Shown here: positions 1 to 64,000 of the stretch, in pieces
How positions within the stretch are numbered: the first letter of the stretch is position 1
How the letters are laid out: the number at the start of each line of letters is the position of its first letter
Program-made: the position numbers and the translations under genes
Notes under the pieces: model-generated
Told to the model about the DNA's origin: nothing
Seen by the model: the letters and a program-made list of their open reading frames with translations, nothing else
The model's database searches: none
Assembly: GCA_964496765.1 (NCBI GenBank)
Contig: CAZCAP010000002.1
Span: 33,694-97,693, forward strand
Direction: 5' to 3'
Length of the DNA stretch: 64,000 nucleotides
From: an uncultured archaeon
GTDB taxonomy: Archaea > Iainarchaeota > Iainarchaeia > Iainarchaeales > CSSED10-239

Positions 1-243
1 TTGATTACCTGAGGGGGTCACCTTTGCATCCTTTGAACCTGACCAATCAAGCCTTCTTGAGATTACTGATGCTGTTTGATTAATTTCATCAGAGGATACT
101 GGTTGTTCAAGAGCTATTTGAAATGCTGTCCCTCCAGAAAAATCAACTCCGTACTTTAATCCTTTTCCAGCAATTAGGATTAGGGCAATAAGGATTAGTA
201 CAATCCACAAAACAATTATTGGTTTCTTAAGTAATGTTCTCAT
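1..243 (-). CDS. SecD/SecF-family protein-export membrane protein, N-terminal part (gene continues beyond window start)
   Basis: Reverse-strand translation from ATG at 243 gives MRTLLKKPIIVLWIVLILIALILIAGKGLKYGVDFSGGTAFQIALEQP... An N-terminal TM helix is followed by the GVDFSGGT motif typical of SecD/SecF periplasmic domains. The frame is open to the window edge. Confidence 0.5.
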   Translation of the reverse strand, partial: MRTLLKKPIIVLWIVLILIALILIAGKGLKYGVDFSGGTAFQIALEQPVSSDEINQTASVISRRLDWSGSKDAKVTPSGNQ

Positions 244-271
244 ATTTTTTCACACTTTTATAATAATGATT

Positions 272-1378
272 TTAGTTTGTTCCTTGTTTTCTTTTTTCTT
301 TTGCTAACACATAGTTAAGTAATGTGGGTGCATTAAAGAACCAGGTTGCTATAATATCACCAACTAATCCAAATGCTAAAATAATTGCAATTTCATAAAC
401 AACAAGCATTTGAGCAGCATAGGAGATTACAAGCATAGCAAGAACAGTTACAATGGTTGCAAAAGTCATGGTTAATCCTGTTTTAATTGAATCATTTGCT
501 GCTTTTATTGGATCTCCAGTTCTGTCTTTCAAAACTCTTGTGGTTAGAAGAATATCTGTATCAACCGAATAACCAATTAACATTAAAAGCGCTGGTATTG
601 TTACTAAACTTAATGGCAAATTAAATACTGCCATACCAACTAATCCTGCACCCATATCAAATAGTGCAGAAAATATGATTAATGCAGATGGCATGATCTC
701 TCTAAAAAAGTATAATACTACTAATATCAATAAAATAAATGCTGTTATTCCAACCTTGATTGCAGTTTTTACAAAATCAGAACCTAGGGTTGCTGCAACC
801 TCTCTTGATTGAACTTTAGAATTATCATCCAATGATAATTCAGTTTTAACAAGTGCATTTATTTGGGTTCCAAAATTATTACTTGCAGATATTATTTTTT
901 CATTAAGTATAGTTTTAACTTCATCCCTAGTTAATGCCTGATCAATATTAACCAAATCAAATTCAGTTAAATATTTACTAGCAATTAAAGGTGCTAAAAC
1001 ATCTTTTGACTGGGTTTTTACATCCTCAATGGATGCATTTACAAAATCAATTTTTTGCTTATTTGCTTTTGCAACATCAAATTCCTGTGGTTGTGCAAAT
1101 TCAATTAATAATCCAAAAGAGGTAATTGCATTTGTTTCACTTACATGAACCTCACTCAATCCATATTGATTAATTAATTTATCCTTTAGAGATGCATAAT
1201 CCTTTGGAGAATCAAAATTAACAATTATTTGATACCCTCCTTTTAGATCAATCCCCTTGTGTATGCCTGGATAAATAAAAACAAGTACTATAATTATAGC
1301 CACCATAATTGCAGGAACAATTAATAGTCTATTGTATTTCTTATTGTGATCATAAAGTTTATTCATAGGTATCATCAT
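272..1378 (-). CDS. SecD/SecF-family protein-export membrane protein (probably SecF, upstream partner of the truncated gene at 1..243)
   Basis: 368 aa with an N-terminal TM helix, the GIDLKGG motif, a roughly 200 aa extracytoplasmic domain and a C-terminal bundle of TM helices. It is tandem with a second SecD/F-like gene. The true start may be the internal MNKLYD. Confidence 0.55.
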   Translation of the reverse strand: MMIPMNKLYDHNKKYNRLLIVPAIMVAIIIVLVFIYPGIHKGIDLKGGYQIIVNFDSPKDYASLKDKLINQYGLSEVHVSETNAITSFGLLIEFAQPQEFDVAKANKQKIDFVNASIEDVKTQSKDVLAPLIASKYLTEFDLVNIDQALTRDEVKTILNEKIISASNNFGTQINALVKTELSLDDNSKVQSREVAATLGSDFVKTAIKVGITAFILLILVVLYFFREIMPSALIIFSALFDMGAGLVGMAVFNLPLSLVTIPALLMLIGYSVDTDILLTTRVLKDRTGDPIKAANDSIKTGLTMTFATIVTVLAMLVISYAAQMLVVYEIAIILAFGLVGDIIATWFFNAPTLLNYVLAKEKRKQGTN

Positions 1379-1532
1379 TTTAGTTTTATTTATATAAGTT
1401 TATAACTAATTTAAAATTAGCAATATATTATATTATGATGAGAAATATATATAAATGTTAACTGAAGCAAATAACCTATAAAATCTAAAAAATTACCCAC
1501 TCTTTAAATACTATTTCATACTTTAAATATAT

Positions 1533-2399
1533 ATGAGGTACCCACAGCTATTCAAATCTAAAGAATTGATTGATATTGTTATTAAGCAATTAAAGAAAGA
1601 TCCTGTAACCAACAACAATATCTTTAAGTATGTTGATGAATTTCAACATAGAATAACAGAAAGATATGAGAAGATTGTTGATCAATTACCAGACTATGAA
1701 AAGATGGAACCCTACTATTTAATGATGTCTAAAAACATAATTTCTCAAGGCACAATGGAGAAGCATAAAAATCACTATAGAGTTACAATTACTGTTATTA
1801 ATCAAATTTCTGAAAAATACAAAAAACAACTAAGAATACAAAAACAATTATCTGATAAAATTAAGTTACAAAGAGAATATCTTGGAAGAGTAATTTCTGC
1901 AATTAAAAAACTAGATAAGACTACAGAAATATTATTTACCTATGCTGATGATTTTAAAAGAATACCAAATCCAAGAAAATTATTTACTATTGTTCTCGTG
2001 GGAGTTCCAAACACAGGAAAAACAACCTTTTTAACAGAATTAACGGATGCAGATCCAGAAATAAATAGCTATGCATTCACAACCAAATCTCTTAATTTTG
2101 GATATTTTAAAAAAAGAGAAGAAATTATACAGGTTATTGATACTCCAGGCCTAATTCATGGAGAATTTAAAGAAATGAATATAATCGAAAAACAAGCAAT
2201 AGTTGCAATCAAGGCACTGGGAGATGTGATTATCTTCTTATATAATAAAAATCAAACATTTGAGCATCAGCAGGAAATTCTTGAAAAAATCATTTCAGAA
2301 AATCCAGAAAAAAAAGTATTTGTTTATGCTTCATTTGGTGGAGATATGAAAGGATATCCAAATATCACTAGAGAAAAAATACTAGCTAAAGAATTTTAG
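1533..2399 (+). CDS. NOG1-family GTP-binding protein (archaeal Nog1-like GTPase)
   Basis: P-loop GVPNTGKTTF, the DTPGL G3 motif and an N-terminal helical domain before the G domain. Length of 288 aa is typical of archaeal Nog1 homologues. Confidence 0.65.
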   Translation: MRYPQLFKSKELIDIVIKQLKKDPVTNNNIFKYVDEFQHRITERYEKIVDQLPDYEKMEPYYLMMSKNIISQGTMEKHKNHYRVTITVINQISEKYKKQLRIQKQLSDKIKLQREYLGRVISAIKKLDKTTEILFTYADDFKRIPNPRKLFTIVLVGVPNTGKTTFLTELTDADPEINSYAFTTKSLNFGYFKKREEIIQVIDTPGLIHGEFKEMNIIEKQAIVAIKALGDVIIFLYNKNQTFEHQQEILEKIISENPEKKVFVYASFGGDMKGYPNITREKILAKEF

Positions 2400-2511
2400 G
2401 CTAGTTTGTTAATAAAAGTTTAGTTTTCAAATCCAAAAGTATTAAAATACATATTTTATATATAATACTACTTTTACAACACAACAGTTGTCATGCAAGA
2501 GGTGAATACAA

Positions 2512-2784
2512 ATGACTAAAAAAAAAGAAATTTGTGATAAGCTCATAAAAGAAATAATGACGGAGGCAGAATATCTTCTTGAGGACCACACAATTCCAAA
2601 AAATATAACAAATGTAATTAAATCTGTTGAAGAGAGATTACAAAAAAATCTAAATTCTGTGGAAGTTTCAAGCATAATATATGAACTTGAAGACACGGCA
2701 AATGGACTAAATGCTCCTGAATTTAGGTCAGTGGTTTGGAGCCTTATTAGTAAACTTGAAACACTTATGGAGAACTTGAAATAG
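2512..2784 (+). CDS. UPF0147-family small archaeal protein
   Basis: 90 aa. The segments DHTIPKNITNVIKSVEERL and NAPEFRSVVWSLISKLETL match the UPF0147 pattern (SVPRNIRR...MPSHARTxIWNxISxLE). An AGAGGTGA Shine-Dalgarno sits 7 nt upstream. The gene lies immediately 5' of the PolD genes. Confidence 0.5.
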   Translation: MTKKKEICDKLIKEIMTEAEYLLEDHTIPKNITNVIKSVEERLQKNLNSVEVSSIIYELEDTANGLNAPEFRSVVWSLISKLETLMENLK

Positions 2785-2785
2785 A

Positions 2786-4237
2786 ATGGATCAGGAAATA
2801 GTGAATTATGCAAACATAAATGGAATGATACTTACAGAGGAAGCACTAAGACTCTTGAATAATTATAATTATAAGGATGTTATTGATAGGCTTAAAGCAA
2901 AAGGGAAAATATTTATTTTGCCAAATGATGTAATAACTATTTGTAAAGAGGGAGATTGTAAAACAAAAACAGAATACACAAAAAACTATTATATAATGGA
3001 TAAGTATGATGTTACTGGGAAAACCTATTCACAGGGAAGAGTAGAGGATTTCCTTAATCTGTTTACAGACAAATATAAAACTATTTCTGAAATTATTAAA
3101 GAAAGACCAAATTTAGATATTGTAAATATATCTGATGCCAAACATAAAGGAAAGAACAAACAGGTAGATATAATTGGAATGGTTTATGAGAAGAGAACAA
3201 GCAAAAATGGAAACACGATAATTAATGTGGACGATCCAACTGGGTCTGTTAATCTTGTTGTAACAAGTAAGAATGAGGAATTATTCAAGGAATCAAAAGA
3301 AGTACTCAAGGATAACGTGCTTGGTTTTAAATGCAATGTAATTGCAGAAAATATGTTTATTGTTAATGAAATAATTTATCCAGACATTCCTATGCAAAAT
3401 AATAAACCACAGCTTAATGAAGATGTATATGTTGCAATCATTGCAGATACACACGTTGGTAGTAAATTATTTTTAGAAAATGAATTTGCTGAGTTTATTG
3501 ATTGGCTAGCAGGAAATCAGGAAGAAGACAAAGAACTTGCAAAAAAAATTAAATATTTAATAATTGCAGGAGACCTGGTGGACGGGATTGGAGTTTATCC
3601 TGCACAATATGAAGAACTTGCAATTACTGATATATTCAAACAGTATGAGTTATTTGAAAATTATATTTTAAAAATCCCAAAAGAAATTGAAATATTTATA
3701 ACTCCTGGAAATCATGATGCAGTTAGGTTATCTGACCCACAACCAGCAATTGCCAATGAATTCATTTCAAGATTATATGAACAGGAAAATATACACATTA
3801 TGGGTTCTCCTTCATGGGTAAACCTAGAGGGATTTAAAACTCTAATTTATCATGGAGCATCTCTTCATGGAATATATGCAGAAATAAAAGAAGCAACCAT
3901 GTCAAAACCAGATGTTGCGATTAGAGAAGTAATTAAGAGAAGAGATCTTATGCCTCAATATGGAGAAAGACAAACATTCATCCCAATGGAAAAAAACCTA
4001 ATGACAATTAATGAGGTCCCAGATATATTTATTGGAGCAGATGTTCATCATCACGCCTATTCAAAGTATAAAAATTGTCATTTAATTAATGCATCCTGCT
4101 GGCAATCAGTTACTGCATATCAAATAGAGAAGGGGCATCACCCCACACTCTGTAAAGTGCTGCTATTTAATCTTAAGGACCAAACACTGAAAATAAAAGA
4201 TTTTTTAAAAACAGAAGAAGAAAAAATGCAAATCTAA
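2786..4237 (+). CDS. DNA polymerase II (PolD) small subunit DP1, 3'-5' exonuclease, calcineurin-like phosphoesterase fold
   Basis: 483 aa with an OB-fold region followed by the phosphoesterase motifs IIADTHVGS, AGDLVDG and GNHD. It directly precedes the DP2 gene, which is the classic archaeal arrangement. Confidence 0.85.
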   Translation: MDQEIVNYANINGMILTEEALRLLNNYNYKDVIDRLKAKGKIFILPNDVITICKEGDCKTKTEYTKNYYIMDKYDVTGKTYSQGRVEDFLNLFTDKYKTISEIIKERPNLDIVNISDAKHKGKNKQVDIIGMVYEKRTSKNGNTIINVDDPTGSVNLVVTSKNEELFKESKEVLKDNVLGFKCNVIAENMFIVNEIIYPDIPMQNNKPQLNEDVYVAIIADTHVGSKLFLENEFAEFIDWLAGNQEEDKELAKKIKYLIIAGDLVDGIGVYPAQYEELAITDIFKQYELFENYILKIPKEIEIFITPGNHDAVRLSDPQPAIANEFISRLYEQENIHIMGSPSWVNLEGFKTLIYHGASLHGIYAEIKEATMSKPDVAIREVIKRRDLMPQYGERQTFIPMEKNLMTINEVPDIFIGADVHHHAYSKYKNCHLINASCWQSVTAYQIEKGHHPTLCKVLLFNLKDQTLKIKDFLKTEEEKMQI

Positions 4238-4243
4238 ATAAAT

Positions 4244-7200
4244 ATGGAAATTAAAAACCTAATAGCAAACGAAGATGTGAAAAATTATTTCATAGAGCTT
4301 ACAGAAAAGATTGATCTAGCTGTAAGCACAGCAAAAAATGCAAAAAAAACTGGAAGAGATATAACCAATGATATTGAATCTGTTCCTGCAGCAGGTATTG
4401 CTGAAAAAACCGAAATTCTTGTGGGACCAAAGGGCGTTGCAGAAATTTATAATAATCTTTGGGAAATACACAAGGATAGATTTAAGATTACAATAATGAT
4501 ATTTGATATGATTCTTGATAGAAAATTAGGAGATATAGAGGATCCTGAAAAAAGACTTGAGCAGGCAATTAGAACAGCACTTGTTATTCAAACAGATGGA
4601 GTTGTTGTTTCTCCAATCACTGGACTTCCACACATAAAAATATCTAAAAACCCAGACGGCACATCCTATCCTGATATTTATTATGCAGGACCAATTAGGG
4701 CTGCTGGGGGAAACGCACAAACACTTCCTCTTCTATTAGCTGACTATGCAAGAAGCAAACTACATCTTGATAAATTCAAACCTAGTGATCAGGAAATAGA
4801 AAGATATGTTGAAGAAGAAATGATTTATCAAAATGATATTGTTGCAAGACAACAAAGAGTAACTGAAAAAGAAGTTAGAACAATAATAGAAAATTGTCCC
4901 ATTTGCATGAACTCAGGACCAGATTCTGATATTGAAGTAACTGTTCATAGAGATCTTGAAAGAGTACCCACAAATAGAATAAGAGGAGCCATGTGTTTGG
5001 TTCTAATTGATGGGCTTTATGTAAGAGCAATGAAGATTCAAAAAACTGCTAAAAAGATGGGACTTAACTGGGATTGGCTAGAAAAATTAATCAAGGTTAA
5101 TAAAACAGCTGAAGGAGGGTTTGTTTTAAAACCGAGCACAAAATATATTGAAGGACTAGCAGCAGGAAGACCGGTTTTTTCATATCCGTTTGCTCCTGGT
5201 GGATTTAGACTAAGATATGGAAAAGCAAGAAATGCAGGACTTATGGCAAAAGCCATTAATCCAGCAACCATGTATGTTCTTGATGAATTTATTGCTGTTG
5301 GAACACACGGTAGGCTTGAAAGACCAGGAAAGTCATTGCAATACTTTCCCTGCTCAACAATTAATGGCCCAATTGTTAAATTAAAAAATAAGGATGTTAT
5401 TAAAATTGATAATGTAATTACTGCAAAGAAAAATCTTGAAGAAATTGATAAAATATTATTCGTTGGGGATCTATTAATAGATATTGGAGATTTTAAAAAA
5501 TCAGGACATCCATTAATCAAGAGTGGATATGTTGAAGAGGAATGGTTAGCTGAAATTAAATATCTTGCAAAAACAGAAAAAATAGAAAAAAAAGTTCTTG
5601 AGAAAGCACAGGACTTTTATAATAAACCAAACCCCTATAGTGCAATTAATCTATCCATTGAACATAAACTACCATTATTTCCAAAATACATTTGCTACTA
5701 TGATTTATTATCTATAGAAGAATTAAAAATATTAATAGATAAATTCAGAGACGCAGAAAAAATCTTTGAAAAAAATAAAATAGTTGGAACAAAAATAAAA
5801 TATAATAATTTAATTAAAAGTATTTTAGAAAAAATGGGTTTACCCCATAGATTTCTAGAGGATGGATATCACATTATTGTTGGAGAAGACTATGCATATC
5901 CACTTCTCAAGACTCTAGGATCACTAAATCAAATTAATCCAACAGAGCAATTTAAAGAGAAACTTGAAGATAAGGAATTAACTATCACAGAAAAACTAAC
6001 AGCAATTGCTGGGTTTGATATAAGAGATAAATCAGGAACCTGGATTGGAGCAAGAATGGGTAGACCAGAAGCTGCCCATCAAAGAGAAATGGCTGGAAAA
6101 GCAAATGCATTGTTCCCAATCGGACGTGGTTTTGGAAACAACAGGGATCTAATTAAAGCAGCAAGAACAAAAAGTAATGAAGCAGAAGCAAATTCTGCGT
6201 TTGGAATTTCTGATGTTGAAATAAAAGCATATGTTTGTCAAGGATGTAAAAAAATTATGTTTGGAGCATATTGCTTTGAATGTGATTTGAAAACCCAAGA
6301 AATTAGATTTTGCGAAAACTGTAATAAACAATTGTATGAAGTAACATGTCCAATTTGTAAAATCAAAACCAAACCAAAACTTAATCACACTATCAATATA
6401 GATTCATTAATTGAACAGGCATCCAAGAACCTAAAGGTTGGGATTCCAGAGCATCTTAAAGGGGTCAAGGTTTTAATAAGTGAAGAAAAAAATGCAGAGC
6501 CACTTGAGAAAGGAATACTTAGAGCAAAATATACACTTCAAATATTTCGTGATGGAACCGTGAGATATGAAGCACTTAATGCAACCATTTCTCAATTCAC
6601 CTGTAGAGAACTTAATCTTACAATTGATAAGATTAAAGAATTGGGATATAGAACCGATTATCTTGGAAAACCAATAACAACCATTGACCAAAGAATAAGC
6701 ATATTCCCACAAGATGTTATTGTAGATGAAAATTGTGGAGAGCATTTTTTAAAGGTAAGCAAGTTTATTGATGATGAGCTTGAAAAGTTCTATGGCCAGG
6801 AAAAATTTTATAATAAAAACACTAAGGAAGAATTAATTGGAGAATTAATTATTGGACTTGCTCCACACACATCAGCAGGAATTGTTGGAAGAATTATTGG
6901 ATATTCTAAATCTAGATTGTCCTGGGGGCATCCATATTACATTACTGCAAAAAGAAGAAATGTTGATGGAGATCAGGATTCGATGATGCTCCTAATGGAT
7001 CCTATGCTTAATTTTTCATATAGTTATCTTGCAAACAATAGTGGTGGGAAAATGGATGCACCACTTACTTTTACAACAATTTTAAATCCCTATGAGATTG
7101 ATGATGAATGCTATGAGATAGAAACAGTAACTGAATATCCCTATGAATTTTATCAGAATACAAAAATATTTGGAGATCCCTATGATAAAAATGTGCAGTA

Positions 7201-7708
7201 TGTTGCTAAAGTTCTAGGAACAGAGGATCAATATAGTTGTATTAAGTTTACACACGATACAACTTGCTTTGATGAAGGACCTAAACAGAGTGCCTATCTG
7301 CAAATTAAATCAATGGCAGATAAGGTACATAAGCAAGCAAAACTTCAAGAAAGAATTGTAGCTGTTGATAATAAAGATGCATTAGAACGTTTACTTCATT
7401 ATCATTTATTTCCAGACATAATTGGAAACACAAGAGCTTTTGCAAGACAAAAATTAAGATGTGTAAAGTGCAACAAGAAATACAGAAGAATGCCTCTTTC
7501 TGGGCAATGCACCTGTGGTGGAAAGCTCATACTTACGATTGCAGAAGGTTCCATTAGAAAATATGTGAACATAGCAAGAGATATAATAATTAAGTATCAA
7601 TTGAAACCATATCTTCTTCAGAAGATAAATATTGCAGAAGAAGAAATAAATTCTTTATTTTCAAATAAGGAAGAAAAAAATCAAAAGAGTTTGTCAGATT
7701 TCTTTTAA
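4244..7708 (+). CDS. DNA polymerase II (PolD) large catalytic subunit DP2
   Basis: 1154 aa. Cysteine clusters (CQGCKK...CFECD, CENCNK...CPICK) and a C-terminal CVKCNKKYRRMPLSGQCTCGG zinc module are present. The size and layout match DP2. No intein is present. Confidence 0.9.
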   Translation: MEIKNLIANEDVKNYFIELTEKIDLAVSTAKNAKKTGRDITNDIESVPAAGIAEKTEILVGPKGVAEIYNNLWEIHKDRFKITIMIFDMILDRKLGDIEDPEKRLEQAIRTALVIQTDGVVVSPITGLPHIKISKNPDGTSYPDIYYAGPIRAAGGNAQTLPLLLADYARSKLHLDKFKPSDQEIERYVEEEMIYQNDIVARQQRVTEKEVRTIIENCPICMNSGPDSDIEVTVHRDLERVPTNRIRGAMCLVLIDGLYVRAMKIQKTAKKMGLNWDWLEKLIKVNKTAEGGFVLKPSTKYIEGLAAGRPVFSYPFAPGGFRLRYGKARNAGLMAKAINPATMYVLDEFIAVGTHGRLERPGKSLQYFPCSTINGPIVKLKNKDVIKIDNVITAKKNLEEIDKILFVGDLLIDIGDFKKSGHPLIKSGYVEEEWLAEIKYLAKTEKIEKKVLEKAQDFYNKPNPYSAINLSIEHKLPLFPKYICYYDLLSIEELKILIDKFRDAEKIFEKNKIVGTKIKYNNLIKSILEKMGLPHRFLEDGYHIIVGEDYAYPLLKTLGSLNQINPTEQFKEKLEDKELTITEKLTAIAGFDIRDKSGTWIGARMGRPEAAHQREMAGKANALFPIGRGFGNNRDLIKAARTKSNEAEANSAFGISDVEIKAYVCQGCKKIMFGAYCFECDLKTQEIRFCENCNKQLYEVTCPICKIKTKPKLNHTINIDSLIEQASKNLKVGIPEHLKGVKVLISEEKNAEPLEKGILRAKYTLQIFRDGTVRYEALNATISQFTCRELNLTIDKIKELGYRTDYLGKPITTIDQRISIFPQDVIVDENCGEHFLKVSKFIDDELEKFYGQEKFYNKNTKEELIGELIIGLAPHTSAGIVGRIIGYSKSRLSWGHPYYITAKRRNVDGDQDSMMLLMDPMLNFSYSYLANNSGGKMDAPLTFTTILNPYEIDDECYEIETVTEYPYEFYQNTKIFGDPYDKNVQYVAKVLGTEDQYSCIKFTHDTTCFDEGPKQSAYLQIKSMADKVHKQAKLQERIVAVDNKDALERLLHYHLFPDIIGNTRAFARQKLRCVKCNKKYRRMPLSGQCTCGGKLILTIAEGSIRKYVNIARDIIIKYQLKPYLLQKINIAEEEINSLFSNKEEKNQKSLSDFF

Positions 7709-7774
7709 AAACAACTATAACTATTTTTGTAGATATTTAAAAAAATAAGAAAAAGAGATTTAAAGAATAATCAC

Positions 7775-8083
7775 TTATTCTTTAAGCTCAATTGACATTT
7801 GAACATCAGCTGGAACATCAACCTTAACAACTCTTCTTAGGATCTTGTCATCAGCCTTGACATCAATTATTCTCTTGTGTATTCTAAGTTGCCATTTCTG
7901 GTAGGTTTCAGTTCCCCCACCAGAAGTACCACGTCTTGTAGGAACCACTAATTTTTTGGTTTTTAAAGGGATGATTCCTGAGTGCTTAACTCCAGACTTT
8001 TGTGCAACATCTATTATTTCTTTACAAAAATCTGTTAGCTTTTTGTAATCCGTACTTGTTATTATTATTCTTGCTGTTTGCAT
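7775..8083 (-). CDS. rps10: 30S ribosomal protein S10 (uS10)
   Basis: 102 aa, MQTARIIITSTDYKKLTDFCKEIIDVAQKSGV..GIIPLKTKKLVVPTRRG, a typical S10 fold sequence. It lies immediately downstream of tuf, the conserved archaeal tuf-rps10 order. Confidence 0.9.
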   Translation of the reverse strand: MQTARIIITSTDYKKLTDFCKEIIDVAQKSGVKHSGIIPLKTKKLVVPTRRGTSGGGTETYQKWQLRIHKRIIDVKADDKILRRVVKVDVPADVQMSIELKE

Positions 8084-8110
8084 AACTTTGTGTCATCCCC
8101 GAATTTGTTT

Positions 8111-9385
8111 TTATTTAACTCTCTTTTTTACTTCGATGATTACACCGGCAGCAACTGTCTTACCCATATCTCTTATTGCAAGACGACCAAGTTGTGGGAA
8201 TTCCTTGTAGGTTTCAACACAAAGTGGTTGATTTGGCTTAATCTTAACTATTGCAGCATCCCCTGTTTTTAGGAATTTTGGATTTTCTTCCTTAACTGCA
8301 CCTGTCTTTGGATCAAGTGATCTCACAAGCTCTGTTATTGTACATGATATTTGAGCTGTGTGCATGTGGAATACTGGAGAATAACCAACAGTAATTGCAG
8401 ATGGATGATATAGTACAACCATTTGAGCTGTAAACTCTTCTGCAACTGTAGGAGGACTATTTACGTGACCGATTACTGATCCTCTCTTAATATCCTTTGG
8501 GCCAATTTTTCTAAGATTGAACCCAATGTTGTCTCCAGGAACTGCTTCTGTTAATTGTTCGTGGTGCATTTCAATAGATTTAACTTCAGTTTCAACACCT
8601 TCTGGCATGATAATTATCTTATCATTTGGTCTCATGATTCCACTAGATATTTTTCCAACAGGAACTGTTCCAACACCTTTAATATTGTAAACATCCTGTA
8701 CAGGAAGTCTTAATGGCTTATCTGTTGGTGGAACTGGTGCAACGAACATGTCAAGTGCATCAAGTAAACAAGGTCCATTAAACCAAGCTAACTTATCTGA
8801 TTTCTTGATTATGTTGTCTCCTGGATATGATGCAATTGGAATAATTTTCATATTATCTTCCTTGTATCCAGAACCCTTTAATAGTTTTGTAACATCATCT
8901 TTGATTTCATTGAATCTTTCTTGTTTATATTCAACTTCATCCATCTTATTAACTGCAACAATGATTTGCTTAATACCCATAACTTGAGCAAGGAATGCGT
9001 GTTCCTTTGTTTGAGCCTGGATACCATCCTTTGCAGCAACTACAAGAACAGCAGCATCAGCTTGAGAGGTTCCTGTTACCATGTTCTTAATGTAATCCTG
9101 GTGACCAGGAGCATCAATAACTGTAAAAAAATTCTTTTTGGTTTCGAATTTTTTATAGTTTACGTCAATTGTGATACCTCTTTCTCTCTCTTCTTTTAAT
9201 GTGTCCATCATGTAAGCGAAAGCGAAAGTACCTTTACCTCTTTCTTTAGCAATTGCTTCTAATTTTCTGTAATCCTGTTCAGGTAATGCGCCTGTGTCAT
9301 ACATTAAACGACCAACTGTCGTTGATTTACCGTGATCAATGTGTCCTATAAAAATAACATTGATATGTGGCTTTTCATTTGCCAT
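8111..9385 (-). CDS. tuf: Translation elongation factor 1-alpha (aEF-1A)
   Basis: 424 aa with GHIDHGKST (G1), DAPGH (G3) and NKMD (G4) motifs. Full-length EF-Tu/EF-1A architecture. Confidence 0.95.
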
Positions 9386-9589
9386 ATTAATTCCTCCGTT
9401 ATTTATTAAATTTCCGTTTTTTTAATTAAAAATACTTGCAAATAAAATTAGATTTATACCGCAAGATATAATATATATTAAGAAACCAAAGTATTTTTAA
9501 ATAGAAATGAAAGGAATATGCCTATAAAAATAATTAATAAAACAAAATATATATAAACTCTTCAAACATATATATAATAAGTAGGTGAA

Positions 9590-10663
9590 ATGATAACTAT
9601 GGCAATTAATTTCATACAAATTATAGTTATAATTGTTGTAATAATTATATTTGGAGTAATGATTACGCTATTAAATATGAAAAAAAAAGATAAGACATCT
9701 GCAGGTATTGAACAAAATACTTGGCAAAAAATTGAGATCCTAAATACTAGAAAGAAAGAACTACTTGATAAGAAAAAAGAATTATCTTACAAATATACAG
9801 CAAAAACCATCACTGATTCTGAATATTCTACAAACATTAAATATCTAAATGATGAAATAGAAAAAGCTAATGAAGATATTAATGAAGAAGTAAACAACCT
9901 AACTCACATTCAAGGTAAAATAGATGCAGAATCGGATGTTAGATTTGCAAATATTAAAATTAAGAGTGAACTGTCAGAGGTTGGGTTAGAAAATAAGAAT
10001 CTTAAAGAAAAAATATCTGAATTAGAAGAATTTATTAAAAACGTATCAAAAAACACTAATACAGAATCAAATAATGAAGATACTGCTGTGAAAAAGTATT
10101 ATGAAATCATATTAAATAAATACAAAGATGAAATTAATGAAACAGAAAAGAAAACCATTTCTGAAATAAAGGAAATGATAAAACCAACAGACCTAACAAT
10201 TAAAAGCCTGGTTTCCAAATATCAACCAATTAGCTATGATTTTAATAAAGATTATTTAAACACACTAAGACAAATTTATAATTATCTTAAATCAGACATA
10301 GATGTAATTAAGAATGATTTGAAAATATTATTTTGGATTGACTTTTCTAACGTGATTAAGAACAAAATTGCAGATGAACAGGACATATCTGTTCTTTTTT
10401 GTTCATGCATGAAAGCCTTGGCTGATGAGGTTTCACGAATTGAGATAGTAATGCTTGATGATGAGAAAATACACGCGTTTGTAAAAACAAAATATAAAAA
10501 CGCATTCTACATTTTTGATCTTGCTCAAAAAGTTCCATTTGATATGTTTAAGAATATTGATGAAAAACAACTATACCAAGAATATAGTTTTAATAATAAC
10601 AAGATTGCAAAAAGAATATACGCCTATAATCAATATGAATATATTGATTTTAGAACCGAATGA
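9590..10663 (+). CDS. Hypothetical coiled-coil protein with N-terminal TM helix
   Basis: 357 aa, N-terminal hydrophobic helix, then long K/E-rich heptad-like sequence. No recognisable catalytic motif. Confidence 0.4.
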   Translation: MITMAINFIQIIVIIVVIIIFGVMITLLNMKKKDKTSAGIEQNTWQKIEILNTRKKELLDKKKELSYKYTAKTITDSEYSTNIKYLNDEIEKANEDINEEVNNLTHIQGKIDAESDVRFANIKIKSELSEVGLENKNLKEKISELEEFIKNVSKNTNTESNNEDTAVKKYYEIILNKYKDEINETEKKTISEIKEMIKPTDLTIKSLVSKYQPISYDFNKDYLNTLRQIYNYLKSDIDVIKNDLKILFWIDFSNVIKNKIADEQDISVLFCSCMKALADEVSRIEIVMLDDEKIHAFVKTKYKNAFYIFDLAQKVPFDMFKNIDEKQLYQEYSFNNNKIAKRIYAYNQYEYIDFRTE

Positions 10664-10678
10664 AATAATAACTACTAT

Positions 10679-11779
10679 TTGTGGGTGTTGGAATTAGTTA
10701 TGGAAAAGATAGATGTTACAAGTACTGTTTTTAATTATGTTGTTAAAGATCTATCTAATGAATTAATTGGGGGCTACATAAATAACATCCAAGCCATTGA
10801 TGAGAACACATTTAAGATAAAAATACACAAACAAAAAACTAAACAACTTATAGTTAACAATAATATTTGTTTTTTATCAGATTATGTATTACCAACTAAT
10901 GAAACCAATGGATTAACCAAATTTTTAAAAAAAACATTGCTTAATCAAAGGGTACATGATATTAAACAAGATAAAAACAATAGGGTTGTTTATTTCAAAT
11001 TAGATAAACACTATCTAATATTCGAATTCTTTTCAAACTCAAATATAATTTTAACAGATTTAGATTTGAAGATAATCACATCCAAACAAAAGGAAGAATG
11101 GAAAGATAGAATTATTAAAAAGGGAGAAATTTACAAATTCCCTGCGAACATCGATATTAGAGAACATACAGAAAACGAAATTATAAAACAACTGGAAGAA
11201 GATAATAAAATAAAGATTGGCGACATAAACAAAAGAGGATTAATCAGCTATTTGGTTAAAAAATATAAATTACCACCAAGCGACATAGAAATTGTAATTG
11301 GAGAAAAAGAAAAAATAACAAAAGAAACAATTAAAAGAATAAAAGGAATATATGAGTTTAAAAATCCAAGACTAGTTGTCCTTGATGGAAATAAGAACAA
11401 AATATTATCAGTAGTTGATGAAGAAGGAAAGCTCTATGATGATGTCGAGAAATATTATCTCGAAGTATATAAAAATAATGTGGTAGAAATACAAACAACT
11501 AAACAAAATAAAAATAATATAATTTTAACTGAACAAATAGACACTAAAAGAAGATTTGAAGAGCAAATAAATAAATTAAATAAGGAAGGAGAAATAATTT
11601 ATTCCTATTTTACGCATATTGAGCAAATAAATACCCAAATAAAGCTTGCAACTAATAAAAAAATAAATGAAACTGAAATAATAAGCAAAATAAATGATTA
11701 TCTAAATAATAATAAGATTAGTATGAAAATAATTAGTATAAATCAGAAAAGTAAAACCTATGTTGCTGAGTTTGAATAA
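10679..11779 (+). CDS. NFACT-N (FbpA/RqcH N-terminal)-like domain protein, truncated relative to full-length RqcH
   Basis: The N-terminal 130 aa resemble the NFACT-N domain, for example ...NRVVYFKLDKHYLIFEFFSNSNIILTD versus the canonical ...IELFGKGNIILVD. Only 366 aa in total, with no obvious NFACT-R or C-terminal part. Confidence 0.4.
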   Translation: MWVLELVMEKIDVTSTVFNYVVKDLSNELIGGYINNIQAIDENTFKIKIHKQKTKQLIVNNNICFLSDYVLPTNETNGLTKFLKKTLLNQRVHDIKQDKNNRVVYFKLDKHYLIFEFFSNSNIILTDLDLKIITSKQKEEWKDRIIKKGEIYKFPANIDIREHTENEIIKQLEEDNKIKIGDINKRGLISYLVKKYKLPPSDIEIVIGEKEKITKETIKRIKGIYEFKNPRLVVLDGNKNKILSVVDEEGKLYDDVEKYYLEVYKNNVVEIQTTKQNKNNIILTEQIDTKRRFEEQINKLNKEGEIIYSYFTHIEQINTQIKLATNKKINETEIISKINDYLNNNKISMKIISINQKSKTYVAEFE

Positions 11780-11843
11780 TTAGATTAAAAGCTAATTTAA
11801 AAAAAATAATCTAAGAAGTAGAATATAAAAAAAAATAAAGAAC

Positions 11844-12107
11844 TTATTGTTCTTTATTTACTTGGCCTTCATCAACAATGAAAACATCACTTACTGCAAG
11901 GATTGATTTAAATGGGACTTCAATCATATTACCTTGTAAATTAAGTTTCTGAATAAATGTTGATGTTGGATCAACTTCTACTAAAATAGTTTCAATTTCT
12001 CCAGTAACTTCGTTTACCATTAGATCAATTAAACGACCAATATTGTCTCCTTTGTTGGTTATTAATTTCTTTGTTGCAAGTTGTCTTGCTATTGCGTATT
12101 TGTACAT
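11844..12107 (-). CDS. PRC-barrel domain protein
   Basis: 87 aa, MYKYAIARQLATKKLITNKGDNIGRLIDLMVNEVTGEIETILVE. Typical archaeal stand-alone PRC barrel. Confidence 0.55.
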   Translation of the reverse strand: MYKYAIARQLATKKLITNKGDNIGRLIDLMVNEVTGEIETILVEVDPTSTFIQKLNLQGNMIEVPFKSILAVSDVFIVDEGQVNKEQ

Positions 12108-12388
12108 ACCAGATCCTCTCTTTAATTTTTATTATTTTTTTTATATTTTATATAATTTTAATCTAATTATATGTTATTAAATATATTTATAAAGCAATCT
12201 GTTTCGAAAACCATAGTATAGCCGTTTATTTGTTGTTATTCCTAACTAAATAAACAAACAAAAAAGCACTAAAAACCTCTTGTTTCCACCCAGCAGATAC
12301 ATTTAATAAGATAATGTAGATAATAGAATATAAAACAATAATTATTTAAAGATATTTATTAGGATAGAATAGGTGAATAGGTGAAAAA

Positions 12389-12598
12389 ATGGAATTTGAA
12401 AAAGAACATATAATAATATTGATAATTTGCTTGATTGTGGGTGTTATTATTGGGATAACAATAAACACAGATGGAATAACGAAGGGATCATGCACTAAAG
12501 AACAACTTGAGATTAATGTATTAACAAAAGAAATTAATAATTGTTTGCAGGAACTTGATCTAAAGATAGATACAAATACTAGTAAACTTGAAGAATAG
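12389..12598 (+). CDS. Small membrane-anchored hypothetical protein
   Basis: 69 aa. A GGTGA Shine-Dalgarno repeat lies upstream. One TM helix is followed by a short coiled region. Confidence 0.3.
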   Translation: MEFEKEHIIILIICLIVGVIIGITINTDGITKGSCTKEQLEINVLTKEINNCLQELDLKIDTNTSKLEE

Positions 12599-12601
12599 TA
12601 A

Positions 12602-13936
12602 TTAAATAATTATTCTTCCATCTCCCAAAACGAAATTCTTTTTAGAAATTGCTTTAGTTGCTTGGCTTGTTTTATCTCTATATCTGATTAGGTCTTTTTT
12701 TTCATCAACAGATACAACCTCTCCAACCCACAAACCATATCTTGATTGAACAGGAAGCCCAATAAGTACTGAAGTGACCTCTTTTCTTATGGAAAACAAT
12801 GTAGTGAATTGATAAAGTAAAATTAATATAATTATACCAACAATTATTGAAAACACAAGTAACTTTGTAGTAATTTCAACTAATAACCATTGAAGAAATA
12901 AATCAACAACTGTAAAAAACACAATTATAAAAAAGATTGTAAACAAATTTGTTCCAAACTTATACATTTTCTTTAGATAAAACAAATCAATTACTGCTCC
13001 AATCATCCATGATAGGACAGCGAGAAAGAAATATAATAGCACAGCTCTCAACACATAAACAAATCTATGAAGTAAATCAAAAGTTATATTTATTGTATAA
13101 AAATTAACACCCTTAATAATTCCAAATATCAAAAAGAAAAAGAAACCTAAATAAAATGGAAGACTAGCTCTTGTTAATGAAAACCTACTAAAGAATCCAT
13201 GATAGGCTTTTGATATTTTTGGTTCTAAATTAAAACCCTTTATTAAAAAGTAAATCCCAAACAATAATGCAATTATTTGAAATGCGAACTGCTTTGCGAA
13301 AACAAATAACAATAATATTATTGCAGGAATACCATAAACTATTCTTGCAAAGAAAGGATCTTGGAGTGCTTTTTTAATAAAATAAAAGGTGTTTTCAATA
13401 CTTTTTTCCTGTCTAACAATTATTGTTTCTTTAGAGATGATTGGTAAAAAATTTTGAACTAGTGGCATTACCTGATCATCCTCTGCACCATCGCTAACAA
13501 AAACAACAGAGGTTGCTTGATAAATTTCAAGAACTTGTTTTAATTGCATAGTTATATTTTTATCAGCATAGAAGAAGTTATCTTTAGAATGCCCTGTTAA
13601 TGTTGCAATCTCAACAACATTATTGTCTTTCAATGCATAGTATTGTCTTATTGCTCCAAAGATACAGTTTGCATCAGATTCCTCTGGATCAGCAATTGCA
13701 AGGGCAGATGCTAATTTTTTATTATTATTAATTCCTATAATTGGTCCAGAAATTCCAGTTTTTTGACCAACATCATTATCCCTATCAATTGAAAGAATAA
13801 GTATTTTTTCAGTGCTGTCAACCTGTAATTTTGATTCATCCACGGATTTTTGAAGCGAAACATCAACAACTGGAGTGATATCTGTCTTTGCTTCATCCTT
13901 AACTTTTATTTTTCGTTTTTTAGGAGTCGGACCCAT
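12602..13936 (-). CDS. Polytopic integral membrane protein with N-terminal soluble domain
   Basis: 444 aa. The first roughly 180 aa are soluble and are followed by about 7 predicted TM helices. Family not recognised. Confidence 0.45.
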   Translation of the reverse strand: MGPTPKKRKIKVKDEAKTDITPVVDVSLQKSVDESKLQVDSTEKILILSIDRDNDVGQKTGISGPIIGINNNKKLASALAIADPEESDANCIFGAIRQYYALKDNNVVEIATLTGHSKDNFFYADKNITMQLKQVLEIYQATSVVFVSDGAEDDQVMPLVQNFLPIISKETIIVRQEKSIENTFYFIKKALQDPFFARIVYGIPAIILLLFVFAKQFAFQIIALLFGIYFLIKGFNLEPKISKAYHGFFSRFSLTRASLPFYLGFFFFLIFGIIKGVNFYTINITFDLLHRFVYVLRAVLLYFFLAVLSWMIGAVIDLFYLKKMYKFGTNLFTIFFIIVFFTVVDLFLQWLLVEITTKLLVFSIIVGIIILILLYQFTTLFSIRKEVTSVLIGLPVQSRYGLWVGEVVSVDEKKDLIRYRDKTSQATKAISKKNFVLGDGRIII

Positions 13937-14069
13937 AAATATCTTAATTTACTAAAATATATGTAACCATATACTTTTTATATTTATTTAATATATAGAA
14001 AGATATAAAAACACAACAACTAAAATTATATTTAGTAATTAACCTTAAGAGATTAGTAAGTGATAATTT

Positions 14070-15101
14070 ATGGATAAACAGAAAATTAAAAATACTTTTT
14101 TTACAATAACTTTTATTATACTACTTATACTTATATTTGCTCTATTTTTTTTAACAAAAAATATAGGTAATGGGATAATATGGGGAATTGTTGTAATTAT
14201 TTTGATTTATGCAATATTTAAATTTAAGATTATTCTGCAACTAAAAGATTATGAAAGAGCAGTAGTCTATAGATTTGGGAAAGTTAGAAGAGTTGGTGGA
14301 CCTGGTTGGACATTTGTGTTTCCTTTCTTTGAAAAACCAGTTGTTGTTACATTAAGGGTTGAAACAATTGATATCCCTCCACAGGAAGTATTAACTAAAG
14401 ATAATATTCAACTCGTAATTGATGGGGTATTATTTATTTCTGTAAAAGAGGAACCATCAAGTGTAATAAATTCTGTTGTAAAAGTTGAAGACTATAGAAG
14501 AGCAGCAACCATGTTTGTTATAGCATCATTGAGAGATGTTGTTGGTGAGTTTGACTTAAATGAAGTTATTTCAAGTATTGAAAAAATAAATACAACATTA
14601 GTAATTAAACTTGCAGAGGTTTCTAAGGAATGGGGGGTTAAGGTTCATTCTGTGGAGATTAGTCAAGTAAGGATACCGGAAGAAATACTTCATGCAATGC
14701 ATGAACAAAAAGCTGCAGTTCAAAGGAAGCTTGCTGTTTATGAACTTGCAGAATCAGAAAAAGCAAAGATACTTGCAATTAAAGAAGCAACAGATCAACT
14801 TTCTGAAAAGACTGTTGTTTATTATTACATAAAAGCACTTGAGAAAATGGCTGAAGGACAATCTTCTAAGATTATCTTTCCAATGGAGCTTACAAATCTT
14901 CTTGAAAAGGTTTCAACAAATCTTTTGCACACAGGTGGTAAACACATAACCCCAGATATTGTTGAAAAGGATTTAGATTTAAACAAGATTAAAAAATATC
15001 TTCCTTTCATACAATCATATGTTACTGCACAGAAGATAAGAACAACAAAAGTAAATCAAAGTTCAAAAAATAAAAAAAAAGTAAAAAAGAAAAAGAGATG
15101 A
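14070..15101 (+). CDS. SPFH/band-7 (stomatin/prohibitin-like) membrane protein
   Basis: Two N-terminal TM helices are followed by the SPFH core YERAVVYRFGKVRRVGGPGWTFVFPFFEKPVVVTLRVETIDIPPQEVLTKDNIQLVIDGVLF and a C-terminal coiled coil. Confidence 0.75.
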   Translation: MDKQKIKNTFFTITFIILLILIFALFFLTKNIGNGIIWGIVVIILIYAIFKFKIILQLKDYERAVVYRFGKVRRVGGPGWTFVFPFFEKPVVVTLRVETIDIPPQEVLTKDNIQLVIDGVLFISVKEEPSSVINSVVKVEDYRRAATMFVIASLRDVVGEFDLNEVISSIEKINTTLVIKLAEVSKEWGVKVHSVEISQVRIPEEILHAMHEQKAAVQRKLAVYELAESEKAKILAIKEATDQLSEKTVVYYYIKALEKMAEGQSSKIIFPMELTNLLEKVSTNLLHTGGKHITPDIVEKDLDLNKIKKYLPFIQSYVTAQKIRTTKVNQSSKNKKKVKKKKR

Positions 15102-15493
15102 TTACTATGCCTGCACCAAAACCACTAAGAAAATTAAATTTCATGAGAAAAAGATTAGCACATGGAATAAAAAGAACAGGGGATTCTAAAAAAACAGGTG
15201 TAAAGCACATAGAAAAAACAGAACACAGAACGCAAATAACTGATGTTAAGATACCTCAACTTGAAAATGTAAGATTAAAAAAAGAAAAATTACAATTAAT
15301 TAAAAATATTGAAAAAATTAAAAACAACTCAAAAGGTAAGGGATTAGTTGCTCATGGGAAAGCAATGGCAGAAATCAAAAAATTAAAAACTGATTTTGTA
15401 TTAAAATTTAACAACCCAAAACGAATTGAAGATAGACAAAAAAGACGTGCAAATATTATTTATAAAAAGTTTGAAAAAGAATATTGGAAATAA
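15098..15493 (+). CDS. Highly basic hypothetical protein (overlaps stomatin stop by 4 nt)
   Basis: 131 aa, K/R-rich, translationally coupled to the SPFH gene. It is not the usual NfeD partner. Confidence 0.35.
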   Translation: MITMPAPKPLRKLNFMRKRLAHGIKRTGDSKKTGVKHIEKTEHRTQITDVKIPQLENVRLKKEKLQLIKNIEKIKNNSKGKGLVAHGKAMAEIKKLKTDFVLKFNNPKRIEDRQKRRANIIYKKFEKEYWK

Positions 15494-15523
15494 TTCTGAA
15501 AAGTATAGGGGAATTCTAGTTTG

Positions 15524-16153
15524 TCATTTTTGCTTAAATTTAGTTATGAATTCTTTTTCGAATCTATCTAATATCTCATAGTTGATTTCTAACTTTTTAT
15601 TTCCTCGTTTTAGAATTAATTTAAGATAGTCATCATCTACTAATAACTTGTTGTTTGCTTTTAGAGGGAGAGCCATATATTGGGTTGATGTGGCTTCTAT
15701 TATGTACTTCCCATCCTTTGAGGTGATGATTCCTGCTTTCTTAAGCCCAAATTCAGAGCAGAATTTTAGGATATCTTTTGCTTTATTAAAATCCTTTGTT
15801 CCAAAATGAAAGATAAAAGGCTCAACCTTAAACCAGATATCCATTTCCTTTGTGTCTTCCAATAGATCAGTTTTCAGTTCATTGAAGGTTATTGTTCTAT
15901 GATATCTTTTGTGGAAATGAGAAACTTCTTTATCCTCAAGTTCATCCGTTGAAAGAAGCATGATTCTTCCAGCACAGGAAGATGAGGTGAATATATCTGG
16001 TATCTTTGTTAATTCATTTAGGAAAGGAATTAGGATAGCATCAACTTTTTTATCATCTATTGCTTTTTGCAAGGTTTCCTTGTGATGTTTTTTAGTCATT
16101 GTAAACCTTTGATTTATTGAATTTTCATTATTTAGTTTCATAATTATTCTCAT
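15524..16153 (-). CDS. tRNA wybutosine-synthesis protein Taw3/TYW3-like methyltransferase
   Basis: 209 aa. The SSSCAGRIML motif matches the TYW3 family SSCSGRI signature and the size fits. Confidence 0.55.
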   Translation of the reverse strand: MRIIMKLNNENSINQRFTMTKKHHKETLQKAIDDKKVDAILIPFLNELTKIPDIFTSSSCAGRIMLLSTDELEDKEVSHFHKRYHRTITFNELKTDLLEDTKEMDIWFKVEPFIFHFGTKDFNKAKDILKFCSEFGLKKAGIITSKDGKYIIEATSTQYMALPLKANNKLLVDDDYLKLILKRGNKKLEINYEILDRFEKEFITKFKQK

Positions 16154-16229
16154 TCCTTTAATTAAAACAAATACATTTATAATTAGTTAGATTATATATA
16201 ATATAAGTAGAATAAGCTTTAAAAGTAAT

Positions 16230-17066
16230 GTGTGGAAAATTATGAAATATATTAAAAATATTTTATTTGTACTAATTTTATTAGGAATATTAATAATGGT
16301 TCCAGGTGTTAGGGCGCTTGCCTTGCTTGAGCCAATTTCTCAAGATCTAACATATACAGATACTATTGATCTTGGATTTGCAGCACCAGGAGAAGAATTT
16401 CTAGTTAGCTTCCTATTTGATACAACAGAGGATTATGATAATATAGATGTAATTGCATCACAGAGAAATGATGTGATCATTGAAAATACAAAAAAAACTA
16501 ATGAAAGTATATTTACAACCATTAGACTTGGGCAAGAACTTTCTGGGAACTATAACCTTTACCTTGTTTTAACAGGAGAAACAAGCACAAAAACAATTAC
16601 ACTAAATATGCAGATTACTGATGAGGTGATTTATACAATTATGCAACCCTATGATAGGGCCACCACCTACGGAACAGAAAAAGAAATTAATTTTAAAATT
16701 ATAAATAAATCAATTTGTACAAAAACAATATTTGTCTCATCTAATCTCTCAGAATATTGGTTTACTAATGAAAATAAAAGATTAGAAACTTTTACTCTTC
16801 AACCAAACAGCACAACAGATATTAGTTATAAATTTATTCCTCAAGAAATTGGTAAAAAGGAATTTGAATTGAAATTATATACTAAATACACAACAGGAAA
16901 TATATTTAGTGAACAAACATCAAACTATAAATCATATTTAATAAACATAAATGTAATTAAGAGTATTAAAGGAGTATATGGTTCTCTAGATCACGTTTAC
17001 CCTTTGTTTAATACAAATATCATGCCTGTTTATTTTTTTAATAAACTAATTAGATGGTTAATATAA
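16230..17066 (+). CDS. Secreted or surface hypothetical protein with signal peptide
   Basis: 278 aa. An N-terminal hydrophobic signal (ILFVLILLGILIMVPGVRA) is followed by beta-rich, T/N-rich sequence. Confidence 0.45.
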   Translation: MWKIMKYIKNILFVLILLGILIMVPGVRALALLEPISQDLTYTDTIDLGFAAPGEEFLVSFLFDTTEDYDNIDVIASQRNDVIIENTKKTNESIFTTIRLGQELSGNYNLYLVLTGETSTKTITLNMQITDEVIYTIMQPYDRATTYGTEKEINFKIINKSICTKTIFVSSNLSEYWFTNENKRLETFTLQPNSTTDISYKFIPQEIGKKEFELKLYTKYTTGNIFSEQTSNYKSYLININVIKSIKGVYGSLDHVYPLFNTNIMPVYFFNKLIRWLI

Positions 17067-17098
17067 ATCCTATTTGTTTTTAATCATGGAATGTAGCT

Positions 17099-18622
17099 AT
17101 GAATAATAAAAAAGAATTATATAAATTCTTTAAAGACATAAATCAAAATAAAATAACAGCTAAAGAACTACAAACCCTGAAGATCGCTTTTTCTAAAGAA
17201 AATAAACTTAAGGGAATACCCCTAACATCAGATATACTTGCTGCTCTTAAAATTAAAAGACCATCAAAAACGTTAATTACTAAACCACATAGAACAGAAT
17301 CAGGAGTTACAGTAATTGCAGTAATGACTAGACCTGAAGCCTGCCCTGGTAAATGCATCTATTGTCCAAGCTATAAGGACGCTCCAAAAAGTTATACAGG
17401 GTTTGAGCCTGCAGCAATGAGAGGTAAACTTAATTTCTATGATCCAAAAAAACAAATTAGGGATAGACTAAAACAATTGGAAGCAACAGGACATCCAACA
17501 AATAAACTTGAAGTGATTATTATGGGTGGAACATTTCCTGCAACTGACATAAAGTATCAGAAAGAGTTTGTTAGAGGGATTTATCAAGAGATCACAGGAA
17601 GCAAAGAAGAGGATATTAGTAAACTACAAAAAATTGCAATGAAATCAAAAAGAAGGATGGTTGGATTAACTTTTGAAACTAGACCTGACTTTTGTAATGA
17701 AAAGGAAATTAGGAGAATGCTTGAGTTTGGAGGAACGAGGGTTGAAATTGGGGTCCAAACAGTTTATGATGACATTTTCAAAAAAATAAAAAGAGGGCAT
17801 GGAATTAAAGAAGTTATTGAAGCAACTAGAAAATTAAAAGATTCTGGACTAAAAGTTTTATACCATATGATGATTGGACTTCCTGGATCAAATATTAAAA
17901 AAGATCAAGAAGCGTTTAAAGAAATATTTAGAAACCAAGCATATTGTCCAGACATGATTAAAATTTATCCTTGCCTTGTTACTAAATATACAAAACTAGA
18001 AAAGATGTATTATTCTGGAGAATATAAAATTTATGATGATGAAAAACTAATTAAATTAATTGCGGATATTAAAGAGATTGTTCCTTCTTGGGTTAGGATC
18101 ATGAGAATACAGAGAGACATACCAGCAACAAAAATAATTGCTGGTGCAAAGAAGAGTAATCTACGTGAACTTGTTAAAAAAGAATTAATGATTCGCGGAA
18201 CCAAATGCGATTGTATTAGATGCAAAGAACCAGAAGGTAAAATAATAAACATAAATAAATATGAAATTAAAAAAGTTAGATATAATGCATCAGATGGAGA
18301 TGAATTATTTATATCTGCAGAAACAAACAACCATTTATTAGGCTTCATTAGACTTAGATTCCCAAAAAAACCATTTATTAAAGAAATAGACAAAAAAACA
18401 TCAATTGTAAGGGAACTACATGTTTATGGTGAAGCAACAAACTTTGATGATAAGAACATCCAACACAGAGGGATTGGAAAAAAACTATTAAAAATAGCAG
18501 AGGACATATCAAAAGATAATAAATTTGAAAAGATAGCAGTAATTAGTGGTGTTGGGGTTAGAGAATACTATAAAAAACAAGGATATAAACTTATTGGAAC
18601 ATATATGATTAGGGAATTATAG
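17099..18622 (+). CDS. elp3: Elongator complex protein 3 homologue (radical-SAM plus GNAT acetyltransferase domains), tRNA wobble-uridine modification
   Basis: 507 aa. The radical-SAM cluster CPGKCIYCPS and a C-terminal GNAT domain (GIGKKLLKIAE...) are present. Full Elp3 architecture. Confidence 0.85.
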   Translation: MNNKKELYKFFKDINQNKITAKELQTLKIAFSKENKLKGIPLTSDILAALKIKRPSKTLITKPHRTESGVTVIAVMTRPEACPGKCIYCPSYKDAPKSYTGFEPAAMRGKLNFYDPKKQIRDRLKQLEATGHPTNKLEVIIMGGTFPATDIKYQKEFVRGIYQEITGSKEEDISKLQKIAMKSKRRMVGLTFETRPDFCNEKEIRRMLEFGGTRVEIGVQTVYDDIFKKIKRGHGIKEVIEATRKLKDSGLKVLYHMMIGLPGSNIKKDQEAFKEIFRNQAYCPDMIKIYPCLVTKYTKLEKMYYSGEYKIYDDEKLIKLIADIKEIVPSWVRIMRIQRDIPATKIIAGAKKSNLRELVKKELMIRGTKCDCIRCKEPEGKIININKYEIKKVRYNASDGDELFISAETNNHLLGFIRLRFPKKPFIKEIDKKTSIVRELHVYGEATNFDDKNIQHRGIGKKLLKIAEDISKDNKFEKIAVISGVGVREYYKKQGYKLIGTYMIREL

Positions 18623-18943
18623 GTGAATCTAATGGAAAACAAGGACAAATTAATTACTTTAGTTGAATCGGATCCTGATTTATACAAAATAATAAACTCA
18701 AAGGCCCACATAAAAGTTTTAGAGGCAATTGCCACAGAATCCCTTAATTTTTATGATCTTAGTAGAAAAACAGATTTTAAAAAGGTATCTATATTATATA
18801 ATATATTAGATAATCTCTTAGATAAAAAATATATTAGAAAACTAGAGATTAATAAAAACCAAGTTTATTACATTACAAATGAAGGAAAAAACATTTATAA
18901 TCTAGTAAAAAACGCACAAAAAGATTTTAATCTACAGGGGTGA
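18623..18943 (+). CDS. Small hypothetical protein (possible winged-helix)
   Basis: 106 aa. Start is coupled to the elp3 stop. The ATG at 18632 is more likely the start than the GTG at 18623. Confidence 0.4.
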   Translation: MNLMENKDKLITLVESDPDLYKIINSKAHIKVLEAIATESLNFYDLSRKTDFKKVSILYNILDNLLDKKYIRKLEINKNQVYYITNEGKNIYNLVKNAQKDFNLQG

Positions 18944-18949
18944 GGATAA

Positions 18950-19300
18950 ATGAAAGTGTTTTTAGGAGTTTTAAGTACTGGAAAAGGTACATGGGGACAG
19001 GTTGCTCACATTGTTGATCAATCAGAATATGATCAAGTTTATTTAGTCTCAAATGAATGGGCAAAGGATAAATTTACTTGTACTAAGAAGGTTAATTGGA
19101 TAATTGTTGATCCAAGAAAAGGATTTTCTGAAATTTTTGATGATATTGAGAAAGAATGGCCAAAGGATGTTAAAGAATTAGATTTAAACATACATTCTGG
19201 AAGCGGTAAGGAACATAGTGCAATACTTGCTCTTTTACAACAAAAAAATGTAAAATATAAAATAATAACAATAAATTCAGAGGGAATAAAGAGGTATTAG
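18950..19300 (+). CDS. Small hypothetical protein
   Basis: 116 aa ORF with a Shine-Dalgarno (GGGGTGAGGATAA) upstream. No recognised motifs. Confidence 0.4.
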   Translation: MKVFLGVLSTGKGTWGQVAHIVDQSEYDQVYLVSNEWAKDKFTCTKKVNWIIVDPRKGFSEIFDDIEKEWPKDVKELDLNIHSGSGKEHSAILALLQQKNVKYKIITINSEGIKRY

Positions 19301-19309
19301 GGGGGATAG

Positions 19310-22300
19310 GTGAATTATAAATTATTTATACTCACTCCAATTATAGTACTTTTAATTATATTGTCTGGATGTATACATCTACTATCTACTGCAGAGAGAG
19401 AAGCGTGCCTTTCTGCAACTCATTTTTCAACTAATTCTATAGATTCTTGTGAAACGCAGAAAGAATGCTATAACAAAATCATTAATAATTATGAAATCTC
19501 AAATAAATTACCACTTTCTATCTACAACAACAACATAACCTATTTGAATAATATTGCCTCTGCCTCATTTAATTTTAATCAAAGTACGAAGTACATTAAA
19601 GAACTTAATAAATCCTGTGATACAGAAGATGTAAATAAAATTATTAAAAATAGTAATGATTTATTTGCAAACCTAAGAAATATATTCGAATATATTGATA
19701 AGGCAAATGCAGAAAGCATAATATTAATAAAAGATTATGCAATATATCTAGAAAATGAAGGAATTGAAGAAATACCTGAGGAAGAAATATATTCAGAGTA
19801 TATTACAATTAATAATAATCTTAATGAGTTAAGGGTAGATTCTAAAAATGAAAATTATATACACCAACTTATAGAAGAAAGTGCAAACCTAAATATAGTT
19901 GCAAAAGACTTTGGTTTCACGAAAAATTATATTTCAAATGTGAATTATATTGACCTCACATCATATTATCTTAAACTTATCGAAGATCCTTCTGGAGAAA
20001 TTCGTGTACCAACAATAGTCCCTGGATTAAATTATGTTCTTGGAGAATTATCAGCCCTTGAGCAATTAAAAAATATCACCATAAATTTACAACGAGCAGA
20101 TAATTATAATTTTTATATAATTTTAGATCGATTTGTTGGTAAAAACAATTCATTATATAGTGAATTTAGTGAAATAAGTACAAAAATTAATACAGAGATT
20201 AATAAAATATACGAAACAATAAGTGATTTAGAAACTAAAATTGAAGATAATGAGATGTATATATCCCAAACAAACTATTTCACATACTATGCAGCAAAAA
20301 CTAATTTTAGAGAAAAAAATATTGGATTTGGAACGTATCTTTCTATGCTTAAAAAAATTGATAACGAACTAAATATTAATAAAATTAATGAATTTGATCA
20401 AAATACAATCATTAAAGAAAAATTAAAAGATTGTGAAGTAATAATTAAATCTGCAGAAAAAGTAAATAACACATACCTAAATAAGCTAATTAAAAATTAT
20501 AAAACTGAATTGAACTTAGAAAAAAAAGAAATGCTTTGTAATCAAATAAATTTTGAGATTAGCAACCCAGATTGTTTAATTAATCTAGAAAACGTATTAA
20601 ACGCAAATATAAATGAATTTGAAGAATATAGAGAGATCTACTTGAATAATATTACACCGGAAGATTGTACGAATATTATAAACAACATAAATAATCAGTT
20701 AGAAATGAATAATAAAATAAGATTACTAAAGGAGATTATTAAAGATAATAGTTTAAAATACACTGAAATTAATCTAAAAATAGCAGTGAATGATTTTGAA
20801 AAGAAAATCACAATTATAGACATTAATTCAGAAATTAACAAAATTAAAAATAATCCAAACTATAAATTATATCTAAATATTGACGAAAAAATAGAAGATC
20901 AGCAGAAAATAAATTTAAAATTAATTGATATTGCTAGAGAAATTGAAAATGAATATTTGCAAGAAAACAATAGAATCGAACTAATTGATTCTAATTATTA
21001 TTTAGTTGTTTTAAATTTATTTCGATTTGAATTAAATAACATAGAATTTGAATTAAATGACCAAGACACTGATATTTATTTCCACACCCAAGGAATTAGG
21101 ATTACAAAAAACACTATTTTAATTGAAAGATTATTTCTAAATAAAAATTATTTCCAAATAGATTATGAAAATAAAAAAGAAATAACTACAAAATTATTAA
21201 AACTTGGTTTGGATAATACATTATTTGAAATAACTATAAAAAATCAGATAATTGGAATAACTGATAAAATATATATTTCCCCTGATAAAAAAACAATCAA
21301 TGGAATTGTTGATGAAAAAAATTATTTAAATTACATAACAGAACAGGAAAACAAAATACTATACACCCAAGATATATTGTCAAATACAATATTATCTAAC
21401 AAATATGAAAAAATAACCACTGATAAATACACAAATATAATTGAATTAAAAATAAAAAATAACTATACAAGTACAATAACAGGGGAATTAAAATTAATAG
21501 ATGTGGATGAATCTACTGATGAATATGTAGCATACATCTTGAAAATTAATAATCGTGAACAAAATGCATATTTTGAAAATGGAGGAATATATACTATAAT
21601 TAATTTAGGCAAAGGGGAAGAAAACATTTATGAATTACAAACAGCCTATGGACTTAAAGAGATAATATCCGTAGCCAAAGATAATTTACTAGAAATGAAT
21701 AGACTCAAAAATTCATATTTTTTGGATTTAAAAAAAGAAGCAACAACAGCATTTTCTAGTGTTAATAATTTAATAGTAGATATGGACTCAAAAATTGAAG
21801 ACCTACAACTAATTTTTATTAAGGAAAATAAAATTAATGAATTAAAGATAAAAGAAAAGGACTACATCCTTGCAGAAAATGCATTTTTTATATTATATAA
21901 TGAGTTGCTGAATGCAAGTTTATCTCAAGCAAATAAAATCAAAATTGAAAAGTTAAACGATGAAAAATACACAAACATAAAAGGTAATTTAATCAAATTA
22001 CAACTCATTGAAAAAAATAATAATTTAGAAAAGGAAGCAAAGAAAATAGAAGAAAAAAATACAAATTATAATAAATTGCAGGAACTTAAAGCAAAAATAA
22101 GTGATTATAATATTAATGATAATAAATTAAATGAACTAATATTAAATGCAGACTATATGAATCAAATAGATTTGAATTTAATTGAAGAAACAATTAATGA
22201 AAATTTAAAAATACAAGTAATTAAAATTGATGATGTGATTTTATATCTTGATGGATTTAATCAAAATACAGAAAACAACACAATAGATAAAATAAAATGG

Positions 22301-22867
22301 ATGTTTGAAGATTTTAGTTTAGATGAGTTATATGCACAAAATTATTTTCCGGGAATCACAACAGCAGACATAGAAAGATATGAAAAAATACAAAGTTTCT
22401 TGGACACACAAAAATTAAGTGCAGAGATTTCAAAATTCAAACAAAATTTAGCTGAAAAAAACTATGAGGATGCAAAAAATGCAATATCTAGTGAAACATT
22501 AACAAGAATAAAAAACGTAATATCAGAAAACGAATTCATTAACACAGAATTCACAAAAATAAAAACAGATTCTAAGAACATACTTAATAAATATATAGAA
22601 GACAATAAAGACACTCACAAACAAGAAATAAAAGAAAAAATAACACTAGGAAAAGAATATTATACAAATGGTAAATATCTTAATACGATAAGCACACTTC
22701 AGGAAACCAAAATTAACTCAAAAACAATGAAAAGCAACCAAATATTAATTGTGGTTACGATTTTATTCATTCTACTATTATTAGGACTCTACTATAGACT
22801 TGGTAAAAAGAAAAAGAAAGAAGAGAGCTACCAAGAACGTAAAAAAAGAGTAATTAGACATAATTAA
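19310..22867 (+). CDS. Very large N/K/I/E-rich surface protein. It has an N-terminal signal with a lipobox-like LSGC and a C-terminal TM anchor with a basic tail. It is a putative S-layer protein or adhesin.
   Basis: 1185 aa. The N-terminus is MNYKLFILTPIIVLLIILSGC and the C-terminus is ...ILIVVTILFILLLLGLYYRLGKKKKKEE. It is low-complexity throughout and starts with GTG. Confidence 0.5.
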   Translation: MNYKLFILTPIIVLLIILSGCIHLLSTAEREACLSATHFSTNSIDSCETQKECYNKIINNYEISNKLPLSIYNNNITYLNNIASASFNFNQSTKYIKELNKSCDTEDVNKIIKNSNDLFANLRNIFEYIDKANAESIILIKDYAIYLENEGIEEIPEEEIYSEYITINNNLNELRVDSKNENYIHQLIEESANLNIVAKDFGFTKNYISNVNYIDLTSYYLKLIEDPSGEIRVPTIVPGLNYVLGELSALEQLKNITINLQRADNYNFYIILDRFVGKNNSLYSEFSEISTKINTEINKIYETISDLETKIEDNEMYISQTNYFTYYAAKTNFREKNIGFGTYLSMLKKIDNELNINKINEFDQNTIIKEKLKDCEVIIKSAEKVNNTYLNKLIKNYKTELNLEKKEMLCNQINFEISNPDCLINLENVLNANINEFEEYREIYLNNITPEDCTNIINNINNQLEMNNKIRLLKEIIKDNSLKYTEINLKIAVNDFEKKITIIDINSEINKIKNNPNYKLYLNIDEKIEDQQKINLKLIDIAREIENEYLQENNRIELIDSNYYLVVLNLFRFELNNIEFELNDQDTDIYFHTQGIRITKNTILIERLFLNKNYFQIDYENKKEITTKLLKLGLDNTLFEITIKNQIIGITDKIYISPDKKTINGIVDEKNYLNYITEQENKILYTQDILSNTILSNKYEKITTDKYTNIIELKIKNNYTSTITGELKLIDVDESTDEYVAYILKINNREQNAYFENGGIYTIINLGKGEENIYELQTAYGLKEIISVAKDNLLEMNRLKNSYFLDLKKEATTAFSSVNNLIVDMDSKIEDLQLIFIKENKINELKIKEKDYILAENAFFILYNELLNASLSQANKIKIEKLNDEKYTNIKGNLIKLQLIEKNNNLEKEAKKIEEKNTNYNKLQELKAKISDYNINDNKLNELILNADYMNQIDLNLIEETINENLKIQVIKIDDVILYLDGFNQNTENNTIDKIKWMFEDFSLDELYAQNYFPGITTADIERYEKIQSFLDTQKLSAEISKFKQNLAEKNYEDAKNAISSETLTRIKNVISENEFINTEFTKIKTDSKNILNKYIEDNKDTHKQEIKEKITLGKEYYTNGKYLNTISTLQETKINSKTMKSNQILIVVTILFILLLLGLYYRLGKKKKKEESYQERKKRVIRHN

Positions 22868-22938
22868 AATAAAGCAATATTAAAAAAGCTATGTTAATAT
22901 TATATATTAATAAGTATAAACATAGTGTGTGATGAATT

Positions 22939-24117
22939 ATGAAAAAAACTATATTTTTAGTGGTGCTATTAATATTAGCAATTATTGCTATGCCAATAAT
23001 AAATGCAGAAAAAATATCTGAAAAAACTCTGTTGGATCTGGGATATAATGATTTCAGTATAGATAAAATGAATTCTGATTGTAAGAGTTACACATTAACT
23101 GATGTTTCGTTGGATGCATCAGCAAACTATGTGCTTCAATTAAAAATTGCAAATTATATTCCTTTAAACCAGAAGGATAACGTTACCATAAAAACATACC
23201 TAAACAACGCACTTGTTAAGGAAATTAAAAATGAAGATATAAAAGAGCGTAATCTTATTGAACTTGTTGATTATCAGAATAACAGTACACTAAGTATTTG
23301 TGTGGATAATAATTTCATTCCAAGACTAGTAATCTCAAAATATACAATAGTTGGTAGTTACCTATTGCCAGTTATTAGAGAATCTGATTTTTACCAAGTG
23401 GTTCCAGATAAGATTTATAAAAACACACTAACTCCTGTAGATATATTTGTTAAAAATAGTGGAGTTAGAGATATATCAGTAGTTATTTTTAATGCAAGTA
23501 AAGAGTTTTCAAAGAATTCAAGCCTAGATAATGTATCTGGGGAAACAACCTTCGAAGGAATAATAAAAGCAGGAGAGACAAAAAATTTAAAGTATTTTAT
23601 TAAAACATCAAATGAAACTAATTACGTAACTCCTAGAGCAACATTAAAATACACAAACGAATTTGGAGAAGAAATCACAATATACACACAACAGGAAAAA
23701 ATTAAAATAAATGATCTACAAACTAAATTAGATATTTCTCTAGAAATAAACAGAGAAATCACAACAAAGGTTGATTCGTTTGGTAAAATAATATTAAGGA
23801 ATGTTTCTGAAGATGATCTAGAAAATATATACATAGTTCCTAAATTTGATGGAACAATAGAAGTGTATACTCCACAGATAGCAAGATTGGATAGAAAAGA
23901 GGTTGTTGAAATTCAATTCAAATTAAATACATTAGTATCTAAGGATCATGATCTAAGCTTCAATATCTATTATGACACTCCAACTGAAAGTAATAAAAAT
24001 GTTGGTTCACAGAAAATAACAATCACATCTGTTCCAGAGGATAACACAAACACACAAATTATTGCTGTTCTTATTGCAATAACTTTTGTTTTGTTTATTT
24101 GGATATTTAAATTTTAA
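22939..24117 (+). CDS. Surface protein with N-terminal signal peptide and C-terminal TM anchor
   Basis: 392 aa. The N-terminus is MKKTIFLVVLLILAIIAMPIINA and the C-terminal anchor is IIAVLIAITFVLFIWIFKF. Beta-rich middle region. Confidence 0.5.
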   Translation: MKKTIFLVVLLILAIIAMPIINAEKISEKTLLDLGYNDFSIDKMNSDCKSYTLTDVSLDASANYVLQLKIANYIPLNQKDNVTIKTYLNNALVKEIKNEDIKERNLIELVDYQNNSTLSICVDNNFIPRLVISKYTIVGSYLLPVIRESDFYQVVPDKIYKNTLTPVDIFVKNSGVRDISVVIFNASKEFSKNSSLDNVSGETTFEGIIKAGETKNLKYFIKTSNETNYVTPRATLKYTNEFGEEITIYTQQEKIKINDLQTKLDISLEINREITTKVDSFGKIILRNVSEDDLENIYIVPKFDGTIEVYTPQIARLDRKEVVEIQFKLNTLVSKDHDLSFNIYYDTPTESNKNVGSQKITITSVPEDNTNTQIIAVLIAITFVLFIWIFKF

Positions 24118-25883
24118 ATGATCCTCTTAAACATCTTTTCTATTTCTTTTTGAGAGAAATAAATTATGGTTGGTCTACCATGTGCACAAATGGTTTTATC
24201 TTCACAATTTTCTAAATCAGAAATAAGTTTTACTTGTTCTAAATAAGTTAGTGGCTTATTTGCTTTAATAGAGTTCTTACATGTGAATAATTTAATTAAA
24301 TTATCTTTTAGTTTATCTACTGTGTTTTCCTTATTTTTCAGATCTTCTAGGGTATTTATAAAATAATTAACATCTAAATAGTTGTTTAGGAACTTGGGGA
24401 TTGTGCTGAGGAAATAGTCTTGCTTTTGTTTTTCAATCACAAAACCAAGTATAGCTAATTCACCTTTATTTTTTTGAATCATATCTTTCTGATCTTCAGA
24501 AAGCTTATCTAATTTTATTCCAGAAATTAATTTTTGTTTATCAAAACTAGATCCATGTGTTAATCTATTTTTTTCAAGATTAATTCTTTCTGCGGCCGCG
24601 TGTTGATCAACAAGCAACGTACCTGTTGTGGTTTCACAAACTATATAAGTATCATGAACCTGACCAATCACTTTTGTGATTTGGTGATTATTTAATTGCA
24701 AAGTATTTGGTTTTTGAGGGGCAGAAGTATTTGAGGAGTATATGCTTGATTGAGTTTTCTTAAAGTCTGTAAGAATTGATTTGGATGAATCAAAAAATGC
24801 ATAGCTAGAATTAATTTTATTAGTTGATGAATTTTTTTGATCTTTGCTTAGGGTAGGAATAGAAAAGGAAAAGTCACCAAGAGATCTCGAAATTACAACA
24901 TCATCTTTTTCTCTATATAGCTCTTTTTCAATAGCTTCTTTTAATAGGGAAAGAAAGATCATCTCATTTTGAAGTTTTACTATTCTTTTCTTTGGGTGTA
25001 CGTTCACATCTATTGTTTTTGGATCTAATTCAATAAACAAAACAAAGAATGGTTTTTGTTGTACCATTAAATAATCTCTATAGCAGGAGGTTATTGTTTT
25101 TTGAACATGGGTTGAATAAACATATCTTTTGTTAATAAACAAAAAGTTGGTTGGAAAATAAAATTGGTTGGTTGGTGCACTAATTAACCCAGATAATTTA
25201 AATAAATCAGTAGATGTATTGATTGGAATGGTTTTGCTTTTAATATCAATTCCAAAAATTTGATTATATCTTTGTTCTTTTGTTGAACTAGGGAAAATAG
25301 TTTTTTTCTTTTCAGAATCAAAGGAAAAACGAATATCGGGATATAGTAAAACATAGGCAAGAAACATATCATATATTAAAGTAAATTCGGCTGATTTTGA
25401 TTTTAAAAATTTCTTTCTTACTGGTTGGTTATAAAATAAATCCTTAACTATAATTGAGGTTCCTTTTTGGGAGGTGATTTCTTTTATTACATTATTTTCT
25501 AAAACACACCCTTTTCCTGTATCATCTGTGGAGGTAATGATTACTAATCTAGAAACTGCATTTACACTAGCGAGTGCTTCTCCTCTAAAACCAAATGTAT
25601 CTAATGAATATAATTCATCTATGTTTGTTAATTTACTTGTTGTGTGGCGTTCTGTACAAATTTCTAAATCAGATTTAGATATACCAATTCCATCATCTTT
25701 AATTTCTAATAAATCAATTCCTGAATTTTTAATAGATATAGAAATTTGTTTAGCACCTGCGTCTATTGAATTTTCAATAAGTTCTTTAAGTATATCTACT
25801 GGTCCTTCTATTACTTCACCAGCACTAATTAAATTTATTGTTTTTTCATTTAGTTTTTTGATCACCATACAATCACAGGTCAT
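24114..25883 (-). CDS. mutL: DNA mismatch repair protein MutL (endonuclease-type)
   Basis: 589 aa. The N-terminal GHKL ATPase reads LISAGEVIEGPVDILKELIENSIDAG. The C-terminal endonuclease motif DQHAAAERINLE (DQHAxxExxxxE) is present. The gene overlaps the mutS stop by 4 nt. Confidence 0.9.
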   Translation of the reverse strand: MTCDCMVIKKLNEKTINLISAGEVIEGPVDILKELIENSIDAGAKQISISIKNSGIDLLEIKDDGIGISKSDLEICTERHTTSKLTNIDELYSLDTFGFRGEALASVNAVSRLVIITSTDDTGKGCVLENNVIKEITSQKGTSIIVKDLFYNQPVRKKFLKSKSAEFTLIYDMFLAYVLLYPDIRFSFDSEKKKTIFPSSTKEQRYNQIFGIDIKSKTIPINTSTDLFKLSGLISAPTNQFYFPTNFLFINKRYVYSTHVQKTITSCYRDYLMVQQKPFFVLFIELDPKTIDVNVHPKKRIVKLQNEMIFLSLLKEAIEKELYREKDDVVISRSLGDFSFSIPTLSKDQKNSSTNKINSSYAFFDSSKSILTDFKKTQSSIYSSNTSAPQKPNTLQLNNHQITKVIGQVHDTYIVCETTTGTLLVDQHAAAERINLEKNRLTHGSSFDKQKLISGIKLDKLSEDQKDMIQKNKGELAILGFVIEKQKQDYFLSTIPKFLNNYLDVNYFINTLEDLKNKENTVDKLKDNLIKLFTCKNSIKANKPLTYLEQVKLISDLENCEDKTICAHGRPTIIYFSQKEIEKMFKRII

Positions 25884-28381
25884 TCTTTATAATCAGTAAT
25901 TTCTTTTTGAGGTTTAATTTTTCTTGGATCTCCAGGAGATGGAGATTCATTTTTTGTATTTAAATCCTTTGAAGAGTTTAATTTAAGGAATTCATCATCT
26001 TCTAAAGCTTTTTGAATTACTAATGCATTTTGAATTACAGTATCAGAAATTCCTGCCATTTTTGCAACCTGAATACCATAACTCTTGTTTATACCACCAA
26101 TCATTAGTTTATGATAGAAATGAAGGTTTGATCCTTCTTCCTCTGCAGTAACATGATAATTATTTAATCCATCATACTTCTCTTGCATTCTGTTTAATAA
26201 ATGATAATGAGTTGCAACCAGAGTCTTACATTTTGTTTCATTGTTTAATTGGTCAACAATCGCCCATGCTAAACTTAATCCATCATAGGTACTTGTTCCT
26301 CTTCCAATCTCATCAAGTATCACAAATGAGTTTTTGGTTGCGTGATTAAGAATATACGCAACTTCTGACATTTCAACAAGAAAAGTACTTTGACCATGAA
26401 GAATATCATCGGAGGCACCAACCCTTGTAAAAACACCATCAACAATTCCAATCTCTGAATCAGTTGCAGGAATGAAAGAACCCATTTGTCCAAGAATTAT
26501 AGCAAGACATACACTTCTCATATAACTACTTTTTCCTGCCATATTTGGACCAGTAATTATCATTGTCCTATTACTATTTGTTAAATCACAATCATTTGGA
26601 ATGAAATCCACTAGCGTCTCAATTATTGGATGTCTTAAATCTTTAAAATAAACTTTATCGGATGTTGTTAATTTTGGTTTAGAGTAATTATTAGATATTG
26701 CTATTTTTGCATGAGAAGCACAAGTATCTAGTGCACCCAATTGCTTTGCAATAGATTGTATTTGTTCTTGGAATTTAATTACAAATTTACATATATCCAA
26801 GAAAATAATATATTCTAACTCTATCCTCTTATCTTCTGAATTTAAATATATTCCTTCTTTTTCAATTAATTCTTTTGTTGTGAATCTTTCTGCATTTACT
26901 AACGTTTGTTTTCTTTCAAAATAATCAGGAACTGTTTTTAATTGTGCCTTAGGAACTTCAATATAGTAGCCATAGACTTTGTTATATTTTAGTTTTAAGG
27001 ATTTAATGTTTGTTTCATTTCTTAGTCTTGCTTCAAATTCAACAACCCAGGAATTTATGTATTTATGAGTATTTATTAAATCACTTAATTCCTTTGAATA
27101 ATTTGGGTTAATAAATTTACCATCTCTCACACTAAATGGAGGGTCTTCAACTATTGATTCATCTAACACCTTTCTTAATTCTTCAAGATCGATTAGATTA
27201 TCCCTAATTAATTTTAAATTTATTGAATTAGTGTCCAACAGAGTTGATTTTATTTTTGGAATTACCTCTAAACTTTGACGAAGAGAAACTAAATCCCTTG
27301 GAGATGCATTTCCAAATCCAACTTTACTTATGACCCTATCCAAATCACTAATGTAAGCTAAATCATTAGTTATGTTTTCAAGTAGGGTATAATCTTCAAT
27401 GAATTCACTAACTGAATCTTGTATTCTAGTTGCCTCTGATTTATCTAGAAGAGGATGAAGTATATCGAAATAAAGTTTTCTAAATCCCATTGCGGTTTTG
27501 GTTTTATTAATTAGATTAAATAAAGAATCTTTGTGGGTGTTATCCTGGAGATTTGTAATTAATTCTAGGTTTCTCACAGTTTTTTTATCTAACTTAAGAT
27601 ATTTATTAGAATCTAGTTGTTTAATTGTATTAATGTATTTTAATTCAGAAAATTGTGTTTCTTTTAAATATTTAAGTGCATTATATGCAGATATATAGGT
27701 TTCATTATTATTGATTCCAAAAGAATCAAGAGTTTTTAAATTAAAATGATTCTTAAGTTCTTCTTCAGAAAGATTTGAATCTAAATTATCTGTGTAATTT
27801 ATGATTGTATGTGGAATTATTTTTTTAATATTATCAATAATCGTTTGATATTTTAAAATATTTTTTGTTAATATTAATTCTTTTGGTTTAATCAAACTCA
27901 ATTCATTAAAAATATCATTTACTGTAGTAAAAAAACCAATCTTAAACTCACCGGTTGTAATATCAACCAGAGAAAACCCAAAAGCATCTTTAATTTGAGA
28001 GATTGAACATAAAAAATTATTTTCATAGGATTCTGAAAATAAAGTACTAGGTGTTATTACTCTAGTTACTGCTCTTTTTACAATTCCTTTAGCTAATTTG
28101 GGATTTTCTACTTGTTCGCAAACAACAACCTTCTTTCCTGCCTTAATTAGCTTGTTTATGTATGGATCTATTGAGTGGTATGGAATTCCTGCGAGTGGTG
28201 CCTCTGTTTCACCCTTACCTCTCTTTGTTAATGTTATATTTAGTATTAGAGACGCTGTTTTAGCATCATCATAAAACATTTCATAAAAATCTCCTGCCCT
28301 AAATAACAATATACCATCAGGATATTCTTTTTTTACTGCAATGTATTGTTTCATCATTGGGGTTAGTATTTTTCCATCCAT
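25880..28381 (-). CDS. mutS: DNA mismatch repair protein MutS (MutS1 type)
   Basis: 833 aa. The Walker A is TGPNMAGKSSYMRS and the signature is ...STFLVEMSE... An N-terminal mismatch-binding domain (FYEMFYDDA) is present. Confidence 0.9.
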   Translation of the reverse strand: MDGKILTPMMKQYIAVKKEYPDGILLFRAGDFYEMFYDDAKTASLILNITLTKRGKGETEAPLAGIPYHSIDPYINKLIKAGKKVVVCEQVENPKLAKGIVKRAVTRVITPSTLFSESYENNFLCSISQIKDAFGFSLVDITTGEFKIGFFTTVNDIFNELSLIKPKELILTKNILKYQTIIDNIKKIIPHTIINYTDNLDSNLSEEELKNHFNLKTLDSFGINNNETYISAYNALKYLKETQFSELKYINTIKQLDSNKYLKLDKKTVRNLELITNLQDNTHKDSLFNLINKTKTAMGFRKLYFDILHPLLDKSEATRIQDSVSEFIEDYTLLENITNDLAYISDLDRVISKVGFGNASPRDLVSLRQSLEVIPKIKSTLLDTNSINLKLIRDNLIDLEELRKVLDESIVEDPPFSVRDGKFINPNYSKELSDLINTHKYINSWVVEFEARLRNETNIKSLKLKYNKVYGYYIEVPKAQLKTVPDYFERKQTLVNAERFTTKELIEKEGIYLNSEDKRIELEYIIFLDICKFVIKFQEQIQSIAKQLGALDTCASHAKIAISNNYSKPKLTTSDKVYFKDLRHPIIETLVDFIPNDCDLTNSNRTMIITGPNMAGKSSYMRSVCLAIILGQMGSFIPATDSEIGIVDGVFTRVGASDDILHGQSTFLVEMSEVAYILNHATKNSFVILDEIGRGTSTYDGLSLAWAIVDQLNNETKCKTLVATHYHLLNRMQEKYDGLNNYHVTAEEEGSNLHFYHKLMIGGINKSYGIQVAKMAGISDTVIQNALVIQKALEDDEFLKLNSSKDLNTKNESPSPGDPRKIKPQKEITDYKE

Positions 28382-28422
28382 AATTAAAACACATACAAAA
28401 TTCTTTAAAAAGAGATTTATTA

Positions 28423-28496
28423 TGGGCTCGGGGGGATTTGAACCCCCGACACATAGGTCTTCAGCCTATTGCTCTCCCAGGCTGAGCTACGAGCCC
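28423..28496 (-). tRNA. tRNA-Phe (GAA)
   Basis: Reverse complement is GGGCTCGTAGCTCAGCCTGGGAGAGCAATAGGCTGAAGACCTATGTGTCGGGGGTTCAAATCCCCCCGAGCCCA. A cloverleaf with a 7-bp acceptor stem folds. The anticodon loop CTGAAGA gives anticodon GAA. Confidence 0.85.
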
Positions 28497-28531
28497 CATA
28501 CATCTCCTGGCATAACTATAATAGATTTTGA

Positions 28532-28606
28532 TGAGCTTGAGGGGATTCGAACCCCTGACACCCGGATTAAAAGTCCGGTGCTCTAGCCAGACTGAGCTAC
28601 AAGCCC
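28532..28606 (-). tRNA. tRNA-Lys (UUU)
   Basis: Reverse complement is GGGCTTGTAGCTCAGTCTGGCTAGAGCACCGGACTTTTAATCCGGGTGTCAGGGGTTCGAATCCCCTCAAGCTCA. The anticodon stem is CCGGA/TCCGG and the loop CTTTTAA gives TTT. Confidence 0.85.
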
Positions 28607-28633
28607 TCTATTTATTATAGTTGTTGATGACCA

Positions 28634-28708
28634 TGAGCTCGGGGGGATTCGAACCCCCGACACCTGGATTAAGAGTCCAGTGCTCTAGCCAGACTGAGCT
28701 ACGAGCCC
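28634..28708 (-). tRNA. tRNA-Lys (CUU)
   Basis: Reverse complement is GGGCTCGTAGCTCAGTCTGGCTAGAGCACTGGACTCTTAATCCAGGTGTCGGGGGTTCGAATCCCCCCGAGCTCA. The anticodon loop CTCTTAA gives CTT. Confidence 0.85.
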
Positions 28709-28809
28709 GCAAAAACATACAATAAATAAAAACATAAATAAAATAAATACTTATCAATTTGAATATAATGTGCAATTCGTTTTAAAAATGTATTTTATAT
28801 AATATATTT

Positions 28810-29352
28810 ATGGGTAAAAAGATTTATAAAGTAAATATATTAAAGTTGGATCACAGACCAGAAAGAGATAAAAGAATAACTACACACTGTGCATTGGTTT
28901 CTCGTGCTCTTGGAGCAGATGAATTTTATTATTCTGGTATTGAGGATTATAGGTTACATGATAATATAAATAAAATTGTTAAAAAATGGGGTGGGGCCTT
29001 TAAAATAAATTATTGTGCATCTCCAACCACTCATATAAAAGAATTTAAAAAGAAAAAAGATGTGATTGTAATTCATTTAACAATGTATGGTGAACAGGTT
29101 GTAAAAATTATTAAAAATATTAAATTTAAAAAAAATATTCTCTTTATAGTTGGTGGGCCAAAAGTACCTAGAGTTTATTATGATCTTGCAGATTATAACG
29201 TCTCAATAACAAATCAACCACACAGTGAGGTTGCAGCACTAGCAATATCTCTATATTTTATATTTCCAGAAAAACTTGATGAAGATACCTTTAATGGGGA
29301 TATTAAAATCATTCCTAATGAAAATAGAAAGAATGTTATTAACTTAAAATAA
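28810..29352 (+). CDS. tRNA (cytidine56-2'-O)-methyltransferase aTrm56 (SPOUT family)
   Basis: 180 aa. [33 protein letters not shown] matches the aTrm56 signature ([24 protein letters not shown]). Confidence 0.75.
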   Translation: [180 protein letters not shown]

Positions 29353-29393
29353 GATAGTATCATAATTATATATATATTAATTATTTTCAGGTA

Positions 29394-29972
29394 GTGATAA
29401 TTATGAATAAGTTAAAAAAAGAATTACTAAGTGAGAAAAATACAAACTATTTTTTAGAACAAATCGCAGGGCCATTAGCCCCTAGTGTTGTTAAGATATT
29501 CAGCACTGAAGCGCTATCCCCTGAAGATATATCTAAGAAACTCAAACAAAAGATAACAACAGTAAGATCAACCTTAAATAGTTTGCATTATAGAGGGATT
29601 GCCTGTTATAAGAAAAAAAGAAACGAAAACAACATGTATGAATTTCTTTGGGAAATTAAATTCAAAAAAATAATAGAAATATTATTATTACAAGAAATGA
29701 AAAAATATAAGAAAAACGAAGATAATATTAATGATAAGGAAGTACATGATTTTTTCTATTGCCCAAATAAATGCACAGAGGTTGCTTTTGAAATTGCAGC
29801 AGCCTATGACTTTAAGTGTCCAACATGTGGAAAGGGGTTAGAAATCGTAAATACAAAAAATAAAATTGTAAATCTTAAAAAACAAAATAAGCAAATTGCA
29901 GAAAGTATTAAAAAACTTGAAAGTCTTATTGAAAAAATTAAAGATAATACAAATGGATACATTTGTGATTAA
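29394..29972 (+). CDS. tfe: Transcription factor E (TFIIE-alpha homologue): winged helix plus C-terminal zinc ribbon
   Basis: 192 aa. An N-terminal wH region is followed by CPNKCTEVAFEIAAAYDFKCPTCGKGLE, a Zn ribbon with the TFE-like F..A....F pattern. Confidence 0.55.
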   Translation: MIIMNKLKKELLSEKNTNYFLEQIAGPLAPSVVKIFSTEALSPEDISKKLKQKITTVRSTLNSLHYRGIACYKKKRNENNMYEFLWEIKFKKIIEILLLQEMKKYKKNEDNINDKEVHDFFYCPNKCTEVAFEIAAAYDFKCPTCGKGLEIVNTKNKIVNLKKQNKQIAESIKKLESLIEKIKDNTNGYICD

Positions 29973-30069
29973 AAGTACCTTTTATATAGATTTTGGTAGC
30001 ATAAATTAATATTTAGTACCTCTACTTTTAATAATATTATATTATTAAAGAAAAATATAGTAAAATAAT

Positions 30070-30144
30070 AGCGGGGTGGGGCAGCCTGGAGTGCCCGTCG
30101 GGCTCATAACCCGAAGGTCGATGGTTCAAATCCATCCCCCGCTA
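30070..30144 (+). tRNA. Initiator tRNA-Met (CAU)
   Basis: AGCGGGGTGGGGCAGCCTGGAGTGCCCGTCGGGCTCATAACCCGAAGGTCGATGGTTCAAATCCATCCCCCGCTA. An A1:U72 pair and three consecutive G:C pairs closing the anticodon stem (GGG/CCC) are archaeal initiator hallmarks. Anticodon is CAT. Confidence 0.85.
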
Positions 30145-30190
30145 TAACTTTTTTTATAAAAACAACAATATATTTAAAAATAACGAGTTC

Positions 30191-30210
30191 TTGTTATATT
30201 TGTTGGACAC
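30191..30210 (+). repeat. Copy A of the dispersed 20-mer TTGTTATATTTGTTGGACAC, 46 nt downstream of tRNA-iMet
   Basis: Exact 20-mer. It is shared with copies at 42037..42056 (minus), 33859..33877 (minus, 19 nt), 38522..38541 (1 mismatch), 45975..45993 (minus, in coding sequence) and 63903..63922 (in coding sequence). Confidence 0.6.
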
Positions 30211-30376
30211 AAATTCTAATTATCAAACTAATTATTTAAAGGCCTTAAAAAACGCTAAACCATATAAAAAAGGGGAAAAAGCTCCTAATTTAGCAAAAAA
30301 GGAAAATAAGTGGTTAAAATCAAATATAAACCTATATAAAACCACAAAAGTAACTATATTTCATGGTAATTACTAG
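30191..30376 (+). CDS. Small ORF (61 aa, TTG start) beginning exactly at the 20-mer copy. Questionable as an independent gene.
   Basis: MLYLLDTNSNYQTNYLKALKNAKPYKK... The LLYLLD segment is encoded by the same 20-mer and in the same frame as the last codons of the HD gene at 33848..34756. Confidence 0.2.
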   Translation: MLYLLDTNSNYQTNYLKALKNAKPYKKGEKAPNLAKKENKWLKSNINLYKTTKVTIFHGNY

Positions 30377-30733
30377 TAATTTTAAAGTAATTACCTAAAA
30401 TTAGATTTAAAATAACTAAATAAACACACCACATATACATAAATTTAATAACTACTATAATTAAAATTATAAAAAGTAGCAGATATCATAAAAATAATGA
30501 TTTTTGTTATGTATCAACCACTGTAATTACTATAATTACCATATAAGCGCTTAAGTAATTACCAGCGTTACAGAAAGCTTTATAATAATTACGGTAATTA
30601 CTATAATAGATAACTATGAATTTAAAAGATATATTCAAAGGATTTACTAATATATTCAAATCCAGAAATAAACCAGATAACACAAATATCAACAATAAAA
30701 AAGATGGTAATTACCATAATGAACGTAATTACG
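30365..30733. repeat. Array of about 9 copies of the 8-bp palindrome GTAATTAC (several extended to 10-bp GGTAATTACC or CGTAATTACG). It resembles an iteron or operator array.
   Basis: Copies are at about 30366, 30387, 30523, 30533, 30555, 30586, 30594, 30706 and 30724. They span the 5' UTR and first codons of the wHTH-like gene. The motif is rare elsewhere in the window. Confidence 0.6.
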
Positions 30734-31236
30734 ATGAAATATTAAATTATTCAAAAGATATGATAGTTGATAAACTAAGTAAGGAAGAAATAAATTTTGA
30801 AAAGCTAAAGACAATATCAGAACATACATCAGTATACAATGAAAAAAAAATTAATGGAATGATTAAAAATGAAGAAATAACAGAAAGTATAATAAAAAAC
30901 ACATTATTAGAAAATAATAAAACAAATACAAATATTAGATCAATAACTGTTGAAAAATTACAAAATGAAATAAATACTGTTTGGGACATATTAAAAATTA
31001 AAGAAAACACGCAAGCAGAACATATAATTAAATCAACACCAGCTGATAAATGGGTTACAATGGATGAAATTAGAAACAATATCAAAATACAGTTTAATGT
31101 AGAGTATATTAATGAGAAAAGCTTATACCCTTACCTAAAAACACTAGTGGATATCAACCTAATAAAGGTGAATAATATAGGTAAAAAGAGAACTTGGAAA
31201 AAAAATATAATAGTTATTGAAAATAAAAGAAAGTAA
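30616..31236 (+). CDS. Hypothetical protein with C-terminal winged-helix-like region. It is a candidate DNA-binding or Rep-like protein of the accessory segment.
   Basis: 206 aa, N/K-rich. The C-terminus WVTMDEIRNNIKIQFNVEYINEKSLYPYLKTLVDINLIKV is HTH-like. The GTAATTAC array is immediately upstream and overlaps the 5' end. Confidence 0.4.
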   Translation: MNLKDIFKGFTNIFKSRNKPDNTNINNKKDGNYHNERNYDEILNYSKDMIVDKLSKEEINFEKLKTISEHTSVYNEKKINGMIKNEEITESIIKNTLLENNKTNTNIRSITVEKLQNEINTVWDILKIKENTQAEHIIKSTPADKWVTMDEIRNNIKIQFNVEYINEKSLYPYLKTLVDINLIKVNNIGKKRTWKKNIIVIENKRK

Positions 31237-31237
31237 T

Positions 31238-31852
31238 CTAAATATTATATTTCACTTTTAATTTATTATAGATTTCATAAAATTTTTGCAAATTATTCGA
31301 ATGTTTATAGCTTTCACTAAACCAGTTTGTATCTATTATTTTTTTCATAACATTTATCATAAGATTAATATAGTTTAGATTTAAATTATCTTTAGATAAA
31401 ATTAAATTAACCTCATCAAAAAGCTTAGTAGAGATATTTTCGTTATTGATTATTTTACAATCATTTATGTGAATTTCAATTGCTTTTATTATACTTTCTT
31501 CATCCACATCAATAAAATCTTTTTTATATTCAACACTCCAATTACCTTTGTTTTTCCAATTATGTGTTGGATTTTTACCAGTTTCAAAATATTCTATTAA
31601 TTCATTTTCACACCCAATAGGTAAAATTAATGAATTTTTACCTGATTTTATATAGGGTAGACTAGATATTACCCCATTTCTAAAATAATTATATATTTTG
31701 TTGTTTTTTTTAGTTACATTTTGGGTATATCCATATATAGATCTAAATACCTTTTGATATAAATATGATGAGTGGGCAGTATTTTCTATAAAAGAAAATT
31801 TATATTTAATTAGCACTGATCTAATTTTTGTCATATAAGAGACACCCCACAC
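31238..31852 (-). CDS. Hypothetical protein
   Basis: 204 aa ORF. The true start is possibly MTKIRSV. No recognised motifs. Confidence 0.4.
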   Translation of the reverse strand: MWGVSYMTKIRSVLIKYKFSFIENTAHSSYLYQKVFRSIYGYTQNVTKKNNKIYNYFRNGVISSLPYIKSGKNSLILPIGCENELIEYFETGKNPTHNWKNKGNWSVEYKKDFIDVDEESIIKAIEIHINDCKIINNENISTKLFDEVNLILSKDNLNLNYINLMINVMKKIIDTNWFSESYKHSNNLQKFYEIYNKLKVKYNI

Positions 31853-31940
31853 TTCCTGTATTGTGTATAATTAATAAATAAATAGTTGTTATGTATATAA
31901 TAATATATATATATAAAAGATAAAAAAAGAAGATAAAATC

Positions 31941-32315
31941 TTATCTTCTATGTGTTGATGCTGTTGAATATTTACTTCTATATCCTATATATTTTTTTCT
32001 AATATGTGCATCTTTTGAATTTTCTTGCTCTTCTTCTACTTCAGAAGCTGCAATTTTAGGTTTGTGTGTTGTTGGAACATTACCTGCATTAATTAAGATA
32101 ATATCATCAACAGAGATTACTTTATTATAAGGTATACTATGATCTGTTATTATCTTTTTAGCTTCAACCTTTGAATTAACCTTTAATGGTTGTGTTGTTA
32201 TTGTTTCAATAACACCTTGCTCTAAGTTAACTATGAGGTCATGTACCTTTCCCCTATATGTTGCATCTGTTTGATATAAATCCATACCAAATAGTTTTGA
32301 AATTCTTGTAGTCAT
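31941..32315 (-). CDS. PRC-barrel-like domain protein
   Basis: 124 aa. MTTRISKLFGMDLYQTDATYRGKVHDLIVNLEQGVIETITTQ parallels the PRC-barrel protein at 11844..12107. Confidence 0.45.
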   Translation of the reverse strand: MTTRISKLFGMDLYQTDATYRGKVHDLIVNLEQGVIETITTQPLKVNSKVEAKKIITDHSIPYNKVISVDDIILINAGNVPTTHKPKIAASEVEEEQENSKDAHIRKKYIGYRSKYSTASTHRR

Positions 32316-32519
32316 TTTTATTCCTCCAATTTAATATTATTAATTTGTATATTTGATGTAGTATGAAATATTTTTAAACATATTTATTTTATTTATTGGT
32401 ATTTTTTGTGATTTTTGTTTGATTATCAAAAAAATAGTGTTTTTTGTGTTGTTTTCTGCTTTTTCTGTGGCTTTTTGTATTAAAATGAATTAAAAATATT
32501 AGAGGAATCGTGGGGTCTA

Positions 32520-32981
32520 TCTTTTACTTATCGTAAAATCCCTACTTATTTGTTTTTTAAGAGTATCAATTTTGTTGGTTATATTAGATATAGTGGATTT
32601 TATAATATCCACTCTTCTCCTATATTCTTCATACATTTTATATTCGTGTGTTCTTGTTGTACTTGTTTTAGAATTTGTGACTTGCTTATTTAATTGTTTT
32701 ATATATTTATCTAGTTTTATACTACTATCCTTTAATTTCTTACTTAATTCTAGCTTATATTGCCCTAATCTTATAATTGTTATGTTTGTTTCCTGTACGT
32801 GTTGCTTTATCCATCTTTTTTTAGACTGTATTTCATTTTTTGTGGTTGTTGCATCTATGTTTTTTTCTTCAAATAATTTTTCTGTTTTTGCTTTTATACT
32901 ATTAACCTTTCTATTAAAATTATTTCCCCCTAATTTAAATCTTATCGCTTTTAATGCTATAAATCCACCTTTTCTTAATAA
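32520..32981 (-). CDS. 153-codon stop-free frame (K-rich, coiled-coil-like) lacking a canonical start. It is in the same frame as the upstream recombinase gene and separated from it only by that gene's TAA stop.
   Basis: Reverse-strand translation reads ...DNI* LLRKGGFIALKAIRFKLGGNNFNRKVNSIKAKTEKLFEEKNIDATTTKNEIQSKKRWIKQHVQ...YKMYEEYRRRVDIIKSTISNITNKIDTLKKQISRDFTISKR*. The only ATG is 37 codons from the end. A 150-codon open frame is improbable by chance in AT-rich DNA. Confidence 0.3.
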
Positions 32982-33842
32982 TTATATATTGTCCAACGGG
33001 TTTTTAATTTCTTTTAATTTATTAGTGTTTACTTTTGTGTATATTTGTGTAGTATTAAGATTAGCATGTCCTAATAATTGTTGTATATATCTTATGTTTA
33101 CATCATTTTCTAAAAGCGCGGTTGCAAACGAGTGCCTTAGCTTGTGTGGACTAACCGCTTTATTAATTCCTGCTTTTTTTGCAGATATTTTTAAAAATTT
33201 TTGAACCGTATCTGGAGATAATGTGGATCCCTCTTGATTACAAAATAAGTATTCTGATTTTTGTTTTTTCTCTCTTTCTTCTAAATATTTTTTATAATCA
33301 ACAACCCAATTTTTAGATAGTATTATTATTCTATCTTTATTTCCTTTACCAGAAACCACTTTTCCTGTATGCTCATTAAAATCAAGATCACTTATTTTCA
33401 TATTTATACATTCTGATATTCTAACTCCTGTTGAAAACATAAATTCTATAATTAGTTTATTTCTTTGGCTGCTTGTTGCATTAATTAGATCTTTGATTTC
33501 CTTTGGGGTTAGGGTAATTGGTATTTTATTTGATTTTTTAGGGAGCTTTATATTTAGCTCAAGTGGAGTCCTTAGAAATTCAGAATAAAAATGTTTAAGT
33601 GCAGATAATATTAGGTTAAGGGTAGCAGAACTAACTCCTTTTTTTGATTTAAGTTGTGATAAAAAATTAACAACATCATCTGATTTAACCTCTCTTAGAT
33701 CTTTTTCAATGTATTTTTGAAATATTCCTAGATACATAGAATACGTTTTTATTGTTTGCTCACTAAATCCCTCTATGTTTAATTCATTTTTGAATTTCGT
33801 TATTAATTCTTCGTTTTTAGTATTTACTTCCATAAATTTCAA
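32982..33842 (-). CDS. xerA: Tyrosine site-specific recombinase, XerA/XerC-D family
   Basis: The N-terminal core-binding domain reads FSEQTIKTYSMYLGIFQKY. The catalytic region contains HKLRHSFATALLENDVNIRYIQQLLGHANLNTTQIYTKV, the R..H..R...Y tyrosine recombinase motif. The likely real start is the ATG at 33833, since the ORF track start is TTG at 33842. Confidence 0.8.
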   Translation of the reverse strand: MKFMEVNTKNEELITKFKNELNIEGFSEQTIKTYSMYLGIFQKYIEKDLREVKSDDVVNFLSQLKSKKGVSSATLNLILSALKHFYSEFLRTPLELNIKLPKKSNKIPITLTPKEIKDLINATSSQRNKLIIEFMFSTGVRISECINMKISDLDFNEHTGKVVSGKGNKDRIIILSKNWVVDYKKYLEEREKKQKSEYLFCNQEGSTLSPDTVQKFLKISAKKAGINKAVSPHKLRHSFATALLENDVNIRYIQQLLGHANLNTTQIYTKVNTNKLKEIKNPLDNI

Positions 33843-33847
33843 CTCTT

Positions 33848-34756
33848 TTATTTTTTGTTGTCCAACAAATATAACAACTTATTGCTTGCTATGTATTTTG
33901 GGTTGATTTTTCTGTTTTTTCCAATAAACCCGGTATACTTTTTTGGAATTTTAATATTTTTTGTTTTTAATTTTTCAATGTTGTTAACAATCGTTTTATT
34001 ATTTGACTTTTTTATTCTTTCAAGTATATAGTCATCTGTTTTATTAAAATCATCTTCCTCAATTAATTTTAATTTTATTGCTTTTTTAAGTACTTTAACG
34101 AACATCATATAGTTTATCATGTGTTTTATTCCACCCCAATGATTCTCTGCAAAATACTTATAAACACCATAAAATTCTTTAGCACTCTTTTTATTTTTGA
34201 AAACAATTTCCCCATCAACAACTGTCAGGTTCTTATATAATGTTGTAACCTTTTTTTTATCTTTTTTAAAAAATAAGAGTTCTCTTAGTGTGTAATCAAT
34301 CCTATCAGCACAAAGGTCTGGTAGATTGTTTTCCAATAAAGTAAATCCCTTAAAGTCTGTTATATCTTTTATTTTATATTTATATTTCTTTAATATCTTC
34401 ATAATCTCTTTATTTTTTTTAATGTATTTTTCAAAAACATCATCCCCATGGGATTCATTATTATTGTTAATGTAATAATCATAAACATGTGAAAAAGCTG
34501 TGTGAGATATATCATGTAATAATCCAGCAATTTGTTCCTTTATTGGAGCGCCTAACCTATCCAATAACACCATCACCCCTATACTATGATCATATCTCAT
34601 GAATTCTACTCCATAATGCCATTCCTTAGGTAATCCTTGTTGTCTTATACCCTTAAGTCTCTGAACAGCTGGCGTTTTAATTAAATCAATAAGTACTTTT
34701 TCTTTAATCTTATGTTTTCCGTATACTGCATCTATTATTTCCATATAATCAACCAA
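33848..34756 (-). CDS. HD-domain metal-dependent phosphohydrolase
   Basis: 302 aa. The HD motif LLHDISHTAFSH follows the earlier His (YDHSIGV). The last codons (LLYLLDNKK*) are encoded by the 20-mer repeat. Confidence 0.7.
   Translation of the reverse strand: MVDYMEIIDAVYGKHKIKEKVLIDLIKTPAVQRLKGIRQQGLPKEWHYGVEFMRYDHSIGVMVLLDRLGAPIKEQIAGLLHDISHTAFSHVYDYYINNNNESHGDDVFEKYIKKNKEIMKILKKYKYKIKDITDFKGFTLLENNLPDLCADRIDYTLRELLFFKKDKKKVTTLYKNLTVVDGEIVFKNKKSAKEFYGVYKYFAENHWGGIKHMINYMMFVKVLKKAIKLKLIEEDDFNKTDDYILERIKKSNNKTIVNNIEKLKTKNIKIPKKYTGFIGKNRKINPKYIASNKLLYLLDNKK
33859..33877 (-). repeat. Copy B of the dispersed 20-mer (TTGTTATATTTGTTGGACA on the minus strand). It encodes the last codons of the HD gene and lies about 32 nt upstream of the recombinase ATG.
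   Basis: Direct sequence match. It is in inverted orientation relative to copy A at 30191..30210. Confidence 0.6.
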
Positions 34757-34936
34757 ATTATTAAACCAATAATATTATGCCGAATTAATAATATAAACCT
34801 AACGCTTGTATATTTCTTAGTTTACTGGTCCATTTTCAGGTATTTAATACAAAAATAAAACCAAGGGGAGAAGGTATAAAAAGGCAACCACCTATTAATC
34901 TATAACCTTTTAATTTTTTGATTTTTTTGATTAGTT

Positions 34937-35440
34937 ATGTTTACAATATACACTGGTAACGGAAAAGGTAAAACTACAGCTAGTTTGGGGTTATTAATTA
35001 GAGCTAAGGGGGCTGGATTTAACTGTTATTTAGTTAAATTCCTAAAAAAGCAAGAAAATAGTGAAAACAGTATACTATCTAAACTTGGAATCCCATACAA
35101 AATGTTTGGATCAAACAAATTTATTATTGATAAACCAACAAAAATAGATAAAGAAGAGGCCTCAAAAGCAATTATGTACGTGCAAAAACTAATAGATACA
35201 AAAAAAATTGATTTATTAGTTCTTGATGAAATTAATCTTCTTATTTATTATAAGTTGTTTTCAATTAGGAAAATAAAGCAAATAATTAGTGTATGTGAAG
35301 AAAAAGAAATAGAATTAGTTTTCACTGGGAGATATGCAAGCAAAGACATTATTGAGATTGCAGATCTTGTCTCTGAAATAAAAGAAATAAAACATTATTA
35401 CAATACAGGAATTAAAGCTAGAAAAGGAATTGAATATTAA
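34937..35440 (+). CDS. Cob(I)alamin/corrinoid ATP:adenosyltransferase (CobO/BtuR/CobA family)
   Basis: 167 aa. MFTIYTGNGKGKTTASLGLLIRAKGAGFNCYLVKFLK matches the CobO N-terminal P-loop signature (YTGDGKGKTTAALGL..RA.G.G..V.V.QF.KG). Confidence 0.65.
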   Translation: MFTIYTGNGKGKTTASLGLLIRAKGAGFNCYLVKFLKKQENSENSILSKLGIPYKMFGSNKFIIDKPTKIDKEEASKAIMYVQKLIDTKKIDLLVLDEINLLIYYKLFSIRKIKQIISVCEEKEIELVFTGRYASKDIIEIADLVSEIKEIKHYYNTGIKARKGIEY

Positions 35441-35464
35441 TAAAATACATAAAAGGTAATTATC

Positions 35465-38056
35465 ATGCTCACACAAATAAAAAAAATAACTAAGGTTAAG
35501 AAAAGAACTGGAGAGACAGTAGATTTTAATAAAGATAAAATTAAACTCGCAATCTCGAAAGCAATGCTCGCAACAGACTCACACAACGAGCTTGTTCTTG
35601 AGTCTATTGTTGATAAAATTGTGTTAGTTCTTGAATCTAAGTTTATAAATAAGATACCTTCTGTTGAGGATGTGCAGGATATTATCGAATATGTTTTAAT
35701 TGCAAGCGAGCTTTCAACGGTTGCAAAAGCTTATATTTTATATCGTGAAGAAAGAAGAAAAGCAAGAGATAGTCAAGAAAAAATAATTGATTGTGATTTT
35801 GTTAAAGCTCTGAAAGAAAAGGGTGTGGATTTAAGTAAGCAGGCAGTAAATGTTTTAAATAACTCCACTCAATTCGTTGATCTAGGATTAATTATATTTT
35901 TAGATAGGTATTCCCTTAAAACAAAAAGAGAAGATATTAAAGAAGGGGATTTAATTATTTGTATAACCAAGGATGATTTCAAATATCCAAAGAAAGATAT
36001 TGGTATTGTAAAAAGAATAGTTGATCATAATCTAATTTTACACATGATTACTGGATTGTATGCTGATGAAGCAAATAATTTTGAATTTACCCTAGAATTA
36101 AGTAAATGTGAAAAGCCATCAGAAGCAGTAAATGACACTTATAAAAGAGTTGCAAAAGCGGTCGCTTCTGTTGAAAAAGATGAAACTAACAAAACAAAGT
36201 GGTTTGAGGAATTCTATACCCACCTAAAGTATGGATATATATCTCCTGGTGGGAGAATACTAACAGGTGCAAGTGTTGATGAACTTGGATATACATCTAA
36301 TCTAACTTTATACAACTGCTTTGTAATTCCATCCCCTAAAGATTCCAGAAAATCAATCATCCAGGAATCAGCATATCACATGGTTGAAATATTTTCAAGG
36401 GGTGGTGGTGTTGGGATGTCCCTATCAACATTAAGACCAGCCTATGCTTACGTAATGGGTGTGCATGGAAGATCATCTGGTTCTGTTTCATGGGGTGGTT
36501 TATTTTCATTTATTACTTCTTTAATTGAACAAGGAGGTTCAAGAAGAGGGGCTCTAATGTTAATGCTTGATGATTGGCATCCTGATATTTATAATTTTAT
36601 TGATTCTAAAACAAAAACAGGAATTTTAGAGCATGCAAATATATCTGTTAAGGTTTCTGATTCATTTATGGAGGCTGTTAAAAATAATGAAAATTGGAAT
36701 TTAGAGTTTCCAGATTATGAGAACCCAACCTATAAAGATATATACAATGAAGAATGGGACGGGGATTTAAAAGCCTGGAAAGAGAAAGGCTATCCTGTAA
36801 AGGTTTATGGAACTGTTAAAGCAAAAGACATGTGGTTAAAAATAATAACTTCTGCTTGGAAAAGTGCAGAACCAGGAATTGTTTTCATGGAAAGATACAA
36901 TAAATTAAGTAACAGTTATTATTATAATAAAATTGTTGCAACAAATCCCTGTGGAGAACAGGGACTTCCACCATGGGGGGTGTGTAACCTTGGGCACCTA
37001 TATCTTGCATCTTTTACAGATAAAATTGGTGTTGATGAAATTGGTCCAGTTCATGAACTTAATTGGGATAAACTTAAAAAATCCGCAAGAGTATTAACTA
37101 GATTTTTAGATGATGTAATTGACTTAACACCTTATTTCTTTGAAGAAAATGAAAGATTGCAAAAAGCAGAAAGAAGAATTGGTGGTGGGACTTTAGGACT
37201 TGCTGAATTATTGATTAAACTGAGAGTGAAATATGGAACACCAGAGAGTTTAAAGCTAATTGAAAAAATATATGAAACAATAACAAGCGAGATGTATTTA
37301 ACTTCTGCTTTGTTAGCAGAAGAAAAGGGTTTCTTTCCAAAATTTGATAAAGAAAAATATTTAAATGGAAGATTTGTTAGAGAACTCCCAAAAGAAGTTT
37401 TAGACAAGATTAGAGAAAAAGGTATGAGGAACGTAAGTTTAACAACCCAGGCGCCAACAGGCTCAACAGGGACAATGCTCGGAACATCAACAGGAATTGA
37501 ACCCTACTTTGCATTTCAATTTTATAGGCAATCCAGACTTGGATTCCATAAAGTGAATACTCCTTTAGCTCAGGATTATGAAAAAAATGGAGTTCTTCCT
37601 GATTTCTTTGTATCTGCAATGGATTTAAGTCCAGATGATCACATAAAAGTCCAAGCAGCAATACAGAAATGGACAGATTCATCAATAAGCAAAACCGCAA
37701 ATGTTCCTGCTGATTTCACTATTGAACAAACTGGAGAATTATATATTAAAGCCTATGAACTTGGATGTAAGGGTGTAACCATTTATAGAGACTCATCTAG
37801 AGATGAACAAGTTCTTTCAATGGATGAAAATCAAGGAAAAAAGAATGAAGAATCAACAATAAAAAAAAGAGATGAAAAAAATAAAAAAAATAATCTAAGA
37901 GAAAAAGAACAAGCTCCAAATGAAAATGTAACCTATGGAGTAGATTCTGGAAATACCTGTCCAAATTGTAGGAAAGGTATAATGATTAAACTTGGTGGAT
38001 GCACAGAGTGTTCGCAAGGGTGTGGGTTTAAGGGTGCCTGTGATCTTAAAACATAA
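35465..38056 (+). CDS. nrdJ: Ribonucleoside reductase, adenosylcobalamin-dependent class II (NrdJ-like), with N-terminal ATP-cone and C-terminal Zn ribbon
   Basis: 863 aa. The ATP-cone is KRTGETVDFNKDKIKLAISKAM. The catalytic core contains NPCGEQGLPPWGVCNLGHL (active-site Cys). The C-terminal CPNCRKG...CTECSQGC is present. No intein. Confidence 0.8.
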   Translation: MLTQIKKITKVKKRTGETVDFNKDKIKLAISKAMLATDSHNELVLESIVDKIVLVLESKFINKIPSVEDVQDIIEYVLIASELSTVAKAYILYREERRKARDSQEKIIDCDFVKALKEKGVDLSKQAVNVLNNSTQFVDLGLIIFLDRYSLKTKREDIKEGDLIICITKDDFKYPKKDIGIVKRIVDHNLILHMITGLYADEANNFEFTLELSKCEKPSEAVNDTYKRVAKAVASVEKDETNKTKWFEEFYTHLKYGYISPGGRILTGASVDELGYTSNLTLYNCFVIPSPKDSRKSIIQESAYHMVEIFSRGGGVGMSLSTLRPAYAYVMGVHGRSSGSVSWGGLFSFITSLIEQGGSRRGALMLMLDDWHPDIYNFIDSKTKTGILEHANISVKVSDSFMEAVKNNENWNLEFPDYENPTYKDIYNEEWDGDLKAWKEKGYPVKVYGTVKAKDMWLKIITSAWKSAEPGIVFMERYNKLSNSYYYNKIVATNPCGEQGLPPWGVCNLGHLYLASFTDKIGVDEIGPVHELNWDKLKKSARVLTRFLDDVIDLTPYFFEENERLQKAERRIGGGTLGLAELLIKLRVKYGTPESLKLIEKIYETITSEMYLTSALLAEEKGFFPKFDKEKYLNGRFVRELPKEVLDKIREKGMRNVSLTTQAPTGSTGTMLGTSTGIEPYFAFQFYRQSRLGFHKVNTPLAQDYEKNGVLPDFFVSAMDLSPDDHIKVQAAIQKWTDSSISKTANVPADFTIEQTGELYIKAYELGCKGVTIYRDSSRDEQVLSMDENQGKKNEESTIKKRDEKNKKNNLREKEQAPNENVTYGVDSGNTCPNCRKGIMIKLGGCTECSQGCGFKGACDLKT

Positions 38057-38077
38057 TAAAATGTAATTTGATAAAAT

Positions 38078-38515
38078 ATGATTAAAGTAAAAAGATTAAC
38101 AGAAAGTGCAAGACTTCCAGAAAAAGCACATGAAACAGATGCTGGGTTTGATTTATTTTCAGATGTTGACCTAGTTATTCCTCCAAAATCTAGAGGAACA
38201 GTATCTACGGGAATCACAATGGTACTTCCAGAGATACCCTATCCAATTTTTAATACTTATTTGAGAATTGCTCCTAGAAGTGGATTATCCGCAAAGAAAG
38301 GAATAGATGTTTTTGCAGGAGTAATTGATTTAGAATATAGAGGAGAACTATTAGTTTGCCTTTTCAATTCCAGTGATGAAGTGTTTGAAATAAAGAAGGG
38401 AGATAAAATTGCTCAAATAATCCCAACAATTATTTTAAATGATAAAATTCAAGAAGTAGAAGAGATAGATGACACAGAGAGGGGAGCAAAAGGTTTTGGC
38501 TCTTCTGGTCAATAA
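38078..38515 (+). CDS. dut: dUTP diphosphatase (trimeric dUTPase)
   Basis: 145 aa with canonical dUTPase motifs AGFDLF, RSGLS, GVIDLEYRGEL and RGAKGFGSSG. Confidence 0.85.
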   Translation: MIKVKRLTESARLPEKAHETDAGFDLFSDVDLVIPPKSRGTVSTGITMVLPEIPYPIFNTYLRIAPRSGLSAKKGIDVFAGVIDLEYRGELLVCLFNSSDEVFEIKKGDKIAQIIPTIILNDKIQEVEEIDDTERGAKGFGSSGQ

Positions 38516-38521
38516 CCTTTC

Positions 38522-38541
38522 TTGTTATATTTCTTGGACAC
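38522..38541 (+). repeat. Copy D of the dispersed 20-mer (TTGTTATATTTCTTGGACAC, one mismatch), 7 nt after the dut stop and 115 nt before the KaiC-like gene
   Basis: Direct sequence match to 30191..30210 at 19 of 20 positions. Confidence 0.6.
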
Positions 38542-38656
38542 TTTCTTTCTATTTTTATTTATTTAGCTTAAATAAACCTCTTTTTAAGTTTAATTTCTCC
38601 TATATTATATACAGATACTAAAATCTAATTATTAATATAAATGAGGTGTATGAATT

Positions 38657-39358
38657 ATGGAAAGAGTTCCAACAGGAGTAAAAGGTTTTGATGAATTAAT
38701 CCAGGGAGGTATTCCAAAAGGTGGTACCGTTCTTGTATCAGGAGGAACTGGTTCAGGTAAAACTATTTTTGCAACAACTTTTATTTATGAGGGTGCAAGA
38801 AAATACGGAGAACCAGGTTTAATAGTTACAGTTGAAGATAATCTAAAAAACTTTGTATGGAATATGGAAAACTTTGGATGGGATATTAAATCTCTAGAAG
38901 AAAAAAATCTAATGAAAATATACAGAATGCACATTGATCCAAGAAAACCAGTGGAACCACAAATAGATAAGGAACTAGATATAATCACATCAATGGTTAA
39001 AGATTTAGGGGCAGTTAGGCTCGCTGTTGATTCAACAACCGCTTTTGGTGCTTGGATGTCAGACATTGGAAAACTAAGAAATCTTTTGTTTAGGTTTTCA
39101 GATACTCTAAAAGATTTAAATTGTACAACTGTTCTCACTGCAGAAACAAACGGTCAGGATTTTTCTGCCTATGGTGTTGAAGAATTCGTTGTTGATGGAA
39201 TTTTTATGATGTATTTTATTCCTCCAAACAGATCAATGTTTGTTAGAAAACTAAGAGGAACAAGACACTCATTAACAGTTCATCCTTGTCAGATAACATC
39301 CACAGGAGTAGAAATAAATCCAAAAGATGAAATCATGTGGAGTGCAATCAAGCAATAG
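38657..39358 (+). CDS. KaiC-like RecA-superfamily ATPase (single KaiC domain)
   Basis: 233 aa. GGIPKGGTVLVSGGTGSGKTIFATTFIYEGARKYGEPGLIVTVED shows the KaiC/RadA-like Walker A and the GEPG..T.E pattern. Confidence 0.65.
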   Translation: MERVPTGVKGFDELIQGGIPKGGTVLVSGGTGSGKTIFATTFIYEGARKYGEPGLIVTVEDNLKNFVWNMENFGWDIKSLEEKNLMKIYRMHIDPRKPVEPQIDKELDIITSMVKDLGAVRLAVDSTTAFGAWMSDIGKLRNLLFRFSDTLKDLNCTTVLTAETNGQDFSAYGVEEFVVDGIFMMYFIPPNRSMFVRKLRGTRHSLTVHPCQITSTGVEINPKDEIMWSAIKQ

Positions 39359-39504
39359 TAAATTTTTTTGATTATCTTTTGCTCAAGAGATATATTTATA
39401 AATGTGTAGTTCATAATTTATTTATTAATATAAAAATTAAAGGTGAAAATAATGATAATTATACAGTTACAGTTAATGCTACTGCAAATTGTTTAGATTT
39501 TAAT

Positions 39505-39789
39505 ATGGATAAACCAACAGGGGTTGGGAAAAAAATTACTTTTGCTGGAATTAATGCCACAGGAAATGCAAAAAGTGTTTTAAATAATGTCGAAAACACT
39601 ATAGTTATAACTAGTAGTGATTCTGAACCATTACAAGACCCTGGTACTGATGCGGCTGGGTTCGGGTTTTGCTGTAGTGGTGCAACTGCTGGCGGTGGAT
39701 GGCTAGAATGTTCCGCTGTAAATTGTGTTCCTGATTGTGTTAATATTTGTGCGGGATGGGTAAGTACAAAGACTTATAACCCACAATAA
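39505..39789 (+). CDS. Small cysteine-rich ORF (94 aa from ATG 39505) in a locally GC-rich patch. It has an uncharacterised leader followed by a Cys/Gly-rich C-terminal region.
   Basis: MDKPTGVGKKITFAGINATGNAKSVLNNVENTIVITSSDSEPLQDPGTDAAGFGFCCSGATAGGGWLECSAVNCVPDCVNICAGWVSTKTYNPQ. Seven Cys fall in the last 45 aa. No signal peptide. The ORF track extends it upstream to 39337, overlapping the KaiC-like gene end. Confidence 0.25.
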   Translation: MDKPTGVGKKITFAGINATGNAKSVLNNVENTIVITSSDSEPLQDPGTDAAGFGFCCSGATAGGGWLECSAVNCVPDCVNICAGWVSTKTYNPQ

Positions 39790-39798
39790 ATAATTAGT

Positions 39799-42000
39799 TT
39801 AAGCAATTCCCTTATCTTCTTGGGTTTTGCTTTTCTTATTATTTCCTTTTTTTTCTTTTTCTATTTCCATAATCTTATCAATCGCACTATTGAAATCTTC
39901 TTTTGTTATTCTTATCTCTGATTTATCTTTTTTGTGTTCTTCAATAATAGCTCTTCTTATTGCCATCATTCCTGCTTCTCTTGCAATTGCTTCAATATCA
40001 GCACCACTAGTTCCTTCTGTTTTTTTTGCAAGCTCTTTAGGTGTTATCTTATTATCTATTTTCATGGTCTTTAAATAAACTTCAAATATTTTTTCCCTTG
40101 ATTGAATATTAGGAAGAGGAACATACATTTTAATATCAAATCTTCCTGGTCTTAGGAATGCCTGATCAATTATATCAGCTCTGTTCGTTGCACCAATAAT
40201 AACAATATCTTTGAGATTAGATATTCCATCCATTTCTGTTAATATTTGAGCAACCACGTTATTCTGAACACCACTTGACATGTCATTGCTTGTTCTTGTG
40301 CTTGTTATTGCATCAATCTCATCAAAAAAGATGATTGATGGAGCAAGTTGTCTTGCTTTCTTAAACAATTCTCTTATTTTCTTTTCAGATTCTCCAACCC
40401 ATTTATTAAAGATCTCTGGACCCTTAACAGAAATAAAGTTCGCATTTGATTCTGTTGCAACTGCTTTTGCTAGAAGTGTTTTTCCTGTTCCTGGAGGTCC
40501 ATAAAGAAGAATTCCTTTTGGAGCATCAATTCCAATATCTTTAAATAAATCTTTGTGCTTTAGTGGCCATTCAATCATTTCCTTTAATTGTTGCTTTTGT
40601 TCTTCTAGTCCACCTATGTCATTCCAAGAAACATTAGGTATTTGAACAATCACTTCTCTAATTGCACTTGGTTCAACAACATTTAATGCATCTAAAAAAT
40701 CAGTGTGTGTTATAACAAGCTCATCAAGAAGTTCTCTTGATAGGTGTTTGCTTGACTCTTTACTTATTTTTGGCATTAATCTTTTAATTGCTTTTAGTGC
40801 AGCTTCCTTACAAAGCGCATTAAGGTCAGCACCAGAAAAGCCATTAGTTAATTCAACAATTTCATTTAGGTTTACGTTTACAAGTGGCATACCTCTAATG
40901 TGTACTTGTAATATTTCTGTTCTCCCGATCCTATCAGGTATACTTATTTCAAGTTCCCTATCAAACCTTCCAGGTCTTCTTAGAGCGGGATCAACTGCTT
41001 CTGGTATGTTTGTTGCTCCAATCACAACCACATCCCCACGATTAGACATTCCATCCATTAGTGTAAGAAGCTGAGCAACAATTCTTTTTTCTGTCTCTCC
41101 ATGTATGTTCTCTCTTCTAGGTGCAATCGCATCAATTTCATCAATAAAAATAATTGCTGGTGCCTTTTCTTCTGCTTCCTTAAATATGTTTCTTAAATTT
41201 TCTTCGGATTTCCCATAAACCCCAGAAACAATTTCTGGTCCATTAATTGTTGTGAAGTAGGCATCAGTTTCTCCTGCAACTGCTTTTGCTAGAAGTGTTT
41301 TTCCTGTTCCTGGTGGGCCATAGAGAAGAACACCTTTAGGTGGGGATATTCCGAGTTTTTTAAATATTTCTGGTCTTTTTATTGGTAGTTCAACCATTTC
41401 TCTAATTGCTTCTATTTCTTTTCTAAGACCACCAATATCATCATAGGTTATGCTTATCTTATGTGCTTGCTCTGGTTCTTCTGAAACAACTAGTTTTGTA
41501 TCATCTGTTATTCTTACTGCTCCTTTAGGAATTGTTTTAGTTACAATTAATTGCAGATCTCTGTATCCATCAGCAGTGAGAATAGGTAATCCTGGTATCT
41601 TAATCATATTATTTTCAATAATATTTTGATTAACTATTTTGTCTTTAATATACCCAATAATGTCTGAACTTAATTTTATTTTTTTATCTTTATCAATAAC
41701 TGGTGCTAGGTTAACTGTGTTTGCTCCTGTACAAATCACTTTTTCAATGTAAACATCCTCATCAATTCCTGCACCTATATTGTATCTAATTAGGCCATCA
41801 ATTCTTATTGTATTTAACCCAGTATCTTCCACATTTCCTTTGATTGCATAAACAATTGCTGATTTTATTCCATCTATCTTTAGAGTATCCCCTGCAGATA
41901 GCTTAAGCTTATCAAAAACAATTGGATCAATTTTAGCTATTCCTTTTCCTACATCTTTAATATCGTTTTCCTTAACAGTAAGAATTATTTTTTCTGGCAT
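39799..42000 (-). CDS. cdc48: AAA+ ATPase Cdc48/VCP (two AAA domains)
   Basis: 733 aa. A double Walker A is present ([15 protein letters not shown] twice). The second-region homology DEIDA and the N-terminal double-psi barrel domain are present. Confidence 0.9.
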
Positions 42001-42036
42001 AATTGGTTTCTCTTTTTTTAAATTTCTATATTTTTA

Positions 42037-42056
42037 GTGTCCAACAAATATAACAA
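42037..42056 (-). repeat. Copy C of the dispersed 20-mer (exact TTGTTATATTTGTTGGACAC on the minus strand), about 40 nt upstream of the cdc48 ATG and about 125 nt downstream of the topA stop
   Basis: Direct sequence match to 30191..30210 in reverse orientation. Confidence 0.6.
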
Positions 42057-42186
42057 AAAACACTTTATTATATTTTTGTTATCCTAATAGGATAAGGAGG
42101 CACAGGATTAAAAGGTTTTTGGAAAAAGCTTATAAAATTTTCATAAAATATAACTAGTTTATTACTAAAAGTGAGTATTTGTATAG

Positions 42187-44400
42187 TTAACTGCTTTTTT
42201 CTTCTGTGGATTTTTTAATCTTATTTTTCTTTGCGACTGGTGCTTTGGGTTTAATTACTTTTATAAGTTTTTCTTTTTTAATTTCTTCTTTTTTCTTAAT
42301 CTTTTCGTCCTTTTCTTGTGCTTTCTTTTCTTTTGCGGCTACCTTTTCTTCTCTAGCTGCTTTTCTTTCTTCTATTTCTTTTCTCATTTCTTCTTTTGTT
42401 ACACAGTTTGGGTTCAAGCACATCTCAAAATTAAGCCCTCTCTTTCCAGTCATCTTTATCATTGGTGCTTTACACTCTGGGCAAGCTCTATCCAATGGAG
42501 CTGCCTTTTTATTCTGAGGAAGTGGATAGGTTGTTCTACACTTAGGAAATCCAGAACATCCAACAAATTGCTTTCCACTAGATCCACCATATCTAATAAC
42601 TAGATCCTTACCACAGTTAGGGCATTTACCAAGATATGAAGATGTGTGTATTCCACCCTTAAGTTCTTTAGCAATATCTTCTTTTTCTTTTAAAAGAATA
42701 TCAACAATTGTTTTTATGATATCTCTAGTCTTGTTTACAACATCATCTTTTTTTTTCTTACCTGCAGCAACTTCATCCATCTCTATTTCTGTGTTTGCAG
42801 TAAGAGCAGGATTAGTTATCTTTTCACAATATTTATTAAGAACAGAACAAACAGCAATTGCAATATCTGTTGGAGATATACTTTTTGCTCCTTCAATATA
42901 ATTTCTATCTTTAAGTTTTTGAATAATTGCTGGTCTAGTTGATTTTGTTCCTAAATTCTGTTCTTCCATTAATTTAATTAATCCACCTTCACTGTATTGT
43001 GCAGGAGGGGTTGTTTCTTTTTTATCAAGATTCATTTCATCTATGTTAACCTCATCTCCTTTTGCAAGATTAGGAAGGATGACTTCATTTAATTTAGAAT
43101 AATAATATATTTTTTTCCAACCAGCTTCAATAATTCTTTGACCAGAAACAGAAAAAGGTTCCTTCACAGCATCAATTACTGCTGATACATTTTCAGTAAC
43201 TGCTTCCTTTGAAAGTGTTGCTAAGAATCTTCTAACAATTAATTCATATATTCTTTGTGAATTTCCAGTTAACCTATCTGAATATCCAACTGGGTGTATT
43301 GGTGGATGATCTGTTGTTTCCTTATCCCCCCTTGATGGATGTAGAGGTTTTTTAATAATCTCATCAATATATTCTTTATATGTTCTATTTGTGGATAGGT
43401 TTTTCAATATTTCTTTTAAATCTAGGCTCGGAGGATAAACTGTGTTATCTGTTCTTGGGTAACTAATTAATCCTTCTTGATATAGGTTTTCTGCAAGAGA
43501 AGAAGCTTGGCTAGTTCCAATTCCTAGAGAGCTTGCTGCTCTAAGAAAGCTAGTTGTATTGAAAGGTGCGGGTTTAGGAATTCTCTTTTCCTGTTTATCA
43601 ACAGACTTTACAATTCCTGTTTTTGCATTTTTAATTATTTCATAAATTTTATTTGCAAGATTAAGATCAAACATTTTTCCATTTTTATGTATTCCTTCAA
43701 ACTTAATCCTGTGTTTTTCAAATATTATTCTAATCACATGATACTTTTCAGGAACGAATTTTCGTCTTTCTAGTTCTCTTTCAACAATGAGATTTAAAAG
43801 TGGGGTCTGTACTCTTCCAGCAGATAAAAACATCTTACCCTTTCTATTTCCAACAACAGAAAGATATCTAGTTAATATTGCTCCCCATAGCAAATCAATC
43901 TCTTGTCTTGTAAACACAGAATATGCAAAATTAAAATCAAATTGTCTTAGGTTTGAGAATGCATCTCCGACTTCCTTATCTGTTAATGCACTAAAATATG
44001 CTCTTGAAAGCTTTGCGTTCTTGTTTTTCTTAAGTAAATAGTTATAGGCCTCTAGTCCAATGGCTTCTCCTTCCCTATCTGCATCTGTTGCAATAATAAT
44101 TTCATCAAGGTCTTTTCTTTCCTTTTCTAATTCTGAAATTATTTTTTTCTCATACCCAATATATGCGAATTTCTTATCCGCAAGTGCTTTGAGGGTATAT
44201 ATATTCCAATATCTGTCCTCATCAATGAAATCAACTGTATTTATGTGACCTCTGAGAGGAATAAGTAGATACTCTTTCCCAGTTGATCCCCATTTAAAGC
44301 AGGGAAACCCTTTTTCTTGGTTTGTTTCGAAATTATTTTTTGAAAGTATTGCTGCAATTCTTTTTCCTGCAATTGGTTTTTCAGAAATAATTATTTTCAT
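42187..44400 (-). CDS. topA: DNA topoisomerase I (type IA) with C-terminal zinc ribbons and a K/E-rich basic tail
   Basis: 737 aa with an N-terminal TOPRIM domain (DADREGE), the type IA core and the active-site Tyr region. The C-terminal CPNCGKD...CSGFPKC and CPECKAPM Zn fingers are followed by a lysine-rich tail. Confidence 0.85.
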   Translation of the reverse strand: MKIIISEKPIAGKRIAAILSKNNFETNQEKGFPCFKWGSTGKEYLLIPLRGHINTVDFIDEDRYWNIYTLKALADKKFAYIGYEKKIISELEKERKDLDEIIIATDADREGEAIGLEAYNYLLKKNKNAKLSRAYFSALTDKEVGDAFSNLRQFDFNFAYSVFTRQEIDLLWGAILTRYLSVVGNRKGKMFLSAGRVQTPLLNLIVERELERRKFVPEKYHVIRIIFEKHRIKFEGIHKNGKMFDLNLANKIYEIIKNAKTGIVKSVDKQEKRIPKPAPFNTTSFLRAASSLGIGTSQASSLAENLYQEGLISYPRTDNTVYPPSLDLKEILKNLSTNRTYKEYIDEIIKKPLHPSRGDKETTDHPPIHPVGYSDRLTGNSQRIYELIVRRFLATLSKEAVTENVSAVIDAVKEPFSVSGQRIIEAGWKKIYYYSKLNEVILPNLAKGDEVNIDEMNLDKKETTPPAQYSEGGLIKLMEEQNLGTKSTRPAIIQKLKDRNYIEGAKSISPTDIAIAVCSVLNKYCEKITNPALTANTEIEMDEVAAGKKKKDDVVNKTRDIIKTIVDILLKEKEDIAKELKGGIHTSSYLGKCPNCGKDLVIRYGGSSGKQFVGCSGFPKCRTTYPLPQNKKAAPLDRACPECKAPMIKMTGKRGLNFEMCLNPNCVTKEEMRKEIEERKAAREEKVAAKEKKAQEKDEKIKKKEEIKKEKLIKVIKPKAPVAKKNKIKKSTEEKSS

Positions 44401-44450
44401 TTTAATGTATCCATATATTTTGTTTATAACCCACTAGAAAAAGAAATAAA

Positions 44451-44921
44451 TTAGAAGGTTGTTTGTAAAATCTTACTTGGTAAGTTTTTGCTTGCCTTGT
44501 ATTCTTTAATGTAGGTAAGTGTATTTACATTTGTGATTCCATCTATTGAATAAACATTATCCAATATTTTTTTAAGATTGTTTTTGTCGGTTGCAATTAC
44601 CTCTGCAACAAAATTGTATTGCCCAGTAACCCCCTTGAGTGCAATTACGTCTTCCATGTCCTTTAGTTTTTTAATAATCTCGTTTTGCTTTGGAGGATCA
44701 ATCATTATCAGCATTTCTATGTGTTCAGAAAATCCAATAATTGTGTAATCCACTTCTGCAAATATGGATTTAATAATTCCCTTTTGCTTTAGTCTTTCAA
44801 GGCGCTTCTTAATTGCAACATCTGTTAAATTTATTTCCTTAGCAATATTTGCAAAAGAAATTCTCCCATCTACTATTAATTTTTCAATAATGTGTTTATC
44901 TATTTTATCTATCACTTGCAT
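44451..44921 (-). CDS. Lrp/AsnC-family transcriptional regulator
   Basis: 156 aa. An N-terminal HTH (DKHIIEKLIVDGRISFANIAKEINLTDVAIKKRLERL) is followed by a C-terminal RAM/ACT-like domain. Confidence 0.8.
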   Translation of the reverse strand: MQVIDKIDKHIIEKLIVDGRISFANIAKEINLTDVAIKKRLERLKQKGIIKSIFAEVDYTIIGFSEHIEMLIMIDPPKQNEIIKKLKDMEDVIALKGVTGQYNFVAEVIATDKNNLKKILDNVYSIDGITNVNTLTYIKEYKASKNLPSKILQTTF

Positions 44922-44941
44922 AATAACACCCTCTAGTTTAA

Positions 44942-45658
44942 TTATAATTGACTTCTTGGTTTTAATAATCTGTATTTGTTTAGATATACTTCTGTTTTAA
45001 GTATTTCAATATATGGAATTATAAATATCACAAATACAAATATTGAAATAATTGGACCCACAATACTTCCAAATGCAATATCAATAATATATGTTATGAA
45101 CATTAAAAGAAATGCAGCAACAAACAAACTAATCATAAAGAACCAATTTCTTTTCCAATATTTTGTACTAATTATTATAGATGCGCCTATAGATTCCTTT
45201 TCCATAATAATAACCTGTGGAACAAACCAAAGCATTAGTGTTATTATTAATAAAACTAATGATATGATAATATTATTCAATAGAAATAAATTGTATAGCA
45301 CTACAGATATTCCGTACATTAATAAAAAGAAAACCCAATTGAATTTAGTTAACTTAATGAAATGTGATTTAATATCCCTTGCCTGAACCCTATCACTAAT
45401 CTTATAGTCTGATCCAATTCTATAAATTAAAACAGTTTGTATAAGACTGTACACAAAAATTATTACAAGACAGGATATTATTGTTAATATGATGTCTCCT
45501 GGAACCTGATCAAGAATATTATATGAAATATTAAGATTACCACCAAACACACTAAATATTGGATTTATTAAAAATAATAAAAACAAAAATAGTACGCTTA
45601 ATGAAAGAATTATTTTATAATTTTCAAAATATTTTCTAAAAGTAATTCCAATATCCAT
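44942..45658 (-). CDS. Polytopic membrane protein, hypothetical
   Basis: 238 aa with about 6 hydrophobic helices. Confidence 0.45.
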   Translation of the reverse strand: MDIGITFRKYFENYKIILSLSVLFLFLLFLINPIFSVFGGNLNISYNILDQVPGDIILTIISCLVIIFVYSLIQTVLIYRIGSDYKISDRVQARDIKSHFIKLTKFNWVFFLLMYGISVVLYNLFLLNNIIISLVLLIITLMLWFVPQVIIMEKESIGASIIISTKYWKRNWFFMISLFVAAFLLMFITYIIDIAFGSIVGPIISIFVFVIFIIPYIEILKTEVYLNKYRLLKPRSQL

Positions 45659-45802
45659 ACCTGACCATCTTCTTTCTATGTTTTATTCAATATATAATAT
45701 AATTTGTTTTCTATATAATTAGTCTATCAAATAATTTATATACTTAACATTTTTAGGGGATATTCTTTAGTTTTCATCCCAAGGGTGTTTTTTATTGCTT
45801 TT

Positions 45803-47023
45803 TTACCCAAGAAGATAGTATTCTTTAGACCCATTTATCTTGATTTTTGCTATGTTTCCTAGCTTAATTTTTCCATTTTTATTTGATTTTATAACAACAG
45901 GCAGATATTCCTCTGTTTTTCCAAGAAATTCGTTTTTGTTTGTGGCTTGTTCGTTGACTAGAACCTGTTTGGTTTGTCCAACAAATATAACAGAATTGTT
46001 CCTTGCAATCTCTTTTGCAACCTTCGCAAGAATTCTAGATCTCTCCTTCTTAATTTGTCCGTGGAGATCCTTTAGGTTATTTGCTTCTATTCCTTTTCTT
46101 TTTCCAAATCTTGAAATATTAATTAATGGGGGTTTAATTTTTTTAATAAATTTTATTGTGTTTTCAAACTCTTTTTCTGTTTCTTCTGGAAAACCAACAA
46201 TCACATCTGTTGCAATTGTTATTGTTGGGTGAACTTTTCTAAAATAATTAATAATGGTTTCAATTTCCTGCGTTTTATAATATCTATTCATTTTTTTTAG
46301 TGTGTTATTATCTCCTGCTTGAATAGGGATGTGTAGGAACTTATAAATTTTTTTGTTTTTATATACTTTAGCAAGTTCTTTATAAAATTTAATTAGATGT
46401 TGTGGGTTTGCCATTCCTAATCTTATTCTAAATTCACCAGGTATTTTAATTATTTCTTTAAGTAGATTTACTATGTTTGTCTTAATATCTAATCCATAGC
46501 AACCAGTGTCCTGGGCAGTAAGTAATATTTCTTTTGATCCGTTTTTTAGTGCAAATTTAGTTTCCTCTAGTATTTCCTTAATTAGTTTACTTTTCAGTCT
46601 TCCTCTTGCAAATTTGACTGCGCAATAAGTGCATGCTCCAAGACAGCCGTTTGCAATAATTATTGCCTGAGTTATTTTTTTCTGAGATTTAATTTTACTT
46701 TTAGAAAAAATTAATTTTTTTAATTTTTTTACATCTTTTAACCCAAAATAGTTTGCTTTTGGGCACGTTCTTCTAAGTCCAGATGAATCAATATCAACAA
46801 GACACCCAAACAATATAATTTTTTTATCTTTCGTTCCATTTTTTTTAAGTTCCTGCAGATATTTAATTATTTTAAACTCTGTTTGTTCTTTAACCCCGCA
46901 GGTGTTTATAAGAATAAAATCCGCAGAATTTATATTTTCTGTTAATATTGTATGATTGGTTAATTCTTCACTAGTTCTTTGATTTAGAGTGCATCCAAAT
47001 GTTTTAACAAATATAGTTTTCAT
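45803..47023 (-). CDS. Radical-SAM methylthiotransferase (MiaB/MtaB/RimO family), probable tRNA t6A37 methylthiotransferase
   Basis: 406 aa. The MTTase N-domain is KTFGCTLNQ. The radical-SAM cluster is CLGACTYCAVKFARG. A C-terminal TRAM-like domain is present. Confidence 0.8.
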   Translation of the reverse strand: MKTIFVKTFGCTLNQRTSEELTNHTILTENINSADFILINTCGVKEQTEFKIIKYLQELKKNGTKDKKIILFGCLVDIDSSGLRRTCPKANYFGLKDVKKLKKLIFSKSKIKSQKKITQAIIIANGCLGACTYCAVKFARGRLKSKLIKEILEETKFALKNGSKEILLTAQDTGCYGLDIKTNIVNLLKEIIKIPGEFRIRLGMANPQHLIKFYKELAKVYKNKKIYKFLHIPIQAGDNNTLKKMNRYYKTQEIETIINYFRKVHPTITIATDVIVGFPEETEKEFENTIKFIKKIKPPLINISRFGKRKGIEANNLKDLHGQIKKERSRILAKVAKEIARNNSVIFVGQTKQVLVNEQATNKNEFLGKTEEYLPVVIKSNKNGKIKLGNIAKIKINGSKEYYLLG

Positions 47024-47070
47024 AAATATACTCCACCAATTGAATAGGTGTACAATAAAATATTATGAAA

Positions 47071-47469
47071 TTATTTTTCAGAAAAAATAATTCCAAATAT
47101 CCCTGCTATAATGAATTCTAAGAATGCTGAATCTAAAAGCATTTTAAAAAATTGTAATTGCATTGGCCAGGTTGGATTTAACAACTTAATCTGCCATGCA
47201 TAAAATAAGACTGCAATATAGAATGCAAATACTCCTGCAATTGCAAAAATTATTGCAATCCAATACTTATTTTTATAATTAGTATATTTTTCTATTATTG
47301 GAGTTAAATAATAAAATCCAATGAATCCAATAAGTGGAAGAAATATGTACATGGGTGTTGTGAAATAATTACTTTTCGTTAATAGATAAATTAAACCCTG
47401 TGAAATCACAAAAGATATAATTAACCACACACTAAACCTAATAACTTTATTTCTTCTTTCTTTCTTCAT
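47071..47469 (-). CDS. Small membrane protein, hypothetical
   Basis: 132 aa, 4 predicted TM helices. Confidence 0.4.
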   Translation of the reverse strand: MKKERRNKVIRFSVWLIISFVISQGLIYLLTKSNYFTTPMYIFLPLIGFIGFYYLTPIIEKYTNYKNKYWIAIIFAIAGVFAFYIAVLFYAWQIKLLNPTWPMQLQFFKMLLDSAFLEFIIAGIFGIIFSEK

Positions 47470-47594
47470 ATTAATTTTCCTAATAAATGTTGATATATAT
47501 AGAACAATAAAAAGTGTTATAAATATATTGGGTTATTATTTTAAGTGTAATATAGATATAATATATTGAAAATAGAACCTAGATTGCGATATTT

Positions 47595-48584
47595 ATGACT
47601 CAAAAGAACGAAAACACCTTTCCCTGGACTGAAAAATACAGACCAAAGAGGTTAGCTGACGTGGTTGGGCAAAAACACATCCTTGAAAGATTAAAAAAGT
47701 ATGTGGAGAAAAGATCAATTCCAAACATGTTGTTTTCTGGACCTCCTGGGGTTGGTAAAACTTGTTGTGCAGTTGCTCTTGCAAGAGAGTTATTTGGACC
47801 CACTTTTAATCAGGATTTTTTAGAACTTAATGCATCCGATGAACGTGGAATTGGTATAGTTAGAGGAGAAATAAAAGAATTCGCAATGACCATCCCTCTC
47901 GGAGCTGATTTTAAAATTATTTTTTTGGATGAGGCTGATGCCCTTACTGTTGATGCTCAGCAGGCACTAAGAAGAACCATGGAAAAGTATACTGGAACCG
48001 TTAGATTTATTTTAAATGCAAACTATGCATCAAAATTAATTTCTCCAATTCAAAGCAGATGTTCTTTATTTAAATTTAAACCTCTATCTAGAGAAGAGGT
48101 TTCTGATAAAATAACTGATGTAGTAAAACACGAAAATATAAAAATAGATGATGATGCAATAAATGCAATTTATGACATTTGTGAAGGAGATATGAGACTT
48201 GCTCTTAATTATCTTCAAAGTTCAGCATCAACAACTGATCACATTAAAAAAGAAACAATATATAGTGTTTCAAATGCAGCACAACCAAAGGACATTTTAA
48301 ATCTTATTGATTCTTGTCTTGCAGGTAATTTTCTTGATGCTAGAAAGCATTTAGAAACATTATTATTTGATCAGGGGCTATCGGGAGAGGACATAATTAG
48401 TCAACTATATAAAAAAATAGTTTCCTATCCTGAAGAAAAATTAAATATAAAACACAAAATACAAATAATAGATAAGATAGCAGAAATTAACTTTAGGCTA
48501 GTGGAGGGTGCAAACGATAGAATACAATTGGAAGCACTTCTAGCACAAATAATATTAATAAACCACATAAATAAGGGTGAATAA
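47595..48584 (+). CDS. rfcS: Replication factor C small subunit
   Basis: 329 aa. The RFC box II/III reads WTEKYRPKRLADVVGQ. The Walker A is GPPGVGKTCCAVALA. The SRC motif and Walker B are both covered by DEADAL...QSRCSLFKF. Confidence 0.9.
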   Translation: MTQKNENTFPWTEKYRPKRLADVVGQKHILERLKKYVEKRSIPNMLFSGPPGVGKTCCAVALARELFGPTFNQDFLELNASDERGIGIVRGEIKEFAMTIPLGADFKIIFLDEADALTVDAQQALRRTMEKYTGTVRFILNANYASKLISPIQSRCSLFKFKPLSREEVSDKITDVVKHENIKIDDDAINAIYDICEGDMRLALNYLQSSASTTDHIKKETIYSVSNAAQPKDILNLIDSCLAGNFLDARKHLETLLFDQGLSGEDIISQLYKKIVSYPEEKLNIKHKIQIIDKIAEINFRLVEGANDRIQLEALLAQIILINHINKGE

Positions 48585-48586
48585 AT

Positions 48587-50350
48587 TTGCCAACATATTT
48601 AGATGAACTTGTTTCAAAATACAATAAACCAAAGGACGCAGGAACTCCAGAGGTGATCTCTGATTCCTCAAAACCAAAAACAGACTCAAATGATTTTAAA
48701 GAAAAAGTAATTTCAATTGATGCAATTTCACAAAACAAACCAGTTCAAAATATAGGTTCTATTTCACCTCCTGAAATTAAAAAAGAAGAAATAAAAGATA
48801 TGAATCAACTAACTTCCATTAAAGATTTAATTTCAAAGAGTACAAGCGATGAAAATAAAATAAACAAACTGGATGATTCATCAAATTTTGATGATTATTT
48901 GTCTGGTAAAAAAACAACCCTAATAACTAAGTATGGGCAAACAGAAATTTATAGAATCGAGGGTGAACAATTATTACATTATAAAATTCCAATTCCAAAA
49001 CCAAATCCTTCTCAAAAACTTATTATAAACACATTAAAAGAAGCAACAACCAGATTGATTTCATCAGACCCCTATAAAATAAGGGATCCACTACAGAGAA
49101 GGAATATCTATTATCAAAAAATAATTGAAATTTTAGAAAACGCATCTGAAATAAATATTCCAAAGCACATGTTTGATTTTTATGCGGATGCGGTTGTTAA
49201 AGAAATGACTGGTTATGGAATAATTGAACCACTACTTCAGGATGATAAGCTTGAAGAAGTAATGATTGTTGGACCAAAAAAACCAGTGTATGTTTATCAT
49301 TCAGAATATGGTATGCTTAGTACAAACATCGCTTTTAATACTGATGAAGAAATAGAAGAAATAATCGATAAAATCGCAAGAACTCTTGGTCGTCAGGTTG
49401 ATATTTCAAATCCAATTCTTGATGCAAGACTACCAGATGGTTCTCGTGTTAATGCAACCATCCCTCCTGCATCCATTGATGGTGCAACAGTTACAATTAG
49501 AAAATTCAGAGCAGATCCCTACACAATTGTAGATATAGTTAATAAAAAAACAGTAAATGTAGAGGTTGCTGCATTTCTATGGTCTGTTGTTGAGGGTTTT
49601 GGAGCAAAACCAGCAAACATATTAATTTCTGGAGGAACAGGTTCAGGAAAAACAACTCTATTAAATGTTTTAGCAAATTTCATTCCTGAAAAAGATAGAA
49701 TATTAACAATTGAGGACACTGCAGAATTACAATTACCATTGAAGCATCTAATTAGATTTGAAGGGAGACCACCTGGAGTTGAAGGAAAAGGTGAATTAAG
49801 TTTAGAGATATTAACTAAAAACACATTGAGAATGAGACCAGATAGAATAATTGTAGGAGAAATTCGTCATAAGGAAGCAAACGCATTATTCACTGCAATG
49901 AACACTGGTCACGATGGATGTATGGGAACTATCCATGCAAATTCAGCAAGAGAAACACTTGTAAGAATAACCTCTCCACCAATGAATGTGCCTATGCTTA
50001 TGCTTGCAGGATTAGATTTTATAATTATTCAAAAAAGGATTGCTACACCAAAAGGCCAAGTTAGAAGAATCACTGCAATTGCAGAGGTTACCGGTGTTTT
50101 AGATAACGATCCAAAAGCTAATATTATATTTCAATGGAATCCTCAAACAGATGAGCTTGAAAGGACAGATCTCCCAATACGCTATTTTGATACAATAAAA
50201 AACTATACAAATTTATCAGATTTAGATATAAAACAAAAAATCGAATCAAGGATAAAGATTTTAAATGAGATGGTTACTAATAAAGTAAGAGACTTAACTG
50301 AAGTTTCAAAAATTATCCAAGGAAGTTATGCGAAAATCATATATAATTAA
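48587..50350 (+). CDS. Type IV pilus/secretion assembly ATPase (VirB11/FlaI/TadA family) with a roughly 200 aa N-terminal extension
   Basis: 587 aa. The Walker A is ISGGTGSGKTTLLN. The Asp box, Walker B (IIVGEIR) and His box (TGHDGCMGTIHAN) are present. It starts 3 nt after the rfcS stop. Confidence 0.85.
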   Translation: MPTYLDELVSKYNKPKDAGTPEVISDSSKPKTDSNDFKEKVISIDAISQNKPVQNIGSISPPEIKKEEIKDMNQLTSIKDLISKSTSDENKINKLDDSSNFDDYLSGKKTTLITKYGQTEIYRIEGEQLLHYKIPIPKPNPSQKLIINTLKEATTRLISSDPYKIRDPLQRRNIYYQKIIEILENASEINIPKHMFDFYADAVVKEMTGYGIIEPLLQDDKLEEVMIVGPKKPVYVYHSEYGMLSTNIAFNTDEEIEEIIDKIARTLGRQVDISNPILDARLPDGSRVNATIPPASIDGATVTIRKFRADPYTIVDIVNKKTVNVEVAAFLWSVVEGFGAKPANILISGGTGSGKTTLLNVLANFIPEKDRILTIEDTAELQLPLKHLIRFEGRPPGVEGKGELSLEILTKNTLRMRPDRIIVGEIRHKEANALFTAMNTGHDGCMGTIHANSARETLVRITSPPMNVPMLMLAGLDFIIIQKRIATPKGQVRRITAIAEVTGVLDNDPKANIIFQWNPQTDELERTDLPIRYFDTIKNYTNLSDLDIKQKIESRIKILNEMVTNKVRDLTEVSKIIQGSYAKIIYN

Positions 50351-50365
50351 ATTGATTGAATTGAT

Positions 50366-51508
50366 ATGGATGACAAAAAATTAATTAGATTAAAAGAAGA
50401 CACCATAAAGAGTCCAACTAAAAAGAGTAACGTAGACTTGGATGTGGTTCAAAACATTGTTAATAAGATGAAAAAGAAATCTGCTGCCCAGGGGACGGCT
50501 GGAAATGTTTCTGAAGTTCATTTGAAAGAGCTACGAGAAATAATTTCTGAAGGGAAGTTATCTAATCTTGATGCAGACACAGAATCTAAATTAGTATCTG
50601 GGAATGATTCTTCTTTAGAAAAAAGTTTAGTTAAATTTTATAAACCATTTAAAGCATTTATTAATTACATAGTGATGCTCATTGCAAAAAATTCAATTGG
50701 TAAAAAAATATCTTTTTATTTAACATCTGCTAACATTAAAAAAACATTAGTTCAACATTTGGTTTTTTCAGTATTATTTTCTATGTTAATTTCTGGATTT
50801 ATTTCTTTATTATTAGTTTTATTATTTACCTATTATAATCCACTTCTATTGATTATAATTCCATTTGTTTTTATTGGTCTTTTAGCCATATTAATTTTAA
50901 TGTTTGCATATTTGTTACCTATGCAAAAAGCGAAAATAAGAGGGGTTTTAATTGATGTTGAATTACCCTATGCTCTTCGTCACATAGCAACAGAATTGCA
51001 AGCAGGAATTGGGTTATTTAAGGTTTTACAATCTGTTGCAAAGAATGATTATGGTGTTCTTTCTGAAGAAATGAATAGAACAATATTAGAGATTGAAAAT
51101 GGAACAGATACAAAAACCGCACTAAGACATGCTACTCTTAGAAGTCAATCTAAAAATTATAATATTGCGTTATTCCACATTGTAAGAACTCTAAACACTG
51201 GTGGTAATCTTGCAGAAACAATTAATGGGGTTGCTGATTCTGTTTCTTTTGATTTAATGGAATCTGCAAAAGTATTCGGAGAAAAAATGAATTTCTTTGG
51301 AATTATTTTTATTTTTATGGCAATCGTTATGCCTGTGTTTGCTTCGATTTTAGGTGCAATTGCAAACTCACCATTGGGTCAGGATGGGTCTCTATTCCTT
51401 CCTGGAGTGATGACACCAACTATATTGAGTTTAATTTATTTAGTTGCTTTACCAATAATATTTATATTTTTAATATTGTATATTAAAATGATAGAACCAA
51501 AGATGTGA
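50366..51508 (+). CDS. TadB/TadC (FlaJ/T2SS-F)-like pilus platform membrane protein, first half-size paralogue
   Basis: 380 aa. A cytoplasmic N-region is followed by a T2SSF-like helical domain (LPYALRHIATELQAGIGLFKVLQSVA) flanked by TM helices. Confidence 0.6.
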   Translation: MDDKKLIRLKEDTIKSPTKKSNVDLDVVQNIVNKMKKKSAAQGTAGNVSEVHLKELREIISEGKLSNLDADTESKLVSGNDSSLEKSLVKFYKPFKAFINYIVMLIAKNSIGKKISFYLTSANIKKTLVQHLVFSVLFSMLISGFISLLLVLLFTYYNPLLLIIIPFVFIGLLAILILMFAYLLPMQKAKIRGVLIDVELPYALRHIATELQAGIGLFKVLQSVAKNDYGVLSEEMNRTILEIENGTDTKTALRHATLRSQSKNYNIALFHIVRTLNTGGNLAETINGVADSVSFDLMESAKVFGEKMNFFGIIFIFMAIVMPVFASILGAIANSPLGQDGSLFLPGVMTPTILSLIYLVALPIIFIFLILYIKMIEPKM

Positions 51509-51512
51509 TTAT

Positions 51513-52406
51513 ATGAAATTTTTAGAAAGATATCAAATATATCTTTATGGACAAAAAATAAAAATACCAGCATTATATTGGTTAGGTATAATTTTTACGT
51601 TTTCTCTTTTGCTTGGAATAGGAGGATATTTCATAGATGCAAAAATTGGATTCCTATTATTTGTAATATTATTAGATTTAGGATATGGTATTCCCATATA
51701 CCTTTATGATAGTCACATTAAACAAATAGAAAGATACTGGCCTGAAGCACTTAAACTAATTGCTGACACCATGAAAGCTGGATCCTCATTTGATTATGCA
51801 TTGAGAGAAGTTTGTGTTGCTGATTTTGGGCCCCTATCATTCGAAATAAATGAAGTTATTAGAAGAATAGAAATGGGAGATACCACTGTTAAAGCACTTG
51901 GATTTTTATCCTATAGGGTCGAATCAAAAGTTGTTAGAAGAACAGTTACATTAATTCAGGAATCATTGAGAACTGGTGCTCCATTAGCAGATGTTTTAGA
52001 AGAAATTGCTAATGATACAAAATACATTTATAGAATTAAAAAGGAAAGACAAACAAAAACAATGCTTCAAACAATATTTATTGTTGCTGCTGGTTCAGTT
52101 GTTGCTCCTTTCATTTTTGGATTAACAAGAGTAATTACAGAATTTTTAACAAATGTAGCAACTGACACCGGAATTGCGTCTGCTTCTGCATTGGTAGTTG
52201 CAATGCAAACCCAGGCTACAATCTTTTTACTACTTGATATTTATATTATCTTAGAGGTTCTTGCTGCTTCCGCAATGATTAGTATGATGAGAGAAGGTAA
52301 GCTAAGTCCAATGTATGTATTTTTTCCTGTAATGATAACCATTGCATACACTGTATATCTCATAGCCCAGGTTGTTTTAAGAGGAATGCTTGCAGGAATG
52401 ATATGA
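51513..52406 (+). CDS. TadB/TadC (FlaJ/T2SS-F)-like pilus platform membrane protein, second half-size paralogue
   Basis: 297 aa, TM helices plus a T2SSF-like cytoplasmic domain (PEALKLIADTMKAGSSFDYALREV). Confidence 0.6.
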   Translation: MKFLERYQIYLYGQKIKIPALYWLGIIFTFSLLLGIGGYFIDAKIGFLLFVILLDLGYGIPIYLYDSHIKQIERYWPEALKLIADTMKAGSSFDYALREVCVADFGPLSFEINEVIRRIEMGDTTVKALGFLSYRVESKVVRRTVTLIQESLRTGAPLADVLEEIANDTKYIYRIKKERQTKTMLQTIFIVAAGSVVAPFIFGLTRVITEFLTNVATDTGIASASALVVAMQTQATIFLLLDIYIILEVLAASAMISMMREGKLSPMYVFFPVMITIAYTVYLIAQVVLRGMLAGMI

Positions 52407-52416
52407 AATTTCGTAG

Positions 52417-52602
52417 ATGATGTTTATGAGAGAAAAACTTAAAAAAATTATAAAAGAAGAAAAGGCACAGGTGTCTTTGGAGTTTTTAATTATACTTGGA
52501 ATTGTTGCTCTTGCTGCAGTTGCTGTTGGGTTTTATTTAAAGCAGGTATCTGCAAAGAATGTTAAAAATGCAACAAGTACACAAGCTGATGCAATGAAGT
52601 AA
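52417..52602 (+). CDS. Small pilin with class III (type IV prepilin-like) signal peptide
   Basis: 61 aa. The signal is ...KEEKA|QVSLEFLIILGIVALAAVAVGF. The cleavage motif is [GA]-Q-x-x-x-E with Glu at +5. Confidence 0.55.
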   Translation: MMFMREKLKKIIKEEKAQVSLEFLIILGIVALAAVAVGFYLKQVSAKNVKNATSTQADAMK

Positions 52603-52736
52603 ATCAATTAGGTTAACTTTCCTAAACAGAAATATATATAAATCTGACGTTCTTATATATAGTAAATAATTATTATATCTTGAAAAAAGATTATAATAAA
52701 AAAACTTAAAAAAACAAAATAAATAGGTGAAATAAA

Positions 52737-53210
52737 ATGATGAGAAAAATTAAAGGACAAGGTGCACTTGAATACCTTTTGTTAATTGGTGGTGCTGTTC
52801 TAATTGCTGTAATCGTTATTGCTCTTCTTGTTGGAATGGGCGGACAGTCAAGAGAAACAGCTCAAGATCAATCAACAAAAGCTCAACAATCATTAGATCA
52901 GCCACAGGCAGCAACAATCGTTAGTATAACACCAATAGATAATTGTAATGGAACTACAGGTTCTGTCACAATAAATTGGGCAAAAGTTGGAGATGGTGGT
53001 GTATATGAGTTAAGGATGTTTGATTATTCAGGAACACAAATTGGAAGTAATATCGATATAACAGATCAAAATGCATCATTTAACCAAGCATTTGCTTCTA
53101 TTGGTGGTAGGGCTTGTCAAGATTCGTTCTGGGGACAAATTATAACTTCAAAGAATGATATGACTGTAAGTTCTGCAAGAATGAAATGGAATTGGCCATC
53201 ACTAAACTAG
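52737..53210 (+). CDS. Type IV pilin-like protein with class III signal peptide
   Basis: 157 aa. The N-terminus is MMRKIKG|QGALEYLLLIGGAVLIAVIVIALLVG. A GGTGA Shine-Dalgarno lies upstream. A hairpin plus T-tract terminator lies downstream. Confidence 0.65.
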   Translation: MMRKIKGQGALEYLLLIGGAVLIAVIVIALLVGMGGQSRETAQDQSTKAQQSLDQPQAATIVSITPIDNCNGTTGSVTINWAKVGDGGVYELRMFDYSGTQIGSNIDITDQNASFNQAFASIGGRACQDSFWGQIITSKNDMTVSSARMKWNWPSLN

Positions 53211-53228
53211 TTTGAGATTTGAAAATTT

Positions 53229-53272
53229 AAAGAAATGGACTAATCTCCATTTCTTTAATTTATTTTTTTTTA
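53229..53272 (+). terminator. Hairpin plus T-tract transcription terminator after the pilin gene
   Basis: AAAGAAATGGA-ctaatc-TCCATTTCTTT forms a perfect 11-bp stem with a 6-nt loop. It is followed by aatttaTTTTTTTTT. Confidence 0.55.
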
Positions 53273-53313
53273 AAATCAAATTATACTTATAATTTAATTT
53301 AAACGGAATAATT

Positions 53314-53754
53314 ATGTTTACTAATAATAAAAAAGCACAGGGTGCACTTGAATATCTTTTAATTATAGGTGGAGCTTTACTGATTGCAGTTATTGCAGTA
53401 ACTATAATTGTAAGTCTTGGTAGTGGTAACCGTGAAACCGTTGATGATAGTCAGCAAGGTTATCAGGAACTTGTTGATAATCAAGTTATTGCTCCAATAA
53501 TAAATGATATTGAATGTTCAATTGGCACAATAACAATTTACACAGCTGGATCTCCAACCACAGGAGTTTCCAATTACAAAATAAGTTTAGATGATGGTCT
53601 CTATGTTAATGTAACAACCATAGATATCCCAAATAGAGAAATTACTTATAATAAGGTGAGCGTAGTTGGAACAAAATATGAAGTTAGATTAGTTTCAATT
53701 AAGAATAATTTAAGATCAACACCAACACTACCTTTTGATTGTGTTGTTAAATAA
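53314..53754 (+). CDS. Type IV pilin-like protein with class III signal peptide
   Basis: 146 aa. The N-terminus is MFTNNKKA|QGALEYLLIIGGALLIAVIAV. Confidence 0.65.
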   Translation: MFTNNKKAQGALEYLLIIGGALLIAVIAVTIIVSLGSGNRETVDDSQQGYQELVDNQVIAPIINDIECSIGTITIYTAGSPTTGVSNYKISLDDGLYVNVTTIDIPNREITYNKVSVVGTKYEVRLVSIKNNLRSTPTLPFDCVVK

Positions 53755-53764
53755 GATCCAGAAG

Positions 53765-53965
53765 ATGGGAGTTATGAATATTTTTTTAAAATTACTTAAT
53801 GATAAAAAAGCACAACTCTCTGTTGAATATCTTATCATGATTGTATTTGGAATGATGCTTGTAATTACAACAGGTATTGTTATTATTAATTTAAGTGGCC
53901 TTGTTAGTGTTGCAAAAGCAAAAATATTAACCTATAGAGATAATATACTTTCAACATTTTCATAA
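53765..53965 (+). CDS. Small pilin-like protein with class III signal peptide
   Basis: About 66 aa from ATG 53765. The N-terminus is MGVMNIFLKLLNDKKA|QLSVEYLIMIVFGMMLV. The ORF track begins it at 53735, overlapping the previous gene. Confidence 0.5.
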   Translation: MGVMNIFLKLLNDKKAQLSVEYLIMIVFGMMLVITTGIVIINLSGLVSVAKAKILTYRDNILSTFS

Positions 53966-54000
53966 ATTCTAAACAACGCTAATTACTTTGGAGTAACCCT

Positions 54001-55134
54001 ATGTTTAATTTTGCATTATATTCTTTTTTAGTTACCCTACTATTTCTATTTATTTTTTGCATATTTGATTTAAAATATAGAGAAATACCTAATTATCTTG
54101 TTCTTCTATTTTTTGGGATTGGTTTGTTATCTAGTTTAGTAATTAGTTTTTGGCTATGGCAATTTTCATATATTTTTAATTCATTAATTTCAATTGCAAT
54201 TACTTTCATTATAACCTTTATTCTTTGGGAGCTTGGTTTATTTGCAGGAGGGGATTTAAAGGTTTTTGTTGGGATTGCTGCACTTAACCCACTAAACCTT
54301 AACTTTTTAGGTTCTGCACTTAACTTTGGAGTGGTTAAGCAACCAATATTTGGAATCACCTTAATTATCGCAAGTATATTATCAACACTACCCTATATCC
54401 TCCTATTTACTAGCTATAAAATAATTTCTAAAAATTATTTCAAAGACCTAGTTATAACTTATTTTTCAAAAACCTACTTAATAACTATTTTTAATTCAAT
54501 AATAATTATTTTTCTAATTACCTCCTTTATGAATATTTTTTCATTAAAAACACCAACAATATTATTACTATTATTATCTTTTGTTTTGATTTTTTTATTT
54601 TCTAATGTACTTACCTATAGTAAAAAAGCATTTTATTTTTCTATCGGGATGCTTTATTTAATTTTATTTATTACGACCTGTTTATTAAAACATGTTCCTC
54701 AAAAGATTTTTTTACTTTCAAACCTTTTTTCAATAATTTTATCAGTACTAATAATTTATCTATTAATCATGATTTATAGGTTCACAAAAGAAAAAATACT
54801 TGTTGAAGAAAAAAAAGTATCTGACCTGAAAGAAGGGGATGTTACTTTATATAATTATTATTTAATTAATAAAAAAGTAATATTTAAAAAAAGCACTTTT
54901 TTCTCTGCCATTAGAGATATGCTAACTGGAGTTTATTATAAAGACCAAATAATTGATTCTAGAAAAGCTGGTGGGTTAAATGTGAAAGAAGTTACCTTTT
55001 TAAATGAATCCCACAATAATAAATTAATAGGTAATGTAATAAAAATCAAAGTCACTATTGCATTTACTCCAGCAGTATTAATTGCATATATCTTGCTTAA
55101 TATTTTTGGAGACGTGATTTGGTTAATATTTTAA
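54001..55134 (+). CDS. Prepilin/preflagellin peptidase, A24 family, EppA-like (enlarged, with extra C-terminal TM region)
   Basis: 377 aa. The first catalytic Asp motif is IFDLKYREIPNYL. The second is FAGGDLKVFVGIAAL (GGDxK). This is polytopic. Its size is closer to EppA (about 350 aa) than to FlaK or PibD (about 230 aa). Confidence 0.7.
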   Translation: MFNFALYSFLVTLLFLFIFCIFDLKYREIPNYLVLLFFGIGLLSSLVISFWLWQFSYIFNSLISIAITFIITFILWELGLFAGGDLKVFVGIAALNPLNLNFLGSALNFGVVKQPIFGITLIIASILSTLPYILLFTSYKIISKNYFKDLVITYFSKTYLITIFNSIIIIFLITSFMNIFSLKTPTILLLLLSFVLIFLFSNVLTYSKKAFYFSIGMLYLILFITTCLLKHVPQKIFLLSNLFSIILSVLIIYLLIMIYRFTKEKILVEEKKVSDLKEGDVTLYNYYLINKKVIFKKSTFFSAIRDMLTGVYYKDQIIDSRKAGGLNVKEVTFLNESHNNKLIGNVIKIKVTIAFTPAVLIAYILLNIFGDVIWLIF

Positions 55135-55146
55135 ATGTGAAAAATT

Positions 55147-55611
55147 ATGAATTTAAGTAGAAAAGGACAAATTGCAATTGAATATATTATTTTTATAGCC
55201 ATATTCTTATTATTTTTTCAAGCAGTGATTAAGCCATCTATTGATTTTGCAGAAAATATAATGAGTGATGTTCAATCTATTGCTATTACCCAAGAAAACG
55301 TAAGTAGGCTTGCTGATGGTGTTAGTTCCTTTGCATCATCTATGGGGACTGGAAAGGTAACCATGAATTTGTATTTACCAAAGAATGCAACAATTACGGA
55401 TTGTAGTTCTAGTGCAATTACCTATACTATAACTATCTCTAACGTAAATCCGAAACCAGCTGCCTGTAATAATACTAATTTTTGCGAATTTACAAAAGCA
55501 ATATTTATTGGTAGTCACGATATTACCTGTGATTTAATAGGGCCTGGTTTTACAGGAGACGTACTTATTGAAAAACAAGCCACAGGAGATTTTGATGTTT
55601 CAATCAAGTAA
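55147..55611 (+). CDS. Type IV pilin-like protein with class III signal peptide
   Basis: 154 aa. The N-terminus is MNLSRKG|QIAIEYIIFIAIFLLFF. Confidence 0.6.
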   Translation: MNLSRKGQIAIEYIIFIAIFLLFFQAVIKPSIDFAENIMSDVQSIAITQENVSRLADGVSSFASSMGTGKVTMNLYLPKNATITDCSSSAITYTITISNVNPKPAACNNTNFCEFTKAIFIGSHDITCDLIGPGFTGDVLIEKQATGDFDVSIK

Positions 55612-55948
55612 AGCCCAAACAAGCATAGAGTTCATTATTCTGATTGCAGTCCTATTATTAATAGGATTTTATTTTAGTGGTTCAATCTACAAAACCTTTG
55701 ATAGTAATTATGCAATTTATAAAGTTAAAAACAAAACTCTACAGCTCTTCTCAGAGAATGATAGTGGAGATGTGCTTTCTAAGGTTAGCTATGAATTGCA
55801 CGATTCTCAAATCGTCTTGAAGTTAGATATTAAACAATCAAGTTCTGGATACATTTTAACCTCATCAAATTATGCTTCTGATATTCAAGACATAATTAAA
55901 AGAACTAGTTTCGATACAGTTGTTATTAATTTTAATTATATTTCTTAA
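55595..55948 (+). CDS. Type IV pilin-like protein with class III signal peptide
   Basis: About 117 aa from ATG 55595. The N-terminus is MFQSSKA|QTSIEFIILIAVLLLIGFYF. The ORF track start at 55568 overlaps the previous gene. Confidence 0.5.
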   Translation: MFQSSKAQTSIEFIILIAVLLLIGFYFSGSIYKTFDSNYAIYKVKNKTLQLFSENDSGDVLSKVSYELHDSQIVLKLDIKQSSSGYILTSSNYASDIQDIIKRTSFDTVVINFNYIS

Positions 55949-55961
55949 ATGGTGTGTGTAA

Positions 55962-56495
55962 ATGATAGATAAAAATATATTATATATTGAAATAATTTTT
56001 CTATTGGGTGTTCTATTAACTGTTTTTATTTCCAAAAATGTTTTTTTGAAAATCCTAATCGTAATTGTGTTGTTCTTATTCGTAATAAAAGAACTTGATG
56101 ATTATAAATATATTCAACAAAAATATCTTTATGTTGGATATGGGTTTGTTTCACTACTAGTGTTGTTCATTATTAATGAATATATTGTGAATATATATTT
56201 TGTTGCTGCCCTCATATGCCTTGTAATTATTTACTTGTATTTGTTCAAGGTTTTATTTAATACAACATATGGAAAAGTAACTAAAGTAACTGGAAGAAAA
56301 GTAAGTATTCAAATCCTAGATCCCTTTTATAAAACAAAAAATGAATTAGTTCTTAGCTTTTCTGGAAAAGTTAAGAAAGGAGATGTTGCAATAATTGCGC
56401 TAACCAAATTCCCAATAAATAAGAAAGCCATTAAAATAATTAAAGTTGTTACAGAACCTAAATCATTGAATAAAAATGTGAAAAAAAAGAAATGA
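55962..56495 (+). CDS. Membrane protein (3 N-terminal TM helices plus a C-terminal beta-rich domain), pilus-locus associated
   Basis: 177 aa. Operonic with the pilin and peptidase genes. No known motif. Confidence 0.4.
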   Translation: MIDKNILYIEIIFLLGVLLTVFISKNVFLKILIVIVLFLFVIKELDDYKYIQQKYLYVGYGFVSLLVLFIINEYIVNIYFVAALICLVIIYLYLFKVLFNTTYGKVTKVTGRKVSIQILDPFYKTKNELVLSFSGKVKKGDVAIIALTKFPINKKAIKIIKVVTEPKSLNKNVKKKK

Positions 56496-56854
56496 ATGAA
56501 ATTCTATTCAAAAGAATAGTGATATTGTTTTCAATAGTTGGTCTGATTTTATTAGTTGTTTATTCATTCTTTTTTGTTCCTGAGGAACAATCTATTTCTA
56601 GTTTACCTACATTGAAAGAAGGTACAATTGTATCAACATCAGGGATTATAAAGGAATTAGCAGTAAAAGATAATCTTGTTCAATTTCAGCTTTGTGAATA
56701 TTCTATTTGTATTCAGGCAGTTCTTTTCAATCCAAGTAATAGTCAATTAGATGTATTAAATAATCTAAGTATTACAAAAGAAAATACTAGACTATCTGGT
56801 CAATATAAATTATATATGGATAATCCAGAAATTATTGTATACAATATTGAATGA
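56492..56854 (+). CDS. Membrane-anchored protein with putative OB-fold-like extracellular domain
   Basis: 120 aa. An N-terminal TM helix (IVILFSIVGLILLVVYSFFFV) is followed by an OB-like segment (TLKEGTIVSTSGIIKELAVKDNLVQFQLCEYSICIQAVLF). The fold assignment is tentative. Confidence 0.35.
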   Translation: MNEILFKRIVILFSIVGLILLVVYSFFFVPEEQSISSLPTLKEGTIVSTSGIIKELAVKDNLVQFQLCEYSICIQAVLFNPSNSQLDVLNNLSITKENTRLSGQYKLYMDNPEIIVYNIE

Positions 56855-58041
56855 CTATGTATTTAATTGAAATAATTATAGGGGTGTTGTTGGGGTTTGT
56901 TATTGGATTAATTCCTAGTATACACATAAATACAATATCCTATTTTTTTTTGTTTATTGGAGGTTATAATCTTTTTTATAATAATTCATTTTTTTTTATA
57001 TCTTTGGCGGTTTCCCAATTAGTAACTAGTTACGTTTCTATTTCTGTTTTTGGAGTTCCAAATGATTCAACAATCATGCATTTATTTCCACTTCAAAGAC
57101 TGGCAAAGGAGGGACAATTAAAAAAAGGGATTTATCTTTGTTTAGTTGGTTCTTTCTTTGGAGGCCTATTCTCTCTACTATTATTTCCCATTCTTTTTTT
57201 ACTATTTAGTGCTTTGTTTAATTTTAATTTATTTATTTATGGCTTGATTATTTTAATTTTAATTATGTTTATTATTTTAGAAAAAAACATTAAAAAAAGA
57301 ATAGGAATACTTGCAATAATTATTTTTTCTGGAACTCTTGGAATACTCACCCTTAAATATAATTATTTTCTTTCGGAACCACTAATGGTTTGTGTGGTGG
57401 GCCTGTTTGCATTCCCATTTATATTAGAATCTATTTTTTCTAAAAATAGGTTTGTTAAACAAAAAGATGAAGACCTGCAAATAAATCTAAAGGACACTGG
57501 TGTTTCTTCATTTCTTGGAACTTTGGGTGCAATGTTTATGATAATCGTGCCCTCATTTAGCTCATCACAGGCATCACTGCTATTGTCAAAGATTAAACAA
57601 AAACTAAATTCAGAGGAATACTTGTTGATTTTTTCCAGTGTTGCCATTAGTTCTTTATTTTTTTCTTTTTTTCTTGCAATTAATTTTTATAAACCTAGAT
57701 TGGGTTACATTGCTATTCTTTTATCCAATAACATTCTTGGCAAGAGCATTTCTAACTTTAATCTTGCAATTACCTTATTTTTATCTTTATGTTTGTCAAT
57801 ATTACTTTTATCTTTTACCTATAAACAAATAGTTGATTGGATAACTAGATTTAATTTTAAATTAATTAGTGTTATTTTATTGCTTTTTATTTCAATCCTT
57901 ATTATCCTATTATTTGGAATGAAAGCTATTCCTCTATTAATTCTATCAACCTCAATTGGATTTCTTCCTCTTGTGTTTGGAGTGGATCGAGTTATCCTAA
58001 TGAGTTACATTATGATCCCAACAATATTATTTTATGTGTGA
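56851..58041 (+). CDS. Polytopic membrane protein (about 10 TM helices), last gene of the pilus locus
   Basis: 396 aa, highly hydrophobic. Translationally coupled to the upstream gene through an ATGA overlap. Confidence 0.45.
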   Translation: MTMYLIEIIIGVLLGFVIGLIPSIHINTISYFFLFIGGYNLFYNNSFFFISLAVSQLVTSYVSISVFGVPNDSTIMHLFPLQRLAKEGQLKKGIYLCLVGSFFGGLFSLLLFPILFLLFSALFNFNLFIYGLIILILIMFIILEKNIKKRIGILAIIIFSGTLGILTLKYNYFLSEPLMVCVVGLFAFPFILESIFSKNRFVKQKDEDLQINLKDTGVSSFLGTLGAMFMIIVPSFSSSQASLLLSKIKQKLNSEEYLLIFSSVAISSLFFSFFLAINFYKPRLGYIAILLSNNILGKSISNFNLAITLFLSLCLSILLLSFTYKQIVDWITRFNFKLISVILLLFISILIILLFGMKAIPLLILSTSIGFLPLVFGVDRVILMSYIMIPTILFYV

Positions 58042-58806
58042 TTTTCTTGCTGCAAAATTAAACATCCAACTAACTATCCAAAATTGTAATAGCCACACAA
58101 TAAACTTGTTTTTAAATCCAGCTATATACACACTACTACCTCTTTCTACCTTTCTAATGGATCTTTTAACTACCTTATTTACTCTCATCCAAAACATGTT
58201 TGGAACGTAATTTATGTTATAGCTTTTTAAAAAATTAGTTTTTACAAATCCTGGGCAAAGAGCTTGAAAGTGCACGTTGAAGTTATTTGCTTTCATTTCA
58301 TCAATCAAAGTTTCTGTGAAAATTCTGATGTATGCCTTTGTAGAATTATATATTGCATTACTTTTACTGGTTGTTATGAATGAAGCCATGGATGATACAT
58401 TAATAATATATCCTTTGTTTTGTTTAATCATTAGTGGTAGTATTGCTCCCGTTAGTTGTGTTGTTGCAAGAACGTGAACAAATATTTCATTCTTTGCTGC
58501 CTCTGGGTCCATTTTATAAAAGTAGGTTGGATACCCAAACCCAGCACAGTTAACTAAATATGCAATATTTTTAATTTGAGATAATTCTTTTACTGCTCTT
58601 TTAATTTCTTCTTCTCTAGATAGATCACAGGGGAATACAATACACTTTACTTTGTATTTTTTAGTTATGTCTGTTGCTATTTTTTCAAGTTCAGCTTTTC
58701 TTCTGGAAACCAACACAATATTGTATTTCTTTTCTGCAAGTTGGTTTACAAACTCAAGTCCAATTCCACTTGAGGCACCTGTAATTATTGCATATGCTTG
58801 ACTCAT
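58027..58806 (-). CDS. Short-chain dehydrogenase/reductase (SDR) family oxidoreductase
   Basis: 259 aa. The Rossmann motif is ITGASSGIGLEF. The catalytic residues are S..YNSTKAY (YxxxK). Confidence 0.8.
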   Translation of the reverse strand: MSQAYAIITGASSGIGLEFVNQLAEKKYNIVLVSRRKAELEKIATDITKKYKVKCIVFPCDLSREEEIKRAVKELSQIKNIAYLVNCAGFGYPTYFYKMDPEAAKNEIFVHVLATTQLTGAILPLMIKQNKGYIINVSSMASFITTSKSNAIYNSTKAYIRIFTETLIDEMKANNFNVHFQALCPGFVKTNFLKSYNINYVPNMFWMRVNKVVKRSIRKVERGSSVYIAGFKNKFIVWLLQFWIVSWMFNFAARKSHIK

Positions 58807-58855
58807 ATCTATCCCTTTTTAATTATTCTTATTATCAAACAGTTTAAGAATTATT

Positions 58856-59275
58856 TTGTTTTATATATTCTTGATTATGAATAAACTTATCTCTGATTGG
58901 AGTATATATCTTGATGTTCTAGAATCAATAATGGAATTTTCAAAGAGTTTTTATCCTCTTGAGTTCTCTGGAATTTTATATTGTGATCTTGAAAAAAAGA
59001 TTATAAAAGATATTTACATTCTTCCTGGAACTCAGAGTGGGAGAACAAGTGCGGTGCTGCGAATGGACCTTGCACCCATGACCTTTAATCTAGCTGGATC
59101 TGTTCATTCTCATCCATTAGGGTATGGAGAAGCATCTAATGCAGATTTAAACTTTTTCTCAAGCAAGCAGGTAAATATAATCGCCTATCCTCCATTTTCT
59201 CTAAATTCCTATAGGGTTTATAATAAACAAGGAAAAATTATTGAGTTACTAGTGATTTCTAGACCAAAAACGTGA
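58856..59275 (+). CDS. JAMM/MPN+ domain metalloprotease-like protein
   Basis: 139 aa. The JAMM motif is E...HSHPLGYGEASNAD (H-x-H-x7-S-x2-D) with the upstream Glu (LEFSG). Confidence 0.6.
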   Translation: MFYIFLIMNKLISDWSIYLDVLESIMEFSKSFYPLEFSGILYCDLEKKIIKDIYILPGTQSGRTSAVLRMDLAPMTFNLAGSVHSHPLGYGEASNADLNFFSSKQVNIIAYPPFSLNSYRVYNKQGKIIELLVISRPKT

Positions 59276-59423
59276 TTTAGTAGATAGTTTTATAAACGTT
59301 TCCGGAAAGGGTTTTATTTCTTTTGGAAGATATATTAATTTAGTTGTAGGGTCATTATTTATTTTTAATAAAAATAGTTTTGATTTTCTTAGAATTAGAT
59401 TAAATTTTATTACAGCTATTAGT

Positions 59424-59945
59424 GTGGATATTATGGATGAAACAAAAAAACAAGAAGAAAAAGAAGAAATTGTTGAACAAACAATAGACCAGAAAGAGGA
59501 TGTGGTTGAGTCCCTAACCAAAAAAATACAGGATTCCTTGGAACAGCTAAAAAGAACACAGGCTGACTTTATTAATTACAAAGCCAGGGTTCTAAAGGAC
59601 ACACAAGATCTTGTATTTTTACAAACAAAAGAAATTGCTCTGGAGTTAATTGCATTTAAAGAATTAGTATTAATTTCAATGAAGAATGAGGAACATGATG
59701 AAACAAAAAAAGTACTTTCTTTATTACTTGAAAAAATAGATAATTCTTTATCAAGATTAAATATAACTAAGATTATTTTGAAGGATAATATTCCAGATTA
59801 TAATCTTTGCGAGTGCATAAATACAATCAATGTAACTAATAAGGAAGATAATAACAAAATAATAGAAATAATCGAAGATGGATACTTATACAATAAAAAA
59901 TTAATTAAACCTATAAAAGTAGTTATAGGTAAATTGGAGGAATAA
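59424..59945 (+). CDS. grpE: Nucleotide exchange factor GrpE
   Basis: 173 aa. The ADFINYKARV motif matches the GrpE signature ADFENYRKR. It lies immediately upstream of dnaK. Confidence 0.8.
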   Translation: MDIMDETKKQEEKEEIVEQTIDQKEDVVESLTKKIQDSLEQLKRTQADFINYKARVLKDTQDLVFLQTKEIALELIAFKELVLISMKNEEHDETKKVLSLLLEKIDNSLSRLNITKIILKDNIPDYNLCECINTINVTNKEDNNKIIEIIEDGYLYNKKLIKPIKVVIGKLEE

Positions 59946-61778
<1,833 letters not shown>

Positions 61779-61816
61779 TTTCTTCTCCTATTTATTTTTT
61801 TTGGACATGAAAGAAT

Positions 61817-62992
61817 ATGGCAGAAAAAGACTTGTACAAAATACTTGGAGTAAATAAAAACGCAAGTATTGATGATATAAAAAAAGCATATAAGGAGCTT
61901 GCAAAAAAATATCATCCAGATATAGCTGGACCAACTGCTGATGCAGAAAAATTCAAAGAAATAAGTAATGCCTATTCTATACTTTCTGATTCAGAAAAAA
62001 GAAAACAATATGATACCTTTGGAGAAAACATTGGATCTGGTGGTCAAGGATACAATTACTATGGAGGCCAAGGCTTTGGTGGTGGTTTTTCACAGGGCTT
62101 TGCAGGATTTGATTTTAGAGATATCTTCTCTCAGTTTATGGAAGAAGAAGAAGATGATGAAAATGGTTTTTTTAGAAGATTTACTGGTGGAGGAAGAACC
62201 AGAAGATCAAGAAATCAACAGGATTTAAATCTAGTTTATAGAATTGAAGTTGATTTTAAAACATCCTACACTGGTGGTAAAGAAAGATTAGAAATTTATA
62301 AAGAAGGATTATGTTCTTCTTGTTCAGGAAGTGGTTCAGTATCTGGGAAGAGAGCAATTTGTGATTCTTGTCATGGAAAGGGAAGAGTAGTTACTTCAAG
62401 AAGAACACCCTTTGGAATGTTTTCTGTTCAAACAACCTGTTCTAAATGTAATGGAGAGGGCGAAATAATAACAGATCCCTGCAAAAGCTGCTCTGGAAAA
62501 GGTTATGAAAAAATTAAAAGAACAATTTCTGTGGATATCCCTGCTGGTATTTCTGAAAACGATGTTATTAGAGTGCAGGGAGAAGGAAATGAAAGAGAGC
62601 ATGAAAAAGGAGATCTTTATTTAAAAATAAGTGTTAAAGAAAATACTTTCTTTAAACGTGAGAAGAATGATCTCTATTGTGATGTCCCCATAACATTCAC
62701 TGATCTAATCCTTGGGACTAGTTTTAAATTAAATTTATTTGGTAATCTTGTAAAAATTAAAGTTCCTAGTCACACCAAAGCTAACACAATTATAAAGATG
62801 AAGGGGGATGGGTTTGTGGATGTTAAAGGTGGTGGAAGACCAGGTTCTTTATTTGTTAGATTAATTCCAGAAATTCCAGAAAAAATGAATAGTGAGTATA
62901 AAGATTTAATAAAAAATCTTTCAAAAATAGAAGAATCAACAATAAAGAAAGAAATAAAGAAAAAATATAGTGAATATATTGTTGATGACTAA
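61817..62992 (+). CDS. dnaJ: Molecular chaperone DnaJ (Hsp40, type I)
   Basis: 391 aa. The J-domain is DLYKILGVNKNASIDDIKKAYKELAKKYHPD. A G/F-rich region and four CxxCxGxG zinc repeats (CSSCSGSG, CDSCHGKG, CSKCNGEG, CKSCSGKG) are present. Confidence 0.9.
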   Translation: MAEKDLYKILGVNKNASIDDIKKAYKELAKKYHPDIAGPTADAEKFKEISNAYSILSDSEKRKQYDTFGENIGSGGQGYNYYGGQGFGGGFSQGFAGFDFRDIFSQFMEEEEDDENGFFRRFTGGGRTRRSRNQQDLNLVYRIEVDFKTSYTGGKERLEIYKEGLCSSCSGSGSVSGKRAICDSCHGKGRVVTSRRTPFGMFSVQTTCSKCNGEGEIITDPCKSCSGKGYEKIKRTISVDIPAGISENDVIRVQGEGNEREHEKGDLYLKISVKENTFFKREKNDLYCDVPITFTDLILGTSFKLNLFGNLVKIKVPSHTKANTIIKMKGDGFVDVKGGGRPGSLFVRLIPEIPEKMNSEYKDLIKNLSKIEESTIKKEIKKKYSEYIVDD

Positions 62993-63038
62993 ATAATGCA
63001 CTAAATACCTTTTTATTGTTTTCTAACATAATATATGT

Positions 63039-64000
63039 ATGTCTAATTATAAGCAAGAAAAATCAAGTTCTTTCTTTATTAAAAAGATAAATAATAAAGA
63101 AATTAAGGTACTTGCAAGCAAAACCCTATTTTCTAAGATCCCTTTTTCTGCATTTGAACAACTTGAATCTATTTCTTTGATTAAAGAAGTTGAAAGTCCA
63201 ATTATTGCTCATCCAGATATTCAACCAGGATTTTCTGTTCCCATTGGAACTGTTTTTTTAAGTAATGCAAAAACAGGAATTATTTCCCCATCAGCAATTG
63301 GGTTTGATATTAATTGTGGAATTAGATTAATTAAAACAAATTTATTTTTAAAAGATATTTCTAAAGAGCAACTTTTATCTCTTAAAAATGAACTAACTAA
63401 ACTTCCTCTTGGTTTGTCTAAAAAAGGAATGAAGATAACTAGAAAGGATTTAGACAATATATTAAATAATGGAATTAATTGGTGTGTTTCTAAAAAAATG
63501 TGTTCAAAGGAGCACTCTAAAAGAATAGATATGGGGGGATGCTATGCAGGAGCAAGTTCTTCTTTTGTTTCCAAGGAAGCAAAGGAACTTGGGCTTCTTG
63601 AGCTTGGAACGCTAGGGGAAGGTAATCATTTTATTGATGTTCTTATTGTTTCTGATATTTGTAATAAGTCTCTTGCGACTAAATATAAACTTAAGAAAAA
63701 TCAAATAATAATTTTAATTCATAGTGGCTCTCGTGGTCTTGGGCACAGAGTAGCAACAGACTATAATAAGCTATGTGAAAATAAACATCCTTTTACATAT
63801 ACTAAATTTAATTCTAAGATTGGACAAGATTATTTTAAAGCAATGAAGGCAGCAGGAAATTTTGCCTTTGTTAATAGAGAGATTCTTTCAAAACAAATAC
63901 AATATATATTTTCTGTTATATTTGTTGGACACTCAAAAGTGAAATTAGATCTCATTTATGATCTTTGCCATAACACTGCAACTCTTGAAAAAATAAAAGG
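63039..64000 (+). CDS. rtcB: RNA-splicing ligase RtcB (3'-phosphate/5'-hydroxyl RNA ligase), N-terminal about 320 aa. The gene continues past the window end.
   Basis: ATG at 63039. The motifs HPDIQPGFSVPIGTV, GFDINCGIRL, GEGNHFIDV, IHSGSRGLGH and DLCHNTA are present. The frame is open to the window edge. It is not in the ORF track because no stop lies inside the window. Confidence 0.85.
   Translation, partial: MSNYKQEKSSSFFIKKINNKEIKVLASKTLFSKIPFSAFEQLESISLIKEVESPIIAHPDIQPGFSVPIGTVFLSNAKTGIISPSAIGFDINCGIRLIKTNLFLKDISKEQLLSLKNELTKLPLGLSKKGMKITRKDLDNILNNGINWCVSKKMCSKEHSKRIDMGGCYAGASSSFVSKEAKELGLLELGTLGEGNHFIDVLIVSDICNKSLATKYKLKKNQIIILIHSGSRGLGHRVATDYNKLCENKHPFTYTKFNSKIGQDYFKAMKAAGNFAFVNREILSKQIQYIFSVIFVGHSKVKLDLIYDLCHNTATLEKIK

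Follow-up and report, generated by a model that had tools for sequence, protein, structure and literature searches.

A sharply bounded 18-nucleotide word at conserved sites in a small DPANN archaeal clade: an apparent lineage-specific gene-expression signal, probably read on RNA

The stretch of archaeal DNA that we have analysed, which is 64,000 nucleotides long and which we refer to as the window, contains a short word that recurs near genes of different kinds, and the question is what this word is for. A preliminary description had reported it as a 20-mer at four intergenic or gene-end positions, and had offered several roles: a shared promoter or operator of a regulon, a terminator-promoter punctuation element, a recombination site and an uptake or genome-wide signal. 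The word is found unchanged at the same sites across species, and thus looks like a new lineage-specific gene-expression signal, which is probably read on RNA, rather than a promoter, a recombination site or a junk repeat.

We confirm the repeat; its conserved unit, however, is a sharply bounded 18-mer (TGTTATATTTGTTGGACA) that corresponds to positions 2-19 of the 20-mer, while positions 1 and 20, and every flank, are at the background level. The four copies reported earlier are all present, and two more, copies E (inside a MiaB-like coding sequence) and F (inside that of RtcB), had been omitted, so that the window holds six copies (Table 1). Chance recurrence is indeed negligible: the window contains six matches with at most three mismatches, against 0.01 expected, and none of 100 shuffles reaches six. 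The 81.5 kb covered of the source contig contain six full copies (five exact, one with one mismatch, none with two); matches with three or more mismatches form a tail at chance level only, and no sub-words of 11 nt or more occur outside the full copies. Across 33 independent sites, the word is all-or-none, without a degenerate tail, and its copies vary at two positions only, 4 and 12.

Table 1. Copies of the 18-mer core in the window and associated elements
Feature	Coordinates	Strand	Location and remarks
Copy A, exact core	30192..30209	+	46 nt past tRNA-iMet; next gene 406 nt on
Copy B, exact core	33859..33876	-	Last codons of HD-domain gene, read LLYLLD
Copy D, core with C at core position 11	38523..38540	+	7 nt past dUTPase stop
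Copy C, exact core	42038..42055	-	131 nt past topA stop, 37 nt before cdc48 ATG
Copy E, exact core	45975..45992	-	MiaB/RimO-like coding sequence, read VIFVGQ; 20-mer 45974-45993
Copy F, exact core	63914..63931	+	RtcB coding sequence, read VIFVGH; 20-mer 63913-63932
Anti-motif in cis, AACAAAAATATAA	42068..42080	-	Can pair with the centre of copy C
TATA-like box AAATTTTATAAGC and leader block	42105..42140	-	Conserved; upstream of copy C
KaiC-like gene: TATA-like box TATATTATATAC and GAGGTG ribosome-binding site	38601..38648	+	Conserved

The places of copies A and D, after tRNA-iMet and 7 nt after the dut stop respectively, agree with the preliminary description. Copy A has orthologues in five genomes (L020, L039, L075, L097 and L099), located 45-89 nt after the same tRNA, while copy D marks the end of the CobA-RNR-dut cluster, with the ATG of the KaiC-like gene 116 nt on; it is found 6-9 nt past the dut stop in five genomes, including one (L075) where the downstream gene is different. 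Copy B, which had been said to overlap the HD stop codon, ends 8 nt short of it; it does precede the ATG of the Xer-like recombinase, at 25 nt rather than 32 nt, and its 20-nt span is 33858-33877, with one mismatch, instead of 33859-33877. It is kept in L027, L028, L097 and L098, and with one mismatch in L075. Copy C is located ahead of the cdc48 ATG as described, within the conserved cdc48 leader, at a distance slightly shorter than the approximately 40 nt given before. Copy E is situated where the TRAM domain begins, with 172 nt left to the stop of its gene; it has orthologues in L050, L085 and L112, of which those in L085 and L112 show one mismatch. From copy F it is 445 nt to the RtcB stop and ~465 nt to the PRPP synthetase gene. 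Six further genomes have this copy without any change, at a flank identity of ~80%; its counterpart in a lineage with genomes of 0.7-1 Mb has one mismatch, and the 3' 14 nt are kept in a lineage whose RtcB is 55% identical. Since copies E and F occur inside coding sequences, "intergenic or gene-end positions" is true only in part.

The proposed search in relatives has shown the same word at orthologous sites in several species of related DPANN (Iainarchaeia-like) genomes, with diverged flanks. In all ten orthologous sites that were sampled without bias, the core has no mismatch or a single one, at a flank identity of 72-84%, and indels directly adjoin the conserved cores. In the coding-sequence copies, synonymous sites differ at 12 of 240 positions within the core against 277 of 823 outside it, in a set of sequences whose retrieval was biased. 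Individual sites are stable between species, with no turnover in the ~60 kb compared. Selection acts on the 18-mer itself.

The orientation of the word follows transcription: at informative sites it is sense in 23 cases and antisense in 3 (p = 9e-5), and the intragenic copies are sense in 7 cases and antisense in none. The antisense reading (SNKYN, CPTNIT) would fit the AT-rich proteome, yet it is not used, and the T-rich 18-mer opposes the A-rich bias of the sense strand. The placement, on the other hand, is free. About 80% of the 33 sites are intergenic; there, copies may be located 0-9 nt past a stop codon, at the far upstream edge of spacers of 116-450 nt, or occur as back-to-back pairs 28-29 nt apart, whereas the coding-sequence copies may be deep, i.e. 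more than 300 nt inside the genes of RtcB, MiaB, an AlkD-like protein and a serine hydrolase.

These properties bear on the two roles that act on DNA as such. A word for DNA uptake or genome-wide self-recognition would be selected for its presence and not for a local function, and the 18-mer has the appearance of one: it is exact, over-represented in spacers and permissive coding frames, and restricted to one clade, with multiple copies in 1 GTDB species among 185,579. Its density, however, is ~1 per 13.6 kb, which is 10-100 times below that of known uptake sequences, its copies are clustered (five within 16 kb of the window, then none in 30 kb), and the strong bias to the transcription strand and the stable sites also speak against this role, which we consider very improbable. 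The chance that the word serves the adjacent Xer-like tyrosine recombinase as a site for inversion, excision or cassette exchange is slighter still. Copy B is located 25 nt upstream of the recombinase gene in every genome, A forms an inverted repeat with B, as does D with C, at spacings of 3.5-3.7 kb, and several indels and changes of neighbour adjoin copies. But the word has no dyad symmetry, an outer TGT...ACA being the sole match, and all six sites are colinear in order and orientation in at least five genomes, with the A-B and D-C segments never inverted; as gene order is colinear through every copy, recombination is unsupported. What looks like a cassette in L011/L054 is a duplication in tandem, with some coding sequence in it, copies are found within essential genes, and the strand rule relative to transcription would be left unexplained.

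A DNA-level element of another kind, either the operator of a sequence-specific regulator or an extended core-promoter module, is a more serious candidate, although we regard it as rather unlikely. In the promoter variant, a TATA-like octamer (TTATATTT) within the 18-mer, with a downstream GTTGGACA that resembles a downstream TFB-recognition element, would be recognised either by the basal machinery or by a specialised TBP/TFB pair, and would set a class of promoters apart in the manner of an alternative sigma factor. At -8 to -1 there is a weak stretch rich in A/G and poor in C, and ~14 nt downstream an A/T-rich, G-poor patch, where the start site would fall; the word is co-oriented with downstream genes, and roughly half of the sites have a sense gene or RNA start at most 160 nt away. 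In front of tRNA-Thr, the octamer occupies -33 to -24, the expected place of a TATA box, a geometry that matches that of RNase P RNA's own TTTAAATA at -34 to -27. The word is also retained at the MBL and FKBP genes where these have different upstream neighbours, the back-to-back pairs resemble divergent promoters, and promoters within archaeal operons and coding sequences are known (PMC2710873).

As a general mechanism, however, the shared core promoter with a TATA-like core that had been suggested is not supported. At MBL, PyrF and site 17, the ATG follows 3-7 nt past the core, and therefore a TATA box in the motif would start transcription inside the open reading frame. At sites 12 and 5b, the copy fills a gap of ~40 nt between convergent stop codons, and for four of the coding-sequence copies the next gene is over 300 nt away. 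RNase P RNA, the KaiC-like gene and cdc48 have separate, conserved canonical boxes of their own, and therefore the 18-mer is not a general core promoter: copy D is not the core promoter of the KaiC-like gene, which has its own TATATTATATAC box and GAGGTG, and the AAATTTTATAAGC box is probably the cdc48 promoter, which would put copy C in the 5' leader. The octamer also differs from the local TATA consensus, TTTAWATA, and has no partner element at a fixed distance. In the PD-(D/E)XK nuclease gene, the word occurs in the 5' leader in ELA007/L070/L137, but 4 nt past the stop codon in the lineage with genomes of 0.7-1 Mb. Operators usually have a degenerate tail, which is absent here.

The positions past stop codons would suit a polar terminator or insulator, i.e. 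a protein-bound word, or a word on the nascent RNA that recruits a termination or cleavage factor, halting read-through where transcription units end, in a genome that is very compact, and perhaps shielding the next unit. About 60% of sites fall either in the last 100 nt of a sense gene or RNA or no more than 60 nt beyond its end, and many directly follow the stop despite a long spacer (sites 7, 10 and 15) or a convergent neighbour; in L056, where gene X is lost, the copy that formerly followed it has decayed to three mismatches. T is enriched directly 3' of the word, and in one module family the word is preceded by an anti-motif and a T-run. The punctuation role suggested earlier thus fits most sites, but not the conserved copies deep in the essential genes of RtcB and MiaB, nor those in divergent spacers or 76-160 nt upstream of genes (sites 5a, 6 and 14), which follow the downstream gene. 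A consistent T-run or hairpin is absent, and the word is present on only ~10% of the transcription units of this small DPANN clade, and therefore cannot be a general terminator. We find this reading doubtful.

Our best reading, which we put forward tentatively, is that the 18-mer is a transcript-level cis-element of a putative regulon: a strand-specific word that would work through the transcript itself, or through the polymerase during transcription, rather than as a DNA site tied to one place in a promoter. Such a word could be accommodated in a 5' leader, in an intercistronic spacer, just past a stop or in permissive codons (VIFVG[H/Q] or LLYLLD), where a sequence-specific trans-acting reader would recognise it, either an RNA-binding protein or an antisense RNA like the "anti-motif" of the relatives. 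Recognition may co-ordinate the processing, stability, translation or premature termination of a gene set; we infer the reading as RNA, the reader and the outcome alike. The more general suggestion of a signal shared by a regulon is borne out by the orthologous conservation, by the co-orientation with genes and by the recurring gene set that carries the word. The candidate set would be rich in genes of nucleotide metabolism (RNR-dut, dCMP deaminase, PyrF, PyrI, PRPP synthetase), DNA repair (Ogg, AlkD-like, PD-(D/E)XK nuclease, RadB/KaiC-like, TopA, Xer), RNA and tRNA processing (RtcB, MiaB, CCA enzyme, RNase P RNA, tRNA-Thr) and proteostasis or stress (Cdc48, FKBP, SOR, DsbA). Three sites that are antisense to neighbouring genes, and one antisense copy within RtcB in a distant lineage, count against the transcript-level reading.

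The all-or-none distribution and the sharp 18-nt edges are typical of recognition by base pairing, and some copies can pair with a conserved upstream anti-motif, which may mask the word in a hairpin. In the cdc48 leader, CAACAAATAT, the exact complement of ATATTTGTTG, is kept in three orthologues and is near-exact in the window, while the loop between it and copy C varies from 9 to 20 nt; the duplex energy of copy C is -12 kcal/mol, against -5.7 with shuffled cores. Hairpins of -12 kcal/mol or stronger are found at 6 of the 33 sites, against 1-3% in controls. In the L040/L083 module, three of three differences between the arms are G-U wobbles, and only on the strand of the sense motif; at the two positions where copies vary, the anti-motif carries a G facing position 4 and a G or U facing position 12. 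A single RNA guide is harder to reconcile with the tolerated G-to-C change at position 12, as it would not pair with the C variant. A search of ~87 kb from the window's own organism gave no trans-acting anti-motif RNA; the anti-motif modules are those of relatives, each adjoining a motif, and may therefore be purely cis hairpins.

Among known systems, dif/XerA and other tyrosine-recombinase core sites resemble the 18-mer in that one copy adjoins an Xer-like gene and its length is comparable to one arm plus spacer, but the 18-mer lacks inverted arms and occurs in dozens of copies, between which there is no rearrangement. Uptake sequences (Neisseria DUS, Pasteurellaceae USS) are likewise clade-specific exact words in spacers and permissive codons, but are much denser and differ from the 18-mer in its transcription-strand bias and stable orthologous positions. 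Polar protein-bound terminators (the mTERF site; the 18-bp Sal box of TTF-I/Reb1) are also asymmetric, ~18 bp long and orientation-dependent, located where transcription units end and in some cases also ahead of the next promoter; they are, however, eukaryotic or organellar, whereas the 18-mer, with its putative factor, has copies in essential reading frames and leaders. Archaeal BRE/TATA promoters share the A/T-rich octamer, the purine-rich upstream flank, the co-orientation with genes and, at tRNA-Thr, the correct geometry, but they follow a loose consensus; the 18-mer is invariant over 18 nt, with canonical TTTAWATA boxes separate, and occurs after convergent stops, 3-7 nt from ATGs and deep in coding sequences. 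PPR10-type chloroplast sites are asymmetric, linear, ~17-18 nt long and intercistronic, near stop or start codons, and could similarly define and protect the 3' end on the upstream side and the 5' end on the downstream side; no two PPR sites are alike, while the 18-mer is one word at ~75 sites per Mb, some of them in coding sequences, and to our knowledge PPR proteins do not occur in archaea. Plant-type miRNA and bacterial sRNA target sites differ in that a free-standing guide and an effector (Argonaute, Hfq-like or other) are putative here, and in that position 12 tolerates a change that a single guide could not pair with; we know of no target-site regulon of this type described in DPANN archaea. 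The likeness to these target sites nevertheless extends to the ~18-20 nt length, the sharp edges and the all-or-none occurrence, to sense-strand placement in leaders, trailers and coding sequences with synonymous sites frozen across species, to hairpin loci with the complement beside a copy, and to wobble-type differences that work on one strand.

A search for the 20-mer across the window has revealed six matches at up to three mismatches, where 0.01 would be expected by chance. The four copies of the preliminary description (A, B, D and C) are all present, while its total was incomplete; likewise, its account of the motif as intergenic or located at gene ends fits these four, but not copies E and F, which sit inside genes. 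The positions of the copies are listed in the table, together with those of the other features that are mentioned in the text.

Positions of the motif copies and of associated features in the window and in loci from relatives (L numbers)
Feature	Sequence	Position	Strand	Remark
Copy A	window	30191	+	after tRNA-iMet
Copy B	window	33858	-	HD-gene end, next to recombinase gene
Copy D	window	38522	+	after dut
Copy C	window	42037	-	before cdc48
Copy E	window	45974	-	within MiaB/RimO-like gene; absent from preliminary description
Copy F	window	63913	+	within RtcB, gene running off window end; absent from preliminary description
Near-copy	window	9341-9360	-	EF-1alpha gene
Palindrome cluster	window	30366-30732	+	7 of the window's 10 palindromes
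206-aa gene	window	30616		winged-helix-like product
topA-cdc48 block	window	42105-42128	-	near-invariant spacer block
Variant word	L131	10446-10463	-	antisense in RtcB
Variant word	L131	10873-10890	+	in RtcB
Tandem duplication	L011	7480-7880
Tandem duplication	L054	1070-1470
Counterpart of duplication	L031	2290-2560
Module family	L018	5198-5541
Module family	L070	7560-7900
Module family	L080
Module family	L040	400-600
Module family	L083	960-1010 and 1790-1990
Module family	L051	9560-9700
Module family	L136	2348-2500
Module family	L140	2350-2500
Two-gene unit and module	L040	58-1327
Two-gene unit and module	L083	488-1990
RNase P RNA	L087	3211-3480
RNase P RNA	L046	3324-3585
RNase P RNA	L094	12069-12345		assigned to bacterial type A model

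The alignment of the window copies with 98 non-identical instances from relatives defines the conserved unit as a sharply bounded 18-mer, TGTTATATTTGTTGGACA, which we refer to as “the word”; positions 1 and 20 of the 20-mer, as well as all of the flanks, are conserved at background level. Only two positions of the 20-mer are variable: position 4 (T or C) and position 12 (G, C or A, never T); the longest T run inside the word is 3, and the T that is never seen at position 12 would give a run of six. The 81.5 kb examined of the source contig (ENA ERZ27248937 k141_943951) contain five exact copies, one copy with one mismatch and none with two, followed by a chance-level tail, i.e. the mismatch distribution is bimodal, all-or-none; sub-words of 11 nt or longer have not been found outside the full copies. 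A near-copy with three mismatches, TGTTATTTTTATAGGACA, occurs in the EF-1alpha gene and comes from the P-loop strand. β-strand–Gly motifs naturally give rise to the peptide context VIF(V/I)GH, and this accounts for the places at which copies in coding sequence could have arisen.

When 185,579 species representatives were scanned for exact matches, multiple copies were found in one genome only, the archaeal MAG ELA007 (12 exact matches on 11 contigs), the remaining 16 hits being single matches in unrelated genomes. A scan of metagenomes has added 92 loci with the word, many of them from low-GC relatives with 75–85% nucleotide identity to the window and none identical to it; the RtcB and nuclease homologues place this clade in the DPANN archaea, nearest to ‘Candidatus Iainarchaeum’ (51–58% identity). 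The search of related genomes, proposed in the preliminary description, has shown that the word occurs at orthologous positions in the relatives: downstream of tRNA-iMet and of dut, at the HD-gene end, upstream of cdc48, and within MiaB and RtcB. At these sites the word is intact, the flanks have diverged and indels immediately adjoin it. Because the loci had been retrieved by exact match, only contigs that span two to five window sites were counted, with one site per contig discounted; in this unbiased test, all 10 remaining orthologous sites have retained the core with no more than one mismatch, next to a flank identity of 72–84%, where neutral divergence would give a retention probability of roughly 0.1 or less per site. 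A test at synonymous sites gave a strong result, but one biased by the exact-match retrieval, and is superseded by the multi-site test.

MITE/REP-type elements have homologous flanks, vary in presence among relatives and are bounded by terminal inverted repeats or form a hairpin; these features are not found here, as there is no conservation outside the 18 nt, there is no general hairpin and all 10 sites are kept. An origin of the coding copies as in-frame insertions is excluded, because in alignments with solved structures of RtcB and RimO they fall on ordinary residues: SVIFVGH of RtcB corresponds to FQEVFKQD in the enzyme from Pyrococcus horikoshii, and the MiaB peptide VIFVGQ overlays FVG at the start of the TRAM domain. 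The RtcB peptide is limited to a subclade with at least 64% RtcB identity; the next lineage has a one-mismatch word, and at 55% RtcB identity the 3' 14 nt of the word are still exact. In a lineage with only 55% RtcB identity, RtcB of locus L131 carries two variant words, CAATATTT(G/C)TTGGACA, one on each strand, of which the antisense copy overlies the conserved peptide WCLSKKYC; the variant may be a lineage-specific version of the signal. Separately, one exact copy occurs on a viral-classed contig of 50.9 kb (Ga0256837_1000225 / IMGVR_UViG_3300026484_000595, present in our set as both L059 and L120), whose GC content of 0.28 is the same as that of the clade; it could be a virus or provirus of the clade, a misclassified cellular contig or a chance match. 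A viral origin of the word has been rejected, this being the only exact IMG/VR hit, on a contig that is also in the metagenome set.

Clustered by flank similarity, 91 instances fall into 33 sites, or 34 contexts after site 5 was split in two. The word is intergenic in 27 of the 34 contexts, although only ~13% of the DNA is non-coding (p=2e-18). Where strand is informative (tandem neighbours or intragenic copies), 23 cases are sense and three antisense (p=9e-5), and all seven intragenic sites are sense. Coding constraint does not explain this bias, since two of the three antisense frames contain no stop codon, and their Asn/Lys/Tyr-rich products would fit the clade proteome; nor does composition, since the word is T-rich and the sense strands here are A-rich. 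Across these sites, the position within the transcription unit is otherwise free. Stop-proximal copies lie 0–9 nt after the stop codon, at the very beginning of long spacers (dut, the gene preceding RNase P RNA, dCMP deaminase), while at sites 12 and 5b the word fills the roughly 40-nt gap that separates convergent stop codons. Start-proximal copies are found 3–7 nt before the ATG of an MBL-fold gene (present in four genomes, each time with another upstream neighbour), of PyrF and at site 17; others are located 19–160 nt upstream of cdc48, the recombinase, FKBP and further genes. Copies at a depth of more than 300 nt are found within RtcB, MiaB, an AlkD-like gene and a serine hydrolase, in the last of which the word encodes the GHSLG nucleophile elbow.

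The genes that contain or adjoin copies may share a functional theme, as suggested by the gene list. They are concerned with nucleotide metabolism (the RNR-dut cluster, dCMP deaminase, PyrF, PyrI, PRPP synthetase), DNA repair and topology (Ogg, the AlkD-like enzyme, a PD-(D/E)XK nuclease, HNH, a KaiC/RadB-like ATPase, TopA, the Xer-like recombinase, the HD hydrolase), RNA and tRNA processing (RtcB, MiaB, the CCA-adding enzyme, RNase P RNA, tRNA-Thr, a beta-CASP protein, a UPF0020 methyltransferase), and stress or proteostasis (superoxide reductase, a DsbA-like protein, FKBP, Cdc48, SPFH).

A DNA-level function as an operator or a special class of promoter, which we rank second and consider possible though rather unlikely, is suggested by the TATA-like octamer within the word, by weak composition signals in the flanks and by the promoter-like geometry at tRNA-Thr. 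A BRE would be purine-rich and directly precede the TATA element; the flank signal, an A/G-rich, C-depleted stretch at positions -8 to -1, amounts to 0.1–0.27 bit only and is confounded with stop codons and AT-rich spacers. In an archaeal core promoter, the TATA element is located ~24–30 nt upstream of the transcription start and hence upstream of the start codon; this spacing is found for tRNA-Thr only, and not at the MBL-fold gene of the four genomes, PyrF or site 17, where the ATG follows the core by 3–7 nt, so that a TATA element within the motif is predicted to start transcription ~7–11 nt inside the ORF. Moreover, sites 12 and 5b, being between convergent stops, are not in the position of a promoter that drives a gene, and four coding copies are more than 300 nt away from the next start. 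The shared TATA-like core promoter of the preliminary description is also contradicted by three genes that have conserved boxes of their own: the TTTAAATA box of RNase P RNA precedes the RNA by 26 nt, and the word is located ~27 nt farther upstream; the KaiC-like gene has a TATATTATATA box and a GAGGTG ribosome-binding site; and cdc48 has a AAATTTTATAAAC box, which precedes the word by ~80 nt and after which comes a conserved leader. The word is not the general core promoter. As for an operator, a transcription-factor regulon normally shows a characteristic position relative to the TATA element or start site and a graded range of matches, whereas here the distance to the ATG spans 3 to more than 400 nt, with copies also at 3' ends and in coding sequences, and the mismatch distribution is bimodal. 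As a side observation, the block CTTTTTCCAAAAACCTTTTAATCC... between topA and cdc48 is near-invariant in four genomes, well above other spacers, and is a candidate for a structured 5' leader or for a small RNA.

A polar terminator or insulator, ranked third, is decidedly improbable. Intrinsic archaeal terminators carry an oligo-T tract of at least five at the transcript end, but the word has no such tract, the T-runs downstream of it are inconsistent and there is no general hairpin; it is not a canonical terminator. Very improbable, too, is an uptake or self-recognition sequence, as DNA uptake sequences occur on both strands at very high genome density (~1 per kb): the genome-wide signal that had been considered at the outset is at odds with the low density (six copies in 81.5 kb), the stable sites and the 23:3 sense bias.

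The proposal of a recombination site for the XerA-like recombinase, which we regard as extremely improbable, conflicts with the colinear gene order and orientation through all six copies in at least five genomes (L013, L075, L097/L085, L112/L098 and others); inversions between the inverted pairs A/B and D/C have not been seen in these genomes. Core sites of tyrosine recombinases (dif/XerA, att, inversion sites) consist of two inverted arms around a short spacer, but dyad symmetry is absent from the word, with only the outer TGT...ACA being symmetric and 4 of 9 half-site positions matching. The word is not a recombination site. The presence of motif-bounded gene cassettes has been rejected: the difference between L011/L054 and L031/L073 is a ~250-nt tandem duplication that includes coding sequence, and the variants of site 5 have an inserted gene without a copy on both sides. 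Through the duplication, L011/L054 have gained a 61-aa ORF, which shares a paralogous C-terminus with the 446-aa methyltransferase upstream of it, and a second motif copy 20 nt after the stop of this ORF.

The most economical explanation for all contexts, and the one that we tentatively prefer, is that the word is a cis-element that is read on the transcript, or co-transcriptionally, by a sequence-specific reader, and that it defines a regulon; of the roles proposed initially, the general idea of a shared regulatory signal is supported. Four observations point to the RNA level: the strand rule, the occurrence at different positions of the same gene, the paired anti-motifs (complements of the word) and the matching of their variable positions. 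The antisense copy of L131 is a counter-example to the strand rule. The PD-(D/E)XK nuclease illustrates the second observation, as the word lies in its 5' leader in ELA007, L070 and L137-139, while in a lineage with 0.7–1 Mb genomes a C4/C12 variant follows the nuclease stop codon by 4 nt and faces a convergent gene. Sense-strand target words in UTRs and coding sequences, conserved at synonymous sites, are typical of sRNA- or miRNA-like target regulons, and the word shows all of these features.

As regards pairing, a strong upstream complement (-12 kcal/mol or stronger, within 50 nt) is present at 6 of the 33 sites, vs 1–3% in controls. The cdc48 leader contains CAACAAATAT, which is exactly complementary to the centre of the word, kept in three orthologues and near-exact in the window, with a hairpin loop that varies from 9 to 20 nt. 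Two other such sites belong to one family of non-coding modules, found in the relatives L018/L080, L070 and L040/L083, each beside a motif copy, and composed of a TATA-like box, a 5' box GTATATCCYTTTYGGRAGGGGG...GGCCA (also given as GTATATCCYTTTYGGRAGGG), an A-rich body, the anti-motif (C/G)(T/C)GTCCAA(G/T)AAA(T/A)ATAGC(G/A), T5-7, a spacer of 23–28 nt and the canonical word. Opposite position 4 the anti-motif has G in all modules, and opposite position 12 it has G or U; these are exactly the two positions where the copies vary. The arms of the L040/L083 module differ at three places, each of which is a G-U wobble on the word-sense strand and would be an A-C mismatch on the other strand, and in the duplicated paralogue module of L083 both arms have decayed together.

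Within the ~87 kb examined of the window's organism, no anti-motif module has been found; in its nuclease leader (L136, same assembly), the 5' box is present together with a short hairpin, TGTCCAAG...CTTGGACA, but without the full word, and a T-A pair of the stem is replaced by G-C between lineages, a compensatory change. The module family as a whole shares the TATA-like box and the 5' box, and occurs upstream of the PD-(D/E)XK nuclease in every lineage, as well as at other loci; its bodies vary between a minimal hairpin, an anti-motif plus motif insertion and an unrelated T-rich body. In the closely related genomes L040 and L083, a two-gene unit (a 94-aa protein and a 115-aa ParE-like toxin) is found on one side of the anti-motif/motif module in the former and on the other side in the latter, which has kept a decayed second module copy at the ancestral place. 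The 94–100-aa protein downstream of copies has been rejected as an autoregulated reader, as it is paired with the toxin and absent from the window. Also rejected were a general local hairpin (motif pairing probability 0.61 vs 0.48–0.52 in the flanks, with diffuse partners), tethering to 16S rRNA (99% of shuffled words form a stronger duplex with the 16S of the clade) and, together with it, complementarity to RNase P RNA. Free wobble-compatible antisense beyond the known partners is absent from the window and the fetched loci, one extra hit being a chance match inside a methyltransferase gene; three IMG/VR hits of the anti-motif, in higher-GC coding sequence, are likewise chance matches.

Two further observations concern RNase P RNA and a palindrome. 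The RNase P RNA of the clade, identified with Rfam at full model coverage (E ~1e-14) and placed after 16S rRNA, tRNA-Ala and a 230-aa gene without a Pfam family, scores only 49–58 bits against gathering thresholds of 84 and 100, and looks like a reduced or divergent form. The palindrome GTAATTAC, of which 1.3 are expected by chance in the window, is clustered in and just after a 400-nt spacer upstream of the 206-aa gene, an arrangement that is kept in ELA007; the cluster probably serves a different regulator as an operator array, and this regulator may be the winged-helix-like 206-aa product of the gene.

The uncultured DPANN archaea have genomes of ~1 Mb, in which spacers are very short and recognisable regulators few, and their gene regulation is, to our knowledge, essentially unexplored. 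No Rfam family covers the word or the anti-motif modules, nor has anything comparable been found in Rfam, and a literature search has found no description of this element; the word appears to be a lineage-specific regulatory sequence, which we would cautiously place at the level of the transcript. A single invariant 18-nt word, located at the same sites across species in one orientation and tolerated anywhere in the transcript, including essential genes, offers a concrete, testable way into the question of how nucleotide metabolism, the repair of DNA and RNA, and proteostasis are co-ordinated in DPANN archaea. If read as RNA, it would rank among the clearest sequence-defined post-transcriptional regulons in archaea, and if read as DNA, an unusual class of promoter or insulator; either way, it is a practical marker for binning and annotating the clade.

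A bolder proposal, to which we assign a low probability, is that the clade runs an RNA-guided post-transcriptional regulon through hairpin or sRNA modules that carry the anti-motif. Guides with an 18–19-nt anti-motif and the conserved GTATATCCYTTTYGGRAGGGGG as a 5' handle would pair with near-perfect target words, embedded in the leaders, trailers and coding sequence of ~75 transcripts per Mb, with wobble tolerated at exactly the two variable positions; the outputs would be nucleotide supply, DNA repair and RNA repair. Such a regulon would be the archaeal analogue of target regulation by plant miRNAs and siRNAs.

What the first reader, a model, noticed from the sequence alone, without database searches (positions are those of the whole stretch)
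30365..30733. Dense array of GTAATTAC palindromes (about 9 copies in 370 bp) across the 5' region of a wHTH-like gene
GTAATTAC is self-complementary. The copies are spaced irregularly at 10-30 bp, several extended to perfect 10-bp palindromes (GGTAATTACC, CGTAATTACG), and the array runs from the upstream intergenic DNA into the first 40 codons of the 206-aa gene.

This organisation is typical of iterons or operators bound by a dimeric DNA-binding protein, as at plasmid or viral origins or at autoregulated repressors. The adjacent protein ends in an HTH-like segment. Together with the tRNA-adjacent position and the recombinase gene, this suggests a replication or partition origin, or the control region of an integrated element.
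Basis: seen in the sequence. Interest (0 to 1): 0.7.

Follow-up and report, generated by a model that had tools for sequence, protein, structure and literature searches.

The report
Conserved operator array, orphan archaeal regulator
A cluster of short palindromes covers the promoter and first codons of a small DNA-binding protein gene, and the same pairing recurs across a whole phylum of tiny archaea (Iainarchaeota), so it is most likely the protein's own binding-site array and not a replication origin or an integrated element.

Summary
Seven exact GTAATTAC copies and two one-mismatch copies lie in 30366-30732, against 1.3 expected in the whole 64-kb window.

The adjacent 206-aa gene encodes an orphan family found almost only in Iainarchaeota (DPANN archaea). 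It has a conserved cationic amphipathic N-terminal helix, a variable disordered linker and a confidently predicted C-terminal winged helix.

GTAATTAC lies just upstream of this gene in 76 of 80 related genomes, including 42-49% GC genomes where those are often the only copies in 20 kb. One site is fused to a TATA-like box at the position where this phylum's promoters normally carry it. Site spacings follow a 10.4-bp helical period.

The best reading is a cooperative, autoregulatory operator array bound by the gene's own product.

- **Integrated element:** rejected. The initiator-like tRNA-Met, Trm56, TFE, a PRC-barrel gene and a XerA-type recombinase are syntenic across the phylum.
- **Replication origin:** unsupported. 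There is no orc1/cdc6 nearby, no skew turn, and the Forterrea origin was mapped beside cdc6.
- **Still open:** some lineages carry extra site clusters in non-promoter gaps. With the membrane-anchor-like N-terminus, this leaves a centromere-like or tethering role possible.

Nothing here shows binding directly.

The parts
30069..30145 (+). tRNA-Met(CAT), initiator-like. It is a conserved upstream neighbour, not an integration target.
   Evidence: ARAGORN and Rfam at 62.5 bits. A tRNA-Met lies directly upstream of the homologous gene in 22/22 loci scanned.
30366..30394 (.). Distal site pair: GTAATTAC at 30366-30373 and 30387-30394, 21 bp apart, with a degenerate copy at 30376-30383.
   Evidence: A distal pair spaced 12 or 21 bp lies about 185-266 bp before the ATG in relatives.
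30395..30522 (.). 128-bp spacer between the distal and proximal clusters, 18% GC.
   Evidence: It is not more A+T-rich than other intergenic gaps of the window (16-32% GC).
30523..30601 (.). Proximal cluster. Exact sites start at 30523, 30555 and 30594; one-mismatch sites start at 30532 and 30585. Two composites form, GTAATTACtATAATTAC and ATAATTACgGTAATTAC.
   Evidence: Composites recur every 30-32 bp in relatives.
30579..30586 (+). TATA-like box TTTATAAT, fused to the last site pair. The ATG lies 37 nt downstream of its first base.
   Evidence: The TATA-like box plus GTAATTAC arrangement is conserved phylum-wide. TATA-like hexamers peak at -30 from the ATG in 683 ORFs of these genomes.
30616..31236 (+). 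Gene for the 206-aa orphan winged-helix protein.
   Evidence: It has 91 homologues and 149 genome loci, but only 37 clusters among 1.84 billion representatives. No Pfam, NCBIfam or PDB sequence match.
30616..30660 (+). Codons 1-15: conserved cationic amphipathic N-terminal helix (MNLKDIFKGFTNIFK).
   Evidence: AF2 helix at residues 3-14. Median hydrophobic moment is 0.69 and net charge +4 over the first 22 residues in 113 family members. F14 is nearly invariant.
30707..30732 (.). Two in-gene sites, 30707-30714 (GNY codons) and 30725-30732 (RNY codons). Both are perfect 10-bp palindromes.
   Evidence: In-gene pairs occur in two clades only, in 4 of 45 loci with a confident start codon.
30979..31218 (+). 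Winged-helix DNA-binding domain, about residues 122-201. Recognition helix KSLYPYLKTL, wing GKKRTWKK.
   Evidence: pLDDT above 90 with an H-H-H-wing topology. Foldseek returns only generic winged-helix hits such as Fur, PerR, BlaI, ArsR and PadR, best E 7.9e-4. Invariant residues are listed.
31238..31852 (-). Convergent conserved gene of unknown function (p204).
31941..32315 (-). PRC-barrel protein gene, a conserved neighbour.
   Evidence: Pfam PRC, E 6.2e-7. Present within 7 kb in 68/80 loci.
32982..33842 (-). XerA-type tyrosine recombinase gene, a conserved neighbour.
   Evidence: NCBIfam recomb_XerA_Arch equivalog, 278.9 bits against a cut-off of 220. Present within 7 kb in 62/80 loci.

Best explanation
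The GTAATTAC copies are the binding sites of the winged-helix protein encoded immediately downstream. The core consequence is autoregulation.

**Inferred mechanism.** The last site pair lies between the TATA-like box and the start codon. Protein bound there should block recruitment of TFB and RNA polymerase. Further copies lie upstream, and in this clade also inside the first 40 codons. They are spaced in multiples of one helical turn, so bound proteins would sit on one face of the DNA. They could then bind cooperatively or loop the DNA, giving tight, switch-like control of the protein's own level.

**Shown here:** the array, its phylum-wide association with the gene, its position relative to the promoter, its helical phasing and the winged-helix fold.

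**Inferred, not shown:** that this protein binds these sites, its stoichiometry, and the direction of regulation.
For: 1. **Local enrichment.** Seven exact and two near copies lie in 368 bp, against 1.3 expected per 64 kb.
2. **Co-occurrence.** GTAATTAC lies within about 1.2 kb upstream of the conserved domain in 76/80 genome loci. Three of the four exceptions are cut at a contig end. Most 42-49% GC loci have no other copy in the fetched locus. Density is 3.15 per kb near the gene and 0.086 per kb elsewhere over 1.1 Mb.
3. **Promoter geometry.** A TATA-like box directly abuts a site in lineages from 20 to 49% GC, and the ATG follows the site by 12-28 nt in most loci, with modes at 15, 21 and 24. 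TATA-like hexamers peak sharply at -30 from the ATG in 683 ORFs of these genomes, which suggests mostly leaderless mRNAs.
4. **Helical phasing.** 105 adjacent spacings from 47 non-identical loci give a mean resultant length of 0.805 at a 10.4-bp period. None of 5000 random sets exceeded 0.33.
5. **Fold.** The C-terminal domain is a confident winged helix.
6. **Parallel conservation.** The recognition helix and wing are almost invariant, and so is the DNA motif.
7. **DNA-level constraint.** In-gene copies fall in the variable, disordered part of the protein as [G/S/R]NY codons. Mis-called N-terminal extensions in two homologues translate upstream repeats as VIT or GNY.
Against: - No binding data exist. 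The protein-site link rests on co-occurrence alone.
- An 8-bp palindrome is short for a classical helix-turn-helix dimer, so stoichiometry is unclear.
- Some lineages carry clusters where no promoter is expected. Three sites fill the convergent gap beside the 3' end of p204 (L005-L008, L031, L038, L044), and a pair abuts the 5' end of tRNA-Lys(CUU). Simple promoter occlusion does not explain these.
- Seven to nine sites is many for a gene whose only evident target is itself.
- In the window the TATA-like box starts at -37 rather than -30, which would imply a short leader.
Confidence: 0.6

Rival explanations
1. The array is a centromere-like or tethering element. The protein binds the phased array as a higher-order complex. 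Its N-terminal amphipathic helix, held on a flexible linker, attaches this chromosomal locus to the membrane or to a division or segregation partner. This would resemble Noc-NBS or ParB-parS. Autoregulation would then be a side effect of the sites lying on the gene's own promoter.
For: - The architecture is a conserved cationic amphipathic N-terminal helix, a variable-length disordered linker and a DNA-binding domain.
- Site clusters occur in non-promoter positions and within coding sequence, spread over 3-4 kb around the gene in several lineages.
- Helical phasing is strong.
- The conserved neighbours include XerA and a PRC-barrel protein. PRC-barrel proteins act in archaeal division in Haloferax (bioRxiv 10.1101/2023.03.28.534520).
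- If the deposited Forterrea record starts at the published origin, the locus lies about 8% of the genome from it (PMC5905446).
Against: - No ParA/SegA-type ATPase is conserved at the locus.
- The amphipathic helix could equally be a protein-interaction or dimerisation element.
- The extra clusters are lineage-specific. The only universal sites are those at the promoter.
- Gene neighbourhood is circumstantial evidence.
Confidence: 0.2
2. The sites belong to another factor, or are promoter elements in their own right, and the winged-helix gene is only the regulated target.
For: - The TAATTA core is TATA-like, and one copy is fused to the TATA-like box.
- In one clade, pairs also abut a tRNA-Lys gene.
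- Nothing here shows which protein binds.
Against: - The invariant outer G and C, and the YR...YR flanks, argue for specific recognition rather than TBP binding.
- The motif is essentially confined to this gene's surroundings.
- The gene's product is a sequence-conserved DNA-binding domain restricted to the same phylum. This pattern is typical of cognate pairs.
Confidence: 0.12
3. The array is a secondary chromosomal replication origin with its own winged-helix initiator, analogous to WhiP at Sulfolobus oriC3. Site clusters would flank an A+T-rich unwinding element.
For: - Two site clusters flank a 128-bp spacer of 18% GC.
- A winged-helix gene is adjacent.
- Replication and repair genes are frequent in the window: PolD small subunit, RFC, RNR, dUTPase, MutS/L and topoisomerase.
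Against: - No Orc1/Cdc6 was found among the window ORFs scanned.
- The spacer is no more A+T-rich than other gaps.
- GC skew follows gene orientation and has no turning point at 30.4 kb.
- Forterrea shows a single origin-to-terminus skew pattern with the origin beside cdc6 (PMC5905446), and the homologous locus is elsewhere.
- The motif is unlike ORB elements.
- In distant lineages the sites collapse onto the promoter alone.
Confidence: 0.05
4. The array is the control or attachment region of an element integrated next to the tRNA, with the recombinase as its integrase.
For: - A tRNA gene lies 220 bp upstream and a tyrosine recombinase 2.3 kb downstream.
- A perfect 19-nt inverted repeat (30191-30209 and 33859-33877) brackets the four genes.
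Against: - The whole block (Trm56, TFE, tRNA-Met, winged-helix gene, p204, PRC, Xer) is syntenic across the phylum.
- The recombinase is a XerA equivalog.
- The 19-mer arms are two copies of a motif that is common just after genes in these genomes.
- No direct repeat of the tRNA 3' end was found.
Confidence: 0.02

Closest known systems
Autoregulated archaeal winged-helix repressors that bind at or just downstream of the TATA box. Examples from my own knowledge are MDR1, LrpA, Phr and Lrs14. Stf76 of pSSVx binds two sites in its own promoter (PMC4027180 abstract).
   Same: A small winged-helix protein with palindromic sites on its own promoter between the TATA box and the start. The expected mechanism is promoter occlusion.
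   Different: There is no sequence relationship to any of these families. This locus has 5-10 helically phased sites rather than 1-2, sites inside the coding region or beyond the gene in some lineages, and a conserved N-terminal amphipathic helix on a disordered linker.
Fur-family boxes, which are overlapping A+T-rich hexamer or 7-1-7 arrays such as the B. subtilis Zur box TCGTAAT-N-ATTACGA (from my own knowledge).
   Same: The best fold matches are Fur, PerR and Nur DNA-binding domains. The half-site GTAAT/ATTAC is shared. The composite TAATTAC-N-GTAATTA is a 7-1-7 inverted repeat, and the arrays overlap promoters.
   Different: Pfam FUR gives no hit. There is no metal-binding or dimerisation domain, and the DNA-binding domain is C-terminal. 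The half-sites face the opposite way from the Zur box. Fold similarity is weak, with E about 1e-3 and TM about 0.4.
MetJ and its tandem 8-bp palindromic metboxes (from my own knowledge).
   Same: Arrays of an 8-bp palindrome are bound cooperatively by repeated units of one repressor at its own and target promoters.
   Different: MetJ is a ribbon-helix-helix protein and metboxes are contiguous. Here the fold is a winged helix, and spacing varies in steps of a helical turn.
ParB-parS and Noc-NBS (from my own knowledge).
   Same: Clusters of a short palindrome lie in and around the gene of the protein that binds them, including within coding DNA. Noc has an N-terminal amphipathic helix that tethers DNA to the membrane.
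   Different: There is no ParB/Noc homology, no CTPase domain and no partner ATPase gene at the locus. The sites are 8-12 bp rather than 16 bp. Any membrane binding is purely inferred.
Plasmid and phage iterons with winged-helix Rep initiators.
   Same: Repeated sites lie next to a winged-helix gene and overlap its promoter.
   Different: Iterons are direct repeats of 17-22 bp at a fixed spacing. GTAATTAC-containing arrays of that evenly spaced kind turned up in unrelated viral and metagenome contigs. Here only an 8-12-bp palindrome recurs, at variable phased spacing. The protein has one winged helix, and the locus is chromosomal and syntenic.
Archaeal ORB elements with Orc1/Cdc6, and WhiP at oriC3.
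   Same: Repeated dyad-symmetric sites flank A+T-rich DNA next to a winged-helix gene.
   Different: There is no AAA+ initiator nearby, no ORB-like sequence, no skew turn, and the mapped origin in a related complete genome is elsewhere.

Membership tests
Autoregulatory operator of a winged-helix transcription factor (functional class) | The adjacent gene encodes a DNA-binding fold. | tested here: met
   The AF2 winged helix has pLDDT above 90. Foldseek returns winged-helix DNA-binding domains.
Autoregulatory operator of a winged-helix transcription factor (functional class) | The sites overlap the gene's own core promoter. | tested here: met
   The TATA-like box plus GTAATTAC arrangement is conserved, 12-28 nt before the ATG in most loci. 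The genome-wide TATA peak is at -30. The promoter is inferred from sequence, not mapped.
Autoregulatory operator of a winged-helix transcription factor (functional class) | The motif and the gene co-occur across genomes. | tested here: met
   76/80 loci carry the motif, with 37-fold enrichment near the gene.
Autoregulatory operator of a winged-helix transcription factor (functional class) | The protein binds the sites and changes its own transcription. | not testable with these tools
   This needs EMSA or footprinting and in vitro transcription.
Known wHTH families (Fur, MarR, PadR, ArsR, TrmB, Lrp/AsnC and others) | A significant match to the family profile. | tested here: not met
   Pfam gives only a sub-threshold Mnd1 HTH hit, 13.8 bits against a cut-off of 23.5. 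NCBIfam has none and the PDB profile search has none at E up to 10. The exhaustive HMM search finds only the family itself.
Iteron/Rep replication origin | Direct repeats of about 17-22 bp at a regular spacing. | tested here: not met
   Only the 8-12-bp palindrome recurs. Start-to-start spacings in the window are 21, 136, 9, 23, 30, 9, 113 and 18 bp.
Iteron/Rep replication origin | The locus is an extrachromosomal or mobile replicon. | tested here: not met
   The chromosomal housekeeping context is conserved across the phylum.
Archaeal oriC (ORB plus Orc1/Cdc6) | An adjacent orc1/cdc6 gene or other initiator with a loader domain. | tested here: not met
   None was found within +/-10 kb or among the other large ORFs of the window that were scanned.
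Archaeal oriC (ORB plus Orc1/Cdc6) | An unusually A+T-rich unwinding element between inverted sites. | tested here: inconclusive
   The spacer is 18% GC, and other intergenic gaps are 16-32%.
Archaeal oriC (ORB plus Orc1/Cdc6) | Strand-compositional skew turns at the site. | tested here: not met
   There is no turning point at 30.4 kb in the 64-kb window. Whole-genome skew could not be computed here.
ParB-parS / Noc-type centromere or tether | ParB/Noc homology (ParB N-terminal CTPase plus HTH). | tested here: not met
   No Pfam or NCBIfam match.
ParB-parS / Noc-type centromere or tether | A partner ParA/SegA ATPase at the locus. | tested here: not met
   No such gene is a conserved neighbour.
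ParB-parS / Noc-type centromere or tether | A membrane-targeting amphipathic helix that is functional. | tested here: inconclusive
   The sequence features fit: hydrophobic moment 0.69, charge +4, conserved. Membrane binding was not tested.
Integrated mobile element (att site plus integrase next to a tRNA) | Presence and absence vary among related genomes, and a direct repeat of the tRNA end bounds the element. | tested here: not met
   Synteny holds in 62-70 of 80 loci. tRNA-Met is adjacent in 22/22 loci. No such repeat was found. The recombinase is a XerA equivalog.
Xer dif site | An imperfect inverted repeat of 11-bp arms with a 6-8-bp spacer containing TAA(N6-8)TTA (PMC8371274, PMC11840125). 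| tested here: not met
   GTAATTAC and its composites (8-1-8) do not have this form.

The most novel reading that the evidence does not exclude
The protein is a minimal, Iainarchaeota-specific chromosome tether. Many copies would assemble on the helically phased GTAATTAC clusters in and around its own gene. The N-terminal amphipathic helix, on a flexible linker, would anchor that locus to the membrane or divisome. The gene is encoded beside XerA and a CdpB-like PRC-barrel protein. This would be an archaeal, non-ParB counterpart of Noc or a centromere, in organisms with no known segregation system.
Probability: 0.15. Interest if true: 0.8.

Novelty: new member of a known kind. Interest (0 to 1): 0.48.

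Why it matters
Almost nothing is known about gene regulation or chromosome handling in DPANN archaea, which are uncultivated and have very few recognisable regulators.

This locus offers a concrete, testable protein-DNA pair. The partners are an orphan winged-helix family and an invariant 8-12-bp palindrome, conserved together across genomes from 20 to 49% GC. The site grammar is unusually clear: fusion to the TATA-like box and 10.4-bp phasing.

Both partners can be synthesised and tested in vitro without culturing the organism. The motif also marks a conserved landmark locus for Iainarchaeota genomes.

If the N-terminal helix proves to be a membrane anchor, the system would bear on how minimal archaea position or segregate their chromosome.

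Tried and rejected
1. **Integrated element or invertible segment.** A perfect 19-nt inverted repeat (30191-30209 and 33859-33877) brackets the four genes. Its arms proved to be two copies of a widespread motif (ACACaAATTCTTGGACA) that sits just after genes on the coding strand. No comparable bracket is conserved in other loci.
2. **Hairpin around TTGGACA.** No covariation was found.
3. **Array census in public contigs.** I scanned viral and metagenome contigs for three GTAATTAC copies 20-42 bp apart. This gave 35 and at least 119 stretches, most of them evenly spaced tandem repeats, and only 2 of all 154 stretches fetched (both metagenome contigs) carried the winged-helix gene.
4. **RNA element.** Rfam finds only the tRNAs.
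5. **dif site.** The motif does not fit the 11-6-11 / TAA(N6-8)TTA form (PMC8371274, PMC11840125).
6. **Literature.** No paper links GTAATTAC to archaeal regulation or describes this family.
8. **Phage-protein families.** Only a weak hit of unknown function, E 0.0035.
9. **Sigma-70 promoter scan.** Not applicable to an archaeon, so ignored.

Full report
**The observation**

The window is 29% GC archaeal DNA, with aTrm56, TFE, PolD, RFC and XerA genes.

GTAATTAC occurs 10 times in the window, against 1.29 expected from shuffles. Seven copies fall in 30366-30732, and two ATAATTAC variants lie among them. The chance of such a cluster is about 2e-19.

The copies form three groups:
- a distal pair at 30366 and 30387;
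- a proximal group at 30523, 30532, 30555, 30585 and 30594, which ends 15 nt before the ATG at 30616;
- two copies inside codons 31-39.

Only the two in-gene copies are perfect 10-bp palindromes.

**The protein**

The 206-aa product matches no Pfam family above its cut-off and has no match in NCBIfam or among PDB sequences.

It has 91 homologues in a 5.8-billion-protein collection. Relatives are encoded at 149 places in GTDB species genomes. Among the 80 loci kept, nearly all come from Iainarchaeota/Diapherotrites or unclassified archaeal bins, including the complete genome of Ca. Forterrea multitransposorum. Four are labelled as bacteria; the one examined (L002) shows the same archaeal synteny, so it looks mis-binned.

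An exhaustive profile search of 1.84 billion representatives finds only 37 clusters, 36 of them below E = 1e-10. The family is therefore sharply bounded.

Alignments show three parts:
- a short conserved N-terminal peptide;
- a variable N/Q-rich linker;
- a roughly 90-residue C-terminal domain with many invariant residues.

AlphaFold2 predicts the C-terminal domain as a winged helix with pLDDT above 90, and the linker as disordered. Foldseek returns only generic winged-helix DNA-binding domains (Fur, PerR, BlaI, ArsR, PadR), best E 7.9e-4.

The N-terminal peptide is a cationic amphipathic helix. Its median hydrophobic moment is 0.69 and its net charge +4 over 113 members.

**Comparative evidence for a cognate pair**

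- In 76 of 80 loci GTAATTAC lies just upstream of the conserved domain. Three of the four exceptions are truncated by a contig end.
- In most 42-49% GC genomes these are the only copies in the fetched locus.
- Density is 3.15 per kb near the gene and 0.086 per kb in the remaining 1.1 Mb.
- Flanking bases extend the consensus to YRGTAATTACYR.
- Relative to the start codon the layout is conserved. A TATA-like box is fused to a site 12-28 nt before the ATG in most loci. Composite units (ATAATTAC-N-GTAATTAC) recur every 30-32 bp, and a distal pair lies about 185-266 bp upstream.
- In 683 ORFs from these genomes, TATA-like hexamers peak sharply at -30 from the ATG. This suggests mostly leaderless mRNAs and places the proximal site between the TATA box and the transcription start.
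- Adjacent spacings cluster at 10, 21, 30-32, 41, 51-53 and 61-63 bp. The mean resultant length is 0.805 at a 10.4-bp period, and none of 5000 random sets came close. The sites therefore lie on one face of the helix.

**Context**

tRNA-Met lies directly upstream in 22 of 22 loci scanned. The number of loci (of 80) with each neighbour within 7 kb is as follows (confirmed):

| Neighbour | Loci with it |
|---|---|
| TFE | 70 |
| PRC-barrel gene | 68 |
| Trm56 | 67 |
| Tyrosine recombinase | 62 |
| p204 (unknown function) | 40 |

The recombinase passes the XerA equivalog cut-off. This is a conserved chromosomal neighbourhood, not an integrated element.

The 19-nt perfect inverted repeat that brackets the block consists of two copies of a motif common just after genes.

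**Origin hypothesis**

- No Orc1/Cdc6 was found among the window ORFs scanned.
- The spacer between the clusters is not unusually A+T-rich.
- GC skew has no turning point at the site.
- In Forterrea the origin was placed by skew and Z-curve beside cdc6 (PMC5905446). The homologous locus lies at about 770 of 840 kb. I could not verify where the deposited record starts.

**What simple autoregulation does not explain**

Several lineages carry additional clusters where no promoter is expected:
- three sites in the convergent gap beside the 3' end of p204;
- a pair abutting tRNA-Lys(CUU);
- five sites upstream of mutS in one contig.

In-gene pairs occur in two clades.

These clusters, the tether-like architecture of the protein, and the XerA and PRC-barrel neighbours keep a centromere-like or membrane-tethering role open. 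PRC-barrel proteins act in haloarchaeal division (bioRxiv 10.1101/2023.03.28.534520). I rate this role at about 0.15-0.2.

**Verdict**

The finding is real and non-random. It is best explained as the cooperative, autoregulatory binding-site array of an uncharacterised, phylum-specific winged-helix protein.

It is a new member of a known kind of system, with unusual site grammar. Binding itself remains untested.

Noticed in passing
window 30191-30209 (+), 33859-33877 (-), 38533-38540 (+), 42038-42044 (-), 61801-61807 (+); many sites in L001-L080: An orientation-specific motif, ACACaAATTCTTGGACAaAttt, recurs 187 times in 1.24 Mb of Iainarchaeota DNA. Of the 100 intergenic copies, 41% lie within 60 nt after a same-strand stop codon (most often 0-20 nt) and 1% lie within 60 nt before a start. 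There is no hairpin covariation. It may be a 3'-end or termination signal. Two copies form the perfect 19-nt inverted repeat around the four-gene block.
   Followed up: partly
window 31845-31856 (- strand) and about 31895-31930; L052, L043, L072 and others: A 12-mer, GGAAGTGTGGGG, is conserved in 27 loci about 10-22 nt before the p204 start codon. About 45 nt further upstream lies an inverted repeat, CTTTTATGTAT-ATATATA-ATACATAAAAG. It is a perfect 11-7-11 repeat in L052 and degenerate in the window. In a few loci the 12-mer lies on the other strand between the PRC and Xer genes, followed by CTTCC. It does not look like dif by the TAA(N6-8)TTA criterion.
   Followed up: partly
[not shown]
   Followed up: partly
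L001-L080 and window, upstream regions of 683 ORFs: TATA-like hexamers peak sharply at -30/-29 from the ATG, 102 against about 20 per 2-nt bin. A weaker Shine-Dalgarno-like signal lies at -13 to -9. This suggests that most Iainarchaeota mRNAs are leaderless.
   Followed up: partly
window 32520-32980 (-): The 666-bp gap between the XerA and PRC genes reads as an open, coiled-coil-like frame ending at 32520, with no called start. In a relative (L238 9995-10495) a 166-aa gene occupies this position. The window may hold a gene with an unusual start codon, or a degraded gene.
   Followed up: no
L035, L038, L039, L044 (pair upstream of tRNA-Lys(CUU)); L005-L008, L031, L038, L044 (gap beside the p204 3' end); L002 2099-2190: Lineage-specific extra GTAATTAC clusters lie away from the winged-helix promoter. 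A pair ends 0-20 nt before the 5' end of tRNA-Lys(CUU). Three phased sites lie in the convergent gap next to p204. Five sites lie between mutS and tRNA-Phe in one contig.
   Followed up: partly
window 30069-30145 (+): The tRNA-Met has initiator-like features, read by eye: an A at position 1 and a GGG/CCC anticodon stem. It sits in a conserved Trm56-TFE-tRNA-Met arrangement in every locus scanned.
   Followed up: no
L084-L237 (viral and metagenome contigs): Many unrelated contigs, including giant-virus bins, carry evenly spaced tandem repeats of 20-42 bp period that happen to contain GTAATTAC, for example L085, L090, L105 and L222. They look like iteron or satellite repeats and are unrelated to this family.
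   Followed up: no

What the first reader, a model, noticed from the sequence alone, without database searches (positions are those of the whole stretch)
32520..33842. Recombinase gene and a 153-codon stop-free frame lie in the same reading frame separated by a single TAA
On the minus strand the XerA-like gene ends ...NPLDNI-TAA. The very next codon begins a 153-codon open frame (LLRKGGFIALKAIRFKLGG...ISRDFTISKR*) with protein-like, K-rich coiled-coil composition. That frame has no ATG, GTG or TTG near its 5' end, and the first ATG is 37 codons before the stop.

A 150-codon open frame is very unlikely by chance in roughly 28% GC DNA. Three explanations are possible. Stop-codon readthrough could produce a recombinase with a C-terminal extension. 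The frame could be a recently inactivated gene or the relic of a fusion. Or a downstream gene could initiate at a non-canonical codon.

Other genes in the window terminate normally at TAA, so a reassigned genetic code is unlikely.
Basis: seen in the sequence. Interest (0 to 1): 0.6.

Follow-up and report, generated by a model that had tools for sequence, protein, structure and literature searches.

The report
Missed small gene with ATA start
The long open frame after the recombinase gene is a separate small gene, found next to the same recombinase in related archaea, whose ATG start has mutated to ATA here; it is not a read-through extension, so the finding is largely ordinary.

Summary
XerA (minus strand, ATG 33833 to TAA 32982-32984) is followed in phase by 154 stop-free codons ending at TAG 32517-32519. 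The first ATG/GTG/TTG in that frame is codon 116. Chance is excluded (P about 1e-7), and six independent assemblies carry identical sequence, so assembly error is excluded too.

The frame is not an extension of XerA. XerA is complete, and none of the 120 listed homologues is fused. The frame belongs to a small family of 147-166 aa helical-hairpin proteins of unknown function. In seven other archaeal lineages this gene lies 15-21 nt downstream of xerA. All seven start with ATG behind a GGTGA-type ribosome-binding site. Three are out of phase with xerA and one has three intervening stops.

In the window the homologous start position is ATA (32958-32960), and the ribosome-binding site is kept (GGTGG, 32965-32969). 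So the ATG became ATA and gene callers missed the gene.

Whether it is still translated weakly from ATA (about 0.5) or is a very young start-loss pseudogene (about 0.37) cannot be decided without expression data or closer relatives. Read-through is effectively refuted.

In passing, I found a conserved inverted 20-nt motif pair flanking the adjacent PRC-barrel gene. It is unexplained.

The parts
32982..33833 (-). xerA, an archaeal tyrosine recombinase of 283 aa, including its TAA stop at 32982-32984
   Evidence: It matches Pfam Phage_integrase at 9.6e-50 plus the SAM-like N-terminal domains. It matches NCBIfam NF040815 recomb_XerA_Arch at 279 bits (cut-off 220), covering model positions 2-262 of 263. 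Homologues end at the same ...NPLDN(I/M) position.
32961..32981 (-). 21-nt intergenic spacer TTATTAAGAAAAGGTGGATTT, containing a Shine-Dalgarno-like GGTGG (32965-32969) 4 nt upstream of the ATA
   Evidence: Sequence. The homologous spacers in relatives carry AAAGGTGATTTT-ATG. GGTG/GGAGG-type motifs lie at -16..-4 of 13 of 49 genes in the window, against 1.2 expected; the background rate is 2.4% of 13-nt windows.
32958..32960 (-). ATA codon at the position where all seven relatives have the ATG start codon
   Evidence: Junction alignments, and the protein alignments.
32517..32960 (-). Small gene of 147 codons plus TAG stop. It encodes a K-rich helical-hairpin protein of a family always found just downstream of xerA. 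Gene callers do not annotate it.
   Evidence: phmmer against 1.84 billion representatives found homologues P0001, P0003 and P0005 (E 4e-16 to 6e-6). A profile search found P0007-P0010. The codon-model score in this frame is +1.17, against a mean of 0.93 for real genes. The AlphaFold model has pLDDT 81, with helices at 12-96 and 105-146.
32517..32636 (-). The only piece that gene callers report: a 39-aa ORF from the internal ATG, which is the C-terminal helix of the family protein
   Evidence: It was called in L001 and L003 but not in L002, L004 or L005, although the DNA is identical. It is present in the protein collection as P0002.
32496..32516 (-). Copy A (degenerate) of a conserved motif ACCCC(N2-4)ACTTCCTGTATT, which marks the 3' end of the xerA(-ORF) unit
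   Evidence: The motif directly follows the xerA stop in loci that lack the ORF (L008-L014). It directly follows the ORF stop in loci that have it.
31843..31862 (+). Copy B of the same motif in inverted orientation. It overlaps the ribosome-binding site (GGGGTG) of the 198/204-aa gene, and together with copy A it brackets the PRC-barrel gene (31941-32315, minus strand).

Best explanation
Shown: the stop-free frame is a separate small gene, not part of xerA. It belongs to a family of 147-166 aa helical-hairpin proteins. In a clade of AT-rich, uncultured (probably DPANN) archaea, this gene sits 15-21 nt downstream of xerA and is normally translated from its own ATG behind a GGTGA-type Shine-Dalgarno site. 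In this organism the ATG has become ATA (32958-32960). The Shine-Dalgarno site (GGTGG, 4 nt upstream) and all 147 codons are intact. Being in phase with xerA is a 1-in-3 coincidence.

Inferred: xerA and the small gene are co-transcribed. The ribosome binds the retained Shine-Dalgarno site de novo. Initiator tRNA pairs with the near-cognate AUA, giving the full-length protein at a low level, on the order of a few percent of an AUG start.

The protein's function is unknown. Its fixed position next to xerA suggests, without proof, a role connected with XerA or with the neighbouring PRC-barrel (cell-division-type) gene.
For: XerA is complete:
- The NF040815 model is covered at positions 2-262 of 263.
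- The protein ends where its homologues end.
- The 120 best Xer homologues are 209-334 aa long. None approaches the roughly 437 aa expected of a fusion.

The downstream frame is a gene family:
- Homologues were found by phmmer and by a profile search.
- In every locus they lie directly downstream of xerA: L007/L026, L027, L029, L023/L024, L030/L031, L033-L035, L021/L022 and L025.
- All of them start with ATG. The gaps to the xerA stop are 18, 19, 21, 19, 15 and 19 nt, so three lineages are out of phase. L021 has three stops between the two genes.
- The ATA aligns with those ATGs, and the N-terminal motif R-KLG-N-FN-K is conserved right up to it.

The ribosome-binding site is retained and is of the type this genome uses.

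The family is under purifying selection, with dN/dS 0.12-0.22 among L007, L027, L030 and L023.

The window copy looks like a working gene:
- Its codon-usage score is as good as that of real genes.
- It folds confidently as a helical hairpin.
- About 5-6% of substitutions would create a stop. The chance of the frame staying open is 0.06 after 10% neutral divergence and 0.004 after 20%.

Literature:
- AUA supports initiation at 1-2% of AUG in E. coli (bioRxiv 10.1101/063800).
- A gap of about 20 nt abolishes termination-reinitiation, so initiation must be de novo at the Shine-Dalgarno site (PMC10666635).
Against: - There is no expression evidence of any kind.
- AUA is a poor initiator, and I found no archaeal data on it.
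- This is the only gene of about 57 in the window without a canonical start, so ATA starts are not a habit of this organism.
- The gene is dispensable in the clade: it is absent from L008-L014.
- All six assemblies come from one near-clonal population. The ATG-to-ATA change could therefore be very recent, and the intact frame simply not yet decayed.
- The window copy is only 34-35% identical to the copies in genomes whose XerA is 87-88% identical. dN/dS on its own branch is saturated and uninformative.
Confidence: 0.5

Rival explanations
1. Young start-loss pseudogene. This is the same separate gene, but the ATG-to-ATA mutation has silenced it. The frame is still open only because too little time has passed for stops or frameshifts to arise.
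For: - The canonical start is lost relative to all seven relatives.
- AUA initiates at only 1-2% of AUG in E. coli.
- The gene is accessory, being absent from L008-L014.
- The sampled population is near-clonal, so the change may be recent.
- No other gene in the window uses a non-canonical start.
- The window copy is unusually divergent, at 34-35% identity against 64-72% among equally related genomes.
Against: - There is no second lesion in 147 codons, although 5-6% of substitutions would create a stop.
- The Shine-Dalgarno motif is retained.
- Codon usage and the predicted fold are intact.
- Residues invariant across the family are retained.
- The large divergence from relatives must have accumulated while the frame was under selection. 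Neutral divergence of 20% leaves only a 0.4% chance of an open frame.
Confidence: 0.37
2. Only the 39-aa ORF from the internal ATG (32634-32636) is translated, giving a truncated C-terminal helix.
For: It is the only canonical start in the frame. Some gene callers report it, and it is held as P0002 in public collections.
Against: - No Shine-Dalgarno-like motif precedes it; the upstream sequence is cacacgaatataaaATG.
- It corresponds to the last helix of a larger conserved protein.
- Callers disagree on identical DNA.
Confidence: 0.06
3. Programmed or leaky read-through of the xerA TAA produces XerA with a 154-residue C-terminal extension.
For: In the window the two frames are in phase, with a single TAA between them. 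The same is true in L007 and L030.
Against: - The phase is not conserved. L023/L024, L025 and L033 have 19-nt gaps and are out of phase, and L021 has three stops.
- Every relative has its own ATG and Shine-Dalgarno site.
- XerA is complete without the extension.
- None of the 120 listed homologues is longer than 334 aa.
- The 7 codons after the TAA are the ribosome-binding spacer, not conserved coding sequence.
- From general knowledge, TAA is the least leaky stop.
Confidence: 0.03
4. The open frame is a chance run, a shadow of codon bias on the other strand, or a sequencing or assembly error at the TAA or the ATA.
For: Long antisense open frames do occur in this A-rich coding DNA. One example is the plus-strand frame 32503-33204, with 233 codons.
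Against: - P is about 1e-7, and 0 of 200,000 shuffles stayed open.
- No gene lies on the opposite strand of 32520-32960.
- Homologues exist in seven lineages.
- Six independent assemblies are identical.
Confidence: 0.01

Closest known systems
Genes with near-cognate start codons (own knowledge: E. coli infC and pcnB use AUU; AUA, AUU, AUC and CUG measured at 1-2% of AUG in E. coli, bioRxiv 10.1101/063800)
   Same: It is an otherwise normal gene with a well-placed Shine-Dalgarno site and an AUN codon where AUG is expected. Standard gene finders miss such genes.
   Different: Here the near-cognate codon is not conserved, because all relatives have ATG. There is therefore no sign of a selected regulatory role like infC autoregulation. 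The organism is an archaeon, and translation from the ATA is untested.
Start-codon-loss pseudogenes (early gene decay in reduced genomes)
   Same: There is a single point change in the start codon of a dispensable, lineage-specific gene, in a small, AT-rich genome.
   Different: There is no second lesion. The ribosome-binding site, codon usage and predicted fold are all intact.
Programmed stop-codon read-through or recoding (own knowledge: UAG-pyrrolysine and UGA-selenocysteine in archaea; leaky stops in viruses)
   Same: Two open frames lie in phase, separated by one stop codon.
   Different: The phase is not conserved across orthologues. The downstream frame has its own start signals. The stop is TAA. 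The upstream protein is complete.
Archaeal XerA/dif chromosome-dimer resolution system (PMC2958812; PMC3646895)
   Same: The upstream gene is a bona fide XerA by the NCBIfam equivalog model.
   Different: Described XerA acts on dif without protein partners, and dif is not next to xerA. A conserved small coiled-coil gene directly downstream of xerA has not, to my knowledge, been described. The nearby 20-nt motif pair does not have the 11-6-11 dif architecture.

Membership tests
Programmed stop-codon read-through (C-terminally extended XerA) | The downstream frame is in phase with the upstream gene in orthologues, with a single stop between them | tested here: not met
   The gaps are 19 nt, and so out of phase, in L023/L024, L025 and L033. 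L021 has three in-frame stops.
Programmed stop-codon read-through (C-terminally extended XerA) | Fused or longer orthologues exist, or the upstream protein is incomplete without the extension | tested here: not met
   The top 120 Xer homologues are 209-334 aa long. The NF040815 model is covered at positions 2-262 of 263.
Programmed stop-codon read-through (C-terminally extended XerA) | Peptides or ribosome footprints cross the stop codon | not testable with these tools
   No proteomic or ribosome-profiling data were available.
Independent gene with a near-cognate (AUA) start codon | Orthologues are separate genes whose start codon aligns with the candidate codon | tested here: met
   Seven lineages have ATG at the position of ATA 32958-32960.
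Independent gene with a near-cognate (AUA) start codon | A ribosome-binding site lies at functional spacing | tested here: met
   GGTGG lies 4 nt upstream of the ATA. The same motif class precedes 13 of 49 genes, against 1.2 expected.
Independent gene with a near-cognate (AUA) start codon | The sequence shows a coding signature and purifying selection | tested here: inconclusive
   For the family, dN/dS is 0.12-0.22. The window copy has a gene-like codon score and an intact frame. dN/dS on its own branch is saturated because there is no close relative.
Independent gene with a near-cognate (AUA) start codon | Translation actually begins at the AUA | not testable with these tools
   This needs N-terminal proteomics, ribosome profiling or a reporter assay.
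Start-loss pseudogene | The canonical start codon is lost relative to orthologues | tested here: met
   ATA in the window against ATG in relatives.
Start-loss pseudogene | Further disabling lesions or neutral evolution | tested here: not met
   There are no stops or frameshifts in 147 codons, and residues invariant across the family are retained. This does not exclude a very recent loss.
XerA (archaeal Xer tyrosine recombinase), for the upstream gene | The score exceeds the curated cut-off of the equivalog model, and both the SAM-like N-terminal domain and the catalytic domain are present | tested here: met
   NF040815 scores 279 bits against a cut-off of 220. PF00589 matches at 9.6e-50, and PF13495 and PF02899 also match. 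The HxxR box (HKLRH) and the C-terminal Tyr (QIYTK) are visible in the sequence.
dif site (Xer recombination site), for the 20-nt motif | Two 11-bp inverted arms around a 6-bp spacer, in a single copy per chromosome (PMC2958812) | tested here: not met
   The motif has no consistent internal 11-6-11 palindrome. It occurs as two inverted copies 650-780 bp apart.

The most novel reading that the evidence does not exclude
The most novel reading has two parts. First, the small helical-hairpin protein is a lineage-specific partner of XerA. It would link dimer resolution to the adjacent PRC-barrel (division-type) gene, whose segment is bracketed by a conserved inverted 20-nt motif pair that acts as a protein-binding or recombination site. 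Second, in this organism the partner gene is kept at a deliberately low level by natural AUA initiation, which would be a documented near-cognate start in a DPANN archaeon.
Probability: 0.1. Interest if true: 0.55.

Novelty: new member of a known kind. Interest (0 to 1): 0.25.

Why it matters
The main value is for annotation. Because it lacks ATG, GTG and TTG, a real gene that is conserved in related archaea is missing from the predicted proteins of this organism; only a 39-aa fragment is on record. Its in-phase position could also be mistaken for recoding.

If the ATA is used, this would be a natural near-cognate start in an uncultured archaeon. If it is not used, this is a snapshot of the first step of gene loss in a reduced genome.

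The by-products may deserve a specialist's look. One is an uncharacterised coiled-coil gene family tied to xerA. The other is the inverted motif pair around the PRC-barrel gene. Neither is yet a discovery.

Tried and rejected
**Searches for homologues of the 154-aa frame**
- The word-indexed protein search found nothing. The relatives share too few exact 5-mers with the query. The exhaustive phmmer search was needed.
- A tblastn-type scan of GTDB species representatives found nothing.
- A scan of viral contigs found nothing.
- P0004 (1123 aa) is a low-complexity repeat protein, and I discarded it.

**Closer relatives**
- The XerA 90% cluster has one member. All six assemblies are at least 99.97% identical. 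No within-species polymorphism or branch-specific dN/dS could therefore be obtained.

**Function**
- Pfam, NCBIfam, PHROGs, the PDB sequence profile search and Foldseek against PDB gave only generic coiled-coil or helical-hairpin noise. There was no Foldseek hit at E <= 0.001. The best hits (E 0.14-0.6) included Vipp1/PspA, Rad50 hook, prefoldin and axonemal proteins.
- The extra 185-aa coiled-coil ORF in L007 is not a paralogue (hhalign probability 0.1%).

**RNA elements**
- Rfam found no match in 32200-33100.
- No intrinsic-terminator-like site was found.

**A second non-canonical start in the window**
- The open frame 59256-59432 upstream of grpE is chance. The gene starts at ATG 59433.

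**Long-range RNA pairing of the two motif copies**
- Within-genome complementarity (22.4) is not above between-genome complementarity (21.5 +/- 1.8). Co-variation is therefore unsupported, though the motif varies too little for a strong test.

**dif identity of the motif**
- Rejected on architecture.

Full report
**1. The observation**

On the minus strand the recombinase ORF ends ...NPLDNI followed by TAA (32982-32984). The next codon opens 154 sense codons (32981-32520), closed by TAG at 32517-32519. No ATG, GTG or TTG occurs before codon 116 (ATG 32634-32636), which heads the 39-aa ORF that the ORF lister reports.

- With the local base composition, the chance of 154 open codons is about 1e-7. 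None of 200,000 shuffles stayed open.
- Among all stop-to-stop runs of at least 120 codons in the window, this is the only non-antisense run without a canonical start near its 5' end.
- The similar-looking stretch upstream of grpE (59256-59432) is chance, because that gene begins at ATG 59433.
- TAA, TGA and TAG all terminate other genes, so the code is standard.

**2. Not an artefact**

An exact look-up of the recombinase protein returned contigs from six samples in ENA, Logan and JGI. The stretch from the xerA 3' end to the next gene is identical in five of those contigs and the window. All six carry the same 80-nt junction, with TAA and ATA, and are 99.97-100% identical to the window over 3.5-21 kb. 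The sequence is therefore correct. The drawback is that all samples hold one near-clonal population, so there is no informative polymorphism.

**3. The upstream gene is a complete XerA**

It matches Pfam Phage_integrase (9.6e-50) with the SAM-like N-terminal domains. It also matches the NCBIfam equivalog NF040815 recomb_XerA_Arch at 279 bits (cut-off 220), covering model positions 2-262 of 263. Relatives end at the same ...NPLDN(I/M) position, give or take 0-4 residues. The 120 best homologues are 209-334 aa long, whereas a fusion would be about 437 aa.

**4. The downstream frame is its own gene**

The word-indexed protein search and a scan of GTDB representatives with the frame found nothing. 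An exhaustive phmmer search of 1.84 billion representatives did find three real homologues of 147-166 aa: P0001, P0003 and P0005 (E 4e-16 to 6e-6). It also found the window's own 39-aa fragment, P0002. A profile search added P0007-P0010.

Looking downstream of the closest XerA genes (82-88% identical) and at the contigs encoding these proteins gave the same picture every time. The homologue lies directly after xerA and begins with ATG. In most loci it is preceded by AAAGGTGATTTT or a similar Shine-Dalgarno motif.

The gap between the xerA stop and that ATG, by locus:

| Locus | Gap (nt) |
|---|---|
| L007 | 18 |
| L023/L024 | 19 |
| L030 | 21 |
| L033 | 19 |
| L021/L022 | 15 |
| L025 | 19 |

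Three lineages are therefore out of phase with xerA. In L021 three stops separate the two frames. The in-phase arrangement in the window (21 nt) is a coincidence with odds of about one in three.

In more distant relatives (XerA 70-74% identical, L008-L014) the gene is absent. There xerA is followed directly by a conserved motif and then the PRC-barrel gene.

**5. What happened in the window**

The window spacer is TTATTAAGAAAAGGTGGATTT followed by ATA GCA TTA AAA. It aligns with ...TTTATAAAAGGTGATTTT ATG GGA CTT GGA in L007. The protein alignments run from that codon onward, with a conserved N-terminal R-KLG-N-FN-K motif. By parsimony (seven ATG, one ATA), the start codon changed from ATG to ATA in this lineage.

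The Shine-Dalgarno core GGTGG (32965-32969) is retained 4 nt upstream of the ATA. GGTG/GGAGG-type motifs precede 13 of 49 genes in the window, where 1.2 are expected by chance. Only 2.4% of random 13-nt windows contain one.

**6. Is the window copy alive?**

Evidence for:
- The frame has no lesion, although 5-6% of point substitutions would create a stop. Simulated neutral evolution leaves it open with probability 0.26 at 5% divergence, 0.06 at 10% and 0.004 at 20%.
- Its codon-usage score in frame (+1.17 over the best alternative frame) equals or exceeds that of confident genes, which average 0.93 with SD 0.17.
- Family-invariant residues are kept.
- AlphaFold gives a confident helical hairpin: pLDDT 81, helices at 12-96 and 105-146.
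- The family itself is under purifying selection, with dN/dS 0.12-0.22 among L007, L027, L030 and L023.

Evidence against:
- AUA initiates at only 1-2% of AUG in E. coli (10.1101/063800).
- No other gene here lacks a canonical start.
- The gene is dispensable in the wider clade.
- The window copy is only 34-35% identical to the copies in genomes whose XerA is 87-88% and PRC-barrel protein 90-93% identical. Those other genomes share 64-72% identity with each other for this protein.
- The window copy resembles the short-C-terminus subtype of P0001 and P0005, so it may be a different allele type rather than a decayed one. Its own-branch dN/dS is saturated.

Termination-reinitiation from xerA is unlikely, because gaps of about 20 nt abolish it in both Haloferax and E. 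coli (PMC10666635). Any translation must therefore start de novo at the Shine-Dalgarno site.

My estimates are 0.5 for weak but real AUA initiation and 0.37 for a very young start-loss pseudogene. The remainder is shared between translation of the 39-aa tail only, read-through, and artefact.

**7. What the protein is**

No Pfam, NCBIfam or PHROG family reaches significance, nor does any PDB sequence. Foldseek against PDB gives only generic helical hairpins, with best E 0.14: Vipp1/PspA, Rad50 hook, prefoldin and axonemal proteins. The function is unknown. The only functional clue is the invariant position immediately downstream of xerA in eight lineages, next to a PRC-barrel gene. From general knowledge, PRC-barrel proteins have been tied to archaeal cell division. 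A role as a XerA-associated or division-associated coiled-coil factor is a guess, not a result.

**8. Comparison with known systems**

As a mechanism, this is either a near-cognate start gene or a start-loss pseudogene; both kinds are known. The read-through criteria that could be tested here were not met. The upstream gene is a member of XerA. Described XerA systems need no partner, and dif is not adjacent to xerA (PMC2958812).

**9. Noticed in passing**

A 20-nt motif, ACCCC(N2-4)ACTTCCTGTATT, directly follows the xerA stop where the ORF is absent, or the ORF stop where it is present. A second, inverted copy lies just upstream of the 198/204-aa gene, overlapping its GGGGTG ribosome-binding site. 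The two copies thus bracket the PRC-barrel gene at 650-780 bp apart in at least nine lineages. In some relatives extra small ORFs lie inside the bracket.

All lineages show the same orientation, so there is no sign of inversion. Within-genome complementarity of the two copies is no higher than between genomes. The motif lacks dif architecture. It remains unexplained.

**10. Verdict**

The explanation is ordinary: a missed, separate small gene with an ATG-to-ATA start-codon change. Interest is low to moderate.

Noticed in passing
window 32496-32516 (minus strand) and 31843-31862 (plus strand); also L009, L010, L011, L013, L014, L030, L033, L007: A conserved motif of about 20 nt, ACCCC(N2-4)ACTTCCTGTATT, occurs as an inverted pair bracketing the PRC-barrel gene. 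Copy A directly follows the xerA stop, or the small-ORF stop where that ORF is present. Copy B overlaps the GGGGTG ribosome-binding site of the 198/204-aa gene. It lacks dif-like architecture, no inversion was seen in any lineage, and there is no excess within-genome complementarity.
   Followed up: partly
L007 4298-4855; L030 5506-5718 and 5836-6063: Between motif copy A and the PRC-barrel gene, some relatives carry extra small ORFs that the window lacks. L007 has a 185-aa coiled-coil ORF, and L030 has ORFs of 70 and 75 aa. The bracketed segment therefore has variable content. The 185-aa ORF is not a paralogue of the xerA-adjacent family.
   Followed up: partly
window 32520-32960 versus L007, L030, L023: The small protein is only 34-35% identical between genomes whose XerA (87-88%), PRC-barrel protein (90-93%) and HD protein (66-71%) are far more similar. 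The other three genomes share 64-72% identity with each other for it. This means either very fast evolution on this branch or a distinct allele type, namely the short C-terminus form seen in P0001 and P0005.
   Followed up: partly
window 32503-33204 (plus strand): A 233-codon stop-free frame lies antisense to the small gene and the 3' end of xerA. It is F/L/I/S/C-rich and has a lower codon score than real genes. I take it to be a shadow of the A-rich coding strand, not a gene.
   Followed up: partly
window 31834-31852 (minus strand); L001 versus L002, L004, L005: Gene callers disagree on identical DNA. The gene after the PRC-barrel gene is called as 204 aa (GTG 31852) or 198 aa (ATG 31834). 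The 39-aa fragment of the small gene is called in some assemblies only. The relatives' spacing of GGGGG to ATG favours the ATG 31834 start.
   Followed up: partly
window 59256-59432 (plus strand): The 56 open codons without a canonical start upstream of grpE looked like a second case of a missing start. The gene simply begins at ATG 59433 (MDETKK...), and the upstream stretch is chance.
   Followed up: yes
L021 1-750: In this 1.9-kb JGI contig the xerA gene is cut to its last 81 codons. It abuts bacterial-looking genes (sigma-70 region 4, CopG-like antitoxin). This is probably a chimeric or rearranged contig. The xerA tail plus small-gene junction is confirmed by an independent Logan contig, L022.
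   Followed up: no
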